Shown here: positions 1 through 64,000 of the stretch, in pieces
Numbering within the stretch: position 1 is the stretch's first letter
How the letters are laid out: each line of letters starts with the position of its first letter
IMG/VR virus record: IMGVR_UViG_3300042463_000956
Span: 1 to 64,000 of that record
Length of the DNA: 64,000 bases
Source of the DNA: an uncultured virus (IMG/VR IMGVR_UViG_3300042463_000956)
Taxonomy: Duplodnaviria > Heunggongvirae > Uroviricota > Caudoviricetes
Direction: 5' to 3' (one strand)
Position numbers and translations under genes: made by a program
Notes under the pieces: generated by a model
Told to the model about the DNA's origin: nothing
Seen by the model: only the letters and a program-made list of their open reading frames with translations
The model's database searches: none

Positions 1-509
1 AGGTATAGGTAGTTTAACTAAAAAAGTATTAGGTGTTTTTGGTTATACCGATGAAGCAATGGAGGCTGTTGCTAAAAATGTTGATGTTGACGTTATTGTT
101 AAAAATGGTATTGACACTTTAGAAACAACAGCTAGAAAACAAGGTATCGATATTGCAAACGCTAGTGAAGATCAATTACTTAAATTATTTGACGAATCAC
201 CATCGTTAAAAAATGAAATTGAGACTTTATATCGAAAAGCAACAAAAGATGTGGCTGATAAATTAATTGCTAATCTAGGTATTTTACCTTCGGAAATTAC
301 CACTTTAGTTACACAAGCGACAGCAATTAAACTACATCCATCTATGGCACAAAGAGCTTCAGACCTTTATGGTGATATAGGAACAAGATTAGATAATTTA
401 ATCGATGAAACACAAAAAACTGGTAAACAAATACCAAAAGAATTACAAGAATTAAAAGATTTGATTACAGCTAAACAAATTGAAGCTGACGAAATGGTTA
501 ATTTTAAAA
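1..509 (+). repeat. Direct repeat copy 1 (paralog N-terminal module)
   Basis: Identical to 3644 onward for the first ~125 nt; high similarity continues to gaaatggttaattttaaaa. Confidence 0.9.
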
Positions 510-1498
510 CAAAAAAACCAAGTAACGTTAGTCAAAATATATCTAAAAATGTTAGCTCTGAAGCTGACCCACAAGCTTATTTAAAAAACTTATCTTACGA
601 TCAATTAGCAACTAAGTTAGATTATAATACCGGTTGGGTTTCAAATGGGATATCACCAAAAATTATGAGTGGCTGGAAATTTCATGTTTTTGGCGAAGAT
701 TTAGTAGATAGTGTTTTTCTTAAAGAAAAACTATGGCCAGTAACACAAAAGTGGAATGCAGGTGCTAAAGTTGGTGGTATTAAACATACAGATGGTGTAA
801 CATATCCTAGTATGCAACCAGGCGGAGTTCAATATGGAAAACAAGGCGCTACAATTTATATACCTGTTGATGTTATTAATAGTGGAAAACAACAAGAAAT
901 GTTATCCGACATACAAAATGCAATTGCTGGTTATAAAAAAGGTGGTAACATTTCTGGAGATCAAGCAATAACACCGTCTATCCATTATAGATACGAATTA
1001 TTAGGTCCAGTACCAAAAGAAGGTATTGATATGAAAACATACGATGTAATGTATAACAAAAATTCAGGAGGACCATATAAACCAGATGATGTTGAAGATT
1101 TGTTTACGAAAAAATTAGGTGGTGACCAAGGTTCAAATATTGCTAAGCCGCAAAATCTTGTTAGTACAGGATTTTTAGGGTCAAAGTTTGGAGATACAAG
1201 TGATATAAATTGGGGCTCGATAACAAATGCTAAGGATATAAAACGCTATGACGATCTTATTGATGAAGCAATGAAATCAGGGAACTTTAATTCAATATCG
1301 AGAGGTGGGTTTGAAGCATATGGTATCCCAAATTTTAGAGAATATTTAATGAATATTTATAATAAAGAAAAAGGAGTTACTTCTAATTCACAAACACCAA
1401 TAAATATAAATAGACCAAAAGAAGGTCCAAGTAATTGGTCGGACTATCAATACCCAAATAGAGGAAATAACCCATATTATGGTTCAGGTTCAAATTAA
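1..1498 (+). CDS. 5'-truncated putative internal virion protein; N-terminal part paralogous to 3567..4946, followed by a lanthipeptide-synthetase/OspF-type phospho-Ser/Thr lyase-like domain
   Basis: Frame is open from the window edge. Nt 1-509 is near-identical to 3644-4158. Motifs SGWKFHV, GKQGATIYIP and ISGD..IHYRYE match the RamC/LanKC lyase pattern GWKIHVS..GKFITIYP..ILSD..YYRYG. Confidence 0.6.
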   Translation, partial: GIGSLTKKVLGVFGYTDEAMEAVAKNVDVDVIVKNGIDTLETTARKQGIDIANASEDQLLKLFDESPSLKNEIETLYRKATKDVADKLIANLGILPSEITTLVTQATAIKLHPSMAQRASDLYGDIGTRLDNLIDETQKTGKQIPKELQELKDLITAKQIEADEMVNFKTKKPSNVSQNISKNVSSEADPQAYLKNLSYDQLATKLDYNTGWVSNGISPKIMSGWKFHVFGEDLVDSVFLKEKLWPVTQKWNAGAKVGGIKHTDGVTYPSMQPGGVQYGKQGATIYIPVDVINSGKQQEMLSDIQNAIAGYKKGGNISGDQAITPSIHYRYELLGPVPKEGIDMKTYDVMYNKNSGGPYKPDDVEDLFTKKLGGDQGSNIAKPQNLVSTGFLGSKFGDTSDINWGSITNAKDIKRYDDLIDEAMKSGNFNSISRGGFEAYGIPNFREYLMNIYNKEKGVTSNSQTPININRPKEGPSNWSDYQYPNRGNNPYYGSGSN

Positions 1499-1505
1499 TT
1501 AAATT

Positions 1506-3527
1506 ATGGAAAAACAAATTTTATTAGAATTACAAAGAATGAAACAAATAATGGGTTACGATAGAAGTAATCCTAGTAGTGTTATATTTGAACAAGATTT
1601 AAAACTTGATAACTATGTTGACGCAGTTTCTGGAACAAACGATATAAAAAATCAACCTAAGTCAAAAGTTGGTACATTTGACGAATATGGCGTTTTAGAA
1701 ATTGGACCGGAATCGAATAAAAAATACCCAACAATAATGGCAAAACCAATTAAAATTGTTTATGACCCATACGTCGGGGAGCCACAAATTAAAAGATTTA
1801 AAGTAGGGACAACAGCAAAGAACTTTATTTCTGAAGTAAAAACTTTTGGTCTAGGCGAAAAATTATCTGACGGAACACCGGCACCAGAAGGTGTTGAGTA
1901 TATTGAGAAGAATAATAAAAAATATTGTTTACCAAGTAAAGAGTTTTGGGATGATGTACACGTTAAGGAACAGTACATATATCAATTTACAAACCCTAAA
2001 ACTAATTCAATTTTTACGATGAGGTTAAAATTATCGTCCGCAGGACAAGCATTTATTGACGGTGTTGCAATGTCAGGGGCTGAAGCCGCTATGAAATGTA
2101 AAGGAGGGAGGAATGGTTTGAATTTTGAAATAACACAAAATGGTATGGCCTTTTTCAAAAAAGGATCTGGAGAACCTTATGAATCAGACCCAAAAGAAAC
2201 TGAAACAATTTCTGATTTTGATACTTGGTGGGATTCTGGTTGGGGTATTGCAATTGAAATTGGTGTTGGTGTTCTAGCCTCACTTGTTACTGGTGGTTTA
2301 GCGGGTGTATTATTAACAGCAGCAAGAGCTGGTAGAATTGTTGGTCTTTTAGGAAGAACAATTTTAGCTCTAGATAAAATGAGATATCTTGGTGGTGGTG
2401 TAACAATGTTAACTGTATTAACAGAATCTTTAGTTGAGGCGGGATTAATGATTCCTATTGCAGTATATCAATTTAGTAGAGGAAAAGATTCTGATGGTGT
2501 ATTATCAATTGCTCTATCATTTTTACCATTTTTTACGAATGTACCAGCTGTATCAAAATATATTAAAAGTGGTAAAATATTTAGAAAAAGTGATGCCGAA
2601 ACAATTATGCAAAAAGTTACCCAAGAAGGTGGTTTTGAAGTTTTGGATGCGTCTAAAGAAAAAACCGCAAATTTTCTTTTAAGTTTAACACCAGACCAAC
2701 AAGAAATGTATAAGGCAGCTGTTACTATGTTAAAAGAAAGTCCAGATGATTTTAGTAAGGGTTTAATTGAGGTTTTAAATAAAGAAGGTGATAAGATTAC
2801 TGAAGGAATTGCAAAAAATAAAAAATTAGATAAAACAGCTTTAGAAAAAGTAGCAGAAGTTGCAAAAGAGAATGTTAGTATTAGAAGTGGTACTGGTATT
2901 TTACCACAATTTGTTAGGGCTGGAATACCAATTGCAGGACTATTTGTGTTGCCAACAGTATTCATATTTGATTACTTCAAATCCGTAGGTTTATCAGAAA
3001 AAACAGCTGGTGAACTAACAAATCAATTTGGTGAAACAATTGAGGGTTCTAAATATTTGGCGAAAATAAATACATTACACGAAAAATTAGGTCTTGGTAT
3101 AGAAACAACAAATGAAGTTGTTTTAGATACTCTTAAAAAACAAATCGCCGAAAATCCAAATATGATTAAAGAAATTATTGCTAGTGATGCCGTACAAAAA
3201 AAATATTTTAATCAGGATAAAATCAATAAAGACGCAATGGAAATTGTAAAGGCAGAACAAAAAAAATATAAGGACGCATTTCTTGGTGGACAAACAAATG
3301 AAACTATTATTTTAGATATAATGGATGAAATTGGTATAATGGACAAACAAATTGCAATTATTGAAAAAATAAACACAAAAAACTACGACGTTGAAAAATG
3401 GGATGATACGTCAAATAATACAAATTGGAAATTTACAACAACGGACGGAAAACCTGGTCTTGTTAATTTCTTAAAAGATGGTACTTTTGAAGTATTAATT
3501 AACAACATTAATATTTTTAATAGTTAA
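1506..3527 (+). CDS. Hypothetical protein, probable internal/ejected virion protein with hydrophobic helices
   Basis: 673-aa ORF; N-terminal ILLELQRMKQIMGY motif shared with other late genes; central Gly/Ala-rich hydrophobic segments. Confidence 0.6.
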   Translation: MEKQILLELQRMKQIMGYDRSNPSSVIFEQDLKLDNYVDAVSGTNDIKNQPKSKVGTFDEYGVLEIGPESNKKYPTIMAKPIKIVYDPYVGEPQIKRFKVGTTAKNFISEVKTFGLGEKLSDGTPAPEGVEYIEKNNKKYCLPSKEFWDDVHVKEQYIYQFTNPKTNSIFTMRLKLSSAGQAFIDGVAMSGAEAAMKCKGGRNGLNFEITQNGMAFFKKGSGEPYESDPKETETISDFDTWWDSGWGIAIEIGVGVLASLVTGGLAGVLLTAARAGRIVGLLGRTILALDKMRYLGGGVTMLTVLTESLVEAGLMIPIAVYQFSRGKDSDGVLSIALSFLPFFTNVPAVSKYIKSGKIFRKSDAETIMQKVTQEGGFEVLDASKEKTANFLLSLTPDQQEMYKAAVTMLKESPDDFSKGLIEVLNKEGDKITEGIAKNKKLDKTALEKVAEVAKENVSIRSGTGILPQFVRAGIPIAGLFVLPTVFIFDYFKSVGLSEKTAGELTNQFGETIEGSKYLAKINTLHEKLGLGIETTNEVVLDTLKKQIAENPNMIKEIIASDAVQKKYFNQDKINKDAMEIVKAEQKKYKDAFLGGQTNETIILDIMDEIGIMDKQIAIIEKINTKNYDVEKWDDTSNNTNWKFTTTDGKPGLVNFLKDGTFEVLINNINIFNS

Positions 3528-3566
3528 CTTTTTTAAAACCGATAATATTTATAAATAAAAAAAAAT

Positions 3567-4946
3567 ATGAAAAATAAAGGAAATTTACTAGTTGAGGTTA
3601 ACCGAATCAGAGAAATGATGGGGTTAAATTTAATTATGGAACAAGGTATAGGTAGTTTAACTAAAAAAGTATTAGGTGTTTTTGGTTATACCGATGAAGC
3701 AATGGAGGCTGTTGCTAAAAATGTTGATGTTGACGTTATTGTTAAAAATGGTATTGACACTTTAGAAACAGCAGCATTAAAAAAAGGTATTGATATTGCA
3801 AACGCAACTGAAGATCAATTACTTAAATTATTTGACGAATCACCATCGTTAAAAAATGAAATTGAAACTTTATATCGAAAAGCGACAAAAGATGCTGCAG
3901 ATAAATTAATTGCTAACACACCAACGGGTATTTTGGGTGTGGAAATTACTAATTTAATTACAAGAGCAACCGCAACTAAATTACACCCGTCAATTGCACA
4001 AAGAGCTTCAGACCTTTATGGTGATATAGGAACAAGCTTAGATAGAGTAATTAATCAACTTCAAAGACAAGGTACTCCAGTACCAAAAGATTTACAAGAG
4101 TTAAGAGATTTGATTACAGTTAAACAGCTTGAAGCTGACGAAATGGTTAATTTTAAAAGGCCAACTAGTGCTCCAGGTGGTTTTAAACCAGATCCAGGTG
4201 GTGTTAAAGTTGATGACCCACAAATACCTGGTAAGAAATATCAAGTAGGTATGGATCCTGAATTTGATTCTGCTTTTGATTTTGGTCTTAGTTCGGCAGC
4301 ATTTAAATTAAGTGATGAACAATCTGATAAACTTAGACAAGTTTTATATAATATATACAAACAAGGTAATTTAACTCTAACACAATTTTATAAGCAATTT
4401 GAAGATTTAGGACAAAAACTAGCTAAGTCTTCAGATGAAAGAACTGCTTCTTTTGGTAGAAAAATTTTAAATTTACTTAAAAAAGTTGCTGGTGCTTGTG
4501 GTAAAGACCTTAAAATAACGATTAAAACATTATGGATTGCACCTAGTTGTGCTTTAGGTTTTTGGGGTTTACTTACCGCCTTATCTTTGGGTGGTGATAT
4601 TATTGGTATAGATAATAATTTTTGGAAAGGTTTGCCTTGCGCTTTTGGGTCAATAGTTGAAGGTATTGGTGGTGATGGTGAACTACAAGGTTTTTGGAAA
4701 GATATGTGTGATGGTGGAGGTAAATTCTGGGAAAGTGATAACACTTCTAAAGAACCAAAAATAGAGGACGCTAAAGCTTGGATTGGCACTTTAAATGGTG
4801 TTGGTGAAGATTTAGAAGGTTTGTCTGTTACAGATCTTAAAAAGGACCCAAATGGTGTTAAAAATATGTATATAGCAACATTATCTGATGGTAGATCACA
4901 AAAACTATTATGGGACCCAACAACAAAAAATTTCACACCGCAATAA
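3567..4946 (+). CDS. Hypothetical protein, probable internal virion protein; paralog of the first ORF with an unrelated C-terminus
   Basis: 459-aa ORF; preceded by ATATTTATA; LLVEVNRIREMMGL leader. Confidence 0.65.
   Translation: MKNKGNLLVEVNRIREMMGLNLIMEQGIGSLTKKVLGVFGYTDEAMEAVAKNVDVDVIVKNGIDTLETAALKKGIDIANATEDQLLKLFDESPSLKNEIETLYRKATKDAADKLIANTPTGILGVEITNLITRATATKLHPSIAQRASDLYGDIGTSLDRVINQLQRQGTPVPKDLQELRDLITVKQLEADEMVNFKRPTSAPGGFKPDPGGVKVDDPQIPGKKYQVGMDPEFDSAFDFGLSSAAFKLSDEQSDKLRQVLYNIYKQGNLTLTQFYKQFEDLGQKLAKSSDERTASFGRKILNLLKKVAGACGKDLKITIKTLWIAPSCALGFWGLLTALSLGGDIIGIDNNFWKGLPCAFGSIVEGIGGDGELQGFWKDMCDGGGKFWESDNTSKEPKIEDAKAWIGTLNGVGEDLEGLSVTDLKKDPNGVKNMYIATLSDGRSQKLLWDPTTKNFTPQ
3644..4158 (+). 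repeat. Direct repeat copy 2 (paralog N-terminal module)
   Basis: Matches 1-509. Confidence 0.9.
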
Positions 4947-4967
4947 AATAAAGAATTATTAACTAAT

Positions 4968-7325
4968 ATGTCTCAAATTATAAATGAAGCCCACGTAACT
5001 GGAAATTGTAGAGGTAAAGGATACACTGAGAAAATATCCTCAACTTCAGCAAAACCAGTATGGTATGAACAAGACGCCACAAGATATCAATATTGTGAAG
5101 ACGGTGTTGGTTCATCAAAACGATATTATAGAAAAACAAAAAGTGTAACCCCAACACCAACACCAACTGGAACAAGAGTTACACCTAGTCCAACACCAAC
5201 ACCAAGAGTTACACCAGTCCCAACTACAACATATTCTGTATGTTCTGGACCAACTTATTCAAATGGTTGTAAAGATAGTGGAGCACCAAATCCTAATGGT
5301 CCTATATATAAAGTACAAGGATGTATTGGTGCATCACAAGATAGTAAATTTGGGCCAAAAACTGAAAAAGCTCTTAAATTAAAAACTGGTAAAACAACTT
5401 TTAGTGATGATGATGTTTCTACAATATGTAGTGGTTCTCCAAATCAAGATAATCAAAACCAAGGTACTCAAGGTGGTAAAATGACACCAGAAAAACAAAA
5501 AGAATTTTTTGATAAATTAATTGATACTGGAAGAATTAATGACGGTTACATTCAAGAACTTAAACCTAATTCTGATTTAGCAGCTAAAGACGGTTCAATT
5601 TATAGATATTGTTACATTAAGAAATTTGAATGTACAAGAAATGAGCAAGGAAAAATAACAGCAATCGGAAATGGTACACCAATTTCTGGAAAAGCTGATG
5701 TGACATATTCACAAGAAAATTTGTTTGTAATATTATTTCCTGATTTACAATATGGTTATATGGAAAAAAGAGGTGAAATTATTACAAATCCGTCTTATAC
5801 TTGGTCACCAGGTGATGCTTCAGCTTCTAATGTCTTTTTAGAATCAAAAAGAAGAAGAAAATTAAGTGAACAAAAAATCGACTTTGCACCGATACTCGGT
5901 AGTTCTTGGAATTTCAGTCCAAGTAACACAACTAGTCAAAGTTCAAGTAGCACAACTAATCAAAGTTCAAGTAGCACAAGTGTTCCAAGTAATTTTAATG
6001 AAGTGGAAGAGACTGAAAAAGTTATGCGTCCTATAAAAGAAAAAGCTTTAAAACTTATTGACGAATGGGATAATAGTAATTCAAAAAAATTGGCTATTAA
6101 TCCAGCTAAAGGTAAGATTAATACCGAAATTGATAATGCAAGAGCACAAATACAAGGAAAAAATCCTAAAGATTTTTGTAGTCCAGAAAATAAAGCTGAA
6201 TTAGCTAAAGCAAAAGAAGATGTTGCAAAAAAGAAAGCGGAATTGGGTTTTGCTTTAACTAAAGAAGATGAATCATATATGAGTCAATTAGAATCTTTAT
6301 TAGGTCAAGTTGAATCACAATGTGCTGTAATTGAAAGGAAAAAAAGACAATCACAAAATACTAGTGGTAACCAAGGTTCTGGAAGTCAAGGTTCTGGAAG
6401 TCAAGGTTCTGGAAGTCAAGGTGTAACAACAGTTGTTACTGGAAGTAGAAAAGATGAACTTAGAAAATTATTTGGATTTGTTGATGAAGATGGAAATACT
6501 ATGTCACCAAAAACAACAATAAGTAAAATGAATAAAAACCCAGAAAGAGGTTATGTTAGTGGTATGGGTAGTCTTCAGTATGCAATAAATAATTATGAAG
6601 CAAGATCCGAATGGTTTGAAGATTTCAACGAATTAATGGATGCTGAAGGATTGTCAGAATTTAAATTAAAATTCCCAGATAATTTTGAAGATGAGGAATA
6701 TGCTGGTGAAGAAATTGATAAAGAAAATTATTCTGCGTTAACACCAATTAAATCGGACGCTAAATCACAATATAAGAAATTTACTTTCGGAAATTTTTTT
6801 GGTAACGAATCAAGACTACCAATATTCCAAGTACAATCTGGAAGTGGTGAATTTGGTGTTAAAAAAACAAAATGTAGCGGTAACCCAAGACAAAAATTAA
6901 TTGATTATTTGAACGCAGCTTTAAGTGGCTCAATGTCTTTTAGAGGTAGTAATGAATTAGATTATTTTGAAAGATGTTTAGCAACAAATAAATTACAACC
7001 ACAATTTGAAAACGAAGGACCACTTAGAAGAAGTGATTTTACAGAAGTTGACCCAGATAAGTTACCATTTAACGCTTTCAACAACAAATTAGGATTAAAA
7101 GAAATTATAAGACTATTAAGAGGTGAAGAAGTAAATGGTGCTGAAATTGAAAATGGTGAATTAATCGATAAAGATTTTTACACAGAAAGATTTTCGGTTT
7201 ACGAATCAGTAAAAAAAACTGTTAAGAAAAATTTAAGTGAAGCAATAACAAAAAAGAAAAATTTAAAACTTACTGAATCTGCTTTAACTAAAATTTTAAC
7301 AAACATAAAAAGAAAAGGATACTAA
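4968..7325 (+). CDS. Large hypothetical protein with PT and GSQGS low-complexity linkers and a possible peptidoglycan-binding-like segment
   Basis: 785-aa ORF; IYKVQGCIGASQDSKFGPKTEKAL resembles the PG-binding DG.FGP.T..A motif. Confidence 0.55.
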   Translation: MSQIINEAHVTGNCRGKGYTEKISSTSAKPVWYEQDATRYQYCEDGVGSSKRYYRKTKSVTPTPTPTGTRVTPSPTPTPRVTPVPTTTYSVCSGPTYSNGCKDSGAPNPNGPIYKVQGCIGASQDSKFGPKTEKALKLKTGKTTFSDDDVSTICSGSPNQDNQNQGTQGGKMTPEKQKEFFDKLIDTGRINDGYIQELKPNSDLAAKDGSIYRYCYIKKFECTRNEQGKITAIGNGTPISGKADVTYSQENLFVILFPDLQYGYMEKRGEIITNPSYTWSPGDASASNVFLESKRRRKLSEQKIDFAPILGSSWNFSPSNTTSQSSSSTTNQSSSSTSVPSNFNEVEETEKVMRPIKEKALKLIDEWDNSNSKKLAINPAKGKINTEIDNARAQIQGKNPKDFCSPENKAELAKAKEDVAKKKAELGFALTKEDESYMSQLESLLGQVESQCAVIERKKRQSQNTSGNQGSGSQGSGSQGSGSQGVTTVVTGSRKDELRKLFGFVDEDGNTMSPKTTISKMNKNPERGYVSGMGSLQYAINNYEARSEWFEDFNELMDAEGLSEFKLKFPDNFEDEEYAGEEIDKENYSALTPIKSDAKSQYKKFTFGNFFGNESRLPIFQVQSGSGEFGVKKTKCSGNPRQKLIDYLNAALSGSMSFRGSNELDYFERCLATNKLQPQFENEGPLRRSDFTEVDPDKLPFNAFNNKLGLKEIIRLLRGEEVNGAEIENGELIDKDFYTERFSVYESVKKTVKKNLSEAITKKKNLKLTESALTKILTNIKRKGY

Positions 7326-7393
7326 GGATACTTGTTTGGTGTAGTTACCGAATAAGAATAAACCATCTAAAAGAAGGAGGTGTTTAAGTATCT
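7326..7393 (+). ncRNA. Small structured RNA/3' element carrying an extended Shine-Dalgarno sequence
   Basis: Closing stem GGATACTT/AAGTATCT, hairpin GTTTGGT/ACCGAAT, AAGGAGGTGTT at 7374-7384, then a terminator. Confidence 0.4.
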
Positions 7394-7396
7394 AGC

Positions 7397-7428
7397 AAGA
7401 TAGGAACTTCGGTTCCTATTTTGTTTTT
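7397..7428 (+). terminator. Intrinsic terminator
   Basis: ATAGGAAC-TTCG-GTTCCTAT followed by a T-rich tail. Confidence 0.85.
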
Positions 7429-7470
7429 CGACCTATTCATTTATTGTTTTTTTATTTTATATTTATTTTT

Positions 7471-9291
7471 ATGAATCAAACAATAGTAGAAACCGTATTT
7501 GAAAATAACATAACACCAGAATTAACCGTAGCACTTCCAGTTTACAATAGTAAAAGTATTGCTTGGATAGCTATAGAAAGTTTATGTGAACAAATCAATA
7601 TTGATTTTAATTGGGAATTAATTGTTTATGAAGAAAAACACGCACAATCTGTTTTTCCAGAACTAATTGATTTGTATATTGAAAAACTAAAATCCGTTAA
7701 TTGTTCAAGGATTATATACATAACAAATAATGAAAAAGTTTCATTAGTTGAAAAATGGATTGAAATTGGAAAAAACGTAAGTGAATCATCAAAATGTTTT
7801 TTACTTCAGGCTGCCGATTGTTATTCACCAAAAACAAGACTTAAAATAAGTTATGAAAAAATAGTAAATGAAGACTATGATTGGTATGACCAAACAAAAG
7901 GTTATTTCTATTCATTTATAAGTGATAGAGTTATTTTATACGACTATAAAGGTTTTACAAATCTTAATATGTCACTAAAAACGGAATACATCAAAACATT
8001 ACCGTTTTCACCATTAAAAAAGGGTATTGATGGGTACATATATAATCACTCAATAATTTCTTGTAAACAAGCTTCCAGAAATTTCAGAAGATATTTTGAT
8101 GATGAATTATATAATGATAGTGTTGATACACACGGTCATAATAATATAAGTCATGCCAGAGAATCATACTTTGATACAAAACCAAACATCTTTTCAAAAA
8201 CAAATTTAAGTGTTAATGACTTAGATTGGAATATTAATATAAAAAATTCAATAGATTCGACATCCATATACGAACTTACAATAATAATATCAACATATCT
8301 AAACACACAATATCTAGAAGAGTGTTTTGGTTCTATTATTAATTCAATTGGTGAAAAGAAAGTACAAGTCTTAGTTGGTATTGATTCTTGTTTAGAATCC
8401 AAAGAACATATTGAATCACATAGTTATCCAAGTTATTTTGAGTTTTTCTTTTTTGAAAAAAACAACGGGCCTTATATTGTGTTTAATACCTTATCTAAAT
8501 TAGCACTTTCAAAAAACCTTTTATTTTTTGGTTCAGATGATATTATGAATTTAAATATGGTTGAGGATTCGATTAATGGTCTTATGACCCACGACTGTGT
8601 AAAACCATATTATACAAATTTTATCGATGGAAAACCTTTTGATTCACAAACAAAAAAACACGTTGGTGAAGGTGTGTTTGCAATAAAAAAAGACATATTT
8701 GACTATATGAACGGGTTTGAACCCTGGATGTGTGCGGCAGATTCTGATTTTATGGCAAGATTATATGGTTTAAAACAATATAGATTTAAATTCACAAATA
8801 AAATTAATTTTTATAGAAGAATACATAAAAATGGTTTAACAAGTAGACCAGATACTGGTATGGGGTCAAAATTAAGGGCTCACTATGGAACTTTAGCAAG
8901 ACAAAGAAATTCTATTGGACCAATACAGAATATGGTGGTTGAACCATATGTTATAGTTCACCAACAAACACTAACAACACCAAGAAAAGAAATTACAAGT
9001 CCAAATATACCAAGAGCTGAAAAAAACATATCACCTTTAGCTTTACTACAAAATAAAAATTCCGAACCACAACCTATCAGGAACTACGTAAAACAAGAAG
9101 TTAAACAAACACCAAAATCACAAATAAAAGAAAGACCACCGATTAGTCAAGTAAAACAAGACTCCGAAACAGAAAAACCAATAGACAAAAATTCATTGGC
9201 AAATAAAGCAAAAGGTGTTTCAGTAAATAAAAAACCACAAACCCCAAAAGGTAAAGATTTTAATATTGGTAAAGATTCTTTAAGGATTTGA
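7471..9291 (+). CDS. Tandem GT2-like glycosyltransferase with a low-complexity C-terminus
   Basis: Two GT-A starts (LTVALPVYN; LTIIISTY), DxD-like FFGSDD, GFEPW..ADSDF. The ATG at 7471 is a likelier start than 7444. Confidence 0.75.
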   Translation: MNQTIVETVFENNITPELTVALPVYNSKSIAWIAIESLCEQINIDFNWELIVYEEKHAQSVFPELIDLYIEKLKSVNCSRIIYITNNEKVSLVEKWIEIGKNVSESSKCFLLQAADCYSPKTRLKISYEKIVNEDYDWYDQTKGYFYSFISDRVILYDYKGFTNLNMSLKTEYIKTLPFSPLKKGIDGYIYNHSIISCKQASRNFRRYFDDELYNDSVDTHGHNNISHARESYFDTKPNIFSKTNLSVNDLDWNINIKNSIDSTSIYELTIIISTYLNTQYLEECFGSIINSIGEKKVQVLVGIDSCLESKEHIESHSYPSYFEFFFFEKNNGPYIVFNTLSKLALSKNLLFFGSDDIMNLNMVEDSINGLMTHDCVKPYYTNFIDGKPFDSQTKKHVGEGVFAIKKDIFDYMNGFEPWMCAADSDFMARLYGLKQYRFKFTNKINFYRRIHKNGLTSRPDTGMGSKLRAHYGTLARQRNSIGPIQNMVVEPYVIVHQQTLTTPRKEITSPNIPRAEKNISPLALLQNKNSEPQPIRNYVKQEVKQTPKSQIKERPPISQVKQDSETEKPIDKNSLANKAKGVSVNKKPQTPKGKDFNIGKDSLRI

Positions 9292-9298
9292 TTTATTA

Positions 9299-9508
9299 AT
9301 GTATTATCAATATATTTTATTAAAAAATCATATGTACGTAATAATTAAACACATCAAAACAGAAAGTAAAAAAAGAGTTCCAGTAATCTTATTAAATACT
9401 CAAGGAGAAATTTGGGAATTTGATTCTCAAAAAATTGCCGAAGAGATGAGGGACATATTTGAATTAAACTCAGATTCAGGTCACAAATACGAAGTTAAAA
9501 AGATTTGA
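9299..9508 (+). CDS. Small hypothetical protein
   Basis: ORF with phage-like codon usage; start may be the internal ATG (MYVIIKH). Confidence 0.6.
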   Translation: MYYQYILLKNHMYVIIKHIKTESKKRVPVILLNTQGEIWEFDSQKIAEEMRDIFELNSDSGHKYEVKKI

Positions 9509-9514
9509 TAATCT

Positions 9515-9588
9515 GGTCCCGTAGCTCAGCTGGATAGAGCAACTGCCTTCTAAGCAGTAGGTCTTTGGTTCGAATCCAAACGGGATCA
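9515..9588 (+). tRNA. tRNA-Arg(TCT)
   Basis: Cloverleaf with acceptor GGTCCCG/CGGGATC, anticodon loop CT-TCT-AA, T loop TTCGAAT. Confidence 0.95.
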
Positions 9589-9683
9589 CTAAAAAAATAT
9601 TATGGAAGACATATTTGAACAAATACATAATGAATTTATAAATTCCGAAGATTATTTTTCATATCTTCAAGATATTTATTCTT

Positions 9684-10121
9684 ATGAAGAAAAAGATAAG
9701 ACTAACGGAATCTGAATTAATAAGACTTATTAAAAGGATTATTGAAGAAGAAAAGTACTCCGAAGAAGATATCAAGTACACCCACCCAATGACAGGTGAA
9801 GCCTGTAAAATCAAAGTTGCCAGAAATAAACTTACAAGTATGGAATTTAACCAATATGGGTCAATTCTTGTTTGTGTTGATGAAGAATATGGTGATGATA
9901 GAATTGAAGCTGAACTTCCAGTAAATGGAAGTACATCAGAAGAAGTTAGTGATTTTATATGTGAAAACTTAGAAAGGACATTTGAACTTTTAGATGATAT
10001 GTTAACTTACGAAGAAGAAGAACCAATATCAGAAGAAGTTTATAGTCAAAGGTGGGATATAATAGACCAACCAATTGTTTGTACAGACAAACCAAAAAAG
10101 AAAAAAAGTTGGGAATATTAA
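9684..10121 (+). CDS. Hypothetical protein with MKKKIRLTESELIRLIKRIIEE leader
   Basis: ORF preceded by GATATTTAT; conserved N-terminal motif. Confidence 0.75.
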   Translation: MKKKIRLTESELIRLIKRIIEEEKYSEEDIKYTHPMTGEACKIKVARNKLTSMEFNQYGSILVCVDEEYGDDRIEAELPVNGSTSEEVSDFICENLERTFELLDDMLTYEEEEPISEEVYSQRWDIIDQPIVCTDKPKKKKSWEY

Positions 10122-10152
10122 TAAAAACACTTGTTTATTAGAAAAAAATACC

Positions 10153-10160
10153 TATCTTTG
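10153..10160 (+). promoter_or_regulatory. Bacteroidota-type -7 promoter element TAnnTTTG. Others at 10907, 13661, 14093, 14846, 15758, 18430, 20070, 20293, 24025, 33417 and minus strand 51175-51182
   Basis: Recurrent TATCTTTG-type octamer just upstream of genes or tRNAs, usually with TTG/TTTG about 20 nt upstream. Confidence 0.75.
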
Positions 10161-10208
10161 TAACAGAAATTAAAACTTTTAGAAATAACGATATACTTAT
10201 AATAAAAA

Positions 10209-10316
10209 ATGAAAACAAATCTTAGACATATGGTCATTAGCAAGCAACCGAGCAATCAGTGGTCGTTCTGCTATAATACGCTTAAACCGTCTAGGGCATT
10301 TTCATTTATGAGTTAA
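10209..10316 (+). CDS. Leader peptide 1 (35 aa, MKTNLRHMVISKQPSNQWSFCYNTLKPSRAFSFMS) of a putative attenuator
   Basis: ATG after an A-rich RBS-like stretch and TATACTTATA; unusually many C/G-ending codons; stop codon lies inside a hairpin that competes with the downstream terminator. Confidence 0.75.
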   Translation: MKTNLRHMVISKQPSNQWSFCYNTLKPSRAFSFMS

Positions 10317-10346
10317 TAACGATTAACCAACATAATAAAGGAATAT

Positions 10347-10377
10347 AAGACCCAAGGCAACAAACCTTGGGTTTTTT
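10347..10377 (+). terminator. Intrinsic terminator of attenuator 1
   Basis: AAGACCCAAGG-caacaaa-CCTTGGGTTTT plus T tail, just upstream of tRNA-Thr. Confidence 0.85.
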
Positions 10378-10388
10378 GTTTTATACCT

Positions 10389-10460
10389 GCTCTGTAAGCA
10401 TTGATGGCGATGCGCTTGACTTGTAATCAAGAAAAATCAGTTCGAATCTGGTACGGAGCT
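10389..10460 (+). tRNA. tRNA-Thr(TGT)
   Basis: Acceptor GCTCTGT/ACGGAGC, loop CT-TGT-AA. Confidence 0.9.
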
Positions 10461-10471
10461 CAAAAGAAAAA

Positions 10472-10488
10472 GTTCTTTGACATATTGG
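10472..10488 (+). promoter_or_regulatory. boxA-like antitermination element GTTCTTTGA. Also at 13518, 14121, 20329 and minus strand 22911-22923
   Basis: The same 9-mer precedes tRNA runs, the long ncRNA and the tmRNA; resembles rrn boxA. Confidence 0.65.
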
Positions 10489-10496
10489 CCTTATAA

Positions 10497-10567
10497 TGTT
10501 CCCTCGTCTAATGGCAGGACACGCGGTTTTGGTCCGTGGAATCGAGGTTCGAGTCCTTGGGGAACAA
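10497..10567 (+). tRNA. tRNA-Gln(TTG)
   Basis: Acceptor TGTTCCC/GGGAACA, loop TT-TTG-GT. Confidence 0.9.
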
Positions 10568-10576
10568 CAATAAATT

Positions 10577-10665
10577 GGAAGTCTAATTTAGCCGGCGCTA
10601 AACCTAGTCTTGAAAACTAGTGGTACTGAAACACGTATGGGGATCGACACCTCAGGCTTCCTCCA
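10577..10665 (+). tRNA. tRNA-Ser(TGA)
   Basis: Loop CT-TGA-AA, long variable arm, encoded CCA. Confidence 0.85.
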
Positions 10666-10673
10666 AAAAATAA

Positions 10674-10744
10674 CGAGTGTGTGGTGTAATGGTTGCACAG
10701 GATGTTTGGGACATTCGGGAGACGTTCGATTCGTACACATTCGA
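10674..10744 (+). tRNA. tRNA-Pro(TGG), weak T stem
   Basis: GGATG-TT-TGG-GA-CATTC; acceptor CGAGTGT/ACATTCG. Confidence 0.75.
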
Positions 10745-10803
10745 CTAACAAATAAACAAATAAAAACAAGTGTTATGGAAAGTGACAAGTATGACAAACA
10801 AAA

Positions 10804-10876
10804 CCCCTCGTAGCTTAATCGGGAAAGCACCATACTTTTAATATGGGGAGAGTCGGATCGTAACCGGCCGGGGGGA
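10804..10876 (+). tRNA. tRNA-Lys(TTT)
   Basis: CCATA-CT-TTT-AA-TATGG; acceptor CCCCTCG/CGGGGGG. Confidence 0.85.
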
Positions 10877-10923
10877 CAAAAAATTTGGTAGATTAAAAAA
10901 AAGTATTATCTTTGTAAAAATAA

Positions 10924-11004
10924 GGAAGTGTTGAGCATTTGGCTGGCTCGCTTGACTGTAAATCAAGTCCGAAAGGCGTGTAGGTTCGACCCCTACCACT
11001 TCCA
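10924..11004 (+). tRNA. tRNA-Tyr(GTA)
   Basis: CTTGA-CT-GTA-AA-TCAAG with a variable arm. Confidence 0.9.
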
Positions 11005-11012
11005 CAACAAAA

Positions 11013-11087
11013 GGACAAGTAGCTCAGAGGCAGAGCAACGAGCTGTTAACTCGAAGGTCATAGGTTCGACCCCTATCTAGTCCGCCA
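11013..11087 (+). tRNA. tRNA-Asn(GTT)
   Basis: Loop CT-GTT-AA; GCCA 3' end. Confidence 0.9.
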
Positions 11088-11088
11088 A

Positions 11089-11189
11089 AGATACAATGTT
11101 GGGCTCCCCGTAGTGGTAACGTCTTAAGTAAGTAGACCACAAGAATCTAGTAAGAAGTGACAGATGGGTTCGTCACGACTAAAGTATCT
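11089..11189 (+). ncRNA. Unknown structured RNA in the tRNA array
   Basis: Closing stem AGATAC/GTATCT; internal stems GTCT/AGAC, TAGT/ACTA, GTGAC/GTCAC; GC-richer than the genome. Confidence 0.45.
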
Positions 11190-11193
11190 AATT

Positions 11194-11266
11194 GTTCACG
11201 TAGCTCAATTGGTAGAGCGCCGATCTGATACGTCGGAGGTAATGGGATCGTAACCCGTCGTGAACA
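11194..11266 (+). tRNA. tRNA-Ile(GAT)
   Basis: CCGAT-CT-GAT-AC-GTCGG; acceptor GTTCACG/CGTGAAC. Confidence 0.9.
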
Positions 11267-11270
11267 CTAC

Positions 11271-11354
11271 GGAAGATAAACCTTGATGGAGATAGGGTCC
11301 ACCTGCTAAGCGAGATGTACCTTCGGGTATTTGGCTCGATTCCAATATCTTCTT
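11271..11354 (+). tRNA. tRNA-Ser(GCT), divergent
   Basis: Acceptor GGAAGAT/ATCTTCT, loop CT-GCT-AA, variable arm TACC-TTCG-GGTA; anticodon stem has mismatches. Confidence 0.6.
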
Positions 11355-11360
11355 CAACTT

Positions 11361-11430
11361 GCCGATAGAAAAGGTTTTCGGTCCGGGCTCATATCCTGGA
11401 TGTCATTGGGTTCGATACCCTTTATCGGTA
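11361..11430 (+). tRNA. tRNA-Met/Ile2(CAT) with a reduced D arm
   Basis: CCGGG-CT-CAT-AT-CCTGG; acceptor GCCGATA/TATCGGT. Confidence 0.6.
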
Positions 11431-11437
11431 CTTATAT

Positions 11438-11511
11438 GGTGTATGTAGCTCAGTTGGTAGAGTGCTGGATTGTGATTCCAGAGGTCGTGGGATCGTGACC
11501 CATCATACACA
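11438..11511 (+). tRNA. tRNA-His(GTG)
   Basis: CTGGA-TT-GTG-AT-TCCAG; encoded G-1. Confidence 0.9.
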
Positions 11512-11517
11512 CAATAT

Positions 11518-11589
11518 ACCTTCGTAGCTTAATGGAAAAGCCTCAGAATACGAATCTGATGATTGGGAGTTCGACCCTCTCCGAAGGTA
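11518..11589 (+). tRNA. tRNA-Arg(ACG)
   Basis: TCAGA-AT-ACG-AA-TCTGA; acceptor ACCTTCG/CGAAGGT. Confidence 0.85.
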
Positions 11590-11590
11590 C

Positions 11591-11755
11591 AAAAGATGAT
11601 AAAAGGCGTAGAACAACGGACACGGAGAGGTGTTCGCAAGGGTGCAAACTAAGGATAGGTATTCAATCTTAATTGTATTGATGTAATAACCCGACTCTCT
11701 AATGGTGTGTGAAGTATAATTACGGGATTCCTGATAAAGTTGTTCATCATCTTTT
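11591..11755 (+). ncRNA. Unknown ~165-nt structured RNA
   Basis: Terminal stem AAAAGATGAT/ATCATCTTTT, inner GAACAAC/GTTGTTC, hairpin GGACAC/GTGTTC; no convincing ORF. Confidence 0.5.
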
Positions 11756-11759
11756 ATTT

Positions 11760-11831
11760 GCCCCTTTCGTATAATGGAAGTACAACACTCTTCTAAGGTG
11801 TCAGGTCGGAGTTCGAGTCTCTGAGGGGGTA
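11760..11831 (+). tRNA. tRNA-Arg(TCT), second copy with a different body
   Basis: ACACT-CT-TCT-AA-GGTGT; acceptor GCCCCTT/AGGGGGT. Confidence 0.8.
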
Positions 11832-11869
11832 CGGATCCGATGTCGGTCCCGAGCTAGGTCGGGCAATTT

Positions 11870-11940
11870 ACGTGGTACAGACAGGGCGTCGGGCAGGTCT
11901 CCAAAACCTCGCCGGGTAGGTTCGATCCCTACACCACGTG
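11870..11940 (+). tRNA. tRNA-Trp(CCA), atypical D arm
   Basis: AGGT-CT-CCA-AA-ACCT; acceptor ACGTGGT/ACCACGT; G73. Confidence 0.75.
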
Positions 11941-11949
11941 CTAAAATAA

Positions 11950-12022
11950 GGACAGGTAGCTCAGTTGGTAGAGCTCAGGATTGAAGATCCTGGAGTCGGG
12001 GGTTCGACACCCTCCCTGTCCA
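11950..12022 (+). tRNA. tRNA-Phe(GAA)
   Basis: CAGGA-TT-GAA-GA-TCCTG. Confidence 0.92.
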
Positions 12023-12044
12023 CAAACAATTAAAATTAACTAAA

Positions 12045-12500
12045 ATGAACAGAGTTTTTAGAACGGTTAATGGTGTTGCAATACCAGATGTGGTTAATCA
12101 CACTTTGGGTGTTCTAAAAGAATGTCCCTGGGTGGAAGTCCACATTGGGACTGACTCACAAAACCACAGAAGATCAACCGTGTATGTTACGGTGATAGCG
12201 TATAGGTATGGAAATAGAGGTGTTCATTATATTCTTCACAAACAAAAAGTGAAAAAAATAAAAGATAAATGGACACGTCTTTGGAATGAGGCCGATTATT
12301 CAATTGAGGTTGCCGAATGGTTAACCCAGAAAGTAAAAGTAAAAGTTGAAATTGACTTGGACTTTAATAGTGATGAAAAACATTTCAGTTCAAAACTGGT
12401 TCAACCAGCTGTTGGGTGGGCGACATCCTTGGGGTATAAAACAAATATAAAACCCCATAATCAAATTGCAACAAAAGCGGCAGATTACCACTGCCGTTAA
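12045..12500 (+). CDS. RNase H-like YkuK/DUF458 family protein
   Basis: Motifs HIGTDSQ, RLWNEA..SIEVA, IDLD, IKP...IAT..AD. Confidence 0.75.
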   Translation: MNRVFRTVNGVAIPDVVNHTLGVLKECPWVEVHIGTDSQNHRRSTVYVTVIAYRYGNRGVHYILHKQKVKKIKDKWTRLWNEADYSIEVAEWLTQKVKVKVEIDLDFNSDEKHFSSKLVQPAVGWATSLGYKTNIKPHNQIATKAADYHCR

Positions 12501-12507
12501 TATATTA

Positions 12508-12578
12508 GCTCAGGTGGCCGAGGGGTTAGGCACCGGTCTGCAAAACCGAGTACGGGGGTTCAAATCCCTCCTTGAGCT
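12508..12578 (+). tRNA. tRNA-Cys(GCA)
   Basis: Loop CT-GCA-AA; U73. Confidence 0.9.
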
Positions 12579-12587
12579 CAACAAAAT

Positions 12588-12667
12588 GCCCCTGTGATGG
12601 AATGCAGACATGCTGGTTTTAGACACCAGTGCCGAAGGGTGTGAGAGTTCAAGTCTCTCCGGGGGTA
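12588..12667 (+). tRNA. tRNA-Leu(TAG)
   Basis: CTGGT-TT-TAG-AC-ACCAG with a variable arm. Confidence 0.9.
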
Positions 12668-12706
12668 CAAAACTTATTATCAATATATTTATATTAAAAT
12701 GTTGAT

Positions 12707-13045
12707 ATGAAAAAAATTATAAGACTAACAGAATCAGATTTAGCTCGTATTGTTAAACGAGTAATCCAGGAAGGAAATATTGAAAAATCATCAAAGGAAA
12801 AAGACCTTGATGTTAAGATGGAAAATTTCCGAGATAAAATAAAAGATTTTTTAAAATCTAAAGATTGTAAAGTAAAACAAGTTGGAACCGATTTTGAGGT
12901 TCATTGTGATGGAGAACACGTAGGTCAAGTTATGTTTAGAAGAAATGCTATTACAGTAAAAAAAGAAGGTAGTAGGTTTGGAAAAGATTTTAAATTTAAC
13001 GAAATGGGTGATATTAAAGCTGAATTATCAAAAATGTTAAAATGA
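12707..13045 (+). CDS. Hypothetical protein with MKKIIRLTESDLARIVKRVIQE leader
   Basis: ORF after ATATTTATA; leader DNA shares 44 identical nt with the next gene. Confidence 0.8.
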   Translation: MKKIIRLTESDLARIVKRVIQEGNIEKSSKEKDLDVKMENFRDKIKDFLKSKDCKVKQVGTDFEVHCDGEHVGQVMFRRNAITVKKEGSRFGKDFKFNEMGDIKAELSKMLK

Positions 13046-13326
13046 AAAAAGTAATCAGACTAACAGAATCAGATTTAGCTCGTATTGTTAAACGAGTAAT
13101 TCGGGAAAACGAAGAAAACAAATTTGACTTCTATATGGAAGAACTAGGTGAATTTGCAAATAAACTTGATTGGGAAGGTCTTGATATTGAAAGTGAGGAA
13201 ATGGAATATTTTGTTGATGACATATATCAGATAGTTTATGACGCAAAACAAGATGATACTTTATCTAAAGACGAAATTTCTCACATTGAAGGATTTGCTA
13301 TGGGTATTGTTAGTAGATTAGATTAA
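13042..13326 (+). CDS. Acidic hypothetical protein with MKKVIRLTESDLARIVKRVIRE leader
   Basis: ATGA overlap with the previous gene; shared leader. Confidence 0.8.
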   Translation: MKKVIRLTESDLARIVKRVIRENEENKFDFYMEELGEFANKLDWEGLDIESEEMEYFVDDIYQIVYDAKQDDTLSKDEISHIEGFAMGIVSRLD

Positions 13327-13393
13327 AAAATTAAATAAAACTTGACACTTTTAAAATTATTAGTATATTTATAAAAAAATTAAAAAACCGCAA

Positions 13394-13462
13394 ATGAAAA
13401 ATTTACACATATCATTGATAGGAGGCGATTTAGCTGAGGATTCTTTCAAGGAGAGGGTGTAA
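13394..13462 (+). CDS. Leader peptide 2 (22 aa, MKNLHISLIGGDLAEDSFKERV) of a putative attenuator
   Basis: Follows TATATTTATA; its 3' end GAGAGGG (13451-13457) is complementary to the terminator arm CCCTCTC (13491-13497). Confidence 0.75.
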   Translation: MKNLHISLIGGDLAEDSFKERV

Positions 13463-13486
13463 TATTTTATACATATAAAAATTTTG

Positions 13487-13517
13487 AAGCCCCTCTCTAA
13501 AAAAGAGGGGTTTTTTT
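13487..13517 (+). terminator. Intrinsic terminator of attenuator 2
   Basis: AAGCCCCTCT-ctaaaaa-AGAGGGGTTT with a T7 tail, followed by boxA and tRNA-Leu(TAA). Confidence 0.85.
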
Positions 13518-13542
13518 GTTCTTTGAAATATTGGTGAATAAT

Positions 13543-13625
13543 GGTCCGATGTTGGAATTGGTATACAAGACAGACTTAAAATCTGTTACCCATTGGGTGT
13601 GAGGGTTCAAGTCCCTCTCGGACTA
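13543..13625 (+). tRNA. tRNA-Leu(TAA)
   Basis: ACAGA-CT-TAA-AA-TCTGT with a variable arm. Confidence 0.92.
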
Positions 13626-13672
13626 CAAAAAATAAATTTGGTAGATTAAAAAATTATTTATACTTTTGTTTT

Positions 13673-13978
13673 ATGATAACATTTAAGGATATAGAGTTTA
13701 GACAACATAATGCTGGTGAAGGATCACAAGGGTTGATTTTTTTTCCTGGTGGATACGGACTTTCTGTTGTTAGATTTAAACATCCTTATAGTACCAGATA
13801 TTCGTCTTACACAGATGATAAAACCTGGGAGGTTGCAATTTTAAAAGGAACAAAAAATCATTGGGATATCTGTTATGATACAGAACTAACAAATGATGTT
13901 TTGACTTTCCAAACAGAAGAAGATATAAATAAAATAATTAAACACGTTCAAAGACTATATAACGATGAAAACAATTGA
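13673..13978 (+). CDS. Phage hypothetical protein (F..GYG.SV..WEVAIL pattern)
   Basis: 101-aa ORF behind a TAnnTTTG promoter. Confidence 0.7.
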   Translation: MITFKDIEFRQHNAGEGSQGLIFFPGGYGLSVVRFKHPYSTRYSSYTDDKTWEVAILKGTKNHWDICYDTELTNDVLTFQTEEDINKIIKHVQRLYNDENN

Positions 13979-14081
13979 GATTACATATCAGGAGATTAAG
14001 ATGGCAACAAGACCAAATGTGTATCGTAATAAAAAAAAATACACAAGAAAAGAAAAGTTTAAAAAAGATTTGGTAGATTGA
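13965..14081 (+). CDS. Small basic protein, ArfA-like motif (38 aa, MKTIEITYQEIKMATRPNVYRNKKKYTRKEKFKKDLVD)
   Basis: Not in the ORF track; overlaps the previous stop; KKKYTRKEK resembles the ArfA K.K.SY.RK.KH region. Confidence 0.45.
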   Translation: MKTIEITYQEIKMATRPNVYRNKKKYTRKEKFKKDLVD

Positions 14082-14142
14082 AATAAAATACATATCTTTG
14101 TAAAACAAATAAGGAAAAGGGTTCTTTGAAATATTAAAAATA

Positions 14143-14224
14143 AAAATCACGGGTGGCTCCCTTAATAGTTAAGGCTGACCTTAAGCATCTGACGTATGTC
14201 TATACAGGGGGTGAAAGTGATTTT
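14143..14224 (+). ncRNA. Unknown ~80-nt structured RNA
   Basis: Closing stem AAAATCAC/GTGATTTT and hairpin CCTTAA/TTAAGG; lies right after a promoter and boxA. Confidence 0.45.
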
Positions 14225-14231
14225 AAAATAT

Positions 14232-14322
14232 TGTGGTTGTAAGAAACGGGAAACTCGTAAAGTGTATCAACCTGTTAAATCAAGATAGTGAAACGAGAGT
14301 TTGATTTAACTACTGAACTACA
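14232..14322 (+). ncRNA. Unknown ~90-nt structured RNA
   Basis: Closing stem TGTGGTT/AACTACA; hairpins ACGGG/CTCGT and GTTAAATCAA/TTGATTTAAC. Confidence 0.45.
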
Positions 14323-14328
14323 AAAAAC

Positions 14329-14438
14329 AGTCAAGTGGCGGAATTGGTAGACGCTGGGAGATAATACTCAAAACTCCTTGGGGTAAGGTGATTTTCACAT
14401 TTATCTCGTGATAGGTTCGAATCCTTCTTTGACTACCA
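14329..14438 (+). tRNA. Atypical tRNA-Leu-like RNA (possible CAA anticodon) with an expanded anticodon/variable region
   Basis: Leu-type D arm GCGGAATTGGTAGACGC, acceptor AGTCAAG/TTTGACT, ACCA end; CTCAAAA loop displaced by an insertion. Confidence 0.5.
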
Positions 14439-14441
14439 TAT

Positions 14442-14513
14442 TGCGGGGTAGAGCAGTGGTAGCTCGGCGGGCTCATAACCCGTAGGTCGCAGGTTCGAAT
14501 CCTGCCCCCGCAA
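14442..14513 (+). tRNA. Initiator tRNA-fMet(CAT)
   Basis: GGG/CCC anticodon stem, loop CT-CAT-AA, TGCGGGG 5' end. Confidence 0.9.
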
Positions 14514-14520
14514 CTAAAAT

Positions 14521-14601
14521 GCTGACGTACCAGTGGATGCTTATATCATCTATGCCTGTAGTGGTAAGTTTAAAACGTTGGTTCGAATCCAACCGTCAGT
14601 A
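14521..14601 (+). tRNA. D-armless tRNA-like RNA with TAT (Ile, AUA-reading) anticodon
   Basis: Acceptor GCTGACG/CGTCAGT, GGATG-CT-TAT-AT-CATCT, perfect T arm GTTGG-TTCGAAT-CCAAC; only 7 nt where the D arm should be. Confidence 0.55.
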
Positions 14602-14607
14602 CAATAA

Positions 14608-14680
14608 GCGGAAGTAGCTCAATTGGTAGAGCTCCTGCCTTCCAAGCAGGTGGTTGAGGGTTCGAGTCCCTTCTTCCGCT
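14608..14680 (+). tRNA. tRNA-Gly(TCC)
   Basis: CCTGC-CT-TCC-AA-GCAGG. Confidence 0.95.
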
Positions 14681-14870
14681 CAAAAAATAAACGAGTAAAA
14701 AGAATAAATGATGGAAAATATGGTTTTATCAGGAACTTCAGAATCATCAAAAGTTAAATTTGTTAAGACTAATTTTAAATCTGATTTTGCAAAAACATTA
14801 AAGAAAAAACTTAAAAAAAGATTTGGTAGATTAAAATAAACTAACTATCTTTGTAAAACCAAATTAAAAC

Positions 14871-14942
14871 GGTCTGTTCGACAAGGGGTTAAGTCGTCGC
14901 CCTTTCACGGCGAAGTCACGGGTTCGAATCCCGTACAGACTA
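14871..14942 (+). tRNA. tRNA-Glu(TTC)
   Basis: TCGCC-CT-TTC-AC-GGCGA. Confidence 0.95.
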
Positions 14943-14951
14943 CAAAATTTT

Positions 14952-15027
14952 GGCTCTATGGTTGAATGGCTACAATACCGCCCTGTCACGGCGTGTGGTA
15001 CGGGTTCGAATCCCGTTAGAGCCGCCA
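14952..15027 (+). tRNA. tRNA-Asp(GTC)
   Basis: CGCC-CT-GTC-AC-GGCG; GCCA end. Confidence 0.9.
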
Positions 15028-15033
15028 AAATAT

Positions 15034-15113
15034 AGTTAGGTAATGTGTAATGTGAAAATGGTATCACATCCTTAATGGTTACATTGTTGCAGGTTCGAGT
15101 CCTGTCCTGACTA
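15034..15113 (+). ncRNA. tRNA-like RNA: acceptor stem and T arm, no canonical D or anticodon arms
   Basis: AGTTAGG/CCTGACT and GCAGG-TTCGAGT-CCTGT; middle TAATGT/ACATTG stem encloses ATGTGA/TCACAT. Confidence 0.55.
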
Positions 15114-15117
15114 CAAT

Positions 15118-15280
15118 CGGTTGCTTGATTCCTGGTAGTAGAGTAACAACCGTTGGAGAATTCGGGATATCTCGTGAATGGTGGTGTAAGATATAAAAGG
15201 GAAACTTACAATGGTGGAGTACCAAAAACAAAAGAAACGAGACATGTGGGTGATCATATGTTGGTGCAAATCTCCACCTT
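15118..15280 (+). ncRNA. Unknown structured RNA(s)
   Basis: Stems CGGTTG/CAACCG, TGGAGA/TCTCCA, TCTCGT/ACGAGA, GTAAG/CTTAC, ACATGTG/CATATGT. Confidence 0.35.
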
Positions 15281-15297
15281 TTTTAAAATTAAAAAAA

Positions 15298-15387
15298 GAC
15301 GATGAACTTCAGTTCCCACACAGCGGTGAGATGGGCTAAGCTATATACAGGTTCTCGGTGCTGGAAGTAGAAGGCTGAAGAGTCGTT
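15298..15387 (+). ncRNA. Unknown ~90-nt rod-like RNA
   Basis: Nested stems ACGA/TCGT, CTTCAGTT/GGCTGAAG, CAGC/GCTG, GAGA/TCTC. Confidence 0.4.
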
Positions 15388-15390
15388 GTT

Positions 15391-15506
15391 TGTCAGGAGT
15401 GTAATGAGGCATGGTGCCGAGTCCCCAAGACACCACGGTCCAAGAGCAATTTGGACGCGAGAAGTTATAAGGTCGCTCATTGTGGGTTCGAATCCCACCC
15501 TGACAT
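15391..15506 (+). ncRNA. tRNA-like RNA: acceptor stem and T arm with a multibranch insert
   Basis: TGTCAGG/CCTGACA and GTGGG-TTCGAAT-CCCAC; AATGAG/CTCATT encloses three hairpins. Confidence 0.55.
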
Positions 15507-15521
15507 CTAAAATTATATATT

Positions 15522-15734
15522 ATGAAAGATGCGTTATTAACAGTTTTGGCAACCGTTCTATCGGTTGTTTTTGTAGGATTTGGTTCAATTTTATTTGTGA
15601 ATTTTCTAGAAGGTGAATTTGCAATTATACCATTTTTAATTGGTCTTGTTGGTTATTTCATCGCTCTTAGACCTGCTATTAATGAGTGGGAAAGTACTTT
15701 TAAAAAATTATTTAAAGTTAAAGATGAAGAATAG
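15522..15734 (+). CDS. Small two-TM membrane protein
   Basis: Two hydrophobic stretches in 70 aa. Confidence 0.65.
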   Translation: MKDALLTVLATVLSVVFVGFGSILFVNFLEGEFAIIPFLIGLVGYFIALRPAINEWESTFKKLFKVKDEE

Positions 15735-15769
15735 TTTGTAAATTAAAAAAAACTTTATATCTTTGTTGT

Positions 15770-16186
15770 ATGAAAACAATTATAACAACCTTATTTATCC
15801 TATTTTATTTTGTTTATTTTTCTCAAATGAGTGATTTGGAAAAAGCCGTATTTGAAGAATTTAAAATCTATAAAAAAAATTACAATGGTAATACAGTAAA
15901 ACTCGATACAACACTAAGTTTTGGTTGTAAAGAACATAGTATTACTATGTATAAAGTTGTTAATCTTTTCCATGCTAAAATGGACGGAGTTAGTTTTAAA
16001 TCTGAAATATGTCAAGAAAGTTTTGCAACAAGTAAAAGTACAAAAGAAAATTCAAAATTTATTCTTGATGGATTTTTAGTGTCATCTGAACACACAAAGT
16101 TACTTAGAGAAAAATCAGAATATATGGGTGTTGGTATTTTTGTTGACCAATACGATAATTATTGGGTTACAATACGTTTTCGTTAG
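15770..16186 (+). CDS. Secreted CAP/SCP-like domain protein
   Basis: Signal peptide; HS..M, S..H...L, YMGVGI, YWVT pattern. Confidence 0.55.
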   Translation: MKTIITTLFILFYFVYFSQMSDLEKAVFEEFKIYKKNYNGNTVKLDTTLSFGCKEHSITMYKVVNLFHAKMDGVSFKSEICQESFATSKSTKENSKFILDGFLVSSEHTKLLREKSEYMGVGIFVDQYDNYWVTIRFR

Positions 16187-18126
16187 AAATTACCAACACC
16201 AGAACTAATAACAGCGGTTGCTTTATCGTTACTACAAGGATTATATCTTATAACAAATTGAGCCTCACATTCTGGAGCTCCCCCACATCCACCACACCTT
16301 GGGAAAGTACCGTATGGCATACCTAAATCAACCACAGTTCCGTTTGGTTTTGTAAATTTAATAAATGGAGTTTCCATGTGTGTTGTCATACAAGCATTAT
16401 TCGGATCAGTCATATCAAGATAGTTTTTATATCTATCAGAATAGTATTTATGACCCTTACCCTTTAACCAGATTTCAACTTCACCAACTTTACTTTTTGC
16501 CATAACTTTTTCAGCAAAAGCTGCTGTTATTGTAAATGTATTTGTTCTGGTACCACCAACATTTCTATCACCACCAACAGTTTTTAAGTTTAAATTTTGT
16601 CCTGTTTGTTTTTTTCCTTTTTCATCTAAGATAATACCAGAACTACATAAAACACCATTTCCAATGTCAGCCGTACCAATTAACACTTCACCGTTCAAAT
16701 ATAAATCAAATGTTGCCTTATCACACGAGTGATTGTTTCCTTGATAATAATCAATTGATATTTTTGAATTTGTTAAACAAGGTTTACTTGTTTGGGTTCC
16801 ATTAGGCATATTTTTTAACACTCTAATTGTGAGTTTAAAATACACCTGTTGACCAGGTACTTTAGATACTCCGTTAGTACCTGTCCAAGTTCTTTCTGGA
16901 CTATCATCAGGAACACCACCTGTATTAACTGTGTAAGCAACAACTTTATCTTTAGAAAAACCAGCCACTTTAATTCCAACACCATTTGCATCTTTTTTTG
17001 GTAGAGCAGCTTTTAGATTACCTAAAAACTCTGTAGCTCTTTGTAATGCTAAAGTGTTATTACTAGCATAATTTTTACCATATAGTGCTTGATCTAATTT
17101 ATCACTATTAAAAATTGGGTTTTTATAATCATCACCTTTAAAAGTAATATCCCAACCAATTTTTTGTCCGTTCATAATATTGCTAGCACCACCACGAACT
17201 TCAGCTAAAGTCATGTGTAAGTTACCGTTTTTTCCTTCGGCAACTAATGTTGTGTTTTTTAAAATCTGAGCTCTAATTGCTTCGTTAACCTTTTTTACTA
17301 ATGAGGCACTATCAGTACCCATAGTCGCAAGTGAAGCAAAACCTTCAACAGTGTAACTTTTTAAATTATCGTTATATGTTATATTAACAATTGCATCACT
17401 AAAAATTTGATTCATACTACCACCGCCAGTTGTTCCTGGTTTTGTTGTTGCTGTTGTTCCTGGTTTTGTTGTTGCTGTTGTTCCTGGTTTTGCTGTTGCT
17501 GTTGTTCCTGGTTTTGCTGTTGTTCCTGGCTTTGCTGTTGTTTTTTGTTGTGAATCAGACTCAACCTTTTTTATACTTTCAATTCGTTCTGTAACATCTT
17601 CACCTTTAGATTTAAGTGTTATTAACTCACCAACGCTAGTAGCAATTGATAATGTTACTTTATCAAACGCGGCTCTTAATTTTGCATTATCGGCATCTAC
17701 TTTTGCATATTTTTTTGTATAACTTTCTCTAAAAGGTACAGTATTAAGACCAGTATTACTTGGGGGGTTTTCCAATTTATTATTTACTGGGTTTTTAAAT
17801 TTTTCAACAGAACCTAATGGGTAACTAAAAAAAATTTCACTATAGATTTCGTTGAAGTATGTTATTTGGTTATTTGATTTTAAACCTATAACTTTTGGGG
17901 TTCCAGTATAATTTTCTGTTAAATTTTTTTGTTCATCAATACCATATAATTTGATTTCATTAAAACCATATTTGTTTAATGTTGCACTATATGCACTAGT
18001 AAGTTCACTAGCAATCTGGTCATAGTCAGTTTTATCTTGTTCTAATAGTATTTTTTGTTCTGAAATTACAACACCTCTTTGATATCCAAGAAGGTATTTC
18101 ATATATTTTAATTCTTCGTTAATCAT
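16183..18126 (-). CDS. Large hypothetical (probable virion) protein with TKPGTTAT repeats
   Basis: 647 aa; INEELKYMKYLLGY leader; tandem DNA repeat at ~17429-17540. Confidence 0.65.
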   Translation of the reverse strand: MINEELKYMKYLLGYQRGVVISEQKILLEQDKTDYDQIASELTSAYSATLNKYGFNEIKLYGIDEQKNLTENYTGTPKVIGLKSNNQITYFNEIYSEIFFSYPLGSVEKFKNPVNNKLENPPSNTGLNTVPFRESYTKKYAKVDADNAKLRAAFDKVTLSIATSVGELITLKSKGEDVTERIESIKKVESDSQQKTTAKPGTTAKPGTTATAKPGTTATTKPGTTATTKPGTTGGGSMNQIFSDAIVNITYNDNLKSYTVEGFASLATMGTDSASLVKKVNEAIRAQILKNTTLVAEGKNGNLHMTLAEVRGGASNIMNGQKIGWDITFKGDDYKNPIFNSDKLDQALYGKNYASNNTLALQRATEFLGNLKAALPKKDANGVGIKVAGFSKDKVVAYTVNTGGVPDDSPERTWTGTNGVSKVPGQQVYFKLTIRVLKNMPNGTQTSKPCLTNSKISIDYYQGNNHSCDKATFDLYLNGEVLIGTADIGNGVLCSSGIILDEKGKKQTGQNLNLKTVGGDRNVGGTRTNTFTITAAFAEKVMAKSKVGEVEIWLKGKGHKYYSDRYKNYLDMTDPNNACMTTHMETPFIKFTKPNGTVVDLGMPYGTFPRCGGCGGAPECEAQFVIRYNPCSNDKATAVISSGVGNF

Positions 18127-18194
18127 ACCAACATCTAATTTTATAATATATAAATATATTTATAGATATAAATAAACTTTAAAAACAAAAAAAA

Positions 18195-18362
18195 ATGAAG
18201 TTAACAAAAGAACAAGTTTTAGGAATTGTTAGACACGCTTTAACATTTGTTGGTGGTATTGTTGTTATGAAAGGATTAGCCGAAGCAGGTGTTGTTGCAG
18301 AAATTACTGGTGGTGTTATGACACTTGTTGGTGCTATCTGGTCAATCGTTGCTAAAAAATAA
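18195..18362 (+). CDS. Putative holin-like small membrane protein (55 aa, MKLTKEQVLGIVRHALTFVGGIVV...)
   Basis: Not in the ORF track; two TM segments and a basic C-terminus; late motif upstream, terminator downstream. Confidence 0.6.
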   Translation: MKLTKEQVLGIVRHALTFVGGIVVMKGLAEAGVVAEITGGVMTLVGAIWSIVAKK

Positions 18363-18381
18363 ATTTATTATTATTTTTTGT

Positions 18382-18409
18382 AAACCCCATCTTTTAGGTG
18401 GGGTTTTTT
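18382..18409 (+). terminator. Intrinsic terminator
   Basis: AAACCCCATC/GGTGGGGTTT plus T tail. Confidence 0.8.
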
Positions 18410-18441
18410 GTTGATTAAAAAATATTTTATATCTTTGTTTT

Positions 18442-18909
18442 ATGAATATATTTTTTTTAGATTTTGATACACAAAAATGTGCACAATATCATTGTGATAA
18501 ACACGTAGTTAAGATGATACTTGAAACAGCACAACTTTTATGTGGTGTACATTGGGTTATTGGTTCTGAAGCCCCATATAAGTTATCCCATAAAAACCAT
18601 CCTTGCGCAATCTGGACTAGGGAATCTCTTTCAAATTATTTATATCTTTGCGACCTTGGTTTGGAGTTGTGTAAAGAATATACATATAGATACGGTAAAA
18701 GACACAAATCACAAGATATTATAGAATGGTGTTTAGATAACAAACCAAATATCCCAGATAAAGACTTTACCCAACCGGCAAAAGCAATGCCAGACGAATA
18801 TAAGACTGAATCTGTTATTGATTCCTATAGGAATTACTATATAAATGCAAAAAAATCTTTTGTTAATTGGAAAAATAGAAATATACCAGAATGGTTTTTA
18901 ATTCATTGA
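18442..18909 (+). CDS. Pyrimidine-dimer DNA glycosylase / endonuclease V-like protein
   Basis: Motifs MNIFFLD...HCDKHVVKMILETAQLL, HKNHPCAIW, YRYGKRH, AMPDEY, SYRNYY. Confidence 0.75.
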   Translation: MNIFFLDFDTQKCAQYHCDKHVVKMILETAQLLCGVHWVIGSEAPYKLSHKNHPCAIWTRESLSNYLYLCDLGLELCKEYTYRYGKRHKSQDIIEWCLDNKPNIPDKDFTQPAKAMPDEYKTESVIDSYRNYYINAKKSFVNWKNRNIPEWFLIH

Positions 18910-18931
18910 TGTATTTATATAGAAAATCTAA

Positions 18932-20041
18932 ATGGGTTATACTCCTAGAAAAAAGAACGAGCTTATGGATATTGATAGACTTTATGAGTCTATTTCTACT
19001 TTTAGTTTTAATAAAAATATATTAAATGAAGCACCACAATCCGTGGACACTTCAAAATATAAGAATATTAATTTTAAAGATAGAGTTGTTGGTAGTAGCA
19101 CACCATCAAAAGATAAGATTAACCCATCTTTACTGGCAGATGTTGATAAAGCTGCTGGTATTGCCGGAACTAAAGCGTCAATTACAACTGCGGTAACAGG
19201 TCATAAAAGAGGTACAAGACACGAATCTGGTTTAGCTGTGGATGTTGCAATGTTTGATGGTAAAGGATATAGTGGTGTTAATAGTGCAAAAAAATTAGGG
19301 ATTTACGATAAAATTGTAAAATTTGTTAATGCTCTAGAAGATATGGGTTATAAAGTTAATTCAGAAAGGGGTAATGATAAAGCTGTTTTGTGGTTCGGAT
19401 TTCCAAACCATCACCACCACGTACATATTTCGAGAAAGTCAGATGACGGTAGCTCAACTTATGAAAAATCAGATGACGAATCTAAAGATGAAACACAAAA
19501 ACCTGATCAAACAACACCAAAAATTAAAAAAATATTTTACACAGCATTTTCTTCAGGTGAACAATCAATAATTAAAGGTGTTTTAGAAAAATTAGATTCA
19601 GTAGGAGTTAAAGACAATTTTTCAAAAATTGTTTTAGCATCACTTGTAATATATAAAAAAGACTCAATAGTGAAAGGCGAAACAATATCAAATTCAGAAG
19701 CTGAAACTTTCATAGGTGATTTAAAAGATAAAACATTTAACACTCTAGATGAATGTTTAGATTTTTTTGAAGAGGAGCTGGGTAAAAGGGAATTTAATAA
19801 AAGTGAAATAAAAACAATTGCCGAAAAGTTTGATGTTAAGGTTTCTGATGAAGGTGGTGGTGAAATCAAACTTGATTTGGAAAAATTTAAATCTTTTATG
19901 ACTAAATTTGAAAAGATTTTTGGTGGTAGTGAGGTAAAAGAAATTCAGGAACCTAAAATTGATTTAAAAAAAGAAGAGGAAGCTATCAAATTGAATGAAG
20001 AAATTACTCGAATTAAAAATTTTATAAAAAAAATTCTTTAG
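18932..20041 (+). CDS. Peptidase M15/LAS-like Zn metallopeptidase, probable virion-associated peptidoglycan hydrolase
   Basis: RHESGLAVDV and HHHVHIS (H-x6-D and HxH). Confidence 0.65.
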   Translation: MGYTPRKKNELMDIDRLYESISTFSFNKNILNEAPQSVDTSKYKNINFKDRVVGSSTPSKDKINPSLLADVDKAAGIAGTKASITTAVTGHKRGTRHESGLAVDVAMFDGKGYSGVNSAKKLGIYDKIVKFVNALEDMGYKVNSERGNDKAVLWFGFPNHHHHVHISRKSDDGSSTYEKSDDESKDETQKPDQTTPKIKKIFYTAFSSGEQSIIKGVLEKLDSVGVKDNFSKIVLASLVIYKKDSIVKGETISNSEAETFIGDLKDKTFNTLDECLDFFEEELGKREFNKSEIKTIAEKFDVKVSDEGGGEIKLDLEKFKSFMTKFEKIFGGSEVKEIQEPKIDLKKEEEAIKLNEEITRIKNFIKKIL

Positions 20042-20101
20042 CTTTCTTGACACAATCAAATATTTAATATATGTTTGTAATGTATTTAAAAACAAACAAA
20101 A

Positions 20102-20251
20102 ATGACAGAACAAGAAACACAAGTAATTGAAGTTGAAATCTACGGATACGTTAACAATGAAGGACAAAGAGTTTTTACACCAAATTTAGAGTTTGCACAT
20201 ATAATGGCAACAAAATATGGTACAAACCACGTCTTTGTAGAAAAAAAATAA
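20102..20251 (+). CDS. Small hypothetical protein (49 aa, MTEQETQVIEVEIYGYVNNEGQRVFTPNL...)
   Basis: Not in the ORF track; behind the TAnnTTTG promoter at 20070. Confidence 0.55.
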   Translation: MTEQETQVIEVEIYGYVNNEGQRVFTPNLEFAHIMATKYGTNHVFVEKK

Positions 20252-20348
20252 AAAAAGTTCACAAAGTACTTGACAAATCAAAATAAAAGTCTTAACTTTG
20301 TAAAACAAATTCGGAAATGACCGAAAACGTTCTTTGAAAACAAGATTA

Positions 20349-21190
20349 TCCGTTCAGGAGTAAGTAATGAAACTGATAAAGATATTGGGCCGTGTATAGT
20401 CCATAAAATAAACTGGGAAACCAGGATAAAGTGAATCATTTGTGTAAGTGGTTTGCGGTTTAGGTAACTAAACTTGAGTACACAAGCGGGATACCGTTTA
20501 ACCTTTAGTACCGAGGGCAACGCTGTAGGGAAAGTGGTTAAGTGATTGGGCGATGTGGGTCGTCTAGTTGAGGTGGGAACACCAATAGGAATAACTCGTA
20601 GGAATATTGCAAAAAATAGAATTATCCGATTTTATCATTGCGTGTTCCAGTATCATAGGAAACTTAAAACCGAAAGGTATGTTGATGTACAGGTGGTGCT
20701 GTTATTAACCTTGATTCGACCCCACCAAGGGTTAAATCTCGAAGTAGTCTTGAAATATTGAGATGGGGACATTTCACAGAGTAGTTGAGTATCGATTCGT
20801 TCAAAAGATGGGTTGGCTCGGTTGACAGACCACTACTTTGATAATCCACAACACAAATACTTTATGGAAAGTAATAAAACTAAATTATTAACTACAAAAA
20901 GGAAAAGTGTCTGTCAGGTTTGGATGAAAGGTGACTACATAGTAATGAGCCGTTCATTGCACACAAGGATCCCAAGTCTAAGTGTAATTATCCGAAAAAC
21001 CTTTAGTCCCGCAAGGACGAACTGGGGAGGCATCCTCGGAAAGAGTCAAGTAAGATGAGAGTAATTCAAACCTCAAGGAGTGGTAAACCTAAAAGACCGT
21101 CACTGAGAAATACTTTCCAAAAGAAAGTGGATAAGAGTAGAATAAATAATGACTCTAAAGGTTCTCAATAACAGGTGTAATCTCAGCCTT
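20349..21190 (+). ncRNA. Large (~840 nt) noncoding RNA, GOLLD-like
   Basis: GC-richer stretch without a credible ORF, with many GNRA-type hairpins, its own promoter (20293), boxA (20329) and terminator (21226-21253). Size and tRNA-cluster context fit GOLLD. Ends are approximate. Confidence 0.6.
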
Positions 21191-21271
21191 ATTTTTAAAA
21201 TCTAAGATCTTATTAAAAAAAATTAGGAGACAACAATTAGTTGTCTTTTTTTTATTGATATATTTATTAGT

Positions 21272-21757
21272 ATGATAATTATAATTTCAGAAAGACAACA
21301 CGAATTAATCAAAGAACAATTATGGTTAAATGCTGCAAGATTTGGTGCGCACGAAACAAACACTGGTAGTGGTTGGGAGCAAGGACTTCAAAAAACTACG
21401 ATATATACAAAAAATTATTCCGACCAACAAAAAGTTGCAAATTTATTTAAACTTGCAAAAGGTTGGTCGTCTACACCCCAAGATTGGAATACAATTAAAA
21501 ATACCGCAACACAAATAAAAACGGCATTAGAAGGTATGGGTTCTGGTAATTTTTTAACACTTTTAAGTCAGATAAATACAAAAGCCAAACTAGCCGCATT
21601 AATTAAAAATTGGAGTTACGGTGGAAAAAATCTTTTTCAGTGGTTAACAGAAGAATATACAATAAGCTGGGGAGACATTCTAAATGTCTTAAAAAAATAT
21701 TTCTCAAGTTATATTGTAAATACATACGCTGTTAATAACCAAAATCTATCCGCTTAA
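21272..21757 (+). CDS. Hypothetical protein (IIISERQHELIKEQ leader)
   Basis: ORF after GATATATTTAT. Confidence 0.7.
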   Translation: MIIIISERQHELIKEQLWLNAARFGAHETNTGSGWEQGLQKTTIYTKNYSDQQKVANLFKLAKGWSSTPQDWNTIKNTATQIKTALEGMGSGNFLTLLSQINTKAKLAALIKNWSYGGKNLFQWLTEEYTISWGDILNVLKKYFSSYIVNTYAVNNQNLSA

Positions 21758-21832
21758 CTTTTATTTTGTTGATTTTTACAAAAAATGTACTATATATATA
21801 GTATAATAAACTTTAATTAAACCTTATTCGAA

Positions 21833-21994
21833 ATGAAAAAATTATTTTTAATTTCTTTAACAATTTTCACGACAATCTCTCTTATGACATCTTGTGGTGA
21901 AAAAGGAACAGGAAACGCAACACCAGAAGCAACTGCTGTAGAATCTACAACTAATGCAACTGAGGTAGTAAAAGACACTACTTCTGTTAAGTAA
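21833..21994 (+). CDS. Small lipoprotein (53 aa, MKKLFLISLTIFTTISLMTSCGEK...)
   Basis: Not in the ORF track; signal peptide with lipobox LMTS-C. Confidence 0.7.
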   Translation: MKKLFLISLTIFTTISLMTSCGEKGTGNATPEATAVESTTNATEVVKDTTSVK

Positions 21995-22048
21995 TTAGGA
22001 TATCTCCTAAAAAAGAAAACCCACTTCAAAAGAGTGGGTTTTTTAATT
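21990..22048 (+). repeat. 59-bp direct repeat copy 1 (contains a terminator hairpin)
   Basis: Identical to 22459-22517. Confidence 0.9.
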
Positions 22049-22133
22049 AGTGGGTGGTAAATCAAAAAAAAATCTAAGTTAATTTATTTTTTTTTGTTTT
22101 TATATAATATTTATATCTAAATAAAAAGATATT

Positions 22134-22460
22134 ATGAAAAGAATAATTAGATTAACTGAGTCGGATCTTACAAGAATTATAAGACGTGTAATTATGGAGG
22201 GTAATTTAAAAGTTGGTGAAATAGTTAAAGTGACAGATGGTTTTGGTACTTTGGAAATTGAAATTGATGAATCCACTCCTAATGGATACCAAGGAATAAT
22301 TGTTGACCATTCTGGTGATTTTGGTGTAAGTAGTAAACAGGTAAAAATGTCAAATATCGCAATTGGAAATTTGGCAACAATTAAAATGATTGATGATAGT
22401 AATGTTAGTGTTACTTTATCTGATACATATAAAAAATCAGTAAAAGCTAAAATCAAATAG
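22134..22460 (+). CDS. Hypothetical protein with MKRIIRLTESDLTRIIRRVIME leader
   Basis: ORF after ATATTTATA; flanked by the 59-bp repeats. Confidence 0.75.
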   Translation: MKRIIRLTESDLTRIIRRVIMEGNLKVGEIVKVTDGFGTLEIEIDESTPNGYQGIIVDHSGDFGVSSKQVKMSNIAIGNLATIKMIDDSNVSVTLSDTYKKSVKAKIK

Positions 22461-22517
22461 TAATTAGGATATCTCCTAAAAAAGAAAACCCACTTCAAAA
22501 GAGTGGGTTTTTTAATT
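22459..22517 (+). repeat. 59-bp direct repeat copy 2, abutting the tmRNA 3' end
   Basis: Identical to 21990-22048; AAAACCCACT/AGTGGGTTTT bidirectional terminator. Confidence 0.9.
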
Positions 22518-22907
22518 GGTGGAGGTGGAGGGACTCGAACCCTCGTCCATAATATCCTGTCAGATAAGGACTACACGTTTAGGTTGGTATTTTCTAATAC
22601 CCCAAAATATTTGATTTGTTCTTCACCATCGTAAATCAACAACCAATGGTCCCGAATCGGATTTAGAGAGCCATCCGGTGTGCTCTATCAAACTACGACT
22701 TCTGTTGCTAGGTTATATGTCTGCCGACCCCCCGTTTCCGTAAACTTCTTAAGCTACAGTAACTTCAGAACCTCTTACTAATCCAAGAGTTTCCATTTTG
22801 TTTAGCACATTGCCAGTTGTTTTCTAAGTCAGTTTTTAAAGAGATTAACTCAGTCCCTACGTGCCCTTATTCCTCAGCCGATACCTGTCAAATCCAAAAA
22901 CACCCCC
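22517..22907 (-). ncRNA. ssrA: tmRNA; tag reading frame 22814..22749 encodes (A)GNVLNKMETLGLVRGSEVTVA
   Basis: 5' GGGGGUG pairs with 3' CACCUCC-ACCA including G3:U70; GGAUUUGAC D-loop mimic; T arm GAGGG-UUCGAGU-CCCUC; 391 nt. Confidence 0.92.
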
Positions 22908-22958
22908 ATATTATCAAAGAACTATATATAAATACAAATATAATTATATTTATCTAAT

Positions 22959-24008
22959 ATGGCAAGTGAAACCTATGAATTTTTAAAAAAAATAGCTAAA
23001 GGAGAAGAAGTTAATAGATGGTCTTATCCTGATGAGCTAATAAATCACATTTACTATACAAAAGGTAAATCACCAAAAGTTGAAATTACATTTGATGATG
23101 ACGATGATTTTTTAGAAGTTTTAGGTGTTACAGATGAAGATGATTTATATACCTGGAGAAGATTTATGGGTAGGTATAGTTACGACTATGATTTTGATAT
23201 GTGGAGATACGAAGAAGACTGGAAAGAAGGTTATGCTGTTTCAGCTTTCAAGGGAGAAAATATTGAAATTACAAATAAAATACTAAGATTAATAAATCCT
23301 ACTTTACGTCTTACAAATAATGAAGTTGAGTATTCTACCATTGCAAGAGTTTTAGGTTCAAAATTTCCAGATGAAGTCTCTGATATTACATATGAATACG
23401 GAAGATACCACGAAGAATGTATTTCAAGGGCCGTACAAATACAATTAATGGACGAAACAAATGACCCATTTAGAAATTTTGGTGTCATACAAAAACAACA
23501 CGCTTATAAATTTGTAACATCTGTAAATATTTTATTAAATTTATATAAAATGTTAAACGCTGAAGACGAGGATTTAAAAGGAATGTTAAAATTACTATAT
23601 GAAAATTATGGTGGTATAACTGTTGGTGGTTGGTATGATTTAGAATATAATGTTTGGTGTAATGATTATGATGATGAAGGATTCCAAAAAGAACTTACTC
23701 GAAATCTTGAAAAGATTTTAGAAAAAACTGAAGAAGATTTTGACGGTGTTGATCAAGAAGAATATAATAAAATGCTTGATGCTGTTATAAAAATTGGTGG
23801 GTTAAATAATGTTATTGAGTTACCAGGGAAAAATATGCAAGTTATTTTCCATAGGTTTGACCCAGAAACAAATAGGTTATATTTTGATGTTTGGAAAGGA
23901 ACTAAGAAAGAAGAAAGATCTGTTAGTAACCTTGAGGATTTGAATTTAGCTTTATATCATCCTGAATTACTTGAAAATATAAGAAAAGTATTAAAAAAAC
24001 TTTTGTAA
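22959..24008 (+). CDS. Acidic hypothetical protein
   Basis: 349-aa ORF after TATATTTAT. Confidence 0.75.
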   Translation: MASETYEFLKKIAKGEEVNRWSYPDELINHIYYTKGKSPKVEITFDDDDDFLEVLGVTDEDDLYTWRRFMGRYSYDYDFDMWRYEEDWKEGYAVSAFKGENIEITNKILRLINPTLRLTNNEVEYSTIARVLGSKFPDEVSDITYEYGRYHEECISRAVQIQLMDETNDPFRNFGVIQKQHAYKFVTSVNILLNLYKMLNAEDEDLKGMLKLLYENYGGITVGGWYDLEYNVWCNDYDDEGFQKELTRNLEKILEKTEEDFDGVDQEEYNKMLDAVIKIGGLNNVIELPGKNMQVIFHRFDPETNRLYFDVWKGTKKEERSVSNLEDLNLALYHPELLENIRKVLKKLL

Positions 24009-24036
24009 ATCAAAATAATATTTCTATATTTGTGGT

Positions 24037-24822
24037 ATGGAAAGAAATTTTGAATTATTAAAACAAGTGTTGTCTATACCAACAAAAACTTATCAAGAAG
24101 ATTTGATGATTGATTTTATCACAGAATGGTTGGATGAAAATAAAATCCCGTATTATGTTGATAACTTCTACAACATATATGCAACAAAACAAACCGACGA
24201 AAATATTGAGTACTTCCCTTGTGTTGTGGCACACACAGATACGGTCCATACAATCGATTCAATTAATGTCGTTGAGGAACAACTACCAAATGCACAAAAA
24301 GAGGTTAAATTATCCCTTAAAGCCTATAACGATAAAGGAGAACCGACTGGTATTGGTGGTGATGATAAGTGTGGTGTATATGCTTGTCTTGAATTACTAA
24401 AAGAATTACCCAATCTTAAAGCGGCTTTTTTTGTTGCCGAAGAAACTGGGTGTAAAGGATCATTTAATGCGGACCCAAAATTCTTTACAAATATTGGTTA
24501 TGCGATTCAATTTGATGCACCAGAAAACAATATGATTTCCGAGTTCTTAATGAATAAACCAATGTTTAAAAGAGATACTGATTTCTTTAACACCGGAAGT
24601 CGTTTAATTACCGAGCACTTTCCAGGTGATACCAAATACCACAGACACCCCTATACGGACATATTTCCGTTAAACCAAAATTTTGGTCTATCCTGTTTTA
24701 ATATTTCAATTGGTTATTACAACTATCACACAAGAAATGAATATGTTGTTGTGGAAGATACCTATAACGGTATTAAGGTTGGTAAACTAATGATAGAAGA
24801 ACTTGGTTATACTAAACATTAA
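24037..24822 (+). CDS. M20/M28-family Zn peptidase
   Basis: Motifs AHTDTV, GGDDKCG, AEETGCKG, YYNYHT. Confidence 0.85.
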   Translation: MERNFELLKQVLSIPTKTYQEDLMIDFITEWLDENKIPYYVDNFYNIYATKQTDENIEYFPCVVAHTDTVHTIDSINVVEEQLPNAQKEVKLSLKAYNDKGEPTGIGGDDKCGVYACLELLKELPNLKAAFFVAEETGCKGSFNADPKFFTNIGYAIQFDAPENNMISEFLMNKPMFKRDTDFFNTGSRLITEHFPGDTKYHRHPYTDIFPLNQNFGLSCFNISIGYYNYHTRNEYVVVEDTYNGIKVGKLMIEELGYTKH

Positions 24823-24838
24823 CAAAAAAAGGAGGGTT

Positions 24839-26899
24839 TTAATCCTCCTTTTTCTTTCTACCTTTTTTCTTTGGTTCTGGTTTTGTCCTATCTTCAATTT
24901 CTATTGTTTGGTCTTCACCTTCTCCTTTTACAAATAACATATATTCTTTTTCTTCCAAGACTTCACTTGTTAATATTTTTTCAGAAATAAGATCCTCTAT
25001 TTTATCCTGTATTGCACGTTTAATTGGTCTAGCACCATATTGTTCATCAAAACCAACTTTGGCGATTAAATCAATAACAGACGATTCATAAGAAACTTTA
25101 TATTTCATTGCTATTAATCTATCAATAAGTTTATCAATTTCTAGTTTTACAATTTTATCAATGTGTTCTTTTACTAAAGAATTAAAAATAACAACATCGT
25201 CAATTCTATTTAAAAATTCTGGTGCAAAAAACTTACGCAACTCTTTTTTCAAAACATCTCTTTTATACTCTTCCTGGACTGCATCACTATTATTATTTGT
25301 TTTGAATCCAACACCACTTCCAAAATCTTGAACTTTTCTAACCCCAATGTTTGAAGTCATAATAATCAAACAGTTTTTAAAATTAATTTTTCTACCAAGA
25401 CCATCCGTCATATGTCCATCATCTAACATTTGAAGTAATGTAGCAAAAATATCTTTATTTGCCTTTTCAATTTCATCAAAAAGAATAACAGAGTATGGTT
25501 TATTTTTTACTTGTTCTGTTAACTGTCCACCTTCTTCGTGACCAACATATCCTGGAGGAGAACCAATAAGTCTTGAGATGGTGTGTTTTTCTTGGTATTC
25601 AGACATATCAACACGAATCAAACTATCTTCACTACCAAAAATTTCTTTTGCCAGTTTTTTAGCTAAAAATGTTTTACCAACACCAGTTGAGCCTAGAAAT
25701 ATAAATGAACCAATTGGTCTATTTGGGTCTTTAATACCAACCCTATTTCTTCTGATTGCTTTTGATATTTTTTTAACAGCTTCATCCTGACCAATTACGT
25801 AACTATTTAAAGAATCTTCCAAATTAACGAGTGAATTTTTTTCATCAATATTAATTTTACTTACTGGTATTTTAGTCATATTTGATACAACCTCATAAAT
25901 TAAATCTTCTGGAATACCACGTTTACTAGTTCTCAACCCTTCCTCAAACTTCTTTTTTTCTTCGTCAAGTTTCATCAAGATATTTTTTTCACGGTCACGA
26001 AGTTCTGCAGCCATTTCATATTTTTGTTTTTTAATAACATCTGCTTTTTCTTGTTTAATATCTGAAGCTTCTTGTTTTAATTTTTCAATATGTTCTGGAA
26101 GTTTAATATCTATTTGCATACGTGAACCAACCTCATCTAAAATATCAAATGCTTTATCTGGAAATTCACGGTCTGTAATATACCTATCTGCTAACTCAAC
26201 ACACAACCAAAGTGATTCATCTGTATAGTTAACTTTGTGGTGTTCTTCGTATTTATCCTTACTTTGTTTTAGAATCTCAAAAGTTTCTTGTTTTGTTGAT
26301 GGGTCAACAATGATTTTTTGAAATCTTCTTTCTAATGCACCATCTTTTTCAAAATGTTTTCTATATTCATCAAGAGTTGTCGCACCAATACATTGAATCT
26401 CACCTCTTGATAATGCTGGTTTAAAGATGTTTGAAGCATCTAAAGAACCAGAACTATTACCAGCTCCAACCATCGTGTGTATCTCATCAATAAAGATTAT
26501 AATGTTTGGGCTTGTTTGTAACTCTTCAATTATAACCTTCATTCTTTCCTCAAATTGTCCGCGATATTTTGTACCAGCAACAATAGAATTAATATCTAAA
26601 GACACAATACGTTTATCCGCCAAGTTTTTTGGGCATTCACCAGCGTGAATCATCATAGCTAAACCTTCCACAATTGCCGTTTTACCAGCACCAGGTTCAC
26701 CAATAATAATTGGATTATTTTTTTTTCTTCTAGATAATACTTGAGCAATACGTAGGATTTCTTTTTGTCTTCCAATTACTGGATCTAGTTTTCCTTGTTC
26801 TGCTAGTTTAATCAAATCCTTACTGAAATTATCTAAAACTGGGGTACCACCATCTTTCTTTTTACCCTTATCACCGTCATCTACAAATTCTATAGCCAT
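24839..26899 (-). CDS. clpC: ClpC/ClpB-type AAA+ ATPase lacking the N-domain, with a UVR coiled-coil M-domain
   Basis: LDPVIGR, GEPGAGKT, IDEIH, GSTGVGKT, FDEIEKA, GARP; IGSPPGYVG loop; VGF ClpP-docking-like loop. Confidence 0.9.
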   Translation of the reverse strand: MAIEFVDDGDKGKKKDGGTPVLDNFSKDLIKLAEQGKLDPVIGRQKEILRIAQVLSRRKKNNPIIIGEPGAGKTAIVEGLAMMIHAGECPKNLADKRIVSLDINSIVAGTKYRGQFEERMKVIIEELQTSPNIIIFIDEIHTMVGAGNSSGSLDASNIFKPALSRGEIQCIGATTLDEYRKHFEKDGALERRFQKIIVDPSTKQETFEILKQSKDKYEEHHKVNYTDESLWLCVELADRYITDREFPDKAFDILDEVGSRMQIDIKLPEHIEKLKQEASDIKQEKADVIKKQKYEMAAELRDREKNILMKLDEEKKKFEEGLRTSKRGIPEDLIYEVVSNMTKIPVSKINIDEKNSLVNLEDSLNSYVIGQDEAVKKISKAIRRNRVGIKDPNRPIGSFIFLGSTGVGKTFLAKKLAKEIFGSEDSLIRVDMSEYQEKHTISRLIGSPPGYVGHEEGGQLTEQVKNKPYSVILFDEIEKANKDIFATLLQMLDDGHMTDGLGRKINFKNCLIIMTSNIGVRKVQDFGSGVGFKTNNNSDAVQEEYKRDVLKKELRKFFAPEFLNRIDDVVIFNSLVKEHIDKIVKLEIDKLIDRLIAMKYKVSYESSVIDLIAKVGFDEQYGARPIKRAIQDKIEDLISEKILTSEVLEEKEYMLFVKGEGEDQTIEIEDRTKPEPKKKGRKKKED

Positions 26900-27049
26900 A
26901 TTTAATTTTTTATTTAATTTTAGACATAAATAGGTTCGTAGTCAATATTTGACTTTATGTCAGATATACTGACATTTTGTCAGTTTTTTTTGTTTTGGTA
27001 TAAAATTCGTCAAAAATAAACCAAAATAAACTTATAAAAAAATAAAATT

Positions 27050-27421
27050 ATGTTTGGTAGAAACTTTGATAAACTTTTTAACGAATTGTTTAATTCAGAA
27101 AATCCATTCTTTGGTGGTTTAAATAACCTTGAAAAAAGAACTTACAAATCGGAAGATGGTTCGATTACATTTACTTACATTACAAATGTAAAAGGAGACT
27201 TAAATAAATTAGATGAATTAGATTTATTAAAACAAAAACTTGAAATGGCTGTTGATGAACAGAATTTTGAAGAGGCTGTGGAGTTGAGGGATAAGATTAA
27301 AAATCTAGAACAAAACAAAGAAAAAATAAGTAAGCTTAATAAAGAACTGGAAGAATGTATTAAAACCCAGAACTTTGAAAAGGCGATAGAACTAAGAGAC
27401 AAAATCAACTCCCTAAAATAA
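27050..27421 (+). CDS. Tandem UVR (UvrB/C) motif protein
   Basis: Two NFE.A.ELRDKI motifs. Confidence 0.8.
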   Translation: MFGRNFDKLFNELFNSENPFFGGLNNLEKRTYKSEDGSITFTYITNVKGDLNKLDELDLLKQKLEMAVDEQNFEEAVELRDKIKNLEQNKEKISKLNKELEECIKTQNFEKAIELRDKINSLK

Positions 27422-27484
27422 CAAGGTCCACCCCAAAAGGGTGGATTTTTGTTTTATATAAAATATATTTAAAATAAAAAAGTT

Positions 27485-27730
27485 ATGGCAATTACTAAAG
27501 AAGAAATTAAAGGAACAAAAATCATAAATGAAGTTGAGTCTTCAAATATCGTTAGAACTGAATATGATACCGAGACAAAAAAAATGATTACAGAATTTAA
27601 AAACGGTATGAAATACGAATATGAAGATGTCCCACACCAAACTTACACTTCATTTAGATCAGCAAAATCACAAGGTTCGTTTTTTAATACAAACATTTCA
27701 AAAGCTTTTAAGTATAAGAAATTAAGTTAA
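27485..27730 (+). CDS. KTSC domain protein
   Basis: VESSNI..EYD, YEYEDVP, SQGSFFNTNI. Confidence 0.85.
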   Translation: MAITKEEIKGTKIINEVESSNIVRTEYDTETKKMITEFKNGMKYEYEDVPHQTYTSFRSAKSQGSFFNTNISKAFKYKKLS

Positions 27731-27754
27731 TTCATTTTTCGAGTATTTATTATT

Positions 27755-28492
27755 ATGAATAATTCGGAAATTTTAAAAAGTTTTGAGACACAAGACGAAC
27801 TTAATTCTAAAATCTGGGATAAAAAAGGTAAAAGTTACAAAATAAATTCAGAAGTTAGAGAAAAATTATTAGAAGTTTCAAATTTGTTTATAGATTTTTT
27901 AGGTATAGATGTCCTAATTACAGATATAATAATGATTGGTTCTTTGACTAACTATAATTGGTCAAAATATTCTGATGTTGATTTACATATTGTTCTAAAC
28001 TATTCTCAATTTCCTGAAAACACAAAAGAATTATATGTTGAATTTTTTGATTTAAAAAAAATAGTTTTTAACCAAAAACATAATATAAAATTGTTTGGTT
28101 ATGATGTTGAGTGCTTTGTTCAAGACGAAACTGAAGTAGCATTTAGTTCTGGTGTATATTCAATTCTTTACGATATGTGGGTTAATGAACCAAAGAAAGA
28201 AGAAATGAGAAATATTGATAAAAACTTAATTAAAGAAAAATCAAAACAATGGATGAATATTATAGACGGTGTTGTTGATAATATCAAAGATGAAAGTCCA
28301 GACGAAATAAAATCAATTGTAAAAAAATATAAAGAAAAACTTAAAAAGTTTAGAAGCTGCGGATTAGAGAAAGGTGGGGAAATGTCCCTTGAAAATTTGG
28401 TTTTTAAACTACTTAGAAGAAATGGTTATATAGAAAAACTATATAATATACCAACAGAATTGATAGATAAGAAATTATCTATGAATCAATAA
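27755..28492 (+). CDS. Pol-beta-like nucleotidyltransferase
   Basis: GSLTNYNWSKYSDVDLH (GS..DxD). Confidence 0.8.
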   Translation: MNNSEILKSFETQDELNSKIWDKKGKSYKINSEVREKLLEVSNLFIDFLGIDVLITDIIMIGSLTNYNWSKYSDVDLHIVLNYSQFPENTKELYVEFFDLKKIVFNQKHNIKLFGYDVECFVQDETEVAFSSGVYSILYDMWVNEPKKEEMRNIDKNLIKEKSKQWMNIIDGVVDNIKDESPDEIKSIVKKYKEKLKKFRSCGLEKGGEMSLENLVFKLLRRNGYIEKLYNIPTELIDKKLSMNQ

Positions 28493-28566
28493 TTTATTAA
28501 AAAATAAAATAATCTTAATAATCGATATATTTATTAAGAAAAATAATTAATTCAAAAAAAGATACT

Positions 28567-30060
28567 ATGGGAGGATTAAGACCTATCGGAAGTGAAAAGT
28601 TGGAAGGGATGGATAAAATTCGTAGAATTATGGAAATTGCCAGATACAACGAATCTATTCCACAACCAGTAAATGAAGATAAAAAAACAGAATATACAGC
28701 TGAATTAGCTGACGGTAAAACATATACAATCGTAAGAGAAAGATTGGGATATATAATCAAAGAAAGCTATGATGGTCTTGAAAATGAATATATTGAACCT
28801 ATCCAAAATAGAAAATATTTTCCTTCTTACTCACAGGCATTGAAAAAGTTAAACCTTATGGCTAAAGACTTTAATCAAATGTACGGAAATGAAGAAGGTA
28901 TGTCTTTATTTACCGAACAAAAAAAAAAGTTCAAACTAAAGCTTCCTGGTAAAAAAAAAGCTGAACCAACTGGAGATGAAGGAGCTTTACCTCCACCAGA
29001 ACCAGTAGCAGCTCCGGCACCAATGCCGGCAGCACCACCTATGGATGATATGGGCGGAGAAGGATTACCTCCACCACCAGATATGAGTGCAACTGGAGGA
29101 GAAGAAGGATTGCCTCCACCACCTATGGATGATATGGGCGGAGAAGGATTACCTCCACCACCAGATATGAGTGCAACTGGAGGAGAAGAAGGATTGCCTC
29201 CACCACCTATGGATGATATGGGTGATGAAGAAGAATCGGAAGATGGAGGAAAATCAAAAAAAGAAGGTGGAACAACATTTAAAGTAATTCAAAAACTTAC
29301 AGGTAAATTAGCACAAAGAATTAGAAAATATAATAGTGAAGATGATATGGATCCTAATGATGTTAAGTACATCATAAATTCTATTTTGTCCGCACTTGAC
29401 GTTGATTTGTTAGATGATGACGATTTAGAGGAAATAATATCTAGATTAGAAGGTGACTTAGATGAAGAAGGGGATGAAGAAGATGATGAAGATTTGGAAG
29501 ATGAAGAAATGAGTGATGAAGAATTACCAGAACCAACATCTGATGAAGAAGAGGGTGCGTTACCTCCACCACCACCAGCTGGCGGTGAAATGACAGAATA
29601 TGATTTAGGTGAAATGGCGACACTTGGTCAAGCAATTAATCATCGTGTTAAATCAGAAATGGCACAAGGTCTAAAAGATATGACAAGTGAATGGGGTGAA
29701 GAATATACTAGACGTGGTGCTAGAGAACCAAGACACACTTATAATCATTTTTCACACGGAACATTTGGGGAATCAAAAGTTGATAAAATTATTTCACAAT
29801 ATTTTACAACACAGAAAAAAGAAATAATTTCTGAAGAAACGAAAAAAATTCAAAAATTAGAAAAATACGAAAAAATAAAAGAAACAAATTCTAAAAATGT
29901 TAAGATGCTTTCTGAAAACATTAAACAAGAAAGAATGGCATTAAAATATATGGAAAAAAATCCAATTTCAGTTCTTGTCGGAAAAACAAATAAAGGAAGT
30001 TTGGTTTTTAAAGAAGGAGTTGTTAATACAAAAATTACTATCAACGGATTAGTAATATGA
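28567..30060 (+). CDS. Acidic, Pro-rich hypothetical protein (probable prohead core component)
   Basis: 497 aa with a 90-bp tandem duplication at ~29033-29222. Confidence 0.65.
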   Translation: MGGLRPIGSEKLEGMDKIRRIMEIARYNESIPQPVNEDKKTEYTAELADGKTYTIVRERLGYIIKESYDGLENEYIEPIQNRKYFPSYSQALKKLNLMAKDFNQMYGNEEGMSLFTEQKKKFKLKLPGKKKAEPTGDEGALPPPEPVAAPAPMPAAPPMDDMGGEGLPPPPDMSATGGEEGLPPPPMDDMGGEGLPPPPDMSATGGEEGLPPPPMDDMGDEEESEDGGKSKKEGGTTFKVIQKLTGKLAQRIRKYNSEDDMDPNDVKYIINSILSALDVDLLDDDDLEEIISRLEGDLDEEGDEEDDEDLEDEEMSDEELPEPTSDEEEGALPPPPPAGGEMTEYDLGEMATLGQAINHRVKSEMAQGLKDMTSEWGEEYTRRGAREPRHTYNHFSHGTFGESKVDKIISQYFTTQKKEIISEETKKIQKLEKYEKIKETNSKNVKMLSENIKQERMALKYMEKNPISVLVGKTNKGSLVFKEGVVNTKITINGLVI

Positions 30061-30464
30061 GTTACTTATTATACATAAATGGTTTGGGACCTAATTATAA
30101 AGGTGAAAACATTTATGAATTTATTTTTGGTGACTCTTTGGAAGATGTTTGGGGTGAAAATTGGGAAGCAAGACCGGCAAACGGTTACCCAAGTCCACCA
30201 GATGTTGACCACGTAAAAAAAGTTGGGACATTAACACATAATGAAATTACATTGGAGTTGGTACAAAATTCCGATGTATTTTCAGTTCAAGATTCAATTG
30301 ATGGTGTTATTGCCCTAGGTTGGGAAAAAGAAGATGAAATTGATTTTTCATTGGTGAAAAGATTGGTTTTCAAATATGGGGACCAAGAACAGGATGTAAA
30401 AGATAAATTATACGAGAGAGATCTTGTGTTGCAATTTGAAAAAAAAGTTGTTTATGAAAACTAA
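30057..30464 (+). CDS. Hypothetical protein
   Basis: ATGA-coupled ORF. Confidence 0.7.
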   Translation: MSYLLYINGLGPNYKGENIYEFIFGDSLEDVWGENWEARPANGYPSPPDVDHVKKVGTLTHNEITLELVQNSDVFSVQDSIDGVIALGWEKEDEIDFSLVKRLVFKYGDQEQDVKDKLYERDLVLQFEKKVVYEN

Positions 30465-31668
30465 CAGAAACGTCAGTATATTATTAGAAAATGGATTCCA
30501 TTTTAGTACAATTTCTAAAATGAAACCAAACGAAGTTAAATTATTATCTGAAAAATTTTTTAAATCCAGACCTATGGGTGATGTTGGGCAAGCAAAAAAA
30601 GATTCTTTGAAATCTATGAAGGCTTTTATTAAAAAATATTTAGGTATTGAAAATCCAGATGGTTTATCCTATAAAGAAGCATTGGAAAAAATGAAAATGG
30701 TTGCTCGTCACGCAAAATCACCTAACTCCAATAGAATTACTGACTTAGGTGCTGAAGTATATAGAATAGCAAAAGATTTAGATATACCTGAAGATAAAAA
30801 AGAAGAATCAACAGAGGCCGTTTCAATAAGTCAAGAACAAGACAATATGAAAAACGTTAACGTAACTGGTTCTGGAAAAGTTAATGTAAATGGTATAAAT
30901 ATGGATTTAAATGGTTCTTTAAAAGCTCAATTACCATCAAATGCTAAAGTTGAACCGATTAGTGAAAAATTTGAATCAAAAGCACAACAAGGATTCTTTT
31001 GGGCTAAATGTAATACAAGTAAAGGTGTTAAGAAAAAAAAATGGTGTGAAATGGCTAGAGAATTTTCCGATAGTACATCAAAAAAACAATATAAAAATAT
31101 GCCAGAAAAAAAACATCCAGAAAAAACTGTCAAAAGAAAAACAAGAAAAAATACAGACGAAAATTATGAAAAGTATTTAGAAGAACAAATATTCAATATG
31201 ATTGAAAAACATATTGAGCCTAGTATGTCAAAAGGTGAGTTGTTAAAAACAATCCAAGAAAAAGTCGATAAGTCTGAAAAGTTTATGTTGAACAATCCAA
31301 AGAAAAATACTATGTTTCAACCAGAAACAAAAGAAGGTATGATGAAAAAACCAATAGGAAAAATGTTTAGTATGGAAAAAGAATTGGGTGAAAACACAAA
31401 AGAAAAAGAAAGAACTAAAGAAAGAGAAAAAACTAAAACACCAACAAGACGAAAAAATCCTTTTAAGGACCCAAGTCCAGGTGTTGAAGAACAACCAAAA
31501 GCAGATACAAAAGAAAAAGAAAGAACTAAAACAAAACCAGGAACAAAAAATCCAACAAGAAGGAAAAACCCTTTCAAAGATCCAAGTCCAGGTGTTGAAG
31601 AACAACCAAAAGCTGAAGACCAAAAAAATGATTTTATGTCAGCAATAACATCAATTCTAAGAAATTAA
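30454..31668 (+). CDS. Hypothetical protein with a C-terminal ~39-aa tandem repeat
   Basis: ATG start at 30454; TKEKERTK...RRKNPFKDPSPGVEEQPKA occurs twice. Confidence 0.7.
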   Translation: MKTNRNVSILLENGFHFSTISKMKPNEVKLLSEKFFKSRPMGDVGQAKKDSLKSMKAFIKKYLGIENPDGLSYKEALEKMKMVARHAKSPNSNRITDLGAEVYRIAKDLDIPEDKKEESTEAVSISQEQDNMKNVNVTGSGKVNVNGINMDLNGSLKAQLPSNAKVEPISEKFESKAQQGFFWAKCNTSKGVKKKKWCEMAREFSDSTSKKQYKNMPEKKHPEKTVKRKTRKNTDENYEKYLEEQIFNMIEKHIEPSMSKGELLKTIQEKVDKSEKFMLNNPKKNTMFQPETKEGMMKKPIGKMFSMEKELGENTKEKERTKEREKTKTPTRRKNPFKDPSPGVEEQPKADTKEKERTKTKPGTKNPTRRKNPFKDPSPGVEEQPKAEDQKNDFMSAITSILRN

Positions 31669-31672
31669 AAAA

Positions 31673-33052
31673 ATGGGAAATAAAGATTTAGAAAGACTTG
31701 TAAGAAAAATAGTAAAGGAAGCACCTGTTGATTATGGTGATTACGAAGAAAGAATGCACCCAAGAACTCAACAAAGAATTGAGGACCCAGAAGGTATCTA
31801 CGCAAAAAATAGAGCTTTTAGAGGTGGTGTTTCAGATGTTGAAAAAATTGCTGGTAAAAGATTTAAAGAAGTTGTTGATTACGTAAAAAGGTATTTTGGT
31901 ACTGAACAAAATATTACAAACCCACAAGTTAAAATGGCAATACAAATAGCACAAATGCAAGCTGTTAGACAAGCTATGCAACTTGAACCTAGGTATAAAG
32001 AACAATTAAGAGATTTGGCTGTTGAGATTGCGGCAAAAGAAGAAGGTTGGTTACCTTACTCTGATAATATGGAGCAAGCGATTGAAAAAGGATTGGTTGT
32101 TAAGGAAAGAAAAGATGGTGGTGTTGTATATGAATTTGATTTTGTTAATATGCTAACATTTTTAGGTGAACAAGCAATTGACCCAGGAATTTTTAAGATG
32201 AAACCACAAAAAGAACAAAAACTTCCATTACCCCCAAATTTTTCTTTTGATATTGATGAACTTACACCAGAAGAACAGAAACAATTAGAAATTGAAAAGA
32301 GAAATGTAATCAACGCAATTATAATGGGTAAAGGAAAACGTGGTCAGTTTGCATACCAAATGTATAAAGATAGACTAGACGCAATTGATCCAGGATTATA
32401 TCCACTTTATAATAAAATTATGGGTGCAAACGATTTGATGTATTTTACCGATGAAGATTTAATTGAAGCTCTTGGTGGAAATGCTGCTGGTGCCGCAGGT
32501 AAAAAACAAGAAAGTAACGATGATGAAGATGAGGACGATGATGAGGGTGGTGAAGAACAAGATGACAATGACACTTATTACGCTAATGGGTTAATTTTTC
32601 CAATTTTACTTCACGAATTATTCAAATCATTTTCAATGATACAATCTAGAGCACAATGGAAAGATATGGACCCAGAAATGGCAACTCAAGTTATTGGTCA
32701 AACAGATACAATGGTTAATGAACCAATGAATTTCCGAGTTGGTGGTGAACTTGTAAGAAAATTAAGGACATTACTTCCAGATGAATTAACTTTAGATAAC
32801 GAAGGTAAAAAATACATTCCTTTCTTTGAGCAACTACTTTATAGTATTCCAGCTGAAGAATTTTTAAAAAATGTAATTGCAAATGTTGTTTCAGATAGTC
32901 CATCAGATAACGAAAAAGCAAAGAAAAAGTTTAATGAGTTATTACAACAAGCAAAAGCTAATTACAAAAAATACAAAGAAGGTGATGACGATGATGATGA
33001 CTACGATGACGACGAAGAGGACGACGATATTTTAACAAGATTAGGTTTGTAA
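31673..33052 (+). CDS. Hypothetical protein (DLERLVRKIVKE leader)
   Basis: 459-aa ORF in the late region. Confidence 0.75.
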   Translation: MGNKDLERLVRKIVKEAPVDYGDYEERMHPRTQQRIEDPEGIYAKNRAFRGGVSDVEKIAGKRFKEVVDYVKRYFGTEQNITNPQVKMAIQIAQMQAVRQAMQLEPRYKEQLRDLAVEIAAKEEGWLPYSDNMEQAIEKGLVVKERKDGGVVYEFDFVNMLTFLGEQAIDPGIFKMKPQKEQKLPLPPNFSFDIDELTPEEQKQLEIEKRNVINAIIMGKGKRGQFAYQMYKDRLDAIDPGLYPLYNKIMGANDLMYFTDEDLIEALGGNAAGAAGKKQESNDDEDEDDDEGGEEQDDNDTYYANGLIFPILLHELFKSFSMIQSRAQWKDMDPEMATQVIGQTDTMVNEPMNFRVGGELVRKLRTLLPDELTLDNEGKKYIPFFEQLLYSIPAEEFLKNVIANVVSDSPSDNEKAKKKFNELLQQAKANYKKYKEGDDDDDDYDDDEEDDDILTRLGL

Positions 33053-33062
33053 AATTTTTATT

Positions 33063-33392
33063 ATGAAAAAAATAATTAAATTAAGTGAAAATGATTTAGT
33101 AAAAATTATAAAAAAAGTTATTACTGAAAGTAAGGACTATACAACATTGTATTCACATGCTCTAACAAATAAAAATAATGAAAAATTTATAGTAAACAAA
33201 AGCACAATTTGGAAAAATAAAACTATAAATAATGAACAAGTTTGGTTAGGACCTAAAGGTTTATTTTTTACTTGTTCTGGATTAACACCTAGTAGTTTTG
33301 AGGAAGAAGATACATATTCACCTAAAAATATAAGTAAAATGTCTGGTTCTAAATCTTTGGTTTCTGTTATGAAAGAAAAACTTTGTAAATAA
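33063..33392 (+). CDS. Hypothetical protein with MKKIIKLSENDLVKIIKKVITE leader
   Basis: Shared N-terminal motif. Confidence 0.75.
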   Translation: MKKIIKLSENDLVKIIKKVITESKDYTTLYSHALTNKNNEKFIVNKSTIWKNKTINNEQVWLGPKGLFFTCSGLTPSSFEEEDTYSPKNISKMSGSKSLVSVMKEKLCK

Positions 33393-33446
33393 TTTTGTCA
33401 ATACAAATAAAGTTTATATATTTGTTAAACACTAAAAAAAACAAAT

Positions 33447-34166
33447 ATGAAACTAAAAAACAAAATTTATTTATTTACTGTACTAGTATTAATTTTACCT
33501 TTTAATTTTTTTTCTAAAACAAACAAAACAGAAAAATATTTGATTGGTGCTGATTTATCACATCACCAGGGAAAAATAAAATGGTCTAAAGGTGACAAAG
33601 AACTTTTTGATTTTATTTATATTAAATCAACCGAAGGTAAATCATTTAAAGATAGTGAATTTAAAAACAACTGGATTGGAACTAAAAAAGTTGGTATTTT
33701 AAGAGGTGCGTACCATGTTTTCAGACCAGAAATAAGTGGTAAAGTACAATCAAAAAATTTTATTGAGATAGTACCAAAAGAAAAAAATTCTTTACCTCCT
33801 GCTGTAGATTTAGTCTCACTATATGAAGTTGATATAAAAGACAAAAATAAAGTTCAAAAAGAAATTAAAATTCTTTTAAATACTTTGGAAAATCATTATG
33901 GTAAAAAACCAATTATTTATGTCTCAAGAGACATGTTTAATAAATTTTTAAAAGGTAATTTCAATAATGTTATTTGGACTTGGAATTATAAGTCTAAAAA
34001 AGAACCTAAAAATTTTAATAAGAATCAAACAATAATTTGGCAACACACTATTGCGGTCGGAAAAAAAACAAAATATAAAAAATTTACTAAGAATTTTGGT
34101 CTAGACTTGGATTTCTTTATCAAAGACAAATCAAAATTTGAAAGCTTAATGTTGGTAAAATTTTAA
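33447..34166 (+). CDS. GH25 muramidase with an N-terminal signal/anchor
   Basis: GADLSHHQG, FIYIKSTEG, GAYHVF, LPPAVD, KKPIIY, WQHT. Confidence 0.85.
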   Translation: MKLKNKIYLFTVLVLILPFNFFSKTNKTEKYLIGADLSHHQGKIKWSKGDKELFDFIYIKSTEGKSFKDSEFKNNWIGTKKVGILRGAYHVFRPEISGKVQSKNFIEIVPKEKNSLPPAVDLVSLYEVDIKDKNKVQKEIKILLNTLENHYGKKPIIYVSRDMFNKFLKGNFNNVIWTWNYKSKKEPKNFNKNQTIIWQHTIAVGKKTKYKKFTKNFGLDLDFFIKDKSKFESLMLVKF

Positions 34167-35554
34167 ACTGAATAACTACCTCCGTAATTTTTTGATTTGT
34201 TTGGTTGTATAGTATCTATTTTAGTACCAGTAAGTTTTACACAACCATAATTTTGTATCTTATTTGCTACGTACTCAACCATAGTTTTACTATCAACGCC
34301 ACCACCAACAATATCACCATGAGCACCTCTAAGTAAAGGAAAATAATTTAAAATTGGTTTATTTCTCAACACTTTAATTTTACCAGGATATGTCATTTTT
34401 GTTTTTTTGACAAACTGTTGAAGCTCTGGTGTTGAGTTTAACCATTCTTTCCATTTAGCTTCATTTTGGAATGGTTCATAAGTATCGGAATTACAAGGTC
34501 CTGCAAAAAATGGACTTGCTGTTTCACAGTATTTAGTTACCATTTTTTCTTTTGGCCAAGAATGCAACGATATTGCAATATCCCATAAATGGTTTCCAGT
34601 ACCGTTTATACCATTTTTCCAAAAACCATTATTTTTCGCTATTTCGTTTTCAGAAGGCTGTGATGATAAACCAATTTTTTTAGCGTCAAGGTAACCATTC
34701 CAAGTTGTAACCATTGCAGCTAAGCCAGACCCAATCACACTCTCGATACCATAACCAAATTCCTTTTCAATACCCGTGTCTTCATATTTTGAAATTTGAA
34801 ACTCGGCCGGACCAAAACTAGGTTCTGATTTATTTGAGTATTTTGCGTATTGTTTTAAAGCTGAAGAACCAACTGGTTTTGTGTAAACATCATAAGGATT
34901 AATCTCAACACCTAAAATATTTTTTGTCTCAACATCATATAGTCTGTCAATTTTCCCATAATTTGATTGCCAAGCTAATAAACCAATTGCAATTTTAGTT
35001 AGTGTTAATAATTCATCATCAGAAATACCACTTAATTTTGTTTTAATTTTTTCGTAATTCTTTCTTATTGTAGTTAAAAAACAAGATATTTCTTTACTTA
35101 TACAAAATGGTTTACAATAATTTTCACCTTGGGTTAAATCTGGCCTATCTTGTCTTTCAATATTATATTTTAAAGTATCACTATATTTTTTTTGATCATA
35201 ATCAACACCATATTTGTCTAAAATTTTTTGTAATTCGGTAAATTCGTCTGGTTTTAAATATTGTTTTTTTCCTGGTGTACATCTAAATTTTGAGGCTGTG
35301 TATTTAAAAATTATTGGAGCACAATTTAATGATGTTGGTGATTCACAACCTTTTACTTCAGACCAACCACATTTTTTTGCGTTTAGTAGTAATTGTGAGG
35401 GACATTTCCAATTATTTTTTTTGTATTGTTCTAGAGTTGTGTAACCACACTTGTATGCGTTTTTTAATGCAACATTTGTGTCAACCTCATTAATTTGAGT
35501 TTTTAACCTTAATATTAAATTTTTTAGTTGTTCTTCTGTGATTAAAACTTTCAT
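34163..35554 (-). CDS. Hypothetical protein (MKVLITEEQLKNLI leader)
   Basis: 463-aa ORF. Confidence 0.7.
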   Translation of the reverse strand: MKVLITEEQLKNLILRLKTQINEVDTNVALKNAYKCGYTTLEQYKKNNWKCPSQLLLNAKKCGWSEVKGCESPTSLNCAPIIFKYTASKFRCTPGKKQYLKPDEFTELQKILDKYGVDYDQKKYSDTLKYNIERQDRPDLTQGENYCKPFCISKEISCFLTTIRKNYEKIKTKLSGISDDELLTLTKIAIGLLAWQSNYGKIDRLYDVETKNILGVEINPYDVYTKPVGSSALKQYAKYSNKSEPSFGPAEFQISKYEDTGIEKEFGYGIESVIGSGLAAMVTTWNGYLDAKKIGLSSQPSENEIAKNNGFWKNGINGTGNHLWDIAISLHSWPKEKMVTKYCETASPFFAGPCNSDTYEPFQNEAKWKEWLNSTPELQQFVKKTKMTYPGKIKVLRNKPILNYFPLLRGAHGDIVGGGVDSKTMVEYVANKIQNYGCVKLTGTKIDTIQPNKSKNYGGSYSV

Positions 35555-35558
35555 AAAA

Positions 35559-36791
35559 TTATTTTACCTCATCTGGATTGCCAGCCCATATTATTGAAAG
35601 GGTTTGACCAGGAACCATCTTTGAAACGGGGTAAGCATAAACCGTTTTATGAACACTATGTACGACATATGGTTCACCTTTTTCATCTATATATCCTATA
35701 AAACCTAAATGTGTATTTGGTATAAAAGACTTACCACTTTTTAATGTTGGTCCAGCTTTAAATTGAGTTGTAGTTTTATCATCCTCAACTTTCCATCTAG
35801 TACCATAACAGTTATTTGGGTCTTTACAAAAATATGGTGCACGTAAAGGATAATAAGTACCGTTTTGGTCTCTAAATTTACCTATAGCCGATTGAAAAAA
35901 TGCTAAATCAAAATTTGATGAGTCTGGATAATATAAACCAACAACAGTCCCTAAACCTAAACTAGAAAATTTACTTTGATTTGGTATTAGATCTATAATT
36001 ATACTTTTTGCCGTCTCATCGTCATCTGTAACTTGATTTAATCCTGGTGAACCTTTTTTATTTATACTATTGAAAAGAGTTTCCATTTTTGAAACAAGGC
36101 TAGAATTAACACTTGAGTAAACGTCAAAATCTTTATAAGCTTGCCAAGCGTCACCAAATTTCTGACCAATCATGTCGTATGTATATTCAGCACAACCAGC
36201 CTGTGTACATTTATCAACATAATAACCAAGATTTTCCTCCCACCTGTTTTCATTTATTTTAAAACCAGTTTTTACTAATGATGGTAATGTTTTACCTGGT
36301 TCATCACTTGTATACGAAGCTTTTTTATTTAATTTAAAAAATATGTATCCTAATTTTTTGTTATCAAAATTTTTAGTTGTAACCCTAGTGTTTGCGACTT
36401 TTTTAATTGTTTCATCATTGTAAGGTCCAGTCGGTTCAAGGTTGTATTTTTTAGCCGTGTTTGGGAAATTTTTTATAATCCAAGCTCTAAACATGTCAGA
36501 TTGAGTTTCATTCTTAAAAAAAGAATATAAGTCGCTTTGAATTTTTTTACCAAATAGTTTTGCAACTTCAATTTCAGCATTTCCACTAACTTTAGTCCAT
36601 CTATTTGATAAGTCGCCCTTTTTTTTAACAAAATAACTATTTCCAACCTCTTTGTATTCCCAAGGGTCATTTTTTTTACCCTGAACTATATTAGACTCAA
36701 TTAATGGGGTTAAACTTGTACCAACATAATTATTTTTATAAAAATTATGAAGATTTAGTATTCTATTTTTTTCATTTTCATCAAGCATCAC
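35559..36791 (-). CDS. Hypothetical protein, possible CHAP/NlpC-like Cys-His fold
   Basis: GCAEY...GDAW and THLGFI motifs; LDENEKNRILNLH leader. Confidence 0.5.
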   Translation of the reverse strand: MMLDENEKNRILNLHNFYKNNYVGTSLTPLIESNIVQGKKNDPWEYKEVGNSYFVKKKGDLSNRWTKVSGNAEIEVAKLFGKKIQSDLYSFFKNETQSDMFRAWIIKNFPNTAKKYNLEPTGPYNDETIKKVANTRVTTKNFDNKKLGYIFFKLNKKASYTSDEPGKTLPSLVKTGFKINENRWEENLGYYVDKCTQAGCAEYTYDMIGQKFGDAWQAYKDFDVYSSVNSSLVSKMETLFNSINKKGSPGLNQVTDDDETAKSIIIDLIPNQSKFSSLGLGTVVGLYYPDSSNFDLAFFQSAIGKFRDQNGTYYPLRAPYFCKDPNNCYGTRWKVEDDKTTTQFKAGPTLKSGKSFIPNTHLGFIGYIDEKGEPYVVHSVHKTVYAYPVSKMVPGQTLSIIWAGNPDEVK

Positions 36792-36875
36792 TTCAATTTT
36801 TTAAATAAATATCATAATAATTTAATTTTATTTAAAAGATTTTTTTTCTGAATATTTATTTTATAAAATATCTTT

Positions 36876-38648
36876 ATGAGTTTATCAAAAGAACAAATAA
36901 TGCTTGAGTATGTAAGATGTATGAAAGATACACCATACGCATTAAGAACATACTTACAGACATATGATAATACCGTTTCACAATACGTACCTTTAGAGTT
37001 ATTCCCAGATCAAGTATCACTTCTCAAGGATTACGAAGATTACGAAGAAAACATTGCATTAAAATATCGTCAGGCCGGAGTATCAACAGTAACTGCGGCA
37101 TGGGTCTCAAAAAAACTTGTATTTGCCAAAAAAGAACGTCCAGAAAAAATATTGATTATTGCCAACAAACTTGATACATCAATGGAAATGGCAAATAAAA
37201 TTAGAGCCTTTGTTGACCAATGGCCTAAATGGGTTGGGGCTTCATTTTCACCAGATAAAAATTCACAAAGACATTATAAACTGACAAATGGTTGTGAAGT
37301 AAAAGCTGTTGCAACATCAAGAGATGCCTTGAGGGGTTATACCCCTACGGTACTTGTATTTGATGAGGCTGCGTTTATAGAAGCTGATGGTGATTTCTGG
37401 GCTGCTTGTATGGCATCTCTATCTACTGGTGGTAAAGTAATTGTTGTTTCAACTCCGAATGGATACGACCCAATTTATTATGATGTATATAATCAAGCAG
37501 TAAAAGGGATTAACAACTTTAAAATTTCTGAAATGTTTTGGTGGAAAGACCCAAGATATTCTAAAGATTTATTTTTGGTTCCGACTGATGATATGGTTGA
37601 TTATCTACTAAATAAAGACGAAAAAGACCACTCTAAAAATATATCATTTGCCGATACAGACCCATATGAAAGAGATTATGAAAAAATAAAAGAATATTTT
37701 TCACAAGGATATAAACCTTGTTCTACTTGGTATGAAAAAATGGTTAAAAAGTTAAAATACGATAAACGTAAAATTAACCAAGAGCTTAACTGTGAATTTC
37801 TAGGATCAGGTGATAACGTATTTGATTCTAAAGAATTGGAATGGATAAAAACAAATACAATACAAGATGCCCCAAATAAAATGATGGGAAATTCTTTGTG
37901 GATGTGGAAAGAACCAGAACAAGGACATAAATACATTATGGGTGTTGACGTATCCCGTGGGGATAGTGAAGACTTTTCGTCTATTCAAATAATTGATTTT
38001 GATGAAAGAGAACAAGTTTTAGAATATGTTGGGAAAATACCACCAGACGCTCTAGCTGAAATTGCATATAAATGGGGATTAATGTATAACGCATTTTGTG
38101 TTGTCGATATAACAGGTGGTATGGGAATTACAACGGTAAGAAAAATGCAAGAACTTGGGTATAAAAATTTATACATTGATGGTGTCGATTCTACAAATAT
38201 TTGGTCTTATAATCCAAAAAATCAAGATAAAATCCCTGGAATAAATTTTAACAACAAACGTGTTCAAATTATTGCTGCCTTTGAGGAGTATGTTAGACAT
38301 AAATTTAAAATTAAAAGTGTTCGTTTATATAACGAGATGAACACTTTTGTTTATGTGAATGGAAGACCTGACCATCAAAGGGGTCAGCACGATGACCTTA
38401 TAATGGGAATTTCAATGGCAATATATGTTGGTGAATCTTCATTTACAAAATTAGAAAAAGTTGTTGAGAAAACAAAAGTTATGATAGAATCTTGGACCGT
38501 AGCAAACAACGATTCTGTTGGTAAACAAATTCATTTTGACCCAGTAATTCCAAATGGTCATATGCTTAATGAACGTATGAAAATGAATTCTGGACCATCA
38601 AAAGATGATTACATAAAATATGGTTGGTTATTTGGGGGTAAAAGATAA
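36876..38648 (+). CDS. terL: Terminase large subunit (T4 gp17-like)
   Basis: KYRQAGVST, VFDEAAF, VSTPNG, GVDVSRG, HDDLIM. Confidence 0.95.
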   Translation: MSLSKEQIMLEYVRCMKDTPYALRTYLQTYDNTVSQYVPLELFPDQVSLLKDYEDYEENIALKYRQAGVSTVTAAWVSKKLVFAKKERPEKILIIANKLDTSMEMANKIRAFVDQWPKWVGASFSPDKNSQRHYKLTNGCEVKAVATSRDALRGYTPTVLVFDEAAFIEADGDFWAACMASLSTGGKVIVVSTPNGYDPIYYDVYNQAVKGINNFKISEMFWWKDPRYSKDLFLVPTDDMVDYLLNKDEKDHSKNISFADTDPYERDYEKIKEYFSQGYKPCSTWYEKMVKKLKYDKRKINQELNCEFLGSGDNVFDSKELEWIKTNTIQDAPNKMMGNSLWMWKEPEQGHKYIMGVDVSRGDSEDFSSIQIIDFDEREQVLEYVGKIPPDALAEIAYKWGLMYNAFCVVDITGGMGITTVRKMQELGYKNLYIDGVDSTNIWSYNPKNQDKIPGINFNNKRVQIIAAFEEYVRHKFKIKSVRLYNEMNTFVYVNGRPDHQRGQHDDLIMGISMAIYVGESSFTKLEKVVEKTKVMIESWTVANNDSVGKQIHFDPVIPNGHMLNERMKMNSGPSKDDYIKYGWLFGGKR

Positions 38649-38653
38649 TTAAA

Positions 38654-38956
38654 ATGGGATTAGATAGAAGAAAAACTTCGGGTAGAATATTTGGTGGAGC
38701 TAATTTAGTAGTACCTGACCAACCAATATATTCGGTAAAAAATTTTCCACCAACTTTTCAATATAAAAGAGGAACCCCAAAAGATACTTTTAGGGAAATA
38801 CCACAACCAACACCAACACCAACACCAAGTCAAACACCAACACCGAGCCCTACACCACCTACACCAAGTCCAACACCGACTGTTGAGACTTTTTACATTC
38901 TAACTGAAACACAAGAGCCAATACTAACAGAAAGTGGTGAAAACATTATATACTAG
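38654..38956 (+). CDS. Small PT-repeat protein with ILTE repeats
   Basis: 100-aa ORF between terminase and portal. Confidence 0.6.
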   Translation: MGLDRRKTSGRIFGGANLVVPDQPIYSVKNFPPTFQYKRGTPKDTFREIPQPTPTPTPSQTPTPSPTPPTPSPTPTVETFYILTETQEPILTESGENIIY

Positions 38957-38996
38957 TGAATATTTATATTTGATAATTATAAATTAAATTTCTATT

Positions 38997-40781
38997 ATGG
39001 AACAAAATACAAATCAACTTACAGTTTGGCAAAGACTTAATAAAGCATTTGGTCCTAATTCATTATTAGGACAAGATGTACCAACACATAAGTTTAGTAA
39101 ACAAGACCTATTAAAAACAAGAGATAAAAATGAATTTGAGAAGGAAAAACTCCAAGCTCAACAAACACTATATTTATCAAATCAATGGCAAAAAATAGAA
39201 AGCAATCTTTATACTCAAGCAATTTATTACGAACCAACAAGACTAGCGGCATTTTATGATTACGAATCTATGGAGTTCACACCAGAAATTTCAACAGCAC
39301 TTGATATATACGCTGAAGAATCTACAACCCCAAATGAAGACGGACATATTTTACAAATATATTCTGAATCAAAAAGAATAAAAGCAATTCTTGCAGATTT
39401 ATTTAATAACACATTAGATATTAACACAAACTTACAAATGTGGATTAGAAACACTTGTAAGTATGGTGATAATTTTGTTTATTTAAAATTAGACCCTGAA
39501 AAAGGAATTATTGGTGGTGTACAATTACCAAACATCGAGATTGAAAGATTAGAAAGGGGGATGACGCCAAAGACGGCAAATTCTGAAAATAACCCAGCTG
39601 AAAAAGGATTAAGGTTTAACTGGAAAGAAAAGAATATGTCTTTCAACACTTTTGAAATTGCACACTTTAGATTACTTGGTGATGATAGAAAACTTCCTTA
39701 TGGTACATCTATGCTTGAAAAAGCAAGACGTATTTGGAAACAACTTGTATTGGCCGAAGATGCGATGTTAATTTATCGTACATCTAGAGCACCAGAAAGA
39801 AGGGTTTTTAAAGTATTTGTTGGAAATATGGATGATAAAGATGTTGAACCATATGTACAACGTGTTGCAAACAAATTTAAAAGAGATCAGGTTGTTGATT
39901 CTAAAACAGGTAATGTCGATTTAAGGTTTAATCAAATGGCTGTTGACCAAGATTATTTTATTCCAGTAAGAGATGCAACACAAACAATGCCAATTGAAAC
40001 TTTGCCAGGTGGAACAAATCTATCGGAAATTGCGGATATTGAGTACATCCAAAAGAAACTTGTTACAGCACTAAGAATACCAAAAGCTTATTTAGGTTTT
40101 GAAGAAGTTGTTGGTGATGGTAAAAACTTATCATTACTTGATATTCGTTTTGCAAGAACAATTAATAGAATACAAAAAAATATTTTATCAGAATTAAATA
40201 AAGTTGCAATCATTCATTTATTTCTATTAGGTTTTGAAGATGAATTACAAAACTTTACTTTAGGGTTAAATAATCCATCAAAACAAGCAGACCTTTTAAT
40301 GGTTGATGTGTGGAAAGAAAAAGTAACACTATACAAAGATATGGTTACAGAAATCCCAAATACATTAGCACCAACATCTGCTACTTGGGCTAAAAAACAC
40401 ATTTTTGGGTTTTCAGATGAGGATATTAAACTGGATACTCAAAGACAAAGAATGGAAAGAGCTGTTGCGGCAGAACTTGCAAATACCGCAACAATTATTA
40501 CTCATACTGGTTTGTTTGATAATATCGATAAATTATATAAAACTGTAAGTGGAACAACTGAAGGTGGAGAAGCAGCTGGAGGAGCACCACCACCAGGAGG
40601 AGGACCACCACCAGGAGGAGGACCACCACCACCGCCAGGAGGAGGTGATTTAGGTGGTTTACCAGAAAGTAGAGCTAAACTAGAAAACCTATTATTAGAA
40701 TCAAATGATGATGATTTTATAATAAAAAATAGTTCTCTTGGTGATATGGAAAATGAATTATTAAAAATACTTAAAGATTGA
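38997..40781 (+). CDS. Portal protein (T4 gp20-like)
   Basis: EDAMLIYRTSRAPERRVF, DYFIP, IETLPGG. Confidence 0.95.
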   Translation: MEQNTNQLTVWQRLNKAFGPNSLLGQDVPTHKFSKQDLLKTRDKNEFEKEKLQAQQTLYLSNQWQKIESNLYTQAIYYEPTRLAAFYDYESMEFTPEISTALDIYAEESTTPNEDGHILQIYSESKRIKAILADLFNNTLDINTNLQMWIRNTCKYGDNFVYLKLDPEKGIIGGVQLPNIEIERLERGMTPKTANSENNPAEKGLRFNWKEKNMSFNTFEIAHFRLLGDDRKLPYGTSMLEKARRIWKQLVLAEDAMLIYRTSRAPERRVFKVFVGNMDDKDVEPYVQRVANKFKRDQVVDSKTGNVDLRFNQMAVDQDYFIPVRDATQTMPIETLPGGTNLSEIADIEYIQKKLVTALRIPKAYLGFEEVVGDGKNLSLLDIRFARTINRIQKNILSELNKVAIIHLFLLGFEDELQNFTLGLNNPSKQADLLMVDVWKEKVTLYKDMVTEIPNTLAPTSATWAKKHIFGFSDEDIKLDTQRQRMERAVAAELANTATIITHTGLFDNIDKLYKTVSGTTEGGEAAGGAPPPGGGPPPGGGPPPPPGGGDLGGLPESRAKLENLLLESNDDDFIIKNSSLGDMENELLKILKD

Positions 40782-40804
40782 TATATTTATAATTAAAAAT
40801 AATT

Positions 40805-41521
40805 ATGAAATTTGGTTTAATAAAAAGTAAAATTGAAAAATTACTTACAGAGTCATACAAAAAAAATTCTTTTAAGAACACATTATTTGTTTTTAATGAA
40901 TTAGTATTAGAAAATAAAAACATTAGTAAACTTTATTATTTGTATGATGAACTATCAAGTAACAAGGGATTAAACGAATCTATTGCTTCGGAACTAATAA
41001 ACCAATCAATAGTTATATATGAAAACACAATTAATAAAATTTCTAAAAAAAATTTAGAAGAATTAAGTTTATGGGTTGGACACATTAAAACTAAAAATAA
41101 TTATGAAAATTTAGATAATTTGTTTTCAACAAGTGTTTTAACATTAGAAAATAAAGTTAAAAGTAAAAAAATTATTCTTGAAAATTTAAAAAATAGTCCG
41201 AAACAAATGGAAACCGTAAAAAATTTACCGGTAGAAAAATTGGTAAATGTTGCAAATAAAACATTAAGTAAATTTATTAATTCATTAAATGAAGAAAGTA
41301 AAAAGACTTTAACAAAAATTTTATCTGAAGATGAAAATAAATTAAAGTTAAAATATGAACTTCTAAAAGAAGATGTTGTTGATAAATTAGAAGATATCAA
41401 AAAAAATGAAGCGGATTCTGAAGTTATTAAAACAATAGATGAAACATTAAATAGACTACAAAATGAAAATTTTGATAGAATTTCGTTTTTTAAATTACAA
41501 GAACTAAATAGAAGTATTTAA
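40805..41521 (+). CDS. Hypothetical head-module protein
   Basis: 238-aa ORF after the late motif. Confidence 0.7.
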   Translation: MKFGLIKSKIEKLLTESYKKNSFKNTLFVFNELVLENKNISKLYYLYDELSSNKGLNESIASELINQSIVIYENTINKISKKNLEELSLWVGHIKTKNNYENLDNLFSTSVLTLENKVKSKKIILENLKNSPKQMETVKNLPVEKLVNVANKTLSKFINSLNEESKKTLTKILSEDENKLKLKYELLKEDVVDKLEDIKKNEADSEVIKTIDETLNRLQNENFDRISFFKLQELNRSI

Positions 41522-41703
41522 TCTAGATTTTTAAGTCTTTGTATGTAAATAGCCTTTTGTAAAGTCTGTCTTTTTTCGACAGACTTTTTTGTAAATTCTT
41601 TTCTATTATTAAGATGGGAATTTTGTCTGGTTCTGATTACCTTACTTTTTAATTCTTTTAGGGCTCTTTCGATGTCGTTTTTTTTTACTTGTACTATTAA
41701 CAT
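41518..41703 (-). CDS. rpsU: Phage-encoded ribosomal protein bS21
   Basis: MLIVQVKKNDIERALKELKSK...RKEFTKKSVEKR matches the bS21 pattern (IERALK, R..F.KPS..RR). Confidence 0.85.
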   Translation of the reverse strand: MLIVQVKKNDIERALKELKSKVIRTRQNSHLNNRKEFTKKSVEKRQTLQKAIYIQRLKNLD

Positions 41704-41785
41704 AAATGATTTTATTATATTTGATATATATTACAAAATTATGTAAATTTTACTAAAATAAACATTGAGACTATGAAAAATTTTT

Positions 41786-42253
41786 ATGAAAAAGGGAAAA
41801 ACCTCAAAAATTAACGGATTTCGAACATCCAAAGTAAGTTATGGAACAGTAGATTCCAAAGAATTCAAATCACTTTATTTGAATATCCAAACCTGGGTAG
41901 AACCCAAAAAAGAAGCAGAAAACTGGACAAGAGTTGTTCTGAATATGAATAGAAGTGTTAAACACTCTGTTTTTAACAACATAAACAAAGAACTTTTTGA
42001 CGATAAATTTATTGTAGATTTAGATTTAAGAACAAGTGGATTACAAATGAAAAAAAAATCTTTTATGAATTTAGAAATAAATTTATATTTAACACAAGAA
42101 ATTGACTTCAAATCAGTGAAATTAAAAAAATATCTAAAAAATATCACCAAAGAAATTTATTCAGACGTATTTAACAAGAATGATTATTTTAAGTTTTATC
42201 TAACAAAAAATGGAAATACCAAACCTTTAAAAGTAAAAACCGAAAAAGTTTAA
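41786..42253 (+). CDS. Hypothetical protein
   Basis: 155-aa ORF. Confidence 0.7.
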   Translation: MKKGKTSKINGFRTSKVSYGTVDSKEFKSLYLNIQTWVEPKKEAENWTRVVLNMNRSVKHSVFNNINKELFDDKFIVDLDLRTSGLQMKKKSFMNLEINLYLTQEIDFKSVKLKKYLKNITKEIYSDVFNKNDYFKFYLTKNGNTKPLKVKTEKV

Positions 42254-42274
42254 TATTTATAATAAAATTTAAAT

Positions 42275-42991
42275 ATGAAAATTTTAGGACCAAACGAAAC
42301 TGGTAAAGGAATCCTTATCGAATATGACGCTGGATATATAAATCCAAAATCACAAAATAACCATTACATTATGGAATCTCAAAACTTCTTGGATTATTCA
42401 AAACCATTTGAGTTCTATGCCGTATTACAAAAATACGATACCCCAAATAGAAATGGTAGGGTTTATCCAGAAAAGATATTAAAAAGAGAAGCTGAGAATT
42501 ATAAAAAGATGATTGAGAAAGGAACATCCCTTTCAGAACTTAACCACCCTGAATCTTCTTTAATTGATCTTGATAGGGTATCACATATGATTACCGAAGT
42601 ATGGTGGGACGGACCAGTATTATTGGGTAAATTAAAATTACTTACAAGTCCAGGTTTTCACGAAAGAGGGATTGTATCAACAAAAGGTGATATGGCGGCA
42701 AACTATCTTAGACAAGGTGTAACACTTGGCATTTCTTCTAGAGGTGTTGGGTCACTTAAAAAAGTTGGGGAACAAAATGAAGTACAAGATGATTTTGAAT
42801 TAATTTGTTTTGATTTAGTTTCTTCACCGTCAACACCTGGTGCTTATTTATTTTTAGATAAAAATGATAGACATAAATTTGATGAGAATTTAGAAGAAGA
42901 AAAAAGAATGACCGTAGAAAGAAATGTTGGTGGATCTGGTAACAAATCTCTTGACTTAATGAAAAGATTATCCGATTATTTGGGTAAATAA
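42275..42991 (+). CDS. Prohead protease (T4 gp21-like)
   Basis: NRNGRVYP, ELNHP, GISSRGVGS, DLVSSPSTPGA. Confidence 0.95.
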   Translation: MKILGPNETGKGILIEYDAGYINPKSQNNHYIMESQNFLDYSKPFEFYAVLQKYDTPNRNGRVYPEKILKREAENYKKMIEKGTSLSELNHPESSLIDLDRVSHMITEVWWDGPVLLGKLKLLTSPGFHERGIVSTKGDMAANYLRQGVTLGISSRGVGSLKKVGEQNEVQDDFELICFDLVSSPSTPGAYLFLDKNDRHKFDENLEEEKRMTVERNVGGSGNKSLDLMKRLSDYLGK

Positions 42992-42999
42992 AAAAAATT

Positions 43000-43215
43000 A
43001 TGGAACAAGGAGAAAAATATTTTGTAGCAAAGATTACATCAGATTTGTTAGATTCAGAATCTGGAAGAGTAAAAAAAGTAAAAGAAGAAAAATTAGTTTT
43101 AGGTTACACACCAACAGATGTTGAGGCAAAAGTAACTAAAATCTATGAAAACTACACAATGGACTGGAGGATTACATCAATTACCGAAAGTAAAATTGAT
43201 GAGGTTATAGAATAA
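43000..43215 (+). CDS. Small protein, DUF4494-like
   Basis: YF.AKI...GRVKKVKEE.LV...TDVEAKV...WRITSI..SKI.EV pattern. Confidence 0.5.
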   Translation: MEQGEKYFVAKITSDLLDSESGRVKKVKEEKLVLGYTPTDVEAKVTKIYENYTMDWRITSITESKIDEVIE

Positions 43216-43335
43216 AAACTTAAAAAATATTTTTTACAAAAAGGGAGTAACATTAGTTATTCCCTTTTTTTATTATCTAAAATTAAACTTTTTCAAAAAC
43301 CAATGTATTTATTTGAATAAAGTCAAAAAATAAAA

Positions 43336-44964
43336 ATGGCAAGAAACCAAAGAGAAGTAGAAGACGCATTATTCCAGATTAAGAATTTGGAAGAGTCTTT
43401 AAAAAGAAACGCACAAGGAATACTTTCATCGACGATGAAGGAAGAAATCAATTCATTAGTAAAAGAATCTCTCAAAGAACAAGATGAGGTTGAGGATGAA
43501 GAAGAAGTTGATGTGGACATTGAGGACACTGATACTGATAACGAAGAATTTACTGACGACGAAGTATATGCTACAGATGATGTAGAAGATGATGAAATGA
43601 TGGGTCAACCAGTAATGCCTTCAGATGATGACACAGTAGATATGACCCAAGCTTCAGATGCTGAAGTTTTAAGAGTATTTAGAGCGATGGGAGATAACGA
43701 TGGTGTTGTAGTAAAAAGAGATGATAATATGATACATTTATCTGATAACGAAAACGATACAGAATACATTATCCAACTTTCTGAATCAATGATGGATGAT
43801 AGTGAATTAAAAGAATTTGGTAAATCTGAATTTGATATGTATTCACATCATTTTGGTGAAGATGATTTTGAAGACGAGGATGAAGATGAAAACGAATTTG
43901 GTGACTATATGCCTATGAACAAATTGGATATGGGTATTAGAGAAAAAGGAATGTTAAATCAAGATCCATTTGCTAGTAAATTTAAATTTAATAAATTTGA
44001 AGATGATTTTGAAGATGATTTTGAAGATGATTTTGATTATTCGTCTTTGGAAGAAGAAATGGAATTTCAAGACGACGACACACCAATGTCAGGTGTTGAA
44101 ACAACTGAAAACATTTACGAATTAGAATTGGATGAAGAGGATGATAACATTTTCGATGGAAGTAAAAAAAGTAGATTTGAATTCGAAGAGGAAGAACTTG
44201 AACCTCAACTGACACTAAAGTCTGATCTATCAAAAGGTGATGCTGAAGTAATGGAAAGCGTAAGAAAAGCCTTTAAAGCTATAGGAACTGGAATGGGTAA
44301 CGCTTCTAAATATAGAATGAGTAAAAAACCAAACATGGATGGTGGGTTTAAAACAGTTAAGAAAAACGCCAACAAAACTATGGGTACTGGTAAAGCAAAA
44401 TTTGAATATAAAGAGGGTAAAAACTTAGACGGTGAATTCAATGTAAAACCTTCTATGAGAAAATCAGAATTTAAAGAAGCTTCAAGAACTTTAGGTAGTG
44501 GTAAATCTTGGGGTAAACCTGGTGTAGACAAAAGAAGAGCAGCACCGGCTAACCTAAGAAAAGAAAGTACCGAAGAACTTGAATTATTAAGAGCAAAAAA
44601 TGATGAATACAGAAAAGCACTTGATTTGTTTAGAACTAAATTAAATGAAGTTGCTGTATTTAATTCAAACCTTGCTTACGCAACTAGATTGTTCACAGAA
44701 CATTCAACAACTAAACAAGAAAAGATTAATATTCTTAGAAGATTCGACAATGCTGAAACTTTAAAAGAATCTAAAAATCTTTACAGAGCACTTAAGTCAG
44801 AGTTAGATTCGCCAAAAGCTAGTGAAAATACAATCACAGAATCAGTACAAAGAAGAGTAGAGATTACTCCATCTACTGGATCTGCGGTAAATTTAATTGA
44901 ATCAAAAACGTATGAAAATCCACAGTTTTTACGAATGAAAGACTTAATGACTAAAATAAAATAA
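43336..44964 (+). CDS. Prohead scaffold/core protein (gp22-like)
   Basis: Very acidic coiled-coil protein between the protease and the capsid gene. Confidence 0.75.
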   Translation: MARNQREVEDALFQIKNLEESLKRNAQGILSSTMKEEINSLVKESLKEQDEVEDEEEVDVDIEDTDTDNEEFTDDEVYATDDVEDDEMMGQPVMPSDDDTVDMTQASDAEVLRVFRAMGDNDGVVVKRDDNMIHLSDNENDTEYIIQLSESMMDDSELKEFGKSEFDMYSHHFGEDDFEDEDEDENEFGDYMPMNKLDMGIREKGMLNQDPFASKFKFNKFEDDFEDDFEDDFDYSSLEEEMEFQDDDTPMSGVETTENIYELELDEEDDNIFDGSKKSRFEFEEEELEPQLTLKSDLSKGDAEVMESVRKAFKAIGTGMGNASKYRMSKKPNMDGGFKTVKKNANKTMGTGKAKFEYKEGKNLDGEFNVKPSMRKSEFKEASRTLGSGKSWGKPGVDKRRAAPANLRKESTEELELLRAKNDEYRKALDLFRTKLNEVAVFNSNLAYATRLFTEHSTTKQEKINILRRFDNAETLKESKNLYRALKSELDSPKASENTITESVQRRVEITPSTGSAVNLIESKTYENPQFLRMKDLMTKIK

Positions 44965-45031
44965 ACTTTTTAAAAGTACAGTATATTTATAATATACATA
45001 AATAAAAAATAAAGCCAAAAAACAAATAAAA

Positions 45032-46906
45032 ATGGGAGCATTATTAGAATCAGGTCTTGTTGGTAACATTGGGTTAAAACACCTTAAAGTTATCAAAGAA
45101 GATACAATTAACAAATGGGATAGATTAGGATTCCTAGAAGGTCTTAAAGGACATTTAAAAGAGAACGTTGCGCAGTTGTATGAAAACCAAGCGTCTCACT
45201 TAATTAACGAAGCAACTTCTGAAGGTTCAAACGGAGCTTTCGAAACTGTTGTTTTCCCTATCGTTAGAAGAGTATTCTCTAAATTATTAGCTAACGATAT
45301 CGTATCTGTACAAGCTATGAACTTACCAATTGGTAAATTGTTCTACTTCGTACCTAAAATCCAAGGATATGCTACTGACATAACTACAGGTAATGCGGTT
45401 CATTATCCACCAATTGGATCTCCAGAAGCAGTATCTGCAACTCCACCACAAAATGACCCACAACAAGGTTATAACAATGGATATCCTTACGCAAAAAATC
45501 TTTATGATTTATTCTACGAAGGTGCTGAACCAGGATTAGATCCAGGTGGATTATTTGACTATTCAAAAGGTCGTTGGTCTGCAATTACAGCTCCATCAAC
45601 AGTTGTTGTTTGGTCTAATGGTGACTTAGTTAACGCTGGTGACAATAACCCACAATATATTGGTAACACAAGAAAAGTTCTTATCAGACTTTGTGGGTGG
45701 AATAATGTACCAGGTGCAGGTAAATTAATCGGACCTGATGGAAATGAGATTGATTCTGAAACTTTCCTTTCAGATTTGAAAATCTTACCAAATTACACTG
45801 GTTTAGGTTTTGCATCTGGAAATACTTGTCCATTACCTACAGCCGCTACACCACTTTTATTTAGAGTTGTAACTCAAAAGTATGGTAAAGGAATTGTAGA
45901 ATATGGTCAACAATCACAAACTTATTTCCCTGGTGGAAGTCCTTCAGGAACTGCATCTAACACAGGTAATGGTGGATCTTTCTACGATATCTGTGATGCA
46001 AATGGTTGTATCTTCTTAGAAGTTGACCTTTCTTGTCCTGCTTGTGCTAGCTGTGGTAGCGATTCATTAGACGGATACACAGGTTCTTCTATTTCTGCAA
46101 TTACTTCTGGTACATCATTTACAGCTGTATGGAGAAGATATGAAGAACTAGAATTTGAAGAAAAAATCGGAGAAGTTTCTTTTGATTTAGAGTCTGTAAC
46201 AGTTTCTGTATCTGAAAGAAAATTAAGAGCACAATGGTCTCCAGAGCTTGCTCAAGACGTTGCTGCATTCCATAACATTGATGCTGAAGCTGAACTTACA
46301 GCATTACTTTCTGAGCAAGTTGCTGCTGAAATTGATAGAGAAATCTTGAGAGATTTGAGAAAAGGTGCTGCTTGGAACTTGAGATGGGATTACAACGGAT
46401 GGAGAAGAATTGCACAAACAACTTCTTACACTCAAAAAGATTGGAACCAAACTTTGATTACTGCAATCAACCAATTGTCTGCACAAATTCACAAATCAAC
46501 TTTGAGAGGTGGTGCTAACTGGATTGTTGTATCTTCTGAGGTTTCTGCAATCTTTGATGACTTAGAATACTTCCACGTATCTAACGCGTCTCCTGAGCAA
46601 GACCAATACAACATGGGTATTGAGAGAGTTGGTACTTTAGCTGGTCGTTACCAAGTGTATAGAGACCCTTACTTCCCACCAAACACAGTATTGTTGGGTC
46701 ACAAAGGAACGTCTTTATTAGACACAGGTTACATCTACGCACCGTATGTACCTCTACAATTGACACCTACAATGTATAACCCATTCAACTTTACACCTAT
46801 CAAAGGTATAATGACTAGATATGCGAAAAAAATGGTGAACAACAGATTTTACGCCCGTATTACTGTTGATGGTGTTCGTACATTTGATTTAAGAGAATTG
46901 AGATAA
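45032..46906 (+). CDS. Major capsid protein (T4 gp23-like) with a large insertion
   Basis: IVSVQAMNLP.G, RKLRAQWSPELAQD, EIDREI, YAPYVPL, GIMTRY. Confidence 0.95.
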   Translation: MGALLESGLVGNIGLKHLKVIKEDTINKWDRLGFLEGLKGHLKENVAQLYENQASHLINEATSEGSNGAFETVVFPIVRRVFSKLLANDIVSVQAMNLPIGKLFYFVPKIQGYATDITTGNAVHYPPIGSPEAVSATPPQNDPQQGYNNGYPYAKNLYDLFYEGAEPGLDPGGLFDYSKGRWSAITAPSTVVVWSNGDLVNAGDNNPQYIGNTRKVLIRLCGWNNVPGAGKLIGPDGNEIDSETFLSDLKILPNYTGLGFASGNTCPLPTAATPLLFRVVTQKYGKGIVEYGQQSQTYFPGGSPSGTASNTGNGGSFYDICDANGCIFLEVDLSCPACASCGSDSLDGYTGSSISAITSGTSFTAVWRRYEELEFEEKIGEVSFDLESVTVSVSERKLRAQWSPELAQDVAAFHNIDAEAELTALLSEQVAAEIDREILRDLRKGAAWNLRWDYNGWRRIAQTTSYTQKDWNQTLITAINQLSAQIHKSTLRGGANWIVVSSEVSAIFDDLEYFHVSNASPEQDQYNMGIERVGTLAGRYQVYRDPYFPPNTVLLGHKGTSLLDTGYIYAPYVPLQLTPTMYNPFNFTPIKGIMTRYAKKMVNNRFYARITVDGVRTFDLRELR

Positions 46907-46929
46907 TCAAAATCTTAAAAATATAAGGA

Positions 46930-46957
46930 AAAGGTCAGAGAAATCTGACCTTTTTTT
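46930..46957 (+). terminator. Intrinsic terminator after the capsid gene
   Basis: AAAGGTCAGA-GAAA-TCTGACCTTT plus T tail. Confidence 0.85.
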
Positions 46958-47001
46958 ATTTATTATTTATAATAATAGGTTCTATGTTATATTTATATTA
47001 T

Positions 47002-47679
47002 ATGAAAAAAATAATAATTGATAAGGATGTTGAAAATGAAATTATTAGACTTTATAACGAAGAATATTTAGGTAGTCCTTCCATATCTGAAAAGTTGAAT
47101 ATAAAAAGACATATAGTGTTAAGAGTTTTAAAAGAAAATAATGTTAAAATTGGCCCATCTGGTATGAAATATAAAGGTGGTAAAAGTGCGTCCGATAAAA
47201 GACATTACCAAAAACACAAAGAAAAAAAATTAACATATCATAAAAAATGGTCTGAAAATAAAAGAGAACATTTAATTAAATACCACAAAGAATGGAGAGA
47301 AAAAAATATTGATAAACACAGAGAAAATAAAAGAAACTACGAAAGAACTCGTAAAGCAAACGACCCCATCTATAAATTAATTAATAATTTTAGAACCGCA
47401 ATATACCAAGTATTAAAAGAAAACCAAGTTCAAAAAAACGGACACTATTTTGACATACTTAAATATTCACCAGAAAATCTAATAGAACATTTAGAAAATA
47501 AATTTAAAGATAATATGACTTGGGATAATTATGGTGAGTGGCACGTAGACCATATAAAACCAATATCATCGTTTAAAATTACAGAAATTGGTGATAAAGA
47601 ATTTATGTCTTGTTGGTCATTAGAAAACCTTCAACCATTATGGGGTGAAGAAAATATCCGTAAATCAAACAAATTATAA
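47002..47679 (+). CDS. Free-standing HNH homing endonuclease-like protein
   Basis: MTWDNYGEWHVDHIKP...NLQPLW..EN..KSN; N-terminal HTH-like segment. Confidence 0.8.
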   Translation: MKKIIIDKDVENEIIRLYNEEYLGSPSISEKLNIKRHIVLRVLKENNVKIGPSGMKYKGGKSASDKRHYQKHKEKKLTYHKKWSENKREHLIKYHKEWREKNIDKHRENKRNYERTRKANDPIYKLINNFRTAIYQVLKENQVQKNGHYFDILKYSPENLIEHLENKFKDNMTWDNYGEWHVDHIKPISSFKITEIGDKEFMSCWSLENLQPLWGEENIRKSNKL

Positions 47680-47766
47680 TCTATCACCACTAAATGTTCA
47701 TTTGACACAAAATTTACTTTATAATTAAACTTTTTCAAAGTATTTATTAAGAAAAAATACTTAATT

Positions 47767-48825
47767 ATGAAAAACATTTTTTTAACCCTATTGATGTTGG
47801 TTACAACAAATTTAATATCACAAACACTTTATAAATTTGATTATGTAGAAACATTTGATGTTGATTGGTCAGGTGTTTGGTGGATTCCAGCTGCTACAAC
47901 CGGTTATTATACAAATGCCTTTGTTTCATCAACCTCTAGTGCTGTAATCTATGGTACAGGTAATGGTACATCGGCATATGAATCAGATTGGTATTCATTT
48001 CCTAACTTAGTTGTAGACGCCGCATATGATTATCAATTCAAATTTAGATTAGGGTCTTACCGTTTTACATCAACATCAGGAACACGGGGAGTTGATATTG
48101 GTGATTATATCACAGTGCAATTATCAACAAACGGTGGTACTTCATATGTTAATGAACTTCGTATTACTGGCGCTTCAAACGCATTTTGGAACTATAATTC
48201 AACAGCATATACTAAAACTGCCAATGGTACTTTAACGACCATAGGACCATCTGCAGGAGGTGATAGAACATCCACAGGCGATGGTTACTCTGTAATACAA
48301 CTTAATATTCCTGCAGGGACTTCGCAAATTGCAATTGATATATTTGCTAGAGCTAATTCAGCTGGTGAAGAATGGTGGATGGATAATTTTGAATTAACTA
48401 GAATAGGTGGCCCATTACCAGTTGAGTTAAGTCAGTTTGAGGGTATTGAATATACAATGTTTAATTTAATTAATTGGACAACTGAATCTGAAAACAACTC
48501 AAGTCATTTTGATTTAGAATCAAGTATTGATGGTGAAAATTGGAAATTAGTTACAATTAAAAATGCGGCTAATAATAGTAATGAAAAAATTAATTACTCA
48601 TATATTGATAATAATTTAAGTGAAATTGTTTATTATAGATTACAACAATTTGATATTGATGGAAAATCTGAAACATTTGGGCCAATTGTTATTACAAGGG
48701 ACGTTACAGATAAAAAAATTATAGGTTATATTAATTTATTAGGACAAAAGGTTGATCCTATATATACTACTGGTGTTATCATTGAAATTTATGACGACGG
48801 AACAATGGTCAAAAAGATTAAATAA
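47767..48825 (+). CDS. Secreted Bacteroidota-type protein (signal peptide, beta-rich domain, PLPVEL module, T9SS-CTD-like tail)
   Basis: GPLPVELSQF...WTTESENNSSHF.LE.S.DG..W...YYRLQQFDIDG; NLLGQ...YDDGT..KK tail. Confidence 0.7.
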   Translation: MKNIFLTLLMLVTTNLISQTLYKFDYVETFDVDWSGVWWIPAATTGYYTNAFVSSTSSAVIYGTGNGTSAYESDWYSFPNLVVDAAYDYQFKFRLGSYRFTSTSGTRGVDIGDYITVQLSTNGGTSYVNELRITGASNAFWNYNSTAYTKTANGTLTTIGPSAGGDRTSTGDGYSVIQLNIPAGTSQIAIDIFARANSAGEEWWMDNFELTRIGGPLPVELSQFEGIEYTMFNLINWTTESENNSSHFDLESSIDGENWKLVTIKNAANNSNEKINYSYIDNNLSEIVYYRLQQFDIDGKSETFGPIVITRDVTDKKIIGYINLLGQKVDPIYTTGVIIEIYDDGTMVKKIK

Positions 48826-48854
48826 ATAAAAGGGGTTACTAAGGTGACCCTTTT

Positions 48855-49064
48855 TTAATTTGATAAAGTACGTATTGCTTTTGATATTACTTCAACTTCA
48901 CCAATTGTAAAAGCACCTCGTTTATGGGCGGCTTTAACCGATTCAACTAAATAGTAAATTGCGTGTTCTCCATCCATAGTAGAAAGTATAATATCTAAAT
49001 GTTCTTCAGATTTTAAATCTATAGAACTAAATAAAGTACCAAATAGTTTATTTTCATTTTCCAT
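48855..49064 (-). CDS. Small hypothetical protein
   Basis: 69-aa ORF ending at the bidirectional terminator 48828-48856. Confidence 0.6.
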   Translation of the reverse strand: MENENKLFGTLFSSIDLKSEEHLDIILSTMDGEHAIYYLVESVKAAHKRGAFTIGEVEVISKAIRTLSN

Positions 49065-49087
49065 ATATTATGATATTTATTATAGTA

Positions 49088-50455
49088 ATGATAATTGAGG
49101 ATTTAATAAAGAAAATATTAAAAGAAGCGACCGGTGATTCAACTGGAAGTAGGGGATCCTATGTACCACCATTACAACCAGGTATGAGAGACTTTGACAA
49201 ATCTGAACTGGCACCATTTACCGACTCTGTGTCAGAATATAAAAGTCCTTTAGTTTCTTATGATAGTTATGACCACGATTGGGATTTAAGAAGTGACCAA
49301 ATACGAGCATTAGAAAAAACAGCAAGAAAAATATCAAATTTTATAAAAAAACATCCAGACGCTACAAATAGTGATGAAGATGGTAATGTTTTAAATAGAA
49401 CACCAAGTGGTAAAGAAAAAAAAATTGGTAAAAAAAAGGAAATTGTACCAATAAAAGAAGCGGACACATCAAAATCAGCTGGGGAATATACAGGTCCTGT
49501 TGAATTAGGATTAAAAAAATGGAAAAATAACATTTTAGCACCATTTACAGAATTTATTGATACTGAGTTTAATCATCAAAAAAAACAAAAAACAGTTAAA
49601 AATAATGTTAAAAAAACTGTTGGTATATGGGAAAAAAACTCAGACGGTACTTACAAACAAGATGAATATGATACACATACAATAAATGAAGATTTAGCTG
49701 TTTGGTTTGGTAAAAAGAAAAAACCAAAAGGTTCGTCACAACCAAAAGGACCTTGGGTTGATATATGTAGAAAGGTAGACGGTAAACATCCACCTTGTGG
49801 TAGATCAGATGCCAGTAAAGGTTCTTACCCAAAATGTAGAGCTGCCGGTGTTGCGGGTAAAATGTCAGATTCTGAAAAAAGAAATGCTTGTAGTCAAAAA
49901 AGAAAAGCAGAAAAAAATGACCCACAATCTGGTAAAGGACAAAAACCAGTAATGGTATCACATAAGAAAAAAACAAATGAAAGTATGAAAAGAAAAATTA
50001 TTACATTAACAGAAAATGATTTAACAAGAATTGTTAGAAGGGTTTTAAATGAACAAACAAAACCAAATCCAGGAGCAAAATTAAATTTACTTTGTCAAAA
50101 TGATATTATTGGTGACAATTTTAGAGAATATGGATTATTGTATGGTGGAGATTCTGATTATCGTGGTGGTATTGATGGTGGTGGTGTTAAAAGAGTAGAA
50201 TTAAAATACGCACCAAACCCAACTAGACAAACTTATGAATCAGATTCTAAAACTTTTACTTTAGATGTTACACCAGAAAAGTCGTTATCATCTAATTTTT
50301 TAGAACGTACAGAACTTGATGACGAAAAAAGTATTGGTCAAGGAAAAAATGGTGAAAAAATGTTTTTAATTGGTCTTAGAAAAAGTCATTTATATTTTTG
50401 TTCTATGGATTATGGTACTGACCCATCTTGGGAAACATACTTTAATAGTCTATAA
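49088..50455 (+). CDS. Multi-module hypothetical protein with an internal MKRKIITLTENDLTRIVRRVLNE motif
   Basis: Likely start MIIEDLIKKILKE after GATATTTAT. Confidence 0.7.
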   Translation: MIIEDLIKKILKEATGDSTGSRGSYVPPLQPGMRDFDKSELAPFTDSVSEYKSPLVSYDSYDHDWDLRSDQIRALEKTARKISNFIKKHPDATNSDEDGNVLNRTPSGKEKKIGKKKEIVPIKEADTSKSAGEYTGPVELGLKKWKNNILAPFTEFIDTEFNHQKKQKTVKNNVKKTVGIWEKNSDGTYKQDEYDTHTINEDLAVWFGKKKKPKGSSQPKGPWVDICRKVDGKHPPCGRSDASKGSYPKCRAAGVAGKMSDSEKRNACSQKRKAEKNDPQSGKGQKPVMVSHKKKTNESMKRKIITLTENDLTRIVRRVLNEQTKPNPGAKLNLLCQNDIIGDNFREYGLLYGGDSDYRGGIDGGGVKRVELKYAPNPTRQTYESDSKTFTLDVTPEKSLSSNFLERTELDDEKSIGQGKNGEKMFLIGLRKSHLYFCSMDYGTDPSWETYFNSL

Positions 50456-50456
50456 A

Positions 50457-50714
50457 TTAAGGTTTATATAATGTAAGAGGTTTATCTGGTATTCTAAAAT
50501 TACCTCTAGTATATACAAAAGTTTTGTTAAAATGTTCTAATCTTTCTTTAGACCACGTTTCCATTTCTTTAGAATATTCTGAAGTGAAATTTAAATGTTG
50601 ACCCATAACATTTATGGTATCCGAAACAATATTTTCTGAATGATTGTTTTCTACGGTTTGACCAAATGAGTTCAAAGCTAAAAACATTGTGAAAACTAAA
50701 ACTAACTTTTTCAT
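50457..50714 (-). CDS. Small secreted hypothetical protein
   Basis: MKKLVLVFTMFLALNSFGQ signal peptide. Confidence 0.6.
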   Translation of the reverse strand: MKKLVLVFTMFLALNSFGQTVENNHSENIVSDTINVMGQHLNFTSEYSKEMETWSKERLEHFNKTFVYTRGNFRIPDKPLTLYKP

Positions 50715-50724
50715 ATTATATAAA

Positions 50725-51156
50725 TTATTTGTTAACATTATTTGAAATTCTCTCTAATACATTGTGTAATGAATTTTTAATCTGAGAGTTGATTATTTCT
50801 TCATATTTTAAACGTCTTTTTTCTGTTTCCATATCATAAATATATGTAACTCTTTCCCAATCTCTACCTGTCAATTTTACACTATAATGGTATACGTGAT
50901 TCGTAATATCAACTCTACCATAGTCCATCGTAATAAAAAGGTCCATTTCTTTATTTTCAATATACCTTTTATTAGACATTGGTGCAATCATAAATTTGGT
51001 TGATGGGTGTTTTATCATTTGTAAACAAATCTGGAAACATGTCTTTTCATATGAGGAAACTTCTTCTTCATATGTTTTAAACATCTTACCTTTTTTACCA
51101 AATAAATAAAATCTAAGTTTTAATCTTTTAAAAAATCTAATTATTCTTTTTGTCAT
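50725..51156 (-). CDS. Hypothetical protein
   Basis: 143 aa; TAnnTTTG promoter at 51175-51182. Confidence 0.7.
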   Translation of the reverse strand: MTKRIIRFFKRLKLRFYLFGKKGKMFKTYEEEVSSYEKTCFQICLQMIKHPSTKFMIAPMSNKRYIENKEMDLFITMDYGRVDITNHVYHYSVKLTGRDWERVTYIYDMETEKRRLKYEEIINSQIKNSLHNVLERISNNVNK

Positions 51157-51223
51157 ATCTTTATTTTAATAATACAAAGATACAGAAAAAATAATTACAA
51201 CACCAAACTATTTTGATATTTTT

Positions 51224-51688
51224 TTAACAATAAACTCCAGAACAATGTTTTTTACCATCAAGTCCAGGTTTTTTTCCTTGGCAAACCTGAATTCCGTAGC
51301 CATTTGAATATGCGCTGGGGTAAACATCATACTTAGCTTTAGCCGCAGCTTTTCCTCTGGCACATAGTTTTGTTCCGGTTTTCTTTCTTCCTTCTGACAT
51401 AACCATATCCTTATCATCAATATTCATAGACATTTCCATACCATCCTTTTTTGATTCGTTCATAATAAAATCAAATACTTGATCCATATTATTTTTTGCT
51501 TCGGCTATATGGTCTTGAGCCCAATCGTGACCGTTTTCTAAAATAGATTCTACCATTTGTTGGTCTAAATCTAACAATAAATCACACTGTCTTCTCATTT
51601 GTTGAAGATTTGAGAAGAACATATATCTTGATGACCCATGTTCTTCTTCTCTTAAAACTTTTCTAATTATTCTATCTAAATTCTTCAT
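51224..51688 (-). CDS. Hypothetical protein (MKNLDRIIRKVLREE leader; YPSAY motif)
   Basis: 154-aa ORF. Confidence 0.7.
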   Translation of the reverse strand: MKNLDRIIRKVLREEEHGSSRYMFFSNLQQMRRQCDLLLDLDQQMVESILENGHDWAQDHIAEAKNNMDQVFDFIMNESKKDGMEMSMNIDDKDMVMSEGRKKTGTKLCARGKAAAKAKYDVYPSAYSNGYGIQVCQGKKPGLDGKKHCSGVYC

Positions 51689-51692
51689 ATTA

Positions 51693-54482
51693 TTATGCGT
51701 TTAATCCATTAGGCCCTCCAAGAACAATCATATTAAGTTGTGTAACAGGAGTACCATAACCGTCTGTCCATACTGGATGTGGTGGTGTTATTTGATTTAC
51801 TGTGCTACCGGTTGCACCACAATCACAACAAATTTCACAAATTGTAGATTCTGTATTTGCACTTCTTGGAGCATTGTCTGGATTTTCATCAGAACAAATA
51901 AAACAATTCAAATAAAACTCAACCGGTGTAAAACTTTCTTCAGTTAAAGGTATTGGGCATAAATTTGTAATTGTAAAACAATTTCCATTTTGGTCGCTAA
52001 CACTATAATTTGTTAAACCACCAACGTTATAAATCTGTAAATAATTATTTAAAGTTATACTAACAAATTGTTCTGTATATGGTGCCTCACAACTTACAAG
52101 TGTAACAGCAATAAGTCCTTGTGAATTACAATTTTCACAACTATCATATCTTAATGTTGTTCCAGAACCATTATTTTGTGTATTAAAGTAAGTGTAATAA
52201 CCACTATAAGAAGATACGGTATTTAATAATTGAACACAACCAAATTCATTTGATCCCCACATTGTTTTAACAATATCACCTTGTACTGCTGTCAAATCTG
52301 TTGTGACATAAAGAGTAATATAGACATTTGATGCCGTACATGCTGACGCGTTCCATATTTGTATATTTGGTTGACCATTAGTTGCACATTCTAAACAATC
52401 GTCATCATTTCCTGTAAATGTAACAACACTATATAATGTATCTTCACCATCATATCCAGAGGCGGTTCCAGTAATATTGCAACATTCATTAATTGCTGGA
52501 TTGTAAAAAACTGAATTGTTTGGTAAATATTGGTGTGATTTAATATAGCCACTTTGTGAACCATTGTTTTGAAGTTCAAAATACCTTAAACCGTCATCAC
52601 CAGTATAATCATTTGTATTAACGTATGGTCTATTATTTAAACCATAAAAATCAAAACCAAAACAACACATTGAACCACCTAAACCAGTGGTTTGTACTAC
52701 AATTTCATCTATTAACGGGTTAATAATTAATAAACCACTTGACGTTGTTACATACATATAACCATCAGTACTATTATATCTTATTTTTCCTGGATTTTCT
52801 GTCGTATTAATTGTTTTAATAACCGTTTTTGTGTTTGTATCAATTACTTTTACATTGTTATAACCACTACAAGTAACATACATATTACTACTATTTGGTG
52901 CGTAAGCAATATCATATGGCCCATCTGTTAACCCAATTGATTGTAAATGTGATAGTGTTGCAACATCATAAACTTCAACGGTATAATAATTACTTACGGT
53001 TGTGTATATTTCATTGTTTATTGGGTCGTAAGCTAAAAATTGCTCAAGGTATCCACTTGCTGTTGAGATTGAAGACGCGACTGTATTTGTATTTGTATCA
53101 AATATTTTTACAGAATAATCACTACAAGTAACAAATAATCTATTATTTGGTAAATCGCCATCAAGTTGATATGAATATACATATACACCACTTAAACTAT
53201 ATGCTGTTGTTGTTCCTATAACACCAAGTGAAGTATCGTACCCAATTATACCACCACTACCTGTTGAATTTGTTAGATACATTAAATCTGTATTATAATA
53301 TAATATATCTTGAGCTTGTATATTAGGTATTGAATTTCTTGAAGACTCTGTGTTTGTTCCCGGATCAATAATAATCATTCTTGTTGATTGTGTTGTAACA
53401 TACATATGTTGTGTGTCTGGATTATAACCAACAGCTAAAGGTTCTTCACTTTCGCTACCAAAACCAATAAAGCCTTGTTCTGTAAATCCAGAAACACCAT
53501 AACAAGTTTCATAAGAATAAACAATTCCATTACACTCAATACAAGGTTCACAACCAGGTTGTGGGTCAAAGTTTAAAAATGTATTTATTGTAACATCAAG
53601 TTCTGTTAAACCGCTTACAATAAAACAACCAGTATCTAATGATAGGTTTGAAACTTCACCTCCATCATATAAAGCTGAAGCCCAAACAACTTGTGAAACT
53701 TCAGAATCTGTACAACTTACAAGTAATATCTTTTCGTTTTCAGTTGCAAGACACTGATCACAAGTTGCACTACCATCGTCGCCACCTAAACCATAATCAT
53801 TAATAAATGTCCAAATAGGTGTTCCAGTACCAATTTGTTGTACGGTTCCACAATATTGTTCAAACCCATTTGAATAAGATATTATATGACCAATATATGT
53901 ATCATTAATTAATGACACATAATCTGTATCACCACCTAAACACCTTTTAACTTCATATGTAAAAGAATTATTTGCAAGACAATCTTGACAACCTGTTTCT
54001 AATACTGGCGTTGTTGTTAGTGTAAAAAAACTACTCCCTGCGTTAAGGTTTTTTTCATAATCCGCTTTAGATAACATTGTTAACTCTCTAAATTGAAAAC
54101 AACTTGTATATTCCTCTATTTGACCACTTCTTCCAATTCGTTGTATTGTCATATAAAATATTTCCCCTGTATTTGGTAGTGACCCAAATTCTTCGGCTGT
54201 TATTATAAAATTTAAATCAAGACCACCTCTGATACAATTAGAAAAATTATATATTGCATAATTGTTTGTTAAACAATCATAACAATCTGTGTAAGATTGT
54301 ACTAATAATGGTGAACCACCAGGATCATTAGTATCAGTCATTTTAACACAATACCTTTTTGTTTGTTCAGGGGATGATACATCATCCCAAGCCGACCAGA
54401 TTTCATCTACGGTAACTGTTTCTCCATTTAAATTTACATTTAACTCAATGTCACTATAACAATAAATTGCATTACTTGCCAT
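51693..54482 (-). CDS. Cys-rich putative fibre/decoration protein with a YVTN/YncE-like beta-propeller
   Basis: Repeated CxxC and YVT..S..VKVIDT.T blades; C-terminus shared with the next gene. Confidence 0.65.
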   Translation of the reverse strand: MASNAIYCYSDIELNVNLNGETVTVDEIWSAWDDVSSPEQTKRYCVKMTDTNDPGGSPLLVQSYTDCYDCLTNNYAIYNFSNCIRGGLDLNFIITAEEFGSLPNTGEIFYMTIQRIGRSGQIEEYTSCFQFRELTMLSKADYEKNLNAGSSFFTLTTTPVLETGCQDCLANNSFTYEVKRCLGGDTDYVSLINDTYIGHIISYSNGFEQYCGTVQQIGTGTPIWTFINDYGLGGDDGSATCDQCLATENEKILLVSCTDSEVSQVVWASALYDGGEVSNLSLDTGCFIVSGLTELDVTINTFLNFDPQPGCEPCIECNGIVYSYETCYGVSGFTEQGFIGFGSESEEPLAVGYNPDTQHMYVTTQSTRMIIIDPGTNTESSRNSIPNIQAQDILYYNTDLMYLTNSTGSGGIIGYDTSLGVIGTTTAYSLSGVYVYSYQLDGDLPNNRLFVTCSDYSVKIFDTNTNTVASSISTASGYLEQFLAYDPINNEIYTTVSNYYTVEVYDVATLSHLQSIGLTDGPYDIAYAPNSSNMYVTCSGYNNVKVIDTNTKTVIKTINTTENPGKIRYNSTDGYMYVTTSSGLLIINPLIDEIVVQTTGLGGSMCCFGFDFYGLNNRPYVNTNDYTGDDGLRYFELQNNGSQSGYIKSHQYLPNNSVFYNPAINECCNITGTASGYDGEDTLYSVVTFTGNDDDCLECATNGQPNIQIWNASACTASNVYITLYVTTDLTAVQGDIVKTMWGSNEFGCVQLLNTVSSYSGYYTYFNTQNNGSGTTLRYDSCENCNSQGLIAVTLVSCEAPYTEQFVSITLNNYLQIYNVGGLTNYSVSDQNGNCFTITNLCPIPLTEESFTPVEFYLNCFICSDENPDNAPRSANTESTICEICCDCGATGSTVNQITPPHPVWTDGYGTPVTQLNMIVLGGPNGLNA
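51772..51869. repeat. 98-bp identical repeat (second copy at 54575-54672)
   Basis: Encodes PRSANTESTICEICCDCGATGSTVNQITPPHP in both genes. Confidence 0.9.
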
Positions 54483-54495
54483 TTTTTATATTTTT

Positions 54496-55116
54496 TTAAT
54501 TGTTTAACCCATTAGGTCCACCTAATGTAACCATATTTAATTGAGTTACTTCAGTTCCATAACCATCAGTCCAAACTGGATGTGGTGGTGTTATTTGATT
54601 TACTGTGCTACCGGTTGCACCACAATCACAACAAATTTCACAAATTGTAGATTCTGTATTTGCACTTCTTGGTGGCTCTTGTCCACACTCTTCACAAATT
54701 AAAAAAGGTCCTGAAACGTATGAATAATTTGTTTCACCCAATTCGCTTAACCCTTCGAAAGTTGCACAAAATGGTACATCAGAATCAAATTGTATTTCAT
54801 AAGTAATACCTGTTGTTGGTGTACCAAATTGTTCGCAAAAGTTAGTTGATTCTATATTAATTTCTTCTAATGTACCACATTTTATAAATTTAAAATTTAA
54901 AGATTCTGTAAAACTATTTAAACACTCACAACAATCTGTAAAAGTAGAATCGTATAATGAAAGTGGTGTTATAGGTTCGGTTGTTACTTGTCCAACAATG
55001 CCACAAAAGAAATCTTCACCAATAAAAAACCCTATTGTTTCTCCTTCTGAAAATGTTGTTCCAGAAACATTATATGAAATATTGGTTAAACATTGGTTTA
55101 TAATATAAGTTGCCAT
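54496..55116 (-). CDS. Short Cys-rich paralog of 51693..54482
   Basis: Same ~58-aa C-terminal module. Confidence 0.7.
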   Translation of the reverse strand: MATYIINQCLTNISYNVSGTTFSEGETIGFFIGEDFFCGIVGQVTTEPITPLSLYDSTFTDCCECLNSFTESLNFKFIKCGTLEEINIESTNFCEQFGTPTTGITYEIQFDSDVPFCATFEGLSELGETNYSYVSGPFLICEECGQEPPRSANTESTICEICCDCGATGSTVNQITPPHPVWTDGYGTEVTQLNMVTLGGPNGLNN

Positions 55117-55131
55117 TTTTTATATATTTTT

Positions 55132-56589
55132 TTATTTTTTATTCACTATTTGAAACTTTATTGTTCTTTTATAAGTATTTACTTCACCAGAAGAAATTAC
55201 CTTTAAGTCTATATAATATTCATTAGGTATCTTATCTCTTGTATCAAAAATTAAGTAGTATTCATTTGGTGTTCTATTTAACATTGTCCAGTCTTGTACT
55301 TGCACTTCAGTTTGACCCTCTCTAACATACACCCTATAATAAGCCTCAACTTTTGGTAGTTGTTGGTTTTTTGTGTATGCCTTTTTAATTATCACACCAA
55401 CTTTTCTGATATCTGTATTTAATATTTTTTCATCTTGTTTAATACCATAAAAATCAAACCCATAGATTGATGGATCATTTGTTGTTGTCCCAAACTGTAA
55501 TGAACTTTCTAATGGTTTGATTACAAATTCATTAACAACATTTGGTAAAGAAAAATTATTTAATTTTATGTTACTCCAAGTATCTGTAAAAATACAAGGT
55601 GAGTGATAATTTAATAATGGTGGTATTGCAATTTCATAAACACCTTTTGTTCTTTGGCAACTATCTAAATTAATAAGTCCGGGTATTGGTGTTCCAGTTT
55701 GATCTGCAATTGTTACTTTTGGTATTTCGTCCAAATTTACAAAATCACCATCCTCATATGTATAAAGATATAATTTGTTAACCTTACCTAATGAAAAGTT
55801 ATTTCTATTATCCTGGATTAAATCATCATAGATTGTTTCAAGTCTTGGTTCATAAAATGTTTGAGTATGTCTAGAAAAAAAACCAACATAATATGATGTT
55901 GTTGTCCCAGTTAAATTTTCAAGTTGAGGTAAAAAAGATATCCCCCAACCAACTGGATTAACAAATGAACCATCCAAAATCGCTTCAATTTCACTTGTCA
56001 TATCAATCTCCAAATCTTCATTACCAAATTCAAAGTGTTGAATACCAACAATTGTTAATGCCGAAAATGGAAAATTTCCGTAGTTTTCGTTATTGTAAAT
56101 ACCTTGTTCTTGCCAAGGTGTAAGAGTTTGTCTTAAATACCAATTTGATGGTCTTGTTGAGTAATTTCTATCACCAGGTACGGAATCTAAATCAGAAAAA
56201 TCATAACCAACACCTTCGTCCCAATATTGAGGTAAAGTTTCATTAAAATCTTCATAAGGTATTCTCCAGACAATTAAATCAAACGATGTTGCCCTTTCCT
56301 TTTCTTCTGATGTTTTTGTGTTTAAAAAATCTCTACTAAATGATGACGTATTAATCATACGTAATACGTGTCTTATATTTGTTGTACAGCCAGTTGAAAT
56401 AATTTTTTGGTTATACTTTTCTTGAAGTTCTGTTAAATCAATATCAAATATACATCTAGAAAACCCAATAGGTATTTTTACACCTCCATCGGCATAAAAT
56501 AACTCAATTATAGGATTTCTACCCGTGTTTGTTTCACCACTATAAACAATAGTATTATTTCTACTGAAATATGAATTATGAATCGACAT
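55132..56589 (-). CDS. Putative structural (tail/baseplate) protein
   Basis: 485 aa, late motif upstream, WDEGVGYD and FFSRHT..YEPRLE motifs. Confidence 0.55.
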   Translation of the reverse strand: MSIHNSYFSRNNTIVYSGETNTGRNPIIELFYADGGVKIPIGFSRCIFDIDLTELQEKYNQKIISTGCTTNIRHVLRMINTSSFSRDFLNTKTSEEKERATSFDLIVWRIPYEDFNETLPQYWDEGVGYDFSDLDSVPGDRNYSTRPSNWYLRQTLTPWQEQGIYNNENYGNFPFSALTIVGIQHFEFGNEDLEIDMTSEIEAILDGSFVNPVGWGISFLPQLENLTGTTTSYYVGFFSRHTQTFYEPRLETIYDDLIQDNRNNFSLGKVNKLYLYTYEDGDFVNLDEIPKVTIADQTGTPIPGLINLDSCQRTKGVYEIAIPPLLNYHSPCIFTDTWSNIKLNNFSLPNVVNEFVIKPLESSLQFGTTTNDPSIYGFDFYGIKQDEKILNTDIRKVGVIIKKAYTKNQQLPKVEAYYRVYVREGQTEVQVQDWTMLNRTPNEYYLIFDTRDKIPNEYYIDLKVISSGEVNTYKRTIKFQIVNKK

Positions 56590-56609
56590 TTACTTTTTTA
56601 ATATAAATA

Positions 56610-58166
56610 TCAATTAATTCGAATATTTGGATTTAAAAATCTTTTTGAGTTTAATTCTTTTTGTATGTCGTCTAGACTAACACTATTTTCACCTTCACCA
56701 GATAGATAACAAGGCGGTTCAATTGGGTTATGAACATGTCCTGATATCCATCTTATTATTTTATCTAATAGATTATATAGTTCTTCACCTCTAACCATAG
56801 AATTTGTCCTATCTTTTAGATAATCTGTAAATGTCGGTTGGTCAATACCATATAAAGTGTTTTTTAAATCGATTGTAAATTTATCATCAGTTGTTTGGTG
56901 AGTAAGAAAATAAAGAAAATCACCACCCATTGTTCCATAAGTAACTGGATTATCTTTATATTCTGCTCTTTCAATATCTGCTGAGCTTTTAATTGTCTGT
57001 GGGCCAACCCTATTATAATCCCAAATAACAGCAAAACCTGGTTGATCGCTTGAGTCAAAAAGTTTTATTTTGTTATAAATGTTAATTACCACACTATTTT
57101 TCACAGAATCTATTGTTGGACTTGGACTTGTGTCTAATATTTTTGCGTTGGTTGAAATACTTGGACCAAAAACAAAGGGAAATTGTCCTATTAAATTTCC
57201 AGAATTTGGGTATTTGTTATAACCATCAATATTGATAAAACCTTTATTAAAACCTCTAATATACGTATTAATAAAAATAATGGAATCCTCAACACTTAAT
57301 CCAGTAAACGCATATTTTGAATTAGGGATTAAAGTACAATTTACGGTAGTACCAGTATTAAACCCAAAATCAGATGTTGTAACATTTTTTACAGTACTTA
57401 CTTGTACATAACCACCAACAGTATTTGCGGTAAGGTTAATATTTGAAATATCCCATTCAACAAAGTTTTTCACATCTTTATCAACAAACTTTGTTATATC
57501 AATAGTTTCGGTGCCAACATCTACCAATTCTTGGTCAAATATTGATAATTGTAAGAAGGATCTTTTATCGTATGGTCTAACATTTGGTTGTGTAATTTCA
57601 CCAACACCACTTGATTGTTCTACAACTATTTTTCTATATTTACCAGCTCTTAATAAAACATCATTTTTCTTTAATACAACATCTGTTGTACCTCGACTTA
57701 AAAGTGCATTATCACCAGGCAATGGGTATATGTCTTTTACAATTTCTTGTACAACACCAGTTTTACTATTTCTAGGTTCGTAACTTTTTTGAATTGATGT
57801 CCCATTATCTAAAACTGATTGGGCGTTTAAAAATGTTTCTCTTTCGTTATTCCAAGGTCTACTTAAAGGTCCTTGAACATAAAATTTATTATTTGATAAA
57901 GGTTCAACTCTTGTTGAATAAATAATATTAACGTATTCGCCGACTTCTGGAACTTGATTAACATAATATGGCAATAACGGAATAAAGATAAATGGGTCTT
58001 CTGAAGTCCAAGCATAATCATCAACTGATTTTGGTGAACCATCTGGTTTTGTTGGTACTGACTGGTTTTCAAGTTTTGTTTGGGGTTCAATTCTTACTCT
58101 TCCCAACATTAGCGGATCAACATTATCTAAAACCTTACCAGGAAGAACTATTCTTTTATCTTGCAT
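56610..58166 (-). CDS. Baseplate hub/spike-like protein (gp5/VgrG OB-fold)
   Basis: GKVLDNVDPLMLGRVRI, PEVGEYV, C-terminal HVH. Confidence 0.65.
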   Translation of the reverse strand: MQDKRIVLPGKVLDNVDPLMLGRVRIEPQTKLENQSVPTKPDGSPKSVDDYAWTSEDPFIFIPLLPYYVNQVPEVGEYVNIIYSTRVEPLSNNKFYVQGPLSRPWNNERETFLNAQSVLDNGTSIQKSYEPRNSKTGVVQEIVKDIYPLPGDNALLSRGTTDVVLKKNDVLLRAGKYRKIVVEQSSGVGEITQPNVRPYDKRSFLQLSIFDQELVDVGTETIDITKFVDKDVKNFVEWDISNINLTANTVGGYVQVSTVKNVTTSDFGFNTGTTVNCTLIPNSKYAFTGLSVEDSIIFINTYIRGFNKGFINIDGYNKYPNSGNLIGQFPFVFGPSISTNAKILDTSPSPTIDSVKNSVVINIYNKIKLFDSSDQPGFAVIWDYNRVGPQTIKSSADIERAEYKDNPVTYGTMGGDFLYFLTHQTTDDKFTIDLKNTLYGIDQPTFTDYLKDRTNSMVRGEELYNLLDKIIRWISGHVHNPIEPPCYLSGEGENSVSLDDIQKELNSKRFLNPNIRIN

Positions 58167-58365
58167 TTCTATTTTTATATTCCTTTAATATTGTATTATA
58201 TGTAATTTCTAACTTATCTAAATGGTCGGTTAACTTAATAAGATTTTCTTTTGTCTTTTCAAATTCCGTGTTTATAAATTCAAGGGCAATTTCTAAATCT
58301 TTATTCGATTTTTCCTTGTATTTTGATACCGTTTCTAATATTTCTTCTTTTGTAACCTTTTCCAT
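58156..58365 (-). CDS. Small coiled-coil protein
   Basis: 69-aa ORF in the operon. Confidence 0.6.
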   Translation of the reverse strand: MEKVTKEEILETVSKYKEKSNKDLEIALEFINTEFEKTKENLIKLTDHLDKLEITYNTILKEYKNRNAR

Positions 58366-58367
58366 AT

Positions 58368-60323
58368 TTATACTTTTTTTCCAAACGCAATACTTGGTAA
58401 TGTTGTACCAATTGGTGTTATTGATAGTGGGTCAATTGCAATTTGTACTTGACCATTTTCTGCTTCTTCTTTATCCATACCGTCAATAAGTGCTTTCATT
58501 GCAATTACGAATTTATTTGGCGTACCATCAGGAAGTGGTCCAGTTGGTATTCCAAGTTTTTCAAATTCTTCAATAACATTAAGATAAGCCCTAGTTGATG
58601 AAAAACCACTTAAAAATCTTGTTGCTAATAATAAAGGAAGTGGTATTTGATTTCCAAAACCTCTAGATGCTAATTTTAATAATTTTAATAAATTATCTAT
58701 AACACTTTTACATTCACGAACATCAACAATAATGTCTGCAATTTTTAATAGTATTTGTGTTAATGCAAATATTATTGATAAAGATTTTTTATTTTTTTCT
58801 AATTTTATATCGACAGTTATTGTTGAAATTAATTGTTTAATGTCCTGAACAACTAAGTCAAAAATAATTTTAATAAAAATTGCATAAATTTTTGAAACCA
58901 AATTAACAACCAAATCTTTAAATTTTTTGAAAAAATCAACATATGATTTTACTAAATTAAGTCCTTGATTACCTAAAGCTAAAAGTACTATCGCCAAAGG
59001 TAATATTACTTTTGGTGTTAATAGTGCAAATACAACCGCTTTTGGAAACTCTTTAATCATCGATTCATCAATGTTTATTTGTAACGGTAACCAATCTGGA
59101 TTTTGAGTTAATGAATTTGTTATATTAGTTGCGTCTTCGATTGTGTTTGAATTATTTGAACCAGGGACAAAAATTAGATTTGATACGGCTGTAACTATTG
59201 CTGTAGTATCAACCGGTAATTTAATTGTTAAACATTCCTCAAATTCAACAACACCATTTAAAACGTCAGAAATAGATTGGTCAATAAATAAAGTCTCAAG
59301 TTCATCAAATTCAAAAAAAGAATCGTCAATATTATCGTTTTCTGAAATTTTAGCAGAACCAGAAACATCAATTTCTTTTGTTCCGTCAAAACATAAACCT
59401 AATATTCTTTGTATTACTAATGATACTTTATAAAAATCACCCAAATCATTTTTTCCATCACCCTTCTCAATAGAAATTGCACCAGTAAGGATATTCATTA
59501 AATTTGCAAAAATATTTTTGAAGTCTATAATTTCTATTGATTGGTAATAATCTTTAACAAATTCTTTTATTTTTTGACCACTAACCCTTTGTTTTGGTGT
59601 TACTTTAAAGTAATTTCCAGAAACACCATTATTGTCCAATTCAGTATATTCAATATCAAATAAATCTTGTAATGACTTACCTTGGTAATTTGACGAGTAC
59701 TGAACAGAAAATTGTTGGTTAATATTTTGTATTCTTTGGTACAATTCCTTATTCATTGAAAATGGATAATTAGGAAAATTTAAATTAGCCTCTTCATATG
59801 AAATTTTACCAATATTACTTGTTGGGTCAACTTTTAATAACCCTAAAAAGTCTATTGATTTTACGTTAATATATAAGTCTTGATTTGGTTGGTATTCTTG
59901 GTCATCAGAACAACCAGTTGTATTAAAAATCTCTTGTTGTAATAAGTCTAATATTTTTGGTTTTAATTCGTTTAATGCTGTGATAAATTTACCAATAATA
60001 TATTTTTTTACATCCCCACCCTTTTTAAATTTTTCTAACTTATTTGGGTCAAGGTCTTTTAAACCGTCTGTAAATTGATCATTAGCTGAAAGGAATTTTA
60101 TTTTTAATAACTCATCTAACTGACTATTTTGTTTTTTTTGCCACTTATTAAATTTAGATTTTCCCTTTTCAAAACGTTTTGTGACTTTTGATTTCTTTTT
60201 TTCAAAAGAACTCCCTACCTTCTTCTTTAACTTTTTATAGTCTTTAGAAAGTTGTTTGTAGGTTTGATTTTTTTGTATCGAACCACCAATAGCTTCATAT
60301 CCTTCTTGAATATCAATTGGCAT
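58368..60323 (-). CDS. Hypothetical protein, probably structural
   Basis: 651-aa ORF in the late operon. Confidence 0.65.
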   Translation of the reverse strand: MPIDIQEGYEAIGGSIQKNQTYKQLSKDYKKLKKKVGSSFEKKKSKVTKRFEKGKSKFNKWQKKQNSQLDELLKIKFLSANDQFTDGLKDLDPNKLEKFKKGGDVKKYIIGKFITALNELKPKILDLLQQEIFNTTGCSDDQEYQPNQDLYINVKSIDFLGLLKVDPTSNIGKISYEEANLNFPNYPFSMNKELYQRIQNINQQFSVQYSSNYQGKSLQDLFDIEYTELDNNGVSGNYFKVTPKQRVSGQKIKEFVKDYYQSIEIIDFKNIFANLMNILTGAISIEKGDGKNDLGDFYKVSLVIQRILGLCFDGTKEIDVSGSAKISENDNIDDSFFEFDELETLFIDQSISDVLNGVVEFEECLTIKLPVDTTAIVTAVSNLIFVPGSNNSNTIEDATNITNSLTQNPDWLPLQINIDESMIKEFPKAVVFALLTPKVILPLAIVLLALGNQGLNLVKSYVDFFKKFKDLVVNLVSKIYAIFIKIIFDLVVQDIKQLISTITVDIKLEKNKKSLSIIFALTQILLKIADIIVDVRECKSVIDNLLKLLKLASRGFGNQIPLPLLLATRFLSGFSSTRAYLNVIEEFEKLGIPTGPLPDGTPNKFVIAMKALIDGMDKEEAENGQVQIAIDPLSITPIGTTLPSIAFGKKV

Positions 60324-60691
60324 TATTTTTTCATTTTGTAACTTTTATCTGATGTGTCTTTTTCTATCAATGATTTCATAACACTATCATCTAAATCTAA
60401 ATCAGATAAAGTAAATTCTTCATCTCTATCATTTGATTTTTGCCAGATTTGTGCTTGAAGCTTTGAAAGTGAGAGTTTTTTTTCAACACAATCATTTATT
60501 ATTTTTTGTTGTTTTTCAATTACAGGACCAATAAGAGTCATATCTTCTGGTTCTTTCATCATAGTCAACATTTTATTTTGGATTCTAATTGCTGTATTTC
60601 TTTGTTCTACAAGTTCATTATAGATTTCTTGCATCAAAGATAACATTGATTCCTTTGTTAGATTAATTTGTTTTTTTTGAGGTCTTGGCAT
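60323..60691 (-). CDS. Hypothetical coiled-coil protein
   Basis: 122 aa, after AGTATTTAT. Confidence 0.65.
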   Translation of the reverse strand: MPRPQKKQINLTKESMLSLMQEIYNELVEQRNTAIRIQNKMLTMMKEPEDMTLIGPVIEKQQKIINDCVEKKLSLSKLQAQIWQKSNDRDEEFTLSDLDLDDSVMKSLIEKDTSDKSYKMKK

Positions 60692-60702
60692 AATAATAAA
60701 TA

Positions 60703-61455
60703 CTAATCTTTCAAAATATCCTGTAATAATTCAGAATATAATTTTTTATATCTTTTCATTGAAGACCTAATTTCTTTTGTTGTGAGATTTGTCATCTCCC
60801 TTAATTCAAATAAAATTATATTTTTATTAAATTTATTGTTGTTATTTGTTTCAATAAAAAGGTTTTTGTAATTTTCAAAAAGATCAAATAACGACTGACC
60901 AAGTTTATGTTCTTGTTCTGTTATTTTTTTATCATCTAATGAAAATTTTAATTTTTCAAGAAATTTTTTCATAATTTCTTCACTAGTAATATCTTCATTA
61001 TCGATATAATAAACCATATCAGGACTATTTTGTAAATCACTAGAAATGTCTTCATACGAAATTTTTCTGTTCATTTCTTTTTGATCTTTCATTATTTGAC
61101 CCATCAAATAATTTTTACAAATAGTACCAAAATATGAATATGCTTTTTTTTCTTTTGATGGTTTAAATTTATCAATTTTAGTCATCAAAAAAGAATGTGT
61201 ATCAATATGGACTTCTTCGTAATCCATATCTTTTCTGTATAATTTGTATCGTCGTATTATTGACGATATCATTTTATCTAAAGGATGTTTTAAAAAATCA
61301 TTGTAAATTTTATTTTTTTCCTCAAATGTGGTTGCTTTAAGATAATCTCTTACGGCATTCTCTTCTATTTCAGCAAAATAATTTTTTACTTTTGGTTTTC
61401 TTCCTTTCTTTTTCTTATCATCACATTGTTCGTTGTTCTCTTCATTAATCAACAT
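60703..61455 (-). CDS. Putative late-transcription sigma factor (T4 gp55-like)
   Basis: KNYF and KFKPSKEKKAYSYFGTICKNYL resemble gp55-family region 2 (FDP.K..NPFAYFT.I). Confidence 0.6.
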   Translation of the reverse strand: MLINEENNEQCDDKKKKGRKPKVKNYFAEIEENAVRDYLKATTFEEKNKIYNDFLKHPLDKMISSIIRRYKLYRKDMDYEEVHIDTHSFLMTKIDKFKPSKEKKAYSYFGTICKNYLMGQIMKDQKEMNRKISYEDISSDLQNSPDMVYYIDNEDITSEEIMKKFLEKLKFSLDDKKITEQEHKLGQSLFDLFENYKNLFIETNNNNKFNKNIILFELREMTNLTTKEIRSSMKRYKKLYSELLQDILKD

Positions 61456-62279
61456 TAAACTTCTTGTGGTTCATATTTTATATCTCGTTCTTTGATGTAT
61501 AGATATTCTTTTTTAGCTGAATCAATCCAAAATTTTACCTCATCTTCAGACAATCTATCGTCACTATTTTTGTAGTTCCAGAAAATTGACCCCTCTCTTA
61601 AGTTCATATGTTTATAACCAATTCTTGGAATCGTCATAATTTTAACGTTGTTATTAGTCATTCTTAATAAGAACTCATATCCAAATGTTAACTTAAATGA
61701 GTCTTTTAACATTCCAAAATCAACAAAAGATTTTTTTCTTATCACCATTCCAGATATTTGAAAGTTTTGATATGTAAGTAGAGTTTCATTGTCTAAGTAT
61801 CCCATTTCAGTTGAGAAGTTTGCGGCAAAAGTTGCCTCATTAGTAAACCCAACAAAAACACCTTTATAATCTACATCAACAACAATTGGTAAAAAAGCGT
61901 CAACATCACCATAGATATCCATATAACTTTTTGCGTTCTTAAACCATATATTTGAATATTCATCATCGAACTCTAAAATAGAAACCCATTCAGATGTCGC
62001 TTTACTTACACCGTAATTAACCTGGTTTGCAAAACTAGGAGTACCATCATATTCTTCGATGAATACATTTATGTCTCCAAAATCAAAAGCAGAAACATAA
62101 TTTCTAAAATAATCTTCACCTACGTGTACAATTATTAATTCACTAACTAAACCTTCTTGGTTTTTTACTGAAGTTATTGCCTTTTCAAAAAATTCTTCAA
62201 AGTCTATTGCTTTACCAGACTTTATTGGTAATATAACCGATATTGTATTTTTACTTTCCATATTAATCAATTGTTTCAA
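61455..62279 (-). CDS. GT2 glycosyltransferase
   Basis: ISVILPI, ILEFDDEY. Confidence 0.75.
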   Translation of the reverse strand: MKQLINMESKNTISVILPIKSGKAIDFEEFFEKAITSVKNQEGLVSELIIVHVGEDYFRNYVSAFDFGDINVFIEEYDGTPSFANQVNYGVSKATSEWVSILEFDDEYSNIWFKNAKSYMDIYGDVDAFLPIVVDVDYKGVFVGFTNEATFAANFSTEMGYLDNETLLTYQNFQISGMVIRKKSFVDFGMLKDSFKLTFGYEFLLRMTNNNVKIMTIPRIGYKHMNLREGSIFWNYKNSDDRLSEDEVKFWIDSAKKEYLYIKERDIKYEPQEV

Positions 62280-63324
62280 ATTTATTTAGTTGTTCTTCGA
62301 ATGTTTTCATTCTTGTTTCAATCATTTCTGAAAAAACACTTAAAACATTATGTTCAAATTTATCCAAGTCAGAATGTTTACTAACTGTTTTATCCATAGC
62401 TTCAAAAAGTTCTGGGTTTAAGTTATCTTCTAACCAATTTTGTGTGAAATCAGCAATAACCTCAACCAATGAATTTTTGTTTGCTAACCAAATTCCATTA
62501 TCTTCGTTTAACCATTCTGGCTGTAAGTGAGGTAACATACCGATTACAGGAACACCAGATTTCATAGATTCTAGTGGGAAAGTACCAAAACCACTTGTCT
62601 GATCAATCCAAACAGAAACAAAACTTTCTTTTAGTGCTTGAGCAAATTCATTTTCTGTAAGACCTCTTAAATCTCTAAATGTAATCCATCTATATTGTGG
62701 GAATTTAACATAAAACTGTTTAATTAAATTAACAGTATCTCTTTGATCTCTTGAATGAATAGAAATAATAGTTTTTGCTGGTTTTTCATTTTTTACAAAA
62801 CACTCGCTAATTACTGGCTCAATAATTTCAAATGAAACTTTTCTCATAAATTGCTCAATGTATTTTTTCTGAGTTTCAGAAGTTGTTATACATTTAAAAA
62901 ACCCAAGTTGTTGCCAGTTCTCACCTGGTTGCAACGTTTCAAAAATATGGTCATAAGCTTGTGCTAATACAACTTTACCACAAGGTAATTTTTTAACTTG
63001 GTCCATAATGTAACCAAAAATTTCAGGGATGATAAGAATGTCATCTGGTGAAATTTCTAAATTACCATCATCTATTGATTTGTGTTGTAGTTCTGACATA
63101 TAGTTTTCGCCTAACCATTCAGCAACACCAATATATTCTTTGTTTTCGTGAAGGATGATTGGATTATAACCATTCTTTTTTAACGTCATTGCAATTTGAT
63201 AAGTCAGTCTAACTGAACCTTTTGCGTTTCCTTTGGTATCTTGGACAACAAAATACAATCTAGATTTTTTGTCCTTCATACTTTGAACCGCTTTTTCTAA
63301 TTTTTTTATCTGTTCGGTATTCAT
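62263..63324 (-). CDS. GT-B (GT4-like) glycosyltransferase
   Basis: GFGTFPLESMKSGVPVIG; LIIPEIF. Confidence 0.7.
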   Translation of the reverse strand: MNTEQIKKLEKAVQSMKDKKSRLYFVVQDTKGNAKGSVRLTYQIAMTLKKNGYNPIILHENKEYIGVAEWLGENYMSELQHKSIDDGNLEISPDDILIIPEIFGYIMDQVKKLPCGKVVLAQAYDHIFETLQPGENWQQLGFFKCITTSETQKKYIEQFMRKVSFEIIEPVISECFVKNEKPAKTIISIHSRDQRDTVNLIKQFYVKFPQYRWITFRDLRGLTENEFAQALKESFVSVWIDQTSGFGTFPLESMKSGVPVIGMLPHLQPEWLNEDNGIWLANKNSLVEVIADFTQNWLEDNLNPELFEAMDKTVSKHSDLDKFEHNVLSVFSEMIETRMKTFEEQLNKFETID

Positions 63325-63331
63325 ACTTTTT

Positions 63332-63631
63332 TTATATTTTATTTATTATTTTCTTAATTAATAACGAATTAAATGCAATTTTAAATGGTATAGAAACTTC
63401 GTTTGATTTCATACCTAAATCTTCATCAACTTCATTTGCTTCTGTTAATACAGTTTCTAAGAAATTTTTAACCAATTCATATTTTACTAAATGAATTTGT
63501 TTTTCTTCTTTTAGTTCTGCGACATCACCTTCAGTTTCGACATCATCTTCCAGCACTTCAGCCGTAAATTGTACATATTCATCAATAGCATCAATGTCAA
63601 CGTAATAGATTTCATTAAATATTTTAAACAT
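63332..63631 (-). CDS. Hypothetical protein
   Basis: 99-aa ORF. Confidence 0.65.
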   Translation of the reverse strand: MFKIFNEIYYVDIDAIDEYVQFTAEVLEDDVETEGDVAELKEEKQIHLVKYELVKNFLETVLTEANEVDEDLGMKSNEVSIPFKIAFNSLLIKKIINKI

Positions 63632-64000
63632 ATTCTTTAGTTATTTTTTTTAATAATAAGTTAAAATCTGATAAAGTAGATATTTCCAATTCAGACTTAA
63701 TGTTTTTATTGTAATCACGTAAAAATTTTACAACAATTTTACCTTCTGGTTTGTTAAGTATTAAATCTGGATTTGATGTGATTAAAATATCTACATTGTC
63801 CCACATATCATTCTTTGTTGTTTCAGAATAAAAAATTATTTTTTCTAATAAACAACCAAATTTTGAAAGGAAGAAAAGTGAAGCTGGTTTTGATTTACCA
63901 ATCTCATCAGAAACTATGAGTAAATCATATTCATCTCTTAAATCATAATATAACTCATTAAGAACATTAAACGTATTCATTTCTGATGATGGTGCGTGAC
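63624..64000 (-). CDS. 5'-truncated protein, possibly HAD-like 5'-nucleotidase
   Basis: Runs off the window end; DILIT.NP and YNK pattern. Confidence 0.4.
   Translation of the reverse strand, partial: HAPSSEMNTFNVLNELYYDLRDEYDLLIVSDEIGKSKPASLFFLSKFGCLLEKIIFYSETTKNDMWDNVDILITSNPDLILNKPEGKIVVKFLRDYNKNIKSELEISTLSDFNLLLKKITKEYV

Follow-up and report, generated by a model that had tools for sequence, protein, structure and literature searches.

In T4-like and other large phages, tRNA genes occur in clusters interspersed with small ORFs, and these genes are usually viewed as passive aids to codon usage or as spares against tRNA-cleaving defences. To our knowledge, the control of phage tRNA gene expression has been little described. 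T-box riboswitches, which need no leader ORF, recognize uncharged tRNA themselves and regulate genes for aminoacyl-tRNA synthetases, and multivalent attenuators such as the thr and ilvGMEDA leaders sense two or three amino acids. Leader-peptide transcription attenuators control the trp, his, leu and phe amino-acid operons (PMC3082878 and PMC4046918).

Here, we analyzed positions 1–64000 of the uncultured virus IMGVR_UViG_3300042463_000956, a giant phage (this 64,000-nt stretch is hereafter the window), in which two modules, each composed of a promoter-like site, a short ORF and an intrinsic terminator, lie immediately 5′ of tRNA genes. Module 1 (10131–10381) precedes tRNA-Thr(UGU) and module 2 (13342–13521) precedes tRNA-Leu(UAA). 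We estimate at roughly 60% the probability that both modules are ribosome-dependent transcription attenuators and paralogs of each other. Our literature search found no paper describing such leader-ORF attenuators before phage tRNA genes.

Layout and distribution of the leader modules

The order of promoter-like motif, short ORF, terminator and tRNA proposed for both arrays in a first-pass annotation was recovered, with all parts located in the sequence (Table 1). The promoter and the 5′ part of the ORF can be aligned between the two modules, which are thus paralogous, and the second promoter-like element of module 1 is homologous to the leader 2 promoter (alignment with 13335–13430). The same arrangement of promoter, ORF and terminator is also seen at an ordinary 55-aa gene (18195–18409) and at other small genes in the window.

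Table 1 Features of the two modules and their tRNA arrays (window coordinates)
Feature	Position	Strand	Characteristics
P1, module 1 promoter-like site	10131–10160	+	TAnnTTTG-type box at 10153–10160; kept in relatives; resembles pB at 14069 and 14822
Second promoter-like element, module 1	10170–10203	+	9/12 match; many invariant columns
Leader 1 region 1 (start codon and codons 2–6)	10207–10227	+	Pairs with 10289–10307; −15.8 kcal/mol, z −4.5; helix 1 96.8% paired
Leader 1 ORF	10209–10316	+	35 codons and stop
Leader 1 region 2 (codons 27–34), candidate antiterminator strand	10286–10310	+	Pairing with 10335–10359 at −11.5 kcal/mol, marginal in the window
Small hairpin spanning leader 1 stop codon	10312–10327	+	~90% paired; 2 pairs changed on both sides
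Terminator 1	10340–10381	+	GC-rich 11-bp stem 10347–10357/10365–10375, T run; 4/11 pairs with compensatory changes
tRNA-Thr(UGU), Gln(UUG), Ser(UGA), Pro(UGG), Lys(UUU)	10389–10877	+	No promoter-like site between terminator 1 and these
Internal promoter-like site pB, 5′ of tRNA-Tyr	10884–10920	+	Motif search
Remainder of array 1: Tyr, Asn, Ile, Met, His, Arg, Arg, Trp, Phe, RNaseH-like ORF, Cys, Leu(UAG)	10924–12668	+	
Module 2 promoter-like site	13342–13369	+	Sigma-70-like, 11/12, best match of the region; conserved in relatives
Leader 2 ORF	13394–13462	+	22 codons and stop
Leader 2 region 1	13394–13424	+	Pairs with 13440–13471; 0/300 permuted partners as good
Leader 2 region 2, antiterminator strand (last sense codons)	13450–13457	+	Pairs with 13491–13498
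Terminator 2	13486–13521	+	GC-rich 11-bp stem 13486–13496/13504–13514, T run; covarying
tRNA-Leu(UAA)	13543–13626	+	Sole tRNA between terminator 2 and next promoter-like site
Internal promoter-like site pB, 5′ of 101-aa ORF	13637–13672	+	Motif search; more copies at 14069, 14822
Array 2 tRNAs Met(CAU), Ile(UAU), Gly(UCC), Glu(UUC), Asp(GUC), Arg(CCU)	14442–15114	+	

Counting the window's own copies, leader 1 was found at 46 loci and leader 2 at 42, which provided 28 and 26 distinct sequences, respectively, for comparison across related phage contigs. The leader regions alone had zero matches among 50,697 phage records. The array region matched 1803 phage records, none of which covered the leader modules, the shared part being tRNA sequences only. 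An Rfam scan of positions 8000–18000 (E ≤ 1) returned only tRNA-clan and weak chance matches, and neither leader peptide matched a Pfam or PHROG family.

In the window, 10 nt separate the T run of terminator 1 from the next tRNA, and 25 nt that of terminator 2. This adjacency is constant for leader 1, with tRNA-Thr located 10–14 nt past the T run in 28/28 sequences. For leader 2, a tRNA is found within 40 nt in only 8 of the 26 relatives and within 110 nt in 14, while a promoter-like site or ORF comes next in the remaining 12. ARAGORN called 19 tRNAs at default settings; Met(CAU) at 14442 and Arg(CCU) at 15034 had been overlooked in the first-pass annotation, and its Ser(UGA) at 10577, Met(CAU) at 11360, Trp(CCA) at 11870 and Ile(UAU) at 14513 appear at a relaxed threshold only, with Rfam weakly supporting two. 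A “Leu-CAA-like” RNA proposed at 14329–14438 was not upheld (23.9 bits vs. a cut-off of 29, with disagreeing ARAGORN calls). Finally, the pB motif occurs four times in the 64 kb, every time within the tRNA region. Internal promoters had been anticipated as a caveat, and these four promoter-like sites would indeed bypass both switches, so that only the Thr-Gln-Ser-Pro-Lys and Leu(UAA) tRNAs strictly need read-through.

Conservation of the leader ORFs

The leader 1 frame is open in all 28 distinct sequences (34–36 codons) and the leader 2 frame in all 26 (22–24 codons in full-length copies), whereas 9 and 14 distinct stop states are found in the two remaining frames of leader 1. Indels within the ORFs are 3 nt long, compared to 1–7 nt in the flanks. 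Loss of the leaders had been named beforehand as an argument against attenuation; instead, both ORFs are kept open, with indels in frame. Variable columns are distributed across the three codon positions as 24/25/24 in leader 1 and 10/13/14 in leader 2, i.e., without a third-position excess, which suggests that the leader amino-acid sequence is not under selection. Combined with the 3-nt indels, this is the pattern expected for a leader and not for a protein-coding gene. Codons rarely used in the phage's genes occur in both leaders, which is equally compatible with unadapted sequence and with a sensor.

Alternative RNA structures

Leader 2 is a full switch, in which the antiterminator covaries as well as the terminator. 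Across relatives, the antiterminator (2:3) helix is paired in 95.7% of 208 cells, with 4 of its 8 pairs changed on both sides and none of 500 shuffles as good, and the terminator stem is 98.7% paired. Computed energies in all 26 sequences range from −11.6 to −18.6 kcal/mol for 2:3 (each p ≤ 0.015), versus −15.9 to −18.4 kcal/mol for the terminator (3:4), the two helices being equally stable, and the 1:2 and 2:3 pairings each outdo permuted partners (0/300). One relative (L051) has altered the terminator 5′ arm to match region 2, weakening the terminator stem in exchange. Region 1 spans the start and first codons and region 2 ends 2 nt 5′ of the stop codon, a geometry that would be purposeful only with ribosomes involved. 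Since both helices are backed by natural compensatory changes, this switch of ~150 nt is directly testable in a reporter.

For leader 1, the 1:2 helices and stop-codon hairpin are 86.2% paired across relatives, and the entire transcript folds better than shuffles (z −3.9). The 2:3 pairing is marginal in the window (−11.1 kcal/mol, z −1.7, p 0.07), and no 2:3 helix appeared when the window's leader 1 was folded with the 3′ arm blocked. Among the 28 sequences, this pairing is strong in 4 (−20 to −24 kcal/mol, z about −7), moderate in 6 (−13 to −15.6 kcal/mol) and no better than shuffles in 11. Native partners outperform permuted ones (0/300 permutations as good), pairing in the core 2:3 helix reaches 90.3%, with two covarying pairs, and RNAalifold recovered no consensus structure in leader 1 other than the terminator. 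The proposal that both arrays are controlled by attenuators is thus supported by the conserved ORFs, the covarying terminators and the leader 2 antiterminator overlapping the ORF end, but is weakened at leader 1 by this marginal antiterminator.

Codon repertoire and tRNA content

The codon lists initially drawn up for the two leaders agree with the sequence. The accompanying claim, that leader codons mirror the downstream anticodons, is borne out in part, at the level of amino acids for leader 1, whose repertoire fits array 1 better than chance and specifically in its own frame, but not for leader 2, which has no frame-specific match. By statistics chosen post hoc, a 35-codon ORF of leader 1's own composition would include every one of the 15 array-1 amino acids with P = 0.016, lack Gly, Asp and Glu with P = 0.022, and do both with P = 0.0007, and 1 of 5758 stop-free 35-codon segments in the six frames of the window has both properties. 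In 28/28 combinations, the leader 1 set includes every amino acid of array 1, and in two relatives (L033 and L035) the two sets are identical, with 16 amino acids each. Ala, Asp, Glu and Gly account for 3/114 codon states in the leader 1 frame, compared to 37/227 across its two alternative frames (p = 1.2e-4), and there is no depletion of Val. The first 22 codons of leader 1 already hold 16 amino-acid types (P 0.039).

Neither leader includes a run of one codon or a cluster of regulatory codons. UUR Leu codons represent 3/22 codons in leader 2 and Thr codons 2/35 in leader 1. Codons for the immediately downstream tRNAs appear only mildly commoner than a rough hand estimate from phage codon usage. 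Other parts of the mirror claim did not survive comparison. The Gly/Asp/Glu match of leader 2 reflects a compositional richness in Gly, Asp, Glu and Ala that is not frame-specific, the apparent partition of Leu and Ile isoacceptors comes down to a few ancestral sites, and the suggested co-variation between leaders and arrays is not observed, as arrays range from 7 to 16 amino-acid types while leaders remain unchanged and do not track array losses. We only tentatively suggest that the leader 1 amino-acid repertoire may have been selected to equal the tRNA set of the array behind it.

A proposed attenuation mechanism and its alternatives

The modules are proposed to work like the trp operon, translation of a short ORF downstream of a promoter-like site setting the choice between stop and read-through in each module. 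Without a ribosome on the leader, 1:2 would pair, the terminator (3:4) would form and transcription would stop. A ribosome moving fast to the stop codon would cover region 2, and the terminator would form again. A ribosome delayed before the last third of the ORF would instead mask region 1 and leave region 2 free to form 2:3, allowing read-through into tRNA-Thr through Lys after leader 1 and into tRNA-Leu(UAA) after leader 2. In this scheme, the conserved ORFs, the helices with their covariation and the neighbouring tRNAs are observed, and what we infer is ORF translation, the direction of the switch and slow decoding as its signal. A more speculative extension is that each leader serves as a codon checklist for its tRNA set, i.e., an OR-gate attenuator in which shortage of any one host tRNA would stall the ribosome and switch on the replacement tRNAs. 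Leader 1 would then offer one or more codons for every one of the 15–16 array-1 amino acids while excluding Ala, Asp, Glu and Gly, whose tRNAs are elsewhere, and leader 2 would act alike for the second block. Host shut-off might cause such shortages, as might a codon-usage mismatch or anticodon nucleases, the last of which had been put forward in the first-pass annotation, together with starvation, as a possible trigger.

The modules could instead be ordinary small genes or short transcripts with their own promoter and terminator, adjacent to tRNAs by chance, with tRNAs produced by leak-through and from pB and nothing being sensed. We consider this unlikely, although the 55-aa gene with its identical layout, the 12/26 relatives in which leader 2 precedes a promoter-like site or ORF and no tRNA, the 11/28 leader 1 sequences missing the antiterminator and the four pB sites within the arrays would all be in line with it. 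Neither ORF has the third-position excess of such a gene, however, and the peptides have no Pfam or PHROG match. Further, both strands of the leader 2 antiterminator covary, and do so independently of the terminator, and the invariably short interval between terminator 1 and tRNA-Thr is one into which a promoter would not fit.

It is less probable still that the terminators are regulated without a ribosome, with a phage or host protein or infection timing picking the hairpin and the ORFs retained for another reason. The alternative helices are what is directly observed, and a number of codons within the ORFs show conservation at each of their three positions, which could reflect an RNA binding site. 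The placement of leader 2 regions 1 and 2 relative to the start and stop codons, the preservation of the reading frame through indels and the confinement of Ala/Asp/Glu/Gly depletion to one frame all argue for ribosomes instead. Similarly, the frames held open in all 28 and 26 sequences, next to the varied stop states of leader 1's other frames, make it very improbable that the ORFs are incidental and the transcripts ending at the terminators (some 215 nt and 145 nt, should the guessed starts be right) are functional small RNAs. The overall folding of the leader 1 transcript and a 5′ untranslated part better conserved than the ORF would suit such RNAs, but the leader 1 consensus structure is limited to the terminator and Rfam matches are tRNAs only.

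Comparison with known systems

If ribosome-dependent attenuation is confirmed, this phage would gauge decoding speed and produce tRNAs on demand, and leader-peptide attenuation would no longer concern just one or a few amino acids but most of the genetic code, and would reach beyond biosynthetic genes to the machinery of decoding. The locus shares its arrays of tRNAs and small ORFs with ordinary phage tRNA clusters, while the leader modules are not covered by any of the 1803 array-matched records. A terminator/antiterminator switch linked to tRNA status would also be reminiscent of T-box riboswitches; a T-box needs no leader ORF, however, and positions 8000–18000 have no Rfam T-box match at E ≤ 1. 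As in the thr and ilvGMEDA leaders, one leader would poll several kinds of codon, but here these represent up to 16 types, mostly with 1–2 codons each and unclustered. The modules also resemble amino-acid operon attenuators in having a short leader ORF followed by an intrinsic terminator ahead of the putatively regulated genes and, for leader 2, 1:2, 2:3 and 3:4 helices that exclude one another, region 1 lying within the ORF and region 2 where it ends. They differ in the absence of a tandem run of regulatory codons, in the position of region 2, which lies inside the ORF, just ahead of the stop codon and not beyond it, and in their putative targets, which would be phage tRNA genes instead of biosynthetic genes.

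Organization of the tRNA region

The two tRNA arrays of the window, beginning with tRNA-Thr(UGU) (array 1) and tRNA-Leu(UAA) (array 2), are each preceded by a module made up of a promoter-like site, a short ORF (leader 1 or leader 2) and an intrinsic terminator. The ORFs, terminators and first tRNA positions described in the first-pass annotation were all recovered in the sequence, and its lists of leader codons were correct. A "Leu-CAA-like" RNA that it had placed at 14329-14438 was not confirmed (23.9 bits in Rfam, with conflicting ARAGORN calls). Default ARAGORN settings yielded 19 tRNAs in the window, to which a relaxed threshold added Ser(UGA) at 10577, Met(CAU) at 11360, Trp(CCA) at 11870, Ile(UAU) at 14513, and Arg(CCU) at 15034, two of these five with weak support from Rfam. 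All four copies of the promoter-like pB motif in the 64-kb window fall within the tRNA region, where they likely divide the arrays into several transcription units. Because of these internal sites, only Thr-Gln-Ser-Pro-Lys and Leu(UAA) would strictly need read-through of a terminator.

Features of the tRNA region and its leader modules.
Feature	Position	Strand	Description
Leader 1 ORF	10209-10316		35 codons
Terminator 1	10347-10375		
First tRNA after terminator 1	starts 10389		
Leader 2 ORF	13394-13462		22 codons
Terminator 2	13486-13514		
First tRNA after terminator 2	starts 13543		
pB promoter-like motif	10884, 13637, 14069, 14822	+	upstream motif, then TAnnTTTG-type box
RNaseH-like protein	12045-12500		151 aa; PF04308, 87 bits; inside tRNA array

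Modules 1 and 2 can be aligned over the promoter-like region as well as the beginning of the ORF, and are, judging from sequence, paralogs. A third paralogous module was sought in the records of five large relatives, each of which carried a single leader 2; other module-like matches in these records covered the promoter-like part only, the best candidate (L077) being an ordinary gene without a tRNA in its vicinity.

Several other elements were observed in and around the arrays. The RNaseH-like protein encoded among the tRNAs is 58-100% identical across 62 related contigs. Four ORFs (9684-10121, 12707-13045, 13042-13326, and 22136-22461) are nearly identical over their first ~20 residues and divergent in the remainder, and three of the four members of this paralog family, which share an N-terminal module, flank the tRNA arrays. 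GC-richer spacers between tRNAs (11270-11355, 11595-11755, 14140-14438, and 15115-15510) contain tRNA-like T arms; no confident tRNA was found in them, ARAGORN giving conflicting, intron-containing calls and Rfam sub-threshold scores, and they may represent degenerate, intron-bearing or novel small RNAs. A bidirectional terminator hairpin is duplicated with its flanks at 22019-22044 and 22488-22513, the copies lying 469 nt apart and bracketing a single small gene.

The phage and its relatives

The window covers the initial 64 kb of an IMG/VR virus record that is 78.5 kb long and has a rated completeness of 26%, and since related phage records reach 257-304 kb, we consider it part of a giant phage. 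A Bacteroidota host can only be inferred, from missing Shine-Dalgarno sequences and from the TAnnTTTG-type boxes, whose consensus we take to point to this phylum. BLAST with each leader region gave no match among 50,697 deposited phage records, and the whole tRNA array matched other phages through their tRNAs only. Relatives were therefore those of IMG/VR, gathered through an upstream 145-aa ORF (6 loci) or the RNaseH-like ORF inside the array (62 loci). At E ≤ 1e-10, BLAST recovered 46 leader 1 and 42 leader 2 loci (the window's own counted), corresponding to 31 and 27 distinct sequences. The full-length copies, 28 distinct sequences for leader 1 and 26 for leader 2 with the window among them, form the set analysed here. 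More distant relatives (L062-L071), in which the RNaseH-like protein is 59-60% identical, possess tRNA arrays, lack the leader ORF, and carry a ~145-nt structured spacer upstream of tRNA-Thr. In L063 (1150-1320), and likewise in L064, L066, and L067, this spacer folds with a minimum free energy of -36 to -39 kcal/mol, includes no ATG-started ORF, and may represent another type of element at this position.

Conservation of the leaders and their linkage to tRNA genes

An ATG-started ORF is kept in every full-length copy, with 34-36 codons for leader 1 and 22-24 for leader 2. Indels measure 3 nt within the ORFs vs. 1-7 nt in the flanks, the one exception being a 4-nt change at the stop codon of leader 1, after which the next stop is used. 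Variable columns show no third-position excess, being spread over the three codon positions as 24/25/24 in leader 1 (entropy 0.505/0.547/0.558) and 10/13/14 in leader 2, and neither peptide matched Pfam or PHROGs. Conservation thus extends to the reading frame but not to the amino-acid sequence, as would be anticipated for a regulatory leader rather than a protein gene. Downstream, tRNA-Thr(UGU) lies 10-14 nt past terminator 1 in 28/28 sequences, and tRNA-Leu(UAA) lies within 40 nt of terminator 2 in 8/26 and within 110 nt in 14/26, a promoter-like site or an ORF coming next in the remaining 12. RNA evidence consisted of contigs from five runs, in which the shares were small. In a metatranscriptome (X5), a 246-nt contig spans the latter half of leader 1 together with the terminator (window 10245-10385), followed by ~100 nt unlike the window; it is compatible with read-through RNA from a relative, DNA carry-over being another possible source.

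Alternative pairing around the terminators

We designated the ORF start as region 1, the ORF end (candidate antiterminator strand) as region 2, and the 5' and 3' arms of the terminator as regions 3 and 4. When the 3' arm of terminator 2 was withheld in folding, its 5' arm paired with the last sense codons of the leader 2 ORF (13450-13457 with 13491-13498). Across the 26-sequence alignment, 95.7% of the 208 cells of this 2:3 helix are paired and 4/8 pairs are changed on both sides; the terminator itself is 98.7% paired, with 1/9 pairs so changed. None of 500 shuffles was as good as the 2:3 helix, and slid controls were 46-70% paired. The helix has been maintained through several independent events: in L051, the terminator 5' arm is altered to match region 2 at the cost of one terminator pair. 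L048, L050, and L058 are exceptions, each with one mismatch. Predicted energies in all 26 sequences range from -11.6 to -18.6 kcal/mol for 2:3 (each p ≤ 0.015 vs. shuffles) and from -15.9 to -18.4 for 3:4. Codons 2-9 also pair with the stop region to form a 1:2 helix (-7.4 to -13.9 kcal/mol), and for both 1:2 and 2:3 no permuted partner in 300 outdid the native one.

At leader 1, the 1:2 pairing links the start codon region with codons 27-33 (10207-10227 with 10289-10307; -15.8 kcal/mol, z -4.5), and the 1:2 helices together with a stop-codon hairpin are 86.2% paired. In terminator 1, 4/11 pairs covary, and RNAalifold returned the terminator as the sole consensus structure for leader 1. The best partner of its 5' arm falls at common alignment columns (131-151) in 17/28 sequences, and two pairs of the core 2:3 helix, which is 90.3% paired overall, covary. 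Native partners exceeded permuted ones here as well (0/300). The strength of this pairing varies by clade, from -20 to -24 kcal/mol (z about -7) in L021, L024, L040, and L058, through -13 to -15.6 kcal/mol in six sequences, to -10.3 to -11.7 kcal/mol in the clade of the window (window p 0.07), and in 11/28 sequences it is no better than in shuffles. With the pairing clade-dependent and marginal in the window, the leader 1 switch is plausible but weak there.

Correspondence between leader codons and tRNA content

It had been proposed that the codons of each leader mirror the anticodons of the array downstream, and for leader 1 part of this proposal has support. Coverage of all 15 array-1 amino acids has a probability of 0.016 among ORFs of leader 1 base composition, the lack of Gly, Asp, and Glu one of 0.022, and both together 0.0007. 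With phage codon usage as the null, these values become 0.0024, 0.0002, and 0/100,000, and only 1/5758 six-frame stop-free windows combines the two properties. Every array-1 amino acid occurs in the leader in 28/28 distinct leader/array combinations, the leader and array sets of 16 coinciding exactly in L033 and L035. We also counted each distinct (site, amino acid) state once and compared the reading frame with the two alternative frames of these sequences: Ala, Asp, Glu, and Gly account for 3/114 states in frame vs. 37/227 off frame (p 1.2e-4), while Val, for which most relatives have a tRNA in array 1, shows no depletion (7/114 vs. 22/227). Since a single transition in the abundant ANN codons of leader 1 would suffice to reach the four depleted amino acids, we infer that mutational distance is not the cause of their absence. 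G occurs 2, 7, and 11 times at codon positions 1, 2, and 3 of leader 1; seven codons other than Met and Trp end in G (P 1.5e-4 vs. phage synonymous usage), six of them NNG partners of the array-1 U34 tRNAs Thr, Gln, Ser, Pro, Lys, and Arg(UCU).

However, leaders do not follow array content among the relatives. The number of amino-acid types ranges from 7 to 16 in the arrays (ARAGORN may miss some) and stays at 15-18 in the leaders, so the co-variation suggested as a check is not shown, and five leader 1 variants carry Asp or Gly codons without a matching tRNA. The proposed match of leader 2 to array 2 found no support: Gly, Asp, Glu, and Ala codons are not enriched in frame (14/53 vs. 28/112 off frame) and lie where the sequence is rich in purines and pairs with the pyrimidine-rich arm of the terminator, and the reverse test, on amino acids without an array-2 tRNA, gave 14/53 vs. 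43/112 (p 0.16). Nor did the claimed partition of Leu and Ile isoacceptors between the leaders hold. For Leu, a state-level Fisher test (p = 5e-4) was rejected as inflated because two CTN sites in leader 1 are ancestral and single-step mutation paths dictate most of the newly arisen Leu codons; for Ile, p was 0.27. Both leaders favour codons rare in phage genes (P < 5e-5 and 8e-4), as unadapted sequence would also do. That the amino-acid repertoire of leader 1 equals the tRNA set behind it is accordingly a tentative reading, on balance somewhat doubtful, and one we extend to leader 1 only.

Comparison with known attenuators

Taken together, we assign a probability of roughly 0.6 to the interpretation of these modules as transcription attenuators placed before phage tRNA genes, the strongest case being leader 2. 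The sources reached by full-text literature search contained no account of tRNA genes controlled by leader-peptide attenuation, and the available text of PMC10690425 has 0 occurrences of "attenuat" or "leader peptide". The modules are not T-box riboswitches, since an Rfam scan finds no known RNA family but tRNAs. The predicted helices of leader 2 constitute the full architecture of a trp-type attenuator.

Follow-up and report, generated by a model that had tools for sequence, protein, structure and literature searches.

A putative leader-peptide attenuator heading a tRNA gene block in a jumbo phage most likely infecting Bacteroidota

The window, that is the whole stretch of 64,000 nucleotides analysed here, represents the first 64 kb of a viral contig of 78.5 kb estimated to be 26% complete, complete relatives being 257-304 kb long. 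A total of 19 tRNA genes were called in it between 9515 and 15027, every one of them on the plus strand, and a GOLLD RNA and a tmRNA are also present. The promoter consensus of Bacteroidetes type (TTTG ... TANNTTTG), as described in the relevant part of PMC6847099, has, under its strict form TTTG-N17-21-TANNTTTG, 13 occurrences in the window where 5.8 would be expected, and several of the tRNA genes are preceded by nearly identical copies of this motif. The source of the window is an uncultured jumbo phage of a lake, and this abundance of the Bacteroidetes-type motif and its copies before tRNA genes make a Bacteroidota host the most likely one. Comparison of the window by DNA similarity with a phage collection retrieved tRNA-sized matches only. 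A search of 185,579 species genomes of bacteria and archaea for relatives of the leader described below returned 59 candidate stretches, none of which was confirmed, hence these genomes give no host clue.

Within the tRNA array, a block of five genes beginning with tRNA-Thr is headed by a promoter-like site, a small open reading frame (ORF) and an intrinsic terminator. The features of this module, which spans 10131-10877, are the following:

10131-10160, plus strand, promoter-like site of Bacteroidota type, composed of TTG (10131-10133), a spacer of 19 nt and TATCTTTG (10153-10160)
10207-10215, plus strand, 5' strand of helix P0 (AAAUGAAAA), including the start codon, with 10299-10307 as partner in the MFE fold of the full leader and in the RNAalifold consensus
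10209-10316, plus strand, leader ORF of 35 codons and a TAA stop (10314-10316), MKTNLRHMVISKQPSNQWSFCYNTLKPSRAFSFMS, with an A-rich start context
10220-10227, plus strand, segment 1 (UCUUAGAC), alternative partner of segment 2 (helix P1) according to the MFE fold
10249-10265, plus strand, small conserved hairpin within the ORF, joining codon 14 (CCG) with codon 19 (TCG) in the RNAalifold consensus (columns 55-60 with 66-71)
10289-10296, plus strand, segment 2 (GUCUAGGG), 5' strand of the proposed antiterminator
10299-10307, plus strand, 3' strand of P0 (UUUUCAUUU), within codons 31-33
10312-10327, plus strand, hairpin H over the stop codon, GUUAAU-AACG-AUUAAC, predicted by RNAalifold
10328-10346, plus strand, A-rich variable linker, including CATAA (10331-10335)
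10347-10382, plus strand, intrinsic terminator, with stem 10347-10357/10365-10375 followed by a T-run; segment 3 is the core of its 5' arm (10351-10358)
10389-10461, plus strand, tRNA-Thr(UGU), first gene after the terminator, 13 nt past its stem
10497-10568, plus strand, tRNA-Gln(UUG) of the Thr block
10577-10661, plus strand, tRNA-Ser(UGA)-like gene of the Thr block
10674-10745, plus strand, tRNA-Pro(UGG) of the Thr block
10804-10877, plus strand, tRNA-Lys(UUU), last gene of the Thr block

The promoter-like site at 10131-10160 does not fit the strict pattern TTTG-N17-21-TANNTTTG. The Ser-like gene, which displays UGA in its anticodon loop, reaches 41.2 bits on the Rfam tRNA-Sec model (cut-off 47, E 1.6e-7). 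After tRNA-Thr the remainder of the block spans 10497-10877, and the next promoter motif is found at 10884.

Relatives of this leader were retrieved by scanning viral and metagenome contigs, which yielded the small ORF at 132 loci, many of them being repeat fetches of the same contigs. At least 200 nt past the ATG are available for 118 of these loci, which correspond to 57 distinct DNA variants. One locus (L027), recovered with a gapped pattern scan, proved to be an unrelated chance match and was excluded from all alignments. A wider leader-peptide profile yielded no further loci among viral contigs, and no relative of the leader was found away from tRNA arrays. The order of promoter-like site, 35-codon ORF, stop-codon hairpin, intrinsic terminator and tRNA-Thr is conserved. 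Similarity among the relatives starts at the -33 element near 10130, the DNA farther upstream being unrelated between lineages, and the upstream neighbours of the module likewise differ from one lineage to another. On the other side, tRNA-Thr(UGU) was called 10-15 nt past the T-run in 53 of the 57 variants; the four others comprise three variants cut by contig ends and one bearing an uncalled tRNA-like sequence. The promoter motif TAnnTTTG is absent from the spacers between terminator and tRNA-Thr in all 57 variants. The tRNA-Thr itself occurs as 32 distinct sequences, with at least three very different forms. The shared start near 10130, together with the strict adjacency of tRNA-Thr, indicates that the unit consists of the promoter, the small ORF, the terminator and the tRNA block.

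The ORF is open in all of the 57 distinct variants, over 35 or 36 codons, and closes with TAA or TGA at the same place. The three distinct indels found within it are all of 3 nt, and the gap runs of the 3' non-coding part, 13 distinct ones, have lengths of 1, 2 or 3 nt. Variable columns are distributed over codon positions 1, 2 and 3 as 16, 16 and 20 of 35, and the pN/pS of the leader ORF is 0.62 (752 pairs). The residues M1, K2, T3, H7, M8, P14, W18, F20, Y22, T24 and S35 are invariant among 28 diverse leader peptides, the invariance of codons 1-8 being partly by construction since most loci were found via an N-terminal peptide pattern; one relative's leader reads MKNT... Much of the invariance lies at the nucleotide level, synonymous sites included. 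The constraint on the amino acids is only moderate. A frame strictly kept while the sequence is partly free would be expected of a regulatory reading frame, and is also compatible with a functional peptide. The A-rich context of the start codon is of the kind favoured in Bacteroidetes, which are devoid of Shine-Dalgarno sequences according to the part of PMC6847099 concerned.

The original prediction assigned to the end of this leader two mutually exclusive folds, an antiterminator and a terminator, and all the stretches that it named are correctly placed: GTTAAT (10312-10317) and ATTAAC (10322-10327) close the loop AACG (10318-10321), with TTATG at 10306-10310 and CATAA at 10331-10335. The long imperfect hairpin that it drew across the leader stop was recovered as well, with the TAA (10314-10316) in its 5' arm. 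The MFE structure of 10285-10362 folded alone is exactly that fold (-13.6 kcal/mol, z -2.94, 2 of 200 shuffles being as good). Between GTCTAGGG (10289-10296) and CCCAAGGC (10351-10358), 7 of 8 positions can pair, one of them as G-U, with an A-A mismatch at 10293/10354. The pairs of the proposed antiterminator alone amount to -10.8 kcal/mol and those of the terminator (10345-10382) to -15.1 kcal/mol; at -5.8 to -10.8 kcal/mol the antiterminator is less stable than the terminator, for which the range is -15 to -19 kcal/mol, and over the 57 variants the energy of the terminator hairpin varies from -13.0 to -21.7 kcal/mol. When the full leader is folded (z = -4.62), the MFE structure includes P0 (10207-10215/10299-10307), P1 (10220-10227/10289-10296) and the terminator, with no antiterminator. 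Segment 2 is the best partner of the core arm 10349-10359, and an equally good partner arises in 131 of 1000 dinucleotide shuffles of 10209-10346; because of this frequency of chance partners for the window alone, the case must rest on the relatives. In an automated survey conducted with the long 5' arm of the window, the best partner was 10258-10270 and not segment 2 (shuffle p 0.449).

Pairing was therefore followed among the relatives in an alignment of the 57 sequences (A2; 56 distinct rows). The terminator is paired in 96.8% of cells, with double changes at four pairs (14, 4, 21 and 26 rows), and hairpin H in 98.2%, its loop-closing pair 10317/10322, located outside the ORF, being UA in 37 and AU in 14 of the 56 rows. 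The antiterminator helix, paired in 84.7% of cells, is only partly conserved: GGG/CCC is invariant, but each of its four outer pairs is unpaired in 12-17 of 56 rows, three of these four pairs having double changes (GC in 8 rows, UA in 11, CG in 1). The TTATG/CATAA extension is paired in 80.5% of cells, two of its pairs being lost in 16-18 of the 56 rows. It displays no real covariation in A2, four of its five pairs departing by unpaired cells only. The linker 10328-10346 varies at 15 of its 19 columns, with gap runs of 1-3 nt. Concerning the helices of the first part of the leader, P0 is paired in 98.2% of cells without double changes, which is uninformative either way since its strands are invariant; P1 is paired in 79.2% of cells and shows a double change from GC to AU, found in 13 rows; and the hairpin 10249-10265 shows no covariation because its columns are almost invariant. 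RNAalifold predicts P0, the hairpin 10249-10265, H and the terminator from A2, and neither P1 nor the antiterminator.

The conservation of segment 2 brings another kind of evidence. At 10293-95 the codon reads AGG in 48 variants and GGG, CGG and TGG in three variants each, encoding R, G or W; GG being fixed while the amino acid of the codon changes, an RNA role is favoured for 10294-10296. The GGG at 10294-96 is moreover the sole GGG upstream of the terminator in 54 of the 57 variants. When segment 2 and the terminator arm were swapped between variants, native combinations had a mean of -9.16 kcal/mol against -8.67 kcal/mol for the non-native ones, with 12 of 5000 permutations as good, a figure uncorrected for relatedness.

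The effect of a ribosome was modelled on RNA truncated before the 3' arm of the terminator, at equilibrium and with blocked footprints, kinetics and ribosome bulk being ignored. Constrained folding of this kind, with and without a footprint, reproduced the proposed switch in the window's own sequence: the predicted probability of the antiterminator is 0.03 without ribosome (P1 0.93), 0.86 with a ribosome at codon 6, 0.03 at codon 16 and 0.10 at the stop. The medians over the 57 variants are 0.10 without ribosome, 0.75 at codon 6, 0.40 at codon 16 and 0.37 at the stop. In many variants (e.g. L033, L020, L129, L073, L104) the antiterminator is formed with or without a ribosome, and in one (L025) it hardly forms (0.06). 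Modelled in this way, the window thus follows a choice of fold by the ribosome position (none, codon 6 or stop), but many variants are indifferent to the ribosome and the switch does not appear uniform across the family. The range of codons 3-24 initially given for the stall is too broad under the window model, because a stall at codon 16 leaves the antiterminator unfreed.

Rfam searches of the whole window gave no match at gathering scores to leader families (e.g. Thr_leader) or to T-box, and a permissive search of 10100-10480 (E up to 10) gave no leader-family or T-box match either; the permissive matches lying across the leader were rejected, all being far below threshold and terminator-like in appearance. 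Among four sequencing runs, the three true metatranscriptomes gave no contig covering 10140-10384, and the best-matching run is probably DNA, so that these data are uninformative either way.

A second module of the same design as the Thr module is found downstream in the window:

13342-13369, plus strand, promoter-like site
13394-13462, plus strand, ORF encoding MKNLHISLIGGDLAEDSFKERV, kept in 3 relatives, one of which has in-frame insertions
13486-13514, plus strand, terminator
13543-13626, plus strand, tRNA-Leu(UAA)

In 2 of the 3 relatives an insert of about 60 nt bearing a promoter separates the terminator from tRNA-Leu, which indicates that the coupling to the tRNA can be lost. Modules of the same design were also identified in LR745206, a 634 kb phage which shares only tRNA-sized similarity with the window and whose leaders are unrelated in sequence. 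The genomes of more than 634 kb forming the group of LR745206 are those of the Mahaphages, infecting Bacteroidetes, as stated in the part of PMC7162821 devoted to them.

One fixed finder was applied to the window and to 48 kb each of LR745206 and LR756502, two phages of 630-640 kb. This discovery set comprised six modules made of a terminator followed by a tRNA, all six with a small ORF, belonging to five families located before tRNA-Thr, Leu, His, Arg and Ile. The match between leader codons and tRNAs was evaluated for the codons read by the first tRNA (test A) and by the tRNA run (test B, gaps of at most 120 nt), with codon usage in the long ORFs of the phage concerned as background. The Fisher p-values over the five families were 0.0035 (A) and 1.1e-4 (B), and among 120 permutations of leaders and tRNAs, 2 (A) and 1 (B) matched as well. 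The codon pattern had been noticed before these tests were written and, since they are consequently post hoc, a validation was carried out with the same code on previously unseen tRNA clusters of the two big phages.

The validation set contained seven modules, again all with a small ORF. The leader MTTTQQIQQQQINQTD of LR745206, located before tRNA-Gln, has 7 Gln codons of 15 (p 4.7e-8), and the leader MTTSFQQQQQQQINRTD precedes four tRNA-Gln genes. Another leader, in which Asn, Leu, Thr, Val and Ile abound, stands before a run of Asn, Arg, Leu, Val, Ile and Thr tRNAs and has 26 matching codons of 37 against 36.5% expected (p 3e-5). Of two leaders rich in Pro, Asp and Gln, both before Pro/Asp runs, one is significant and the other is not. 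The set also includes a homologue of the Ile leader and one miss before tRNA-Met; the ORF concerned (L164) ends 8 nt before the stem, has no cognate codons and may not be a leader, but was counted as a miss. For the four new families, all from one phage and with the miss included, the Fisher p-values were 7e-8 (A) and 1.4e-9 (B), and without the Gln leader the three remaining families still gave 0.021 (A) and 5.6e-4 (B). Since related phages do not supply independent modules, the p-values have an indicative value only.

Terminators linked to tRNAs also differ from the others in their surroundings. All 13 tRNA-linked terminators have a small ORF before them, compared with 29 of the 71 remaining terminator-like hairpins (Fisher p 4e-5), and a small ORF starting with MK or MT is present in 12 of these 13 modules and in 8 of the 71 controls. 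The 124 nt upstream are complementary to the terminator's 5' arm at a shuffle p below 0.1 in 6 of the 13 modules, compared with 10 of the 71 others (Mann-Whitney p 0.0009). Among the controls, the leader-like ORF at 43238-43269 was rejected, since it is the end of a 71-codon gene read out of frame, and the terminator of that gene is an ordinary one. Four modules were folded in truncated form, and in these the 5' arm of the terminator is predicted to pair with the 3' end of the ORF or with the stop region, around an apical hairpin; this arm pairing is kept between the two Gln modules, the sequences of which differ. At sequence level, the validation set confirmed a class of modules in which the leader codons match the downstream tRNAs.

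The codons of the window's own leader were submitted to the same pre-set tests and gave no cognate enrichment, either for the Thr codons ACR (2 of 34, p 0.39) or for the codons of the tRNA run (14 of 34, p 0.31). A composition mirroring Thr, Gln, Ser, Pro and Lys was considered and rejected, as 11 codons of 34 against 22.4% expected is not significant (p 0.12). Post hoc, G-ending codons were found to represent 5 of the 9 Thr, Gln, Ser(UCN) and Pro codons of the leader against 5.8% in long ORFs (p 1e-4). Four of them, CCG14, CAG17, TCG19 and ACG24, kept in 57, 50, 55 and 55 of the 57 variants respectively, are in one-to-one correspondence with the downstream U34 tRNAs Pro(UGG), Gln(UUG), Ser(UGA)-like and Thr(UGU). 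Two of the four sit in the small conserved hairpin, so that RNA structure may instead explain the conservation of these rare codons.

Taken together, we consider it probable that 10131-10382 is a leader-peptide transcription attenuator heading the Thr-Gln-Ser-Pro-Lys tRNA block, with a putative antiterminator helix and putative stall codons, the strongest support for this function being comparative. We infer the transcription start, the translation of the leader, the delaying codons and the regulated read-through. In the proposed mechanism, transcription would start a few bases past 10160 and a ribosome would load at the A-rich start of the 35-codon leader. As the polymerase makes 10347-10382, the 5' arm of the terminator (10351-10358) would have two possible partners. 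Paired with GUCUAGGG (10289-10296), in a helix held by the stop-codon hairpin (10312-10327), it would permit read-through into tRNA-Thr, and paired with its own 3' arm (10365-10375) it would end transcription. A fast ribosome would cross 10289-10296 and sit on the stop-codon hairpin, letting the terminator form; a ribosome delayed early in the leader would not obstruct the antiterminator. If no ribosome is present, 10299-10307 and 10289-10296 would be paired with the start region and with 10220-10227 (P0 and P1), and termination would be favoured in the window's sequence. The net outcome would be that slow decoding leads to more phage tRNA. The core of the original prediction, a translated leader in which the position of the ribosome chooses between antiterminator and terminator, appears supported since all 57 variants maintain the frame, covariation is seen in the terminator and in H, the GGG is fixed and twelve other modules share the layout.

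Part of these data could also reflect an ordinary small gene, encoding a functional peptide and followed by a hairpin acting as a leaky terminator or a 3' stabiliser, with the tRNAs expressed by constitutive read-through and no switch. We regard this as unlikely. The eleven residues invariant among the 28 diverse peptides and a pN/pS below 1 would be expected from such a gene, but much of this invariance is found at the nucleotide level, synonymous sites included, the NGG codon is kept while its residue varies between R, G and W, and a pN/pS of 0.62 represents a weak constraint for a functional peptide. The tRNA of the Leu module, with its own promoter in 2 of 3 relatives, suggests that such units can stand alone, and the window leader is without cognate enrichment by the pre-set tests. 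Against such a gene, 53 of the 57 variants have tRNA-Thr 10-15 nt past the T-run without an intervening promoter, no relative occurs away from tRNA arrays or among the 185,579 species genomes, and sister leaders such as MTTTQQIQQQQINQTD before tRNA-Gln seem sensible only as codon sensors.

A structured non-coding leader or small RNA, with an incidental frame, would act through an antitermination factor of the phage or host, or would have a role in the processing or stability of the tRNA precursor. It is very doubtful in view of a frame open in 57 of 57 variants, of ORF indels that are all (3 of 3) multiples of three and of TAA and TGA exchanged in place, even if the strong conservation at the nucleotide level, the prediction of P0, the small hairpin, H and the terminator by RNAalifold, the z of -4.62 for the whole leader and the near-equal spread of variable columns over codon positions (16, 16 and 20 of 35) would all suit it. 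The A-rich start context, of the type that Bacteroidetes favour according to the part of PMC6847099 mentioned above, also argues for translation. So does the small ORF with an MK or MT start, which 12 of the 13 tRNA-linked modules possess, compared with 8 of the 71 controls. No Rfam family matches the leader. In control of the tnaC type, the nascent peptide arrests the ribosome at or near the stop codon. A sensor of this kind, whose nascent chain (HM, QW.F, Y.T, ..FSFMS) would stall the ribosome near the stop in response to a ligand or state and not to tRNA supply, could account for the conserved N- and C-terminal blocks, the latter ending exactly at the stop, and for the stop codon lying within a conserved hairpin. 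Its probability seems slight, however: the C-terminal block doubles as the 3' strand of P0 and is conserved at synonymous sites, sister modules with unrelated peptides share the architecture and the codon matching, and in the window model a ribosome at the stop lowers the antiterminator, which would bring termination instead of induction.

Extended to the other modules, attenuation would mean that Bacteroidota jumbo phages place tRNA blocks under leader-peptide attenuators spelled in matching codons, the tRNAs being made on demand when decoding is slow. The leader of the window would then be multivalent, with single rare G-ending codons (CCG, CAG, UCG, ACG) probing four U34 tRNAs. We hold this wider proposal, including the multivalent leader, to be evenly balanced. 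If it is true, the demand could come for example early in infection, in a host whose tRNA pool is mismatched, or from host defences that cut or deplete tRNAs. The purpose of tRNA genes in phages and the timing of their use are an open question, to which such a sensor would give a direct and testable answer at the level of regulation. Classical attenuation would be extended from enzymes to the translation apparatus, with a product that relieves its own inducing signal, and the codons limiting to the phage could be read from sequence alone. Reporter assays, whether cell-free or in Flavobacterium, would be an easy test, given how short, portable and modular these leaders are. Full-text searching, with subscription journals outside its scope, found no literature on leader-peptide attenuation of tRNA genes, and words in attenuat-, leader (peptide) and terminator are all absent from PMC7162821 and PMC11025619. 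Attenuation itself is known for amino-acid genes and its use on tRNA genes would be the new part, no publication on it having been found.

The closest parallel is given by the attenuators of amino-acid operons (trp, his, leu, thr, ilv and pheA type), which present the same order of promoter, short ORF, alternative helices, terminator and genes. Their runs of codons for the regulated species are shared by the sister modules, as with the 7 Gln codons of 15 before tRNA-Gln, and their arrangement of segments (1:2 / 2:3 / 3:4) is also predicted in the window. Unlike them, the phage element precedes tRNAs and not enzymes, and since the regulated genes are tRNAs, the molecule sensed would be the product too. 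It is furthermore borne by a phage, whose presumed host phylum lacks Shine-Dalgarno sequences (PMC6847099, in the part dealing with them). In place of a codon run, the window leader has only single rare G-ending codons for four tRNAs, noticed post hoc, and it matches no Rfam leader family. T-box riboswitches likewise sense tRNA charging or supply and choose between antiterminator and terminator ahead of translation-related genes. They bind the tRNA directly and have no translated ORF, whereas the phage leader has a conserved frame and gave no T-box match in the permissive Rfam search. In the attenuators of resistance genes (erm leaders; vmlR), a ribosome stalled in a short upstream ORF also remodels the RNA downstream and thereby permits expression, but there it is the antibiotic-bound ribosome and the nascent peptide that intervene, while the phage sister modules point to codons and tRNA supply. 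Clues of leader-peptide attenuation have finally been described in the amino-acid operons of Flavobacterium psychrophilum (PMC9723704), in passages which mention neither tRNA genes nor phages. The presumed host phylum and the class of mechanism would be the same in both cases, with chromosomal amino-acid operons there and phage tRNA genes here, and these clues, as far as the passages of PMC9723704 on attenuation go, make coupled attenuation plausible in Bacteroidota.

In the window, four near-identical promoter motifs are placed immediately upstream of tRNA genes, with neither a leader ORF nor a terminator, and the attenuator-like modules therefore head only part of the tRNA blocks of this phage. 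The elements in and around the tRNA array, together with small MK-ORFs in two other stretches (L151 and L152), are as follows.

Window 9684-10121, + strand: ORF of the tRNA array
Window 12707-13045, + strand: ORF of the tRNA array
Window 13042-13326, + strand: ORF of the tRNA array
Window 10472-10488, 13518-13534 and 14121-14135: repeated spacer motif GTTCTTTGA(A/C)ATATT(GG), just upstream of tRNA genes
Window 10577-10661, + strand: tRNA-Ser(UGA)-like gene, long variable arm (Rfam tRNA-Sec model, 41.2 bits)
Window 10884-10914, 13637-13668, 14069-14100 and 14822-14853: promoter motifs TTTGGTAGATT ... TA(nn)TTTG
Window 20777-21189, + strand: full-length GOLLD RNA (313.8 bits)
Window 22517-22907, - strand: tmRNA gene (111.9 bits)
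L151 18611-18639: small MK-ORF MKNIRLNDDRFLLTNCKADW, ahead of a terminator-like hairpin
L152 25731-25756: small MK-ORF MKTLHTYKNVIDWM, ahead of a terminator-like hairpin

The spacer motif is present ahead of tRNA genes with or without an upstream promoter motif and is also kept in relatives in the spacer between tRNA-Thr and tRNA-Gln; it could serve as a processing signal or a 5'-leader signal. The Leu module differs among the three relatives compared, two of which (L147 and L148) carry an insert of about 60 nt with the phage's promoter motif between the leader terminator and tRNA-Leu. This insert is absent from the window's own module (within 13330-13640) and from the third relative, L146.

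In predicted folds of the window leader, the start-codon region (10207-10215) pairs with 10299-10307. Four further modules were folded, and for two of them, L161 and the one before Pro/Asp tRNAs in L162, the start-codon region was likewise predicted to pair with a segment that coincides with the ORF's 3' end, lies close to it or directly follows the stop codon, suggesting a possibly recurring “closed” leader which could limit repeated ribosome loading. No tRNA was called downstream of the terminator-like hairpins that follow the L151 and L152 MK-ORFs, which may be leaders of uncalled RNA genes or have arisen by chance.

The three ORFs scattered through the array share the N-terminal motif MKK.IRLTES(D/E)L.R(I/L)(V/I)KR(V/I)I. 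In one close relative, L004, an insert of about 970 nt (3436-4404) separates the leader's promoter from the 145-codon gene upstream of it; in the stretches L006-L009 this gene is present and the leader query gave no match. The GOLLD RNA and tmRNA genes lie a few kb past the window's tRNA array.

The tRNA-Ser(UGA)-like gene was called neither by ARAGORN nor by the Rfam tRNA model at its gathering score, and its tRNA-Sec score falls below the cut-off of 47 for that model. In the corresponding block of relatives, a tRNA-Ser(tga) is called, flanked by tRNA-Thr on one side and tRNA-Gln on the other.

Follow-up and report, generated by a model that had tools for sequence, protein, structure and literature searches.

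Phage tRNA genes are usually regarded as constitutive cargo. At the phage locus studied here, a tRNA-Leu(UAA) gene lies behind an intrinsic terminator, which is itself preceded by a short open reading frame (ORF) whose last codons are complementary to the terminator's 5' arm, raising the question of whether transcription of this tRNA is regulated and, if so, by which signal. The window—the whole 64,000-nt stretch of DNA that was analysed—covers the first 64 kb of an IMG/VR virus record that is 78.5 kb long. As this record was judged to be only about 26% complete, the source is a large phage. The sequencing runs that contain the stretch are lake-water metagenomes, its G+C content is 30.9%, and inspection by eye revealed Bacteroidota-type promoters (a TTTG box with TAnnTTTG ~20 nt on) before several window genes. 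We presume a Bacteroidota host for this large freshwater phage, and the identity of the boxA motif described below points to a Chitinophagia/Sphingobacteriia-like host. A similarity search against known phages returned tRNA-sized matches only and no relative spanning the region. The window encodes 19 tRNAs (ARAGORN), their genes spanning positions 9515–15027. The module under study measures about 180 nt; its parts, together with two further RNA genes of the window, are compiled in Table 1.

Table 1. Positions of the tRNA-Leu module's parts and of two further RNA genes in the window.
Feature	Position	Strand	Basis or remark
Promoter-like site	13342–13371	+	TTGACA 13342–13347, 16-nt spacer, TATATT 13364–13369
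Leader ORF (22 codons plus stop, ATG start)	13394–13462	+	ORF call, frame conservation
UUA Leu codon 13, proposed sensing codon	13430–13432	+	20 nt upstream of strand 2
Strand 2, antiterminator 5' strand, GGAGAGGG	13450–13457	+	overlaps the ORF's last codons
A/U-only inner hairpin TTTTAT-acat-ATAAAA	13465–13480	+	between strands 2 and 3
Intrinsic terminator	13486–13517	+	hairpin 13486–13514 (11 pairs, loop 7), 3' arm 13504–13510, U7 13511–13517
Strand 3, within terminator 5' arm	13490–13498 (pairing part 13491–13498, CCCTCTCT)	+	
boxA-like 17-mer, begins GTTCTTTGA at 13518	13518–13534	+	abuts U-tract
tRNA-Leu, anticodon UAA, gene behind the switch	13543–13626	+	ARAGORN; Rfam tRNA 56.1 bits
GOLLD RNA	20777–21189		Rfam
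tmRNA	22517–22907	−	Rfam

Relatives of the element were reached via the 101-residue ORF located downstream (23 loci; at 12 of them the element precedes the ORF homologue), via a pattern of the leader start, and via a pattern of the promoter only. We report at least 37 distinct variants, 34 of which form one sequence family while three are divergent but share the promoter. The leader-start pattern fixes the first five codons, whose invariance is therefore uninformative; the promoter-based set does not carry this bias, and the same leader start appears in 29 of the 38 distinct matches it contains. The promoter-like site is the top sigma-70-type match within positions 8000–24000 (11/12), and may alternatively be read as a Bacteroidota-style −33 TTG plus a −7 TAnnTTT box (13364–13371) whose last base deviates. 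It is kept in 30 of 31 distinct aligned relatives, being absent from L006, and probably functions as a promoter. None of the contigs from four RNA-library runs spans 13363–13668, which speaks neither for nor against expression.

A preliminary description of this DNA had proposed that the ORF's last codons pair with the 5' arm of the terminator. Indeed, GGAGAGGG (13450–13457; strand 2) is complementary to CCCTCTCT (13491–13498; the pairing part of strand 3) through seven Watson-Crick pairs and one G-U pair. At −14.4 kcal/mol, this duplex is the best obtained against the 108 nt upstream of the arm, and it was matched by only 0.54% of 5000 dinucleotide shuffles of those 108 nt; of 659 further pieces of the window with the same length, one did as well, making it unlikely that the complementarity arose by chance. 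The fold of positions 13440–13520 (−22.8 kcal/mol; z = −3.37) was equalled by one of 200 shuffles. In an unfitted MAFFT alignment of the 34 distinct variants of the one sequence family, 95.6% of the 272 cells of the antiterminator (strand 2:strand 3) were paired, compared to 45–68% in slid controls, and compensatory changes were found at 4/8 pairs; 0/500 shuffles reached the covariation score or the percentage of paired cells. The corresponding figures for the terminator were 93.0% paired cells in the 34 relatives, 42–63% in slid controls, compensatory changes at 2/8 pairs, and again 0/500 shuffles. Given these comparable values, the alternative pairing is as well supported as the terminator. 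Both folding and covariation hence back the previously suggested switch between terminator and antiterminator linked to the leader ORF.

The two structures should succeed one another as the RNA grows. When the nascent transcript ends just past the 5' arm, six or more bases of the arm are paired with the ORF tail in the minimum free energy structure of 34 of the 37 variants. In the window's transcript, the antiterminator state is favoured by about 3.4–5 kcal/mol until the 3' arm emerges, upon which the terminator wins. The three divergent variants have quite different terminators, with the matching complement located in or just past the ORF tail. Comparing own with foreign arms among the 37 variants (own, −10.27 kcal/mol; cross, −8.1 kcal/mol; shuffled, −6.27 kcal/mol; 9.5% of shuffles as good) is a weak test, since all arms are C-rich. 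The RNAalifold consensus comprises the terminator, a small stop-codon hairpin and a 4-pair helix that could sequester strand 2. As to a candidate strand 1, this consensus helix has 4 pairs only and folds of the leader alone pair 33–100% of strand 2; an anti-antiterminator (1:2) pairing thus appears weak and patchily conserved, which counts somewhat against a trp-type reading.

An inner hairpin had likewise been noted behind the stop codon. It is present at 13465–13480, but its conservation did not hold up: 66% of its cells are paired in the 34 relatives as compared with up to 73% in slid controls, and it was discarded as a conserved element. Two of its six pairs changed on both sides, and 15 and 13 of 500 shuffles reached its covariation score and its percentage of paired cells, respectively.

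A promoter of its own and a strong terminator would also befit a stand-alone small gene (for a 22-residue peptide) or an sRNA with an ordinary terminator, with tRNA and boxA as mere neighbours and the complementarity of ORF tail and arm serving, for example, mRNA stability or translation control. What follows the switch in the 34 relatives speaks partly for this reading. While ARAGORN called a tRNA-Leu(UAA) within 420 nt downstream in 19 of them, no tRNA was called within that distance in the other 15. Two of these 15 resemble, by eye, intron-bearing tRNA-Leu genes with an insertion in the anticodon loop, leaving 13–15 units without a downstream tRNA; in the rest, a promoter and a protein gene come next. 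Additionally, the tRNA has a separate promoter past the terminator in 9–11 relatives. We count both observations against regulation of the tRNA by the switch. Conversely, of the 19 relatives in which a tRNA-Leu was called, 10 lack a promoter box separating terminator and tRNA, as does the window, implying that the tRNA depends on read-through in these cases. Close relatives lacking the tRNA have boxA right next to the following promoter, which looks like clean tRNA loss. Further arguments against a stand-alone unit come from the covarying 2:3 pairing, which excludes the terminator and is useless in a finished, terminated RNA, from the poor conservation of the peptide's second half, and from the recurrence of the same layout, in unrelated sequence and with cognate codons, before other tRNA genes (see below). 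Altogether, we deem a stand-alone gene or sRNA decidedly improbable.

We turn to the leader ORF itself. Its frame is open in 37/37 distinct variants, spanning 22, 24 or 28 codons with length differences in multiples of three, and in the main family the stop codon follows immediately past strand 2. Several Gly, Leu, Ala, Ile, Val, Phe and Glu codons vary synonymously only. Codon-position variability revealed no third-position excess (4, 5, 7 and 10, 15, 14), so the peptide is weakly constrained and it is chiefly the conserved frame that argues for coding. In its second half the peptide varies freely, in part tracking the RNA pairing, and its sequence seems to matter little—little sequence constraint being usual for leader peptides. 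Translation initiation in Bacteroidota proceeds without a Shine-Dalgarno lead.

The preliminary description had singled out particular leader codons as relevant, and the comparison with relatives agrees. At the aligned position of codon 13, Leu is invariant, and a UUA or UUG codon lies 19–29 nt upstream of strand 2 in 34/34 variants; cognate codons recur in other families, too, as detailed below. Of the leader codons, 15.5% specify Leu, compared with 8.0% in long ORFs of the phage, and 106 of 108 leader Leu codons are UUA or UUG, against 69% genome-wide. The three Leu codons of the window's element are dispersed, and a tandem Leu run, for which we searched the leader, is absent; this we count against a trp-type attenuator.

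The weak constraint on the peptide would be compatible with a switch that responds to a protein or small ligand—as in riboswitches, with antiterminator proteins that bind RNA, or through a T-box-like direct sensing of tRNA—with the open frame being incidental. So would a hexamer that up to 12 of 24 leader families share and that is not confined to one frame, as expected of a nucleotide-level motif. Against such a ligand-set switch, no Rfam family reached its gathering score in the region (scores in bits: Thr_leader, 22.1 vs 55; Phe_leader, 20.4 vs 55; Trp_leader, 14.8 vs a cut-off of 41; His_leader, 12.7 vs 49). A T-box was absent among 36 Rfam matches at E up to 10 in 13320–13545 and, at gathering score, from the entire window. 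RNAalifold detected no conserved structure within the first 50 nt of the ORF in the relatives' alignment. Moreover, both frame conservation and in-frame cognate codons would go unexplained. We regard this possibility as very improbable.

Downstream of the terminator, the U-tract (13511–13517) runs straight into the boxA-like motif at 13518, followed by tRNA-Leu(UAA) at 13543, just as the preliminary description had stated. The likeness to boxA also extends to the presumed host lineage. Scanning one genome per prokaryote species for the 17-mer gave at least 121 loci, from which we picked 20 with Bacteroidota titles; in 19 of these 20 sampled 16S-23S spacers, the degenerate 17-mer occurs past the spacer tRNAs, ~50–200 nt before the 23S start. 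This is the position of the spacer boxA in rrn operons, and it is from this position and the boxA consensus that we take the Bacteroidota motif to be boxA. Within the window, the exact host 17-mer occurs at 10472, before tRNA-Gln, and the version at 13518, before tRNA-Leu, is one base off. Close versions are found at 14121, before an RNA-like stretch, at 20329, before GOLLD, and at 22922 on the minus strand, before the tmRNA gene. In the relatives of the Leu module, boxA lies no more than 13 nt past the terminator in 22/34 and behind an extra promoter box in the remaining 12. The combination with a terminator and a tRNA was not seen in this limited bacterial sample: among the bacterial matches listed (at least 121 loci, 123 copies), a hairpin and T-run lie just upstream of the 17-mer in three and a tRNA behind it in none. 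We presume boxA to be a NusB-NusE loading site, by analogy with the part that boxA and NusB-S10 play in E. coli (PMC10931766). Like the boxA of rrn operons and the nut sites of lambda, bound by NusB-NusE (S10), the phage motif is a short single-stranded element of nascent RNA upstream of structured, untranslated RNA genes; unlike them, it immediately follows an intrinsic terminator and leads into RNA genes of the phage, among them those for tRNA and tmRNA, and its Nus role is a prediction.

Does the layout recur elsewhere? The preliminary description had argued from two sequence-unrelated copies within this DNA against chance. The reasoning gained ground outside the window, with more than 20 other families found elsewhere, but the window's own other copy proved weak. 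This element (10140–10380) resembles the leaders described here and precedes a tRNA-Thr gene; it had been presented as having the same architecture, but it is not supported as an equally good copy, as its ORF-to-arm duplex reaches just −10.0 kcal/mol and is absent from folds of the nascent transcript. The nearest Thr codon is 10 nt upstream of its best duplex.

The other families emerged from scans of viral and metagenome contigs for a pattern of a U-tract plus boxA, and their counts are lower bounds. In related phages, modules built alike but unrelated in sequence are found ahead of tRNA genes for Arg, Lys, Gln, Ser, Thr, Cys, Asp, Phe, Gly, Pro, Glu and Asn, so that, Leu included, at least 13 amino acids are represented. 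Among the viral matches listed, 31 of 32 distinct modules with terminator, boxA and tRNA contain an ORF of 12–50 codons ending at the terminator. In a later set of modules, again among the matches listed, 49 combined an ORF with a tRNA, one carried a tRNA without an ORF, and 30 lacked a tRNA within 150 nt. Per family, 2–20% of shuffles produced an ORF of the same length or longer (Fisher P 2e-8, 20 families). On average, a leader pairs with its own terminator arm at −14.1 kcal/mol, as opposed to −9.5 kcal/mol with the arms of other families.

These families allowed the leader codons to be compared with the identity of the downstream tRNA. At least one cognate residue was present in 16 of the 16 leader families first compared (Fisher P 0.005), and none of 20000 label permutations reached the score. 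A first codon mapping usually placed the cognate codon 18–29 nt upstream of strand 2. For subsequent counts, we used an interval of 15–30 nt, set after about 17–18 of the 24 leader families had been seen, such that the held-out figures represent the fair test. We dropped the Leu family except for the window's copy and one of each pair of clearly homologous leaders (L531 and L583 would match the interval; L617, L667 and L567 would miss it), as well as L642, a module without an ORF, and L458, a chance match in coding sequence. With relaxed wobble, 18 of 24 families have a cognate codon in the interval, whereas label permutation expects 6.2 (18 being reached in 0/10000) and random placement 9.1 (P 0.0002). 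With strict wobble, the count is 16/24 against 5.6 (0/10000) and 8.3 (P 0.0003), respectively. The two held-out batches, neither significant alone, gave 4/7 (random placement 2.2, P 0.13) and 4/6 (2.4, P 0.12); combined, they amount to 8/13, with 3.6 expected from label permutation (P 0.005) and 4.65 from random placement (P 0.03). Runs of cognate codons also exist, one tRNA-Phe leader having six Phe codons and one tRNA-Asp leader three Asp codons consecutively.

These figures bear on whether the switch senses specific codons at all. It could be a translation-coupled attenuator without codon specificity, in which any slowing on the leader—by shortage of tRNAs or ribosomes, host shut-off or translation inhibitors—would release strand 2, with no part for the Leu codons to play. 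The support for the structural switch and the ORF applies equally to such a device. The Leu codons are not in tandem, the element is kept where a protein gene rather than a tRNA comes next, and a Trp codon is present in 17/24 leaders regardless of the downstream tRNA. The families without a cognate codon in the interval, 6/24 overall and 5/13 of those held out, count against codon-specific sensing as well. Yet an unspecific attenuator accounts poorly for the link between leader codons and downstream tRNA seen in both label permutations and in the held-out families, for UUA or UUG at the expected spacing in every one of the 34 Leu variants, and for the cognate-codon runs in some relatives. We therefore consider codon-unspecific attenuation unlikely.

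Our preferred reading, to which we assign a probability of roughly 60%, is that the module is a ribosome-mediated (trp-type) transcription attenuator that gates the phage tRNA-Leu(UAA), allowing for demand-driven tRNA synthesis. In attenuators of the trp type, the 5' strand of the antiterminator lies at the end of the leader ORF, and cognate codons are placed such that a stalled ribosome leaves this strand free. Assuming that transcription and translation are coupled in Bacteroidota, transcription would start near 13377 and a ribosome would translate the 22-codon leader. During fast decoding, the ribosome at the stop codon would cover strand 2 (13450–13457), the terminator (13490–13510 plus U7) would form, and transcription would end at about 13517. 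If Leu-tRNA(UAA) were scarce, the ribosome would stall earlier, most likely with UUA codon 13 (13430)—the putative sensing codon—in its A site. A stalled ribosome reaches about 12–15 nt past the A-site codon; as strand 2 starts 20 nt downstream, it would be free under a codon-13 stall. Strand 2 would then lie just beyond the ribosome, with its upstream partner covered, and would pair with strand 3 (13491–13498), thereby blocking the terminator. Polymerase would continue over the host-type boxA, where Nus factors may load, into the tRNA gene. The net outcome would be negative feedback, with slow decoding of UUA and UUG leading to production of the tRNA.

More tentatively, and at odds we would put slightly short of even, large freshwater Bacteroidota phages may control many of their tRNA genes singly, each through its own leader-peptide attenuator with a cognate codon, and the rRNA-type boxA may then provide processivity. 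Such a per-tRNA circuit could serve as a counter-measure to a mismatch with host codon usage or to depletion of host tRNAs.

With the leader-peptide attenuators of amino-acid operons (trp, his, leu, thr, pheA, ilv), the proposed module shares a short, presumably translated leader, an intrinsic terminator and an antiterminator mutually exclusive with it. However, its sequence belongs to none of the Rfam leader families, the target here is a tRNA gene rather than biosynthetic enzymes or a synthetase, the element is encoded by a phage of a presumed Bacteroidota host, there are usually one to few cognate codons rather than a long run, and boxA follows. T-box riboswitches likewise tie expression to the state of one specific tRNA via the choice between terminator and antiterminator. 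T-boxes are ORF-less structured RNAs of about 200 nt that bind uncharged tRNA directly and govern synthetase and amino-acid genes, whereas here an ORF is conserved and the 5' structure is not. To our knowledge, feedback through a gene's own codons has so far been tied to amino-acid operons and synthetases. The principle of leader-peptide attenuation is laid out in PMC1183508, and passages of PMC2965389 list leader-peptide systems, as of 2010, in Proteobacteria, Actinobacteria and Firmicutes only. Antibiotic-sensing leader attenuators of the erm, vmlR and msrD types also switch a terminator through ribosome stalling in a short leader ORF. These sense drug-bound ribosomes and control resistance genes, whereas for the phage module our results favour sensing of specific codons, with a tRNA as the target. 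A full-text literature search, covering mostly sources other than subscription journals, returned no leader-peptide attenuator before tRNA genes or in phages. The novelty would thus lie in the use of a classical mechanism on a class of targets new to it, in phages, and in its union with a boxA apparently borrowed from the host.

If the preferred reading is true, tRNA genes can be feedback-regulated via their own codons, leader-peptide attenuation operates in phages of Bacteroidota, and phages have put the antitermination signal of host rRNA to use in RNA genes that they carry themselves. Being short, numerous and equipped with differing sensing codons, the modules lend the hypothesis to reporter tests and would also represent a natural set of codon-specific translation sensors.

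Two observations on the leader families stand apart. The recurrent Trp codon is often codon 18–20, compared with a Trp share of 1.1% across the ORFs of the phage, and is not accounted for by the preferred reading. The hexamer mentioned above lies near the 5' end, around ORF positions 14–21. Together, the recurrent Trp codon and the shared hexamer suggest either a common ancestry of the leaders or a further signal at the nucleotide level.

Beyond attenuator 2, the putative leader-peptide attenuator before tRNA-Leu(UAA), further copies occur in the window of boxA, the motif found in Bacteroidota 16S-23S spacers upstream of 23S rRNA. Judging from sequence, the phage seems to use this host rRNA antitermination signal as a mark on its untranslated RNA genes. 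A small hairpin (20310-20325) immediately precedes the copy upstream of GOLLD.

Features of the window outside attenuator 2
Feature	Position	Strand	Context	Basis or remark
boxA-type copy	10472-10488		before tRNA-Gln, within tRNA array	motif match
boxA-type copy	14121-14137		before RNA-like stretch	motif match
boxA-type copy	20329-20340		~450 nt before GOLLD	motif match
boxA-type copy	22911-22922	minus	4 nt before tmRNA	motif match
Attenuator 1, whole	10140-10388		promoter, ORF, terminator, then tRNA-Thr	
Attenuator 1 leader ORF	10209-10316			35 codons
Attenuator 1 terminator	10347-10378		tRNA-Thr 11 nt downstream	
G+C-rich inter-tRNA spacers	10569-10673, 11088-11193, 11268-11438, 11591-11759, 11833-11949			structured in appearance, by eye
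Small ORFs	9684-10121, 12707-13045, 13042-13326			common N-terminal stretch
Terminator-like hairpins, 27 bases	22016-22042, 22485-22511	minus		mutually identical, same tail

The preliminary description took attenuator 1 to be a second, sequence-unrelated copy of the attenuator 2 layout. This holds for its order of elements, which starts from a Bacteroidota-type promoter, but less well for the putative antiterminator: pairing of the leader ORF tail with the terminator 5' arm is weak (-10.0 kcal/mol) and was not seen in nascent-transcript folds of attenuator 1. Its leader is similar to those of other families, including a Trp codon at position 18. Of the 24 leader families of this layout compared from the window and related phages, 17 include a Trp codon irrespective of the downstream tRNA, and its place is often codon 18-20; tRNA-Trp is absent among the 19 tRNAs of the window. 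Up to 12 of the 24 leaders also have a hexamer in common near positions 14-21, in varying reading frames.

A stretch richer in G+C (14150-14440), with a promoter and a boxA copy upstream, received no call from ARAGORN or Rfam and may represent a structured RNA; positions 14163-14200 within it are covered by an RNA-library contig at a depth of 41.7 (run X17). By eye, the first of the inter-tRNA spacers shows a 7-pair acceptor-like stem and then a terminal CCA, and may be a long-arm tRNA overlooked by ARAGORN. In L127 and L032, two relatives carrying attenuator 2, the tRNA-Leu(UAA) homologue 3' of the element seems by eye to be split, intron-like, after the anticodon loop; ARAGORN gives no call for these split homologues.

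The N-terminal ~20 residues of the three small ORFs are near-identical, and relatives of this part are encoded by 213 stretches among the viral contigs searched; the ORFs belong to a small-protein family that is widespread in these phages. Separately, the twin terminator-like hairpins lie 469 nt apart, both downstream of the tmRNA.
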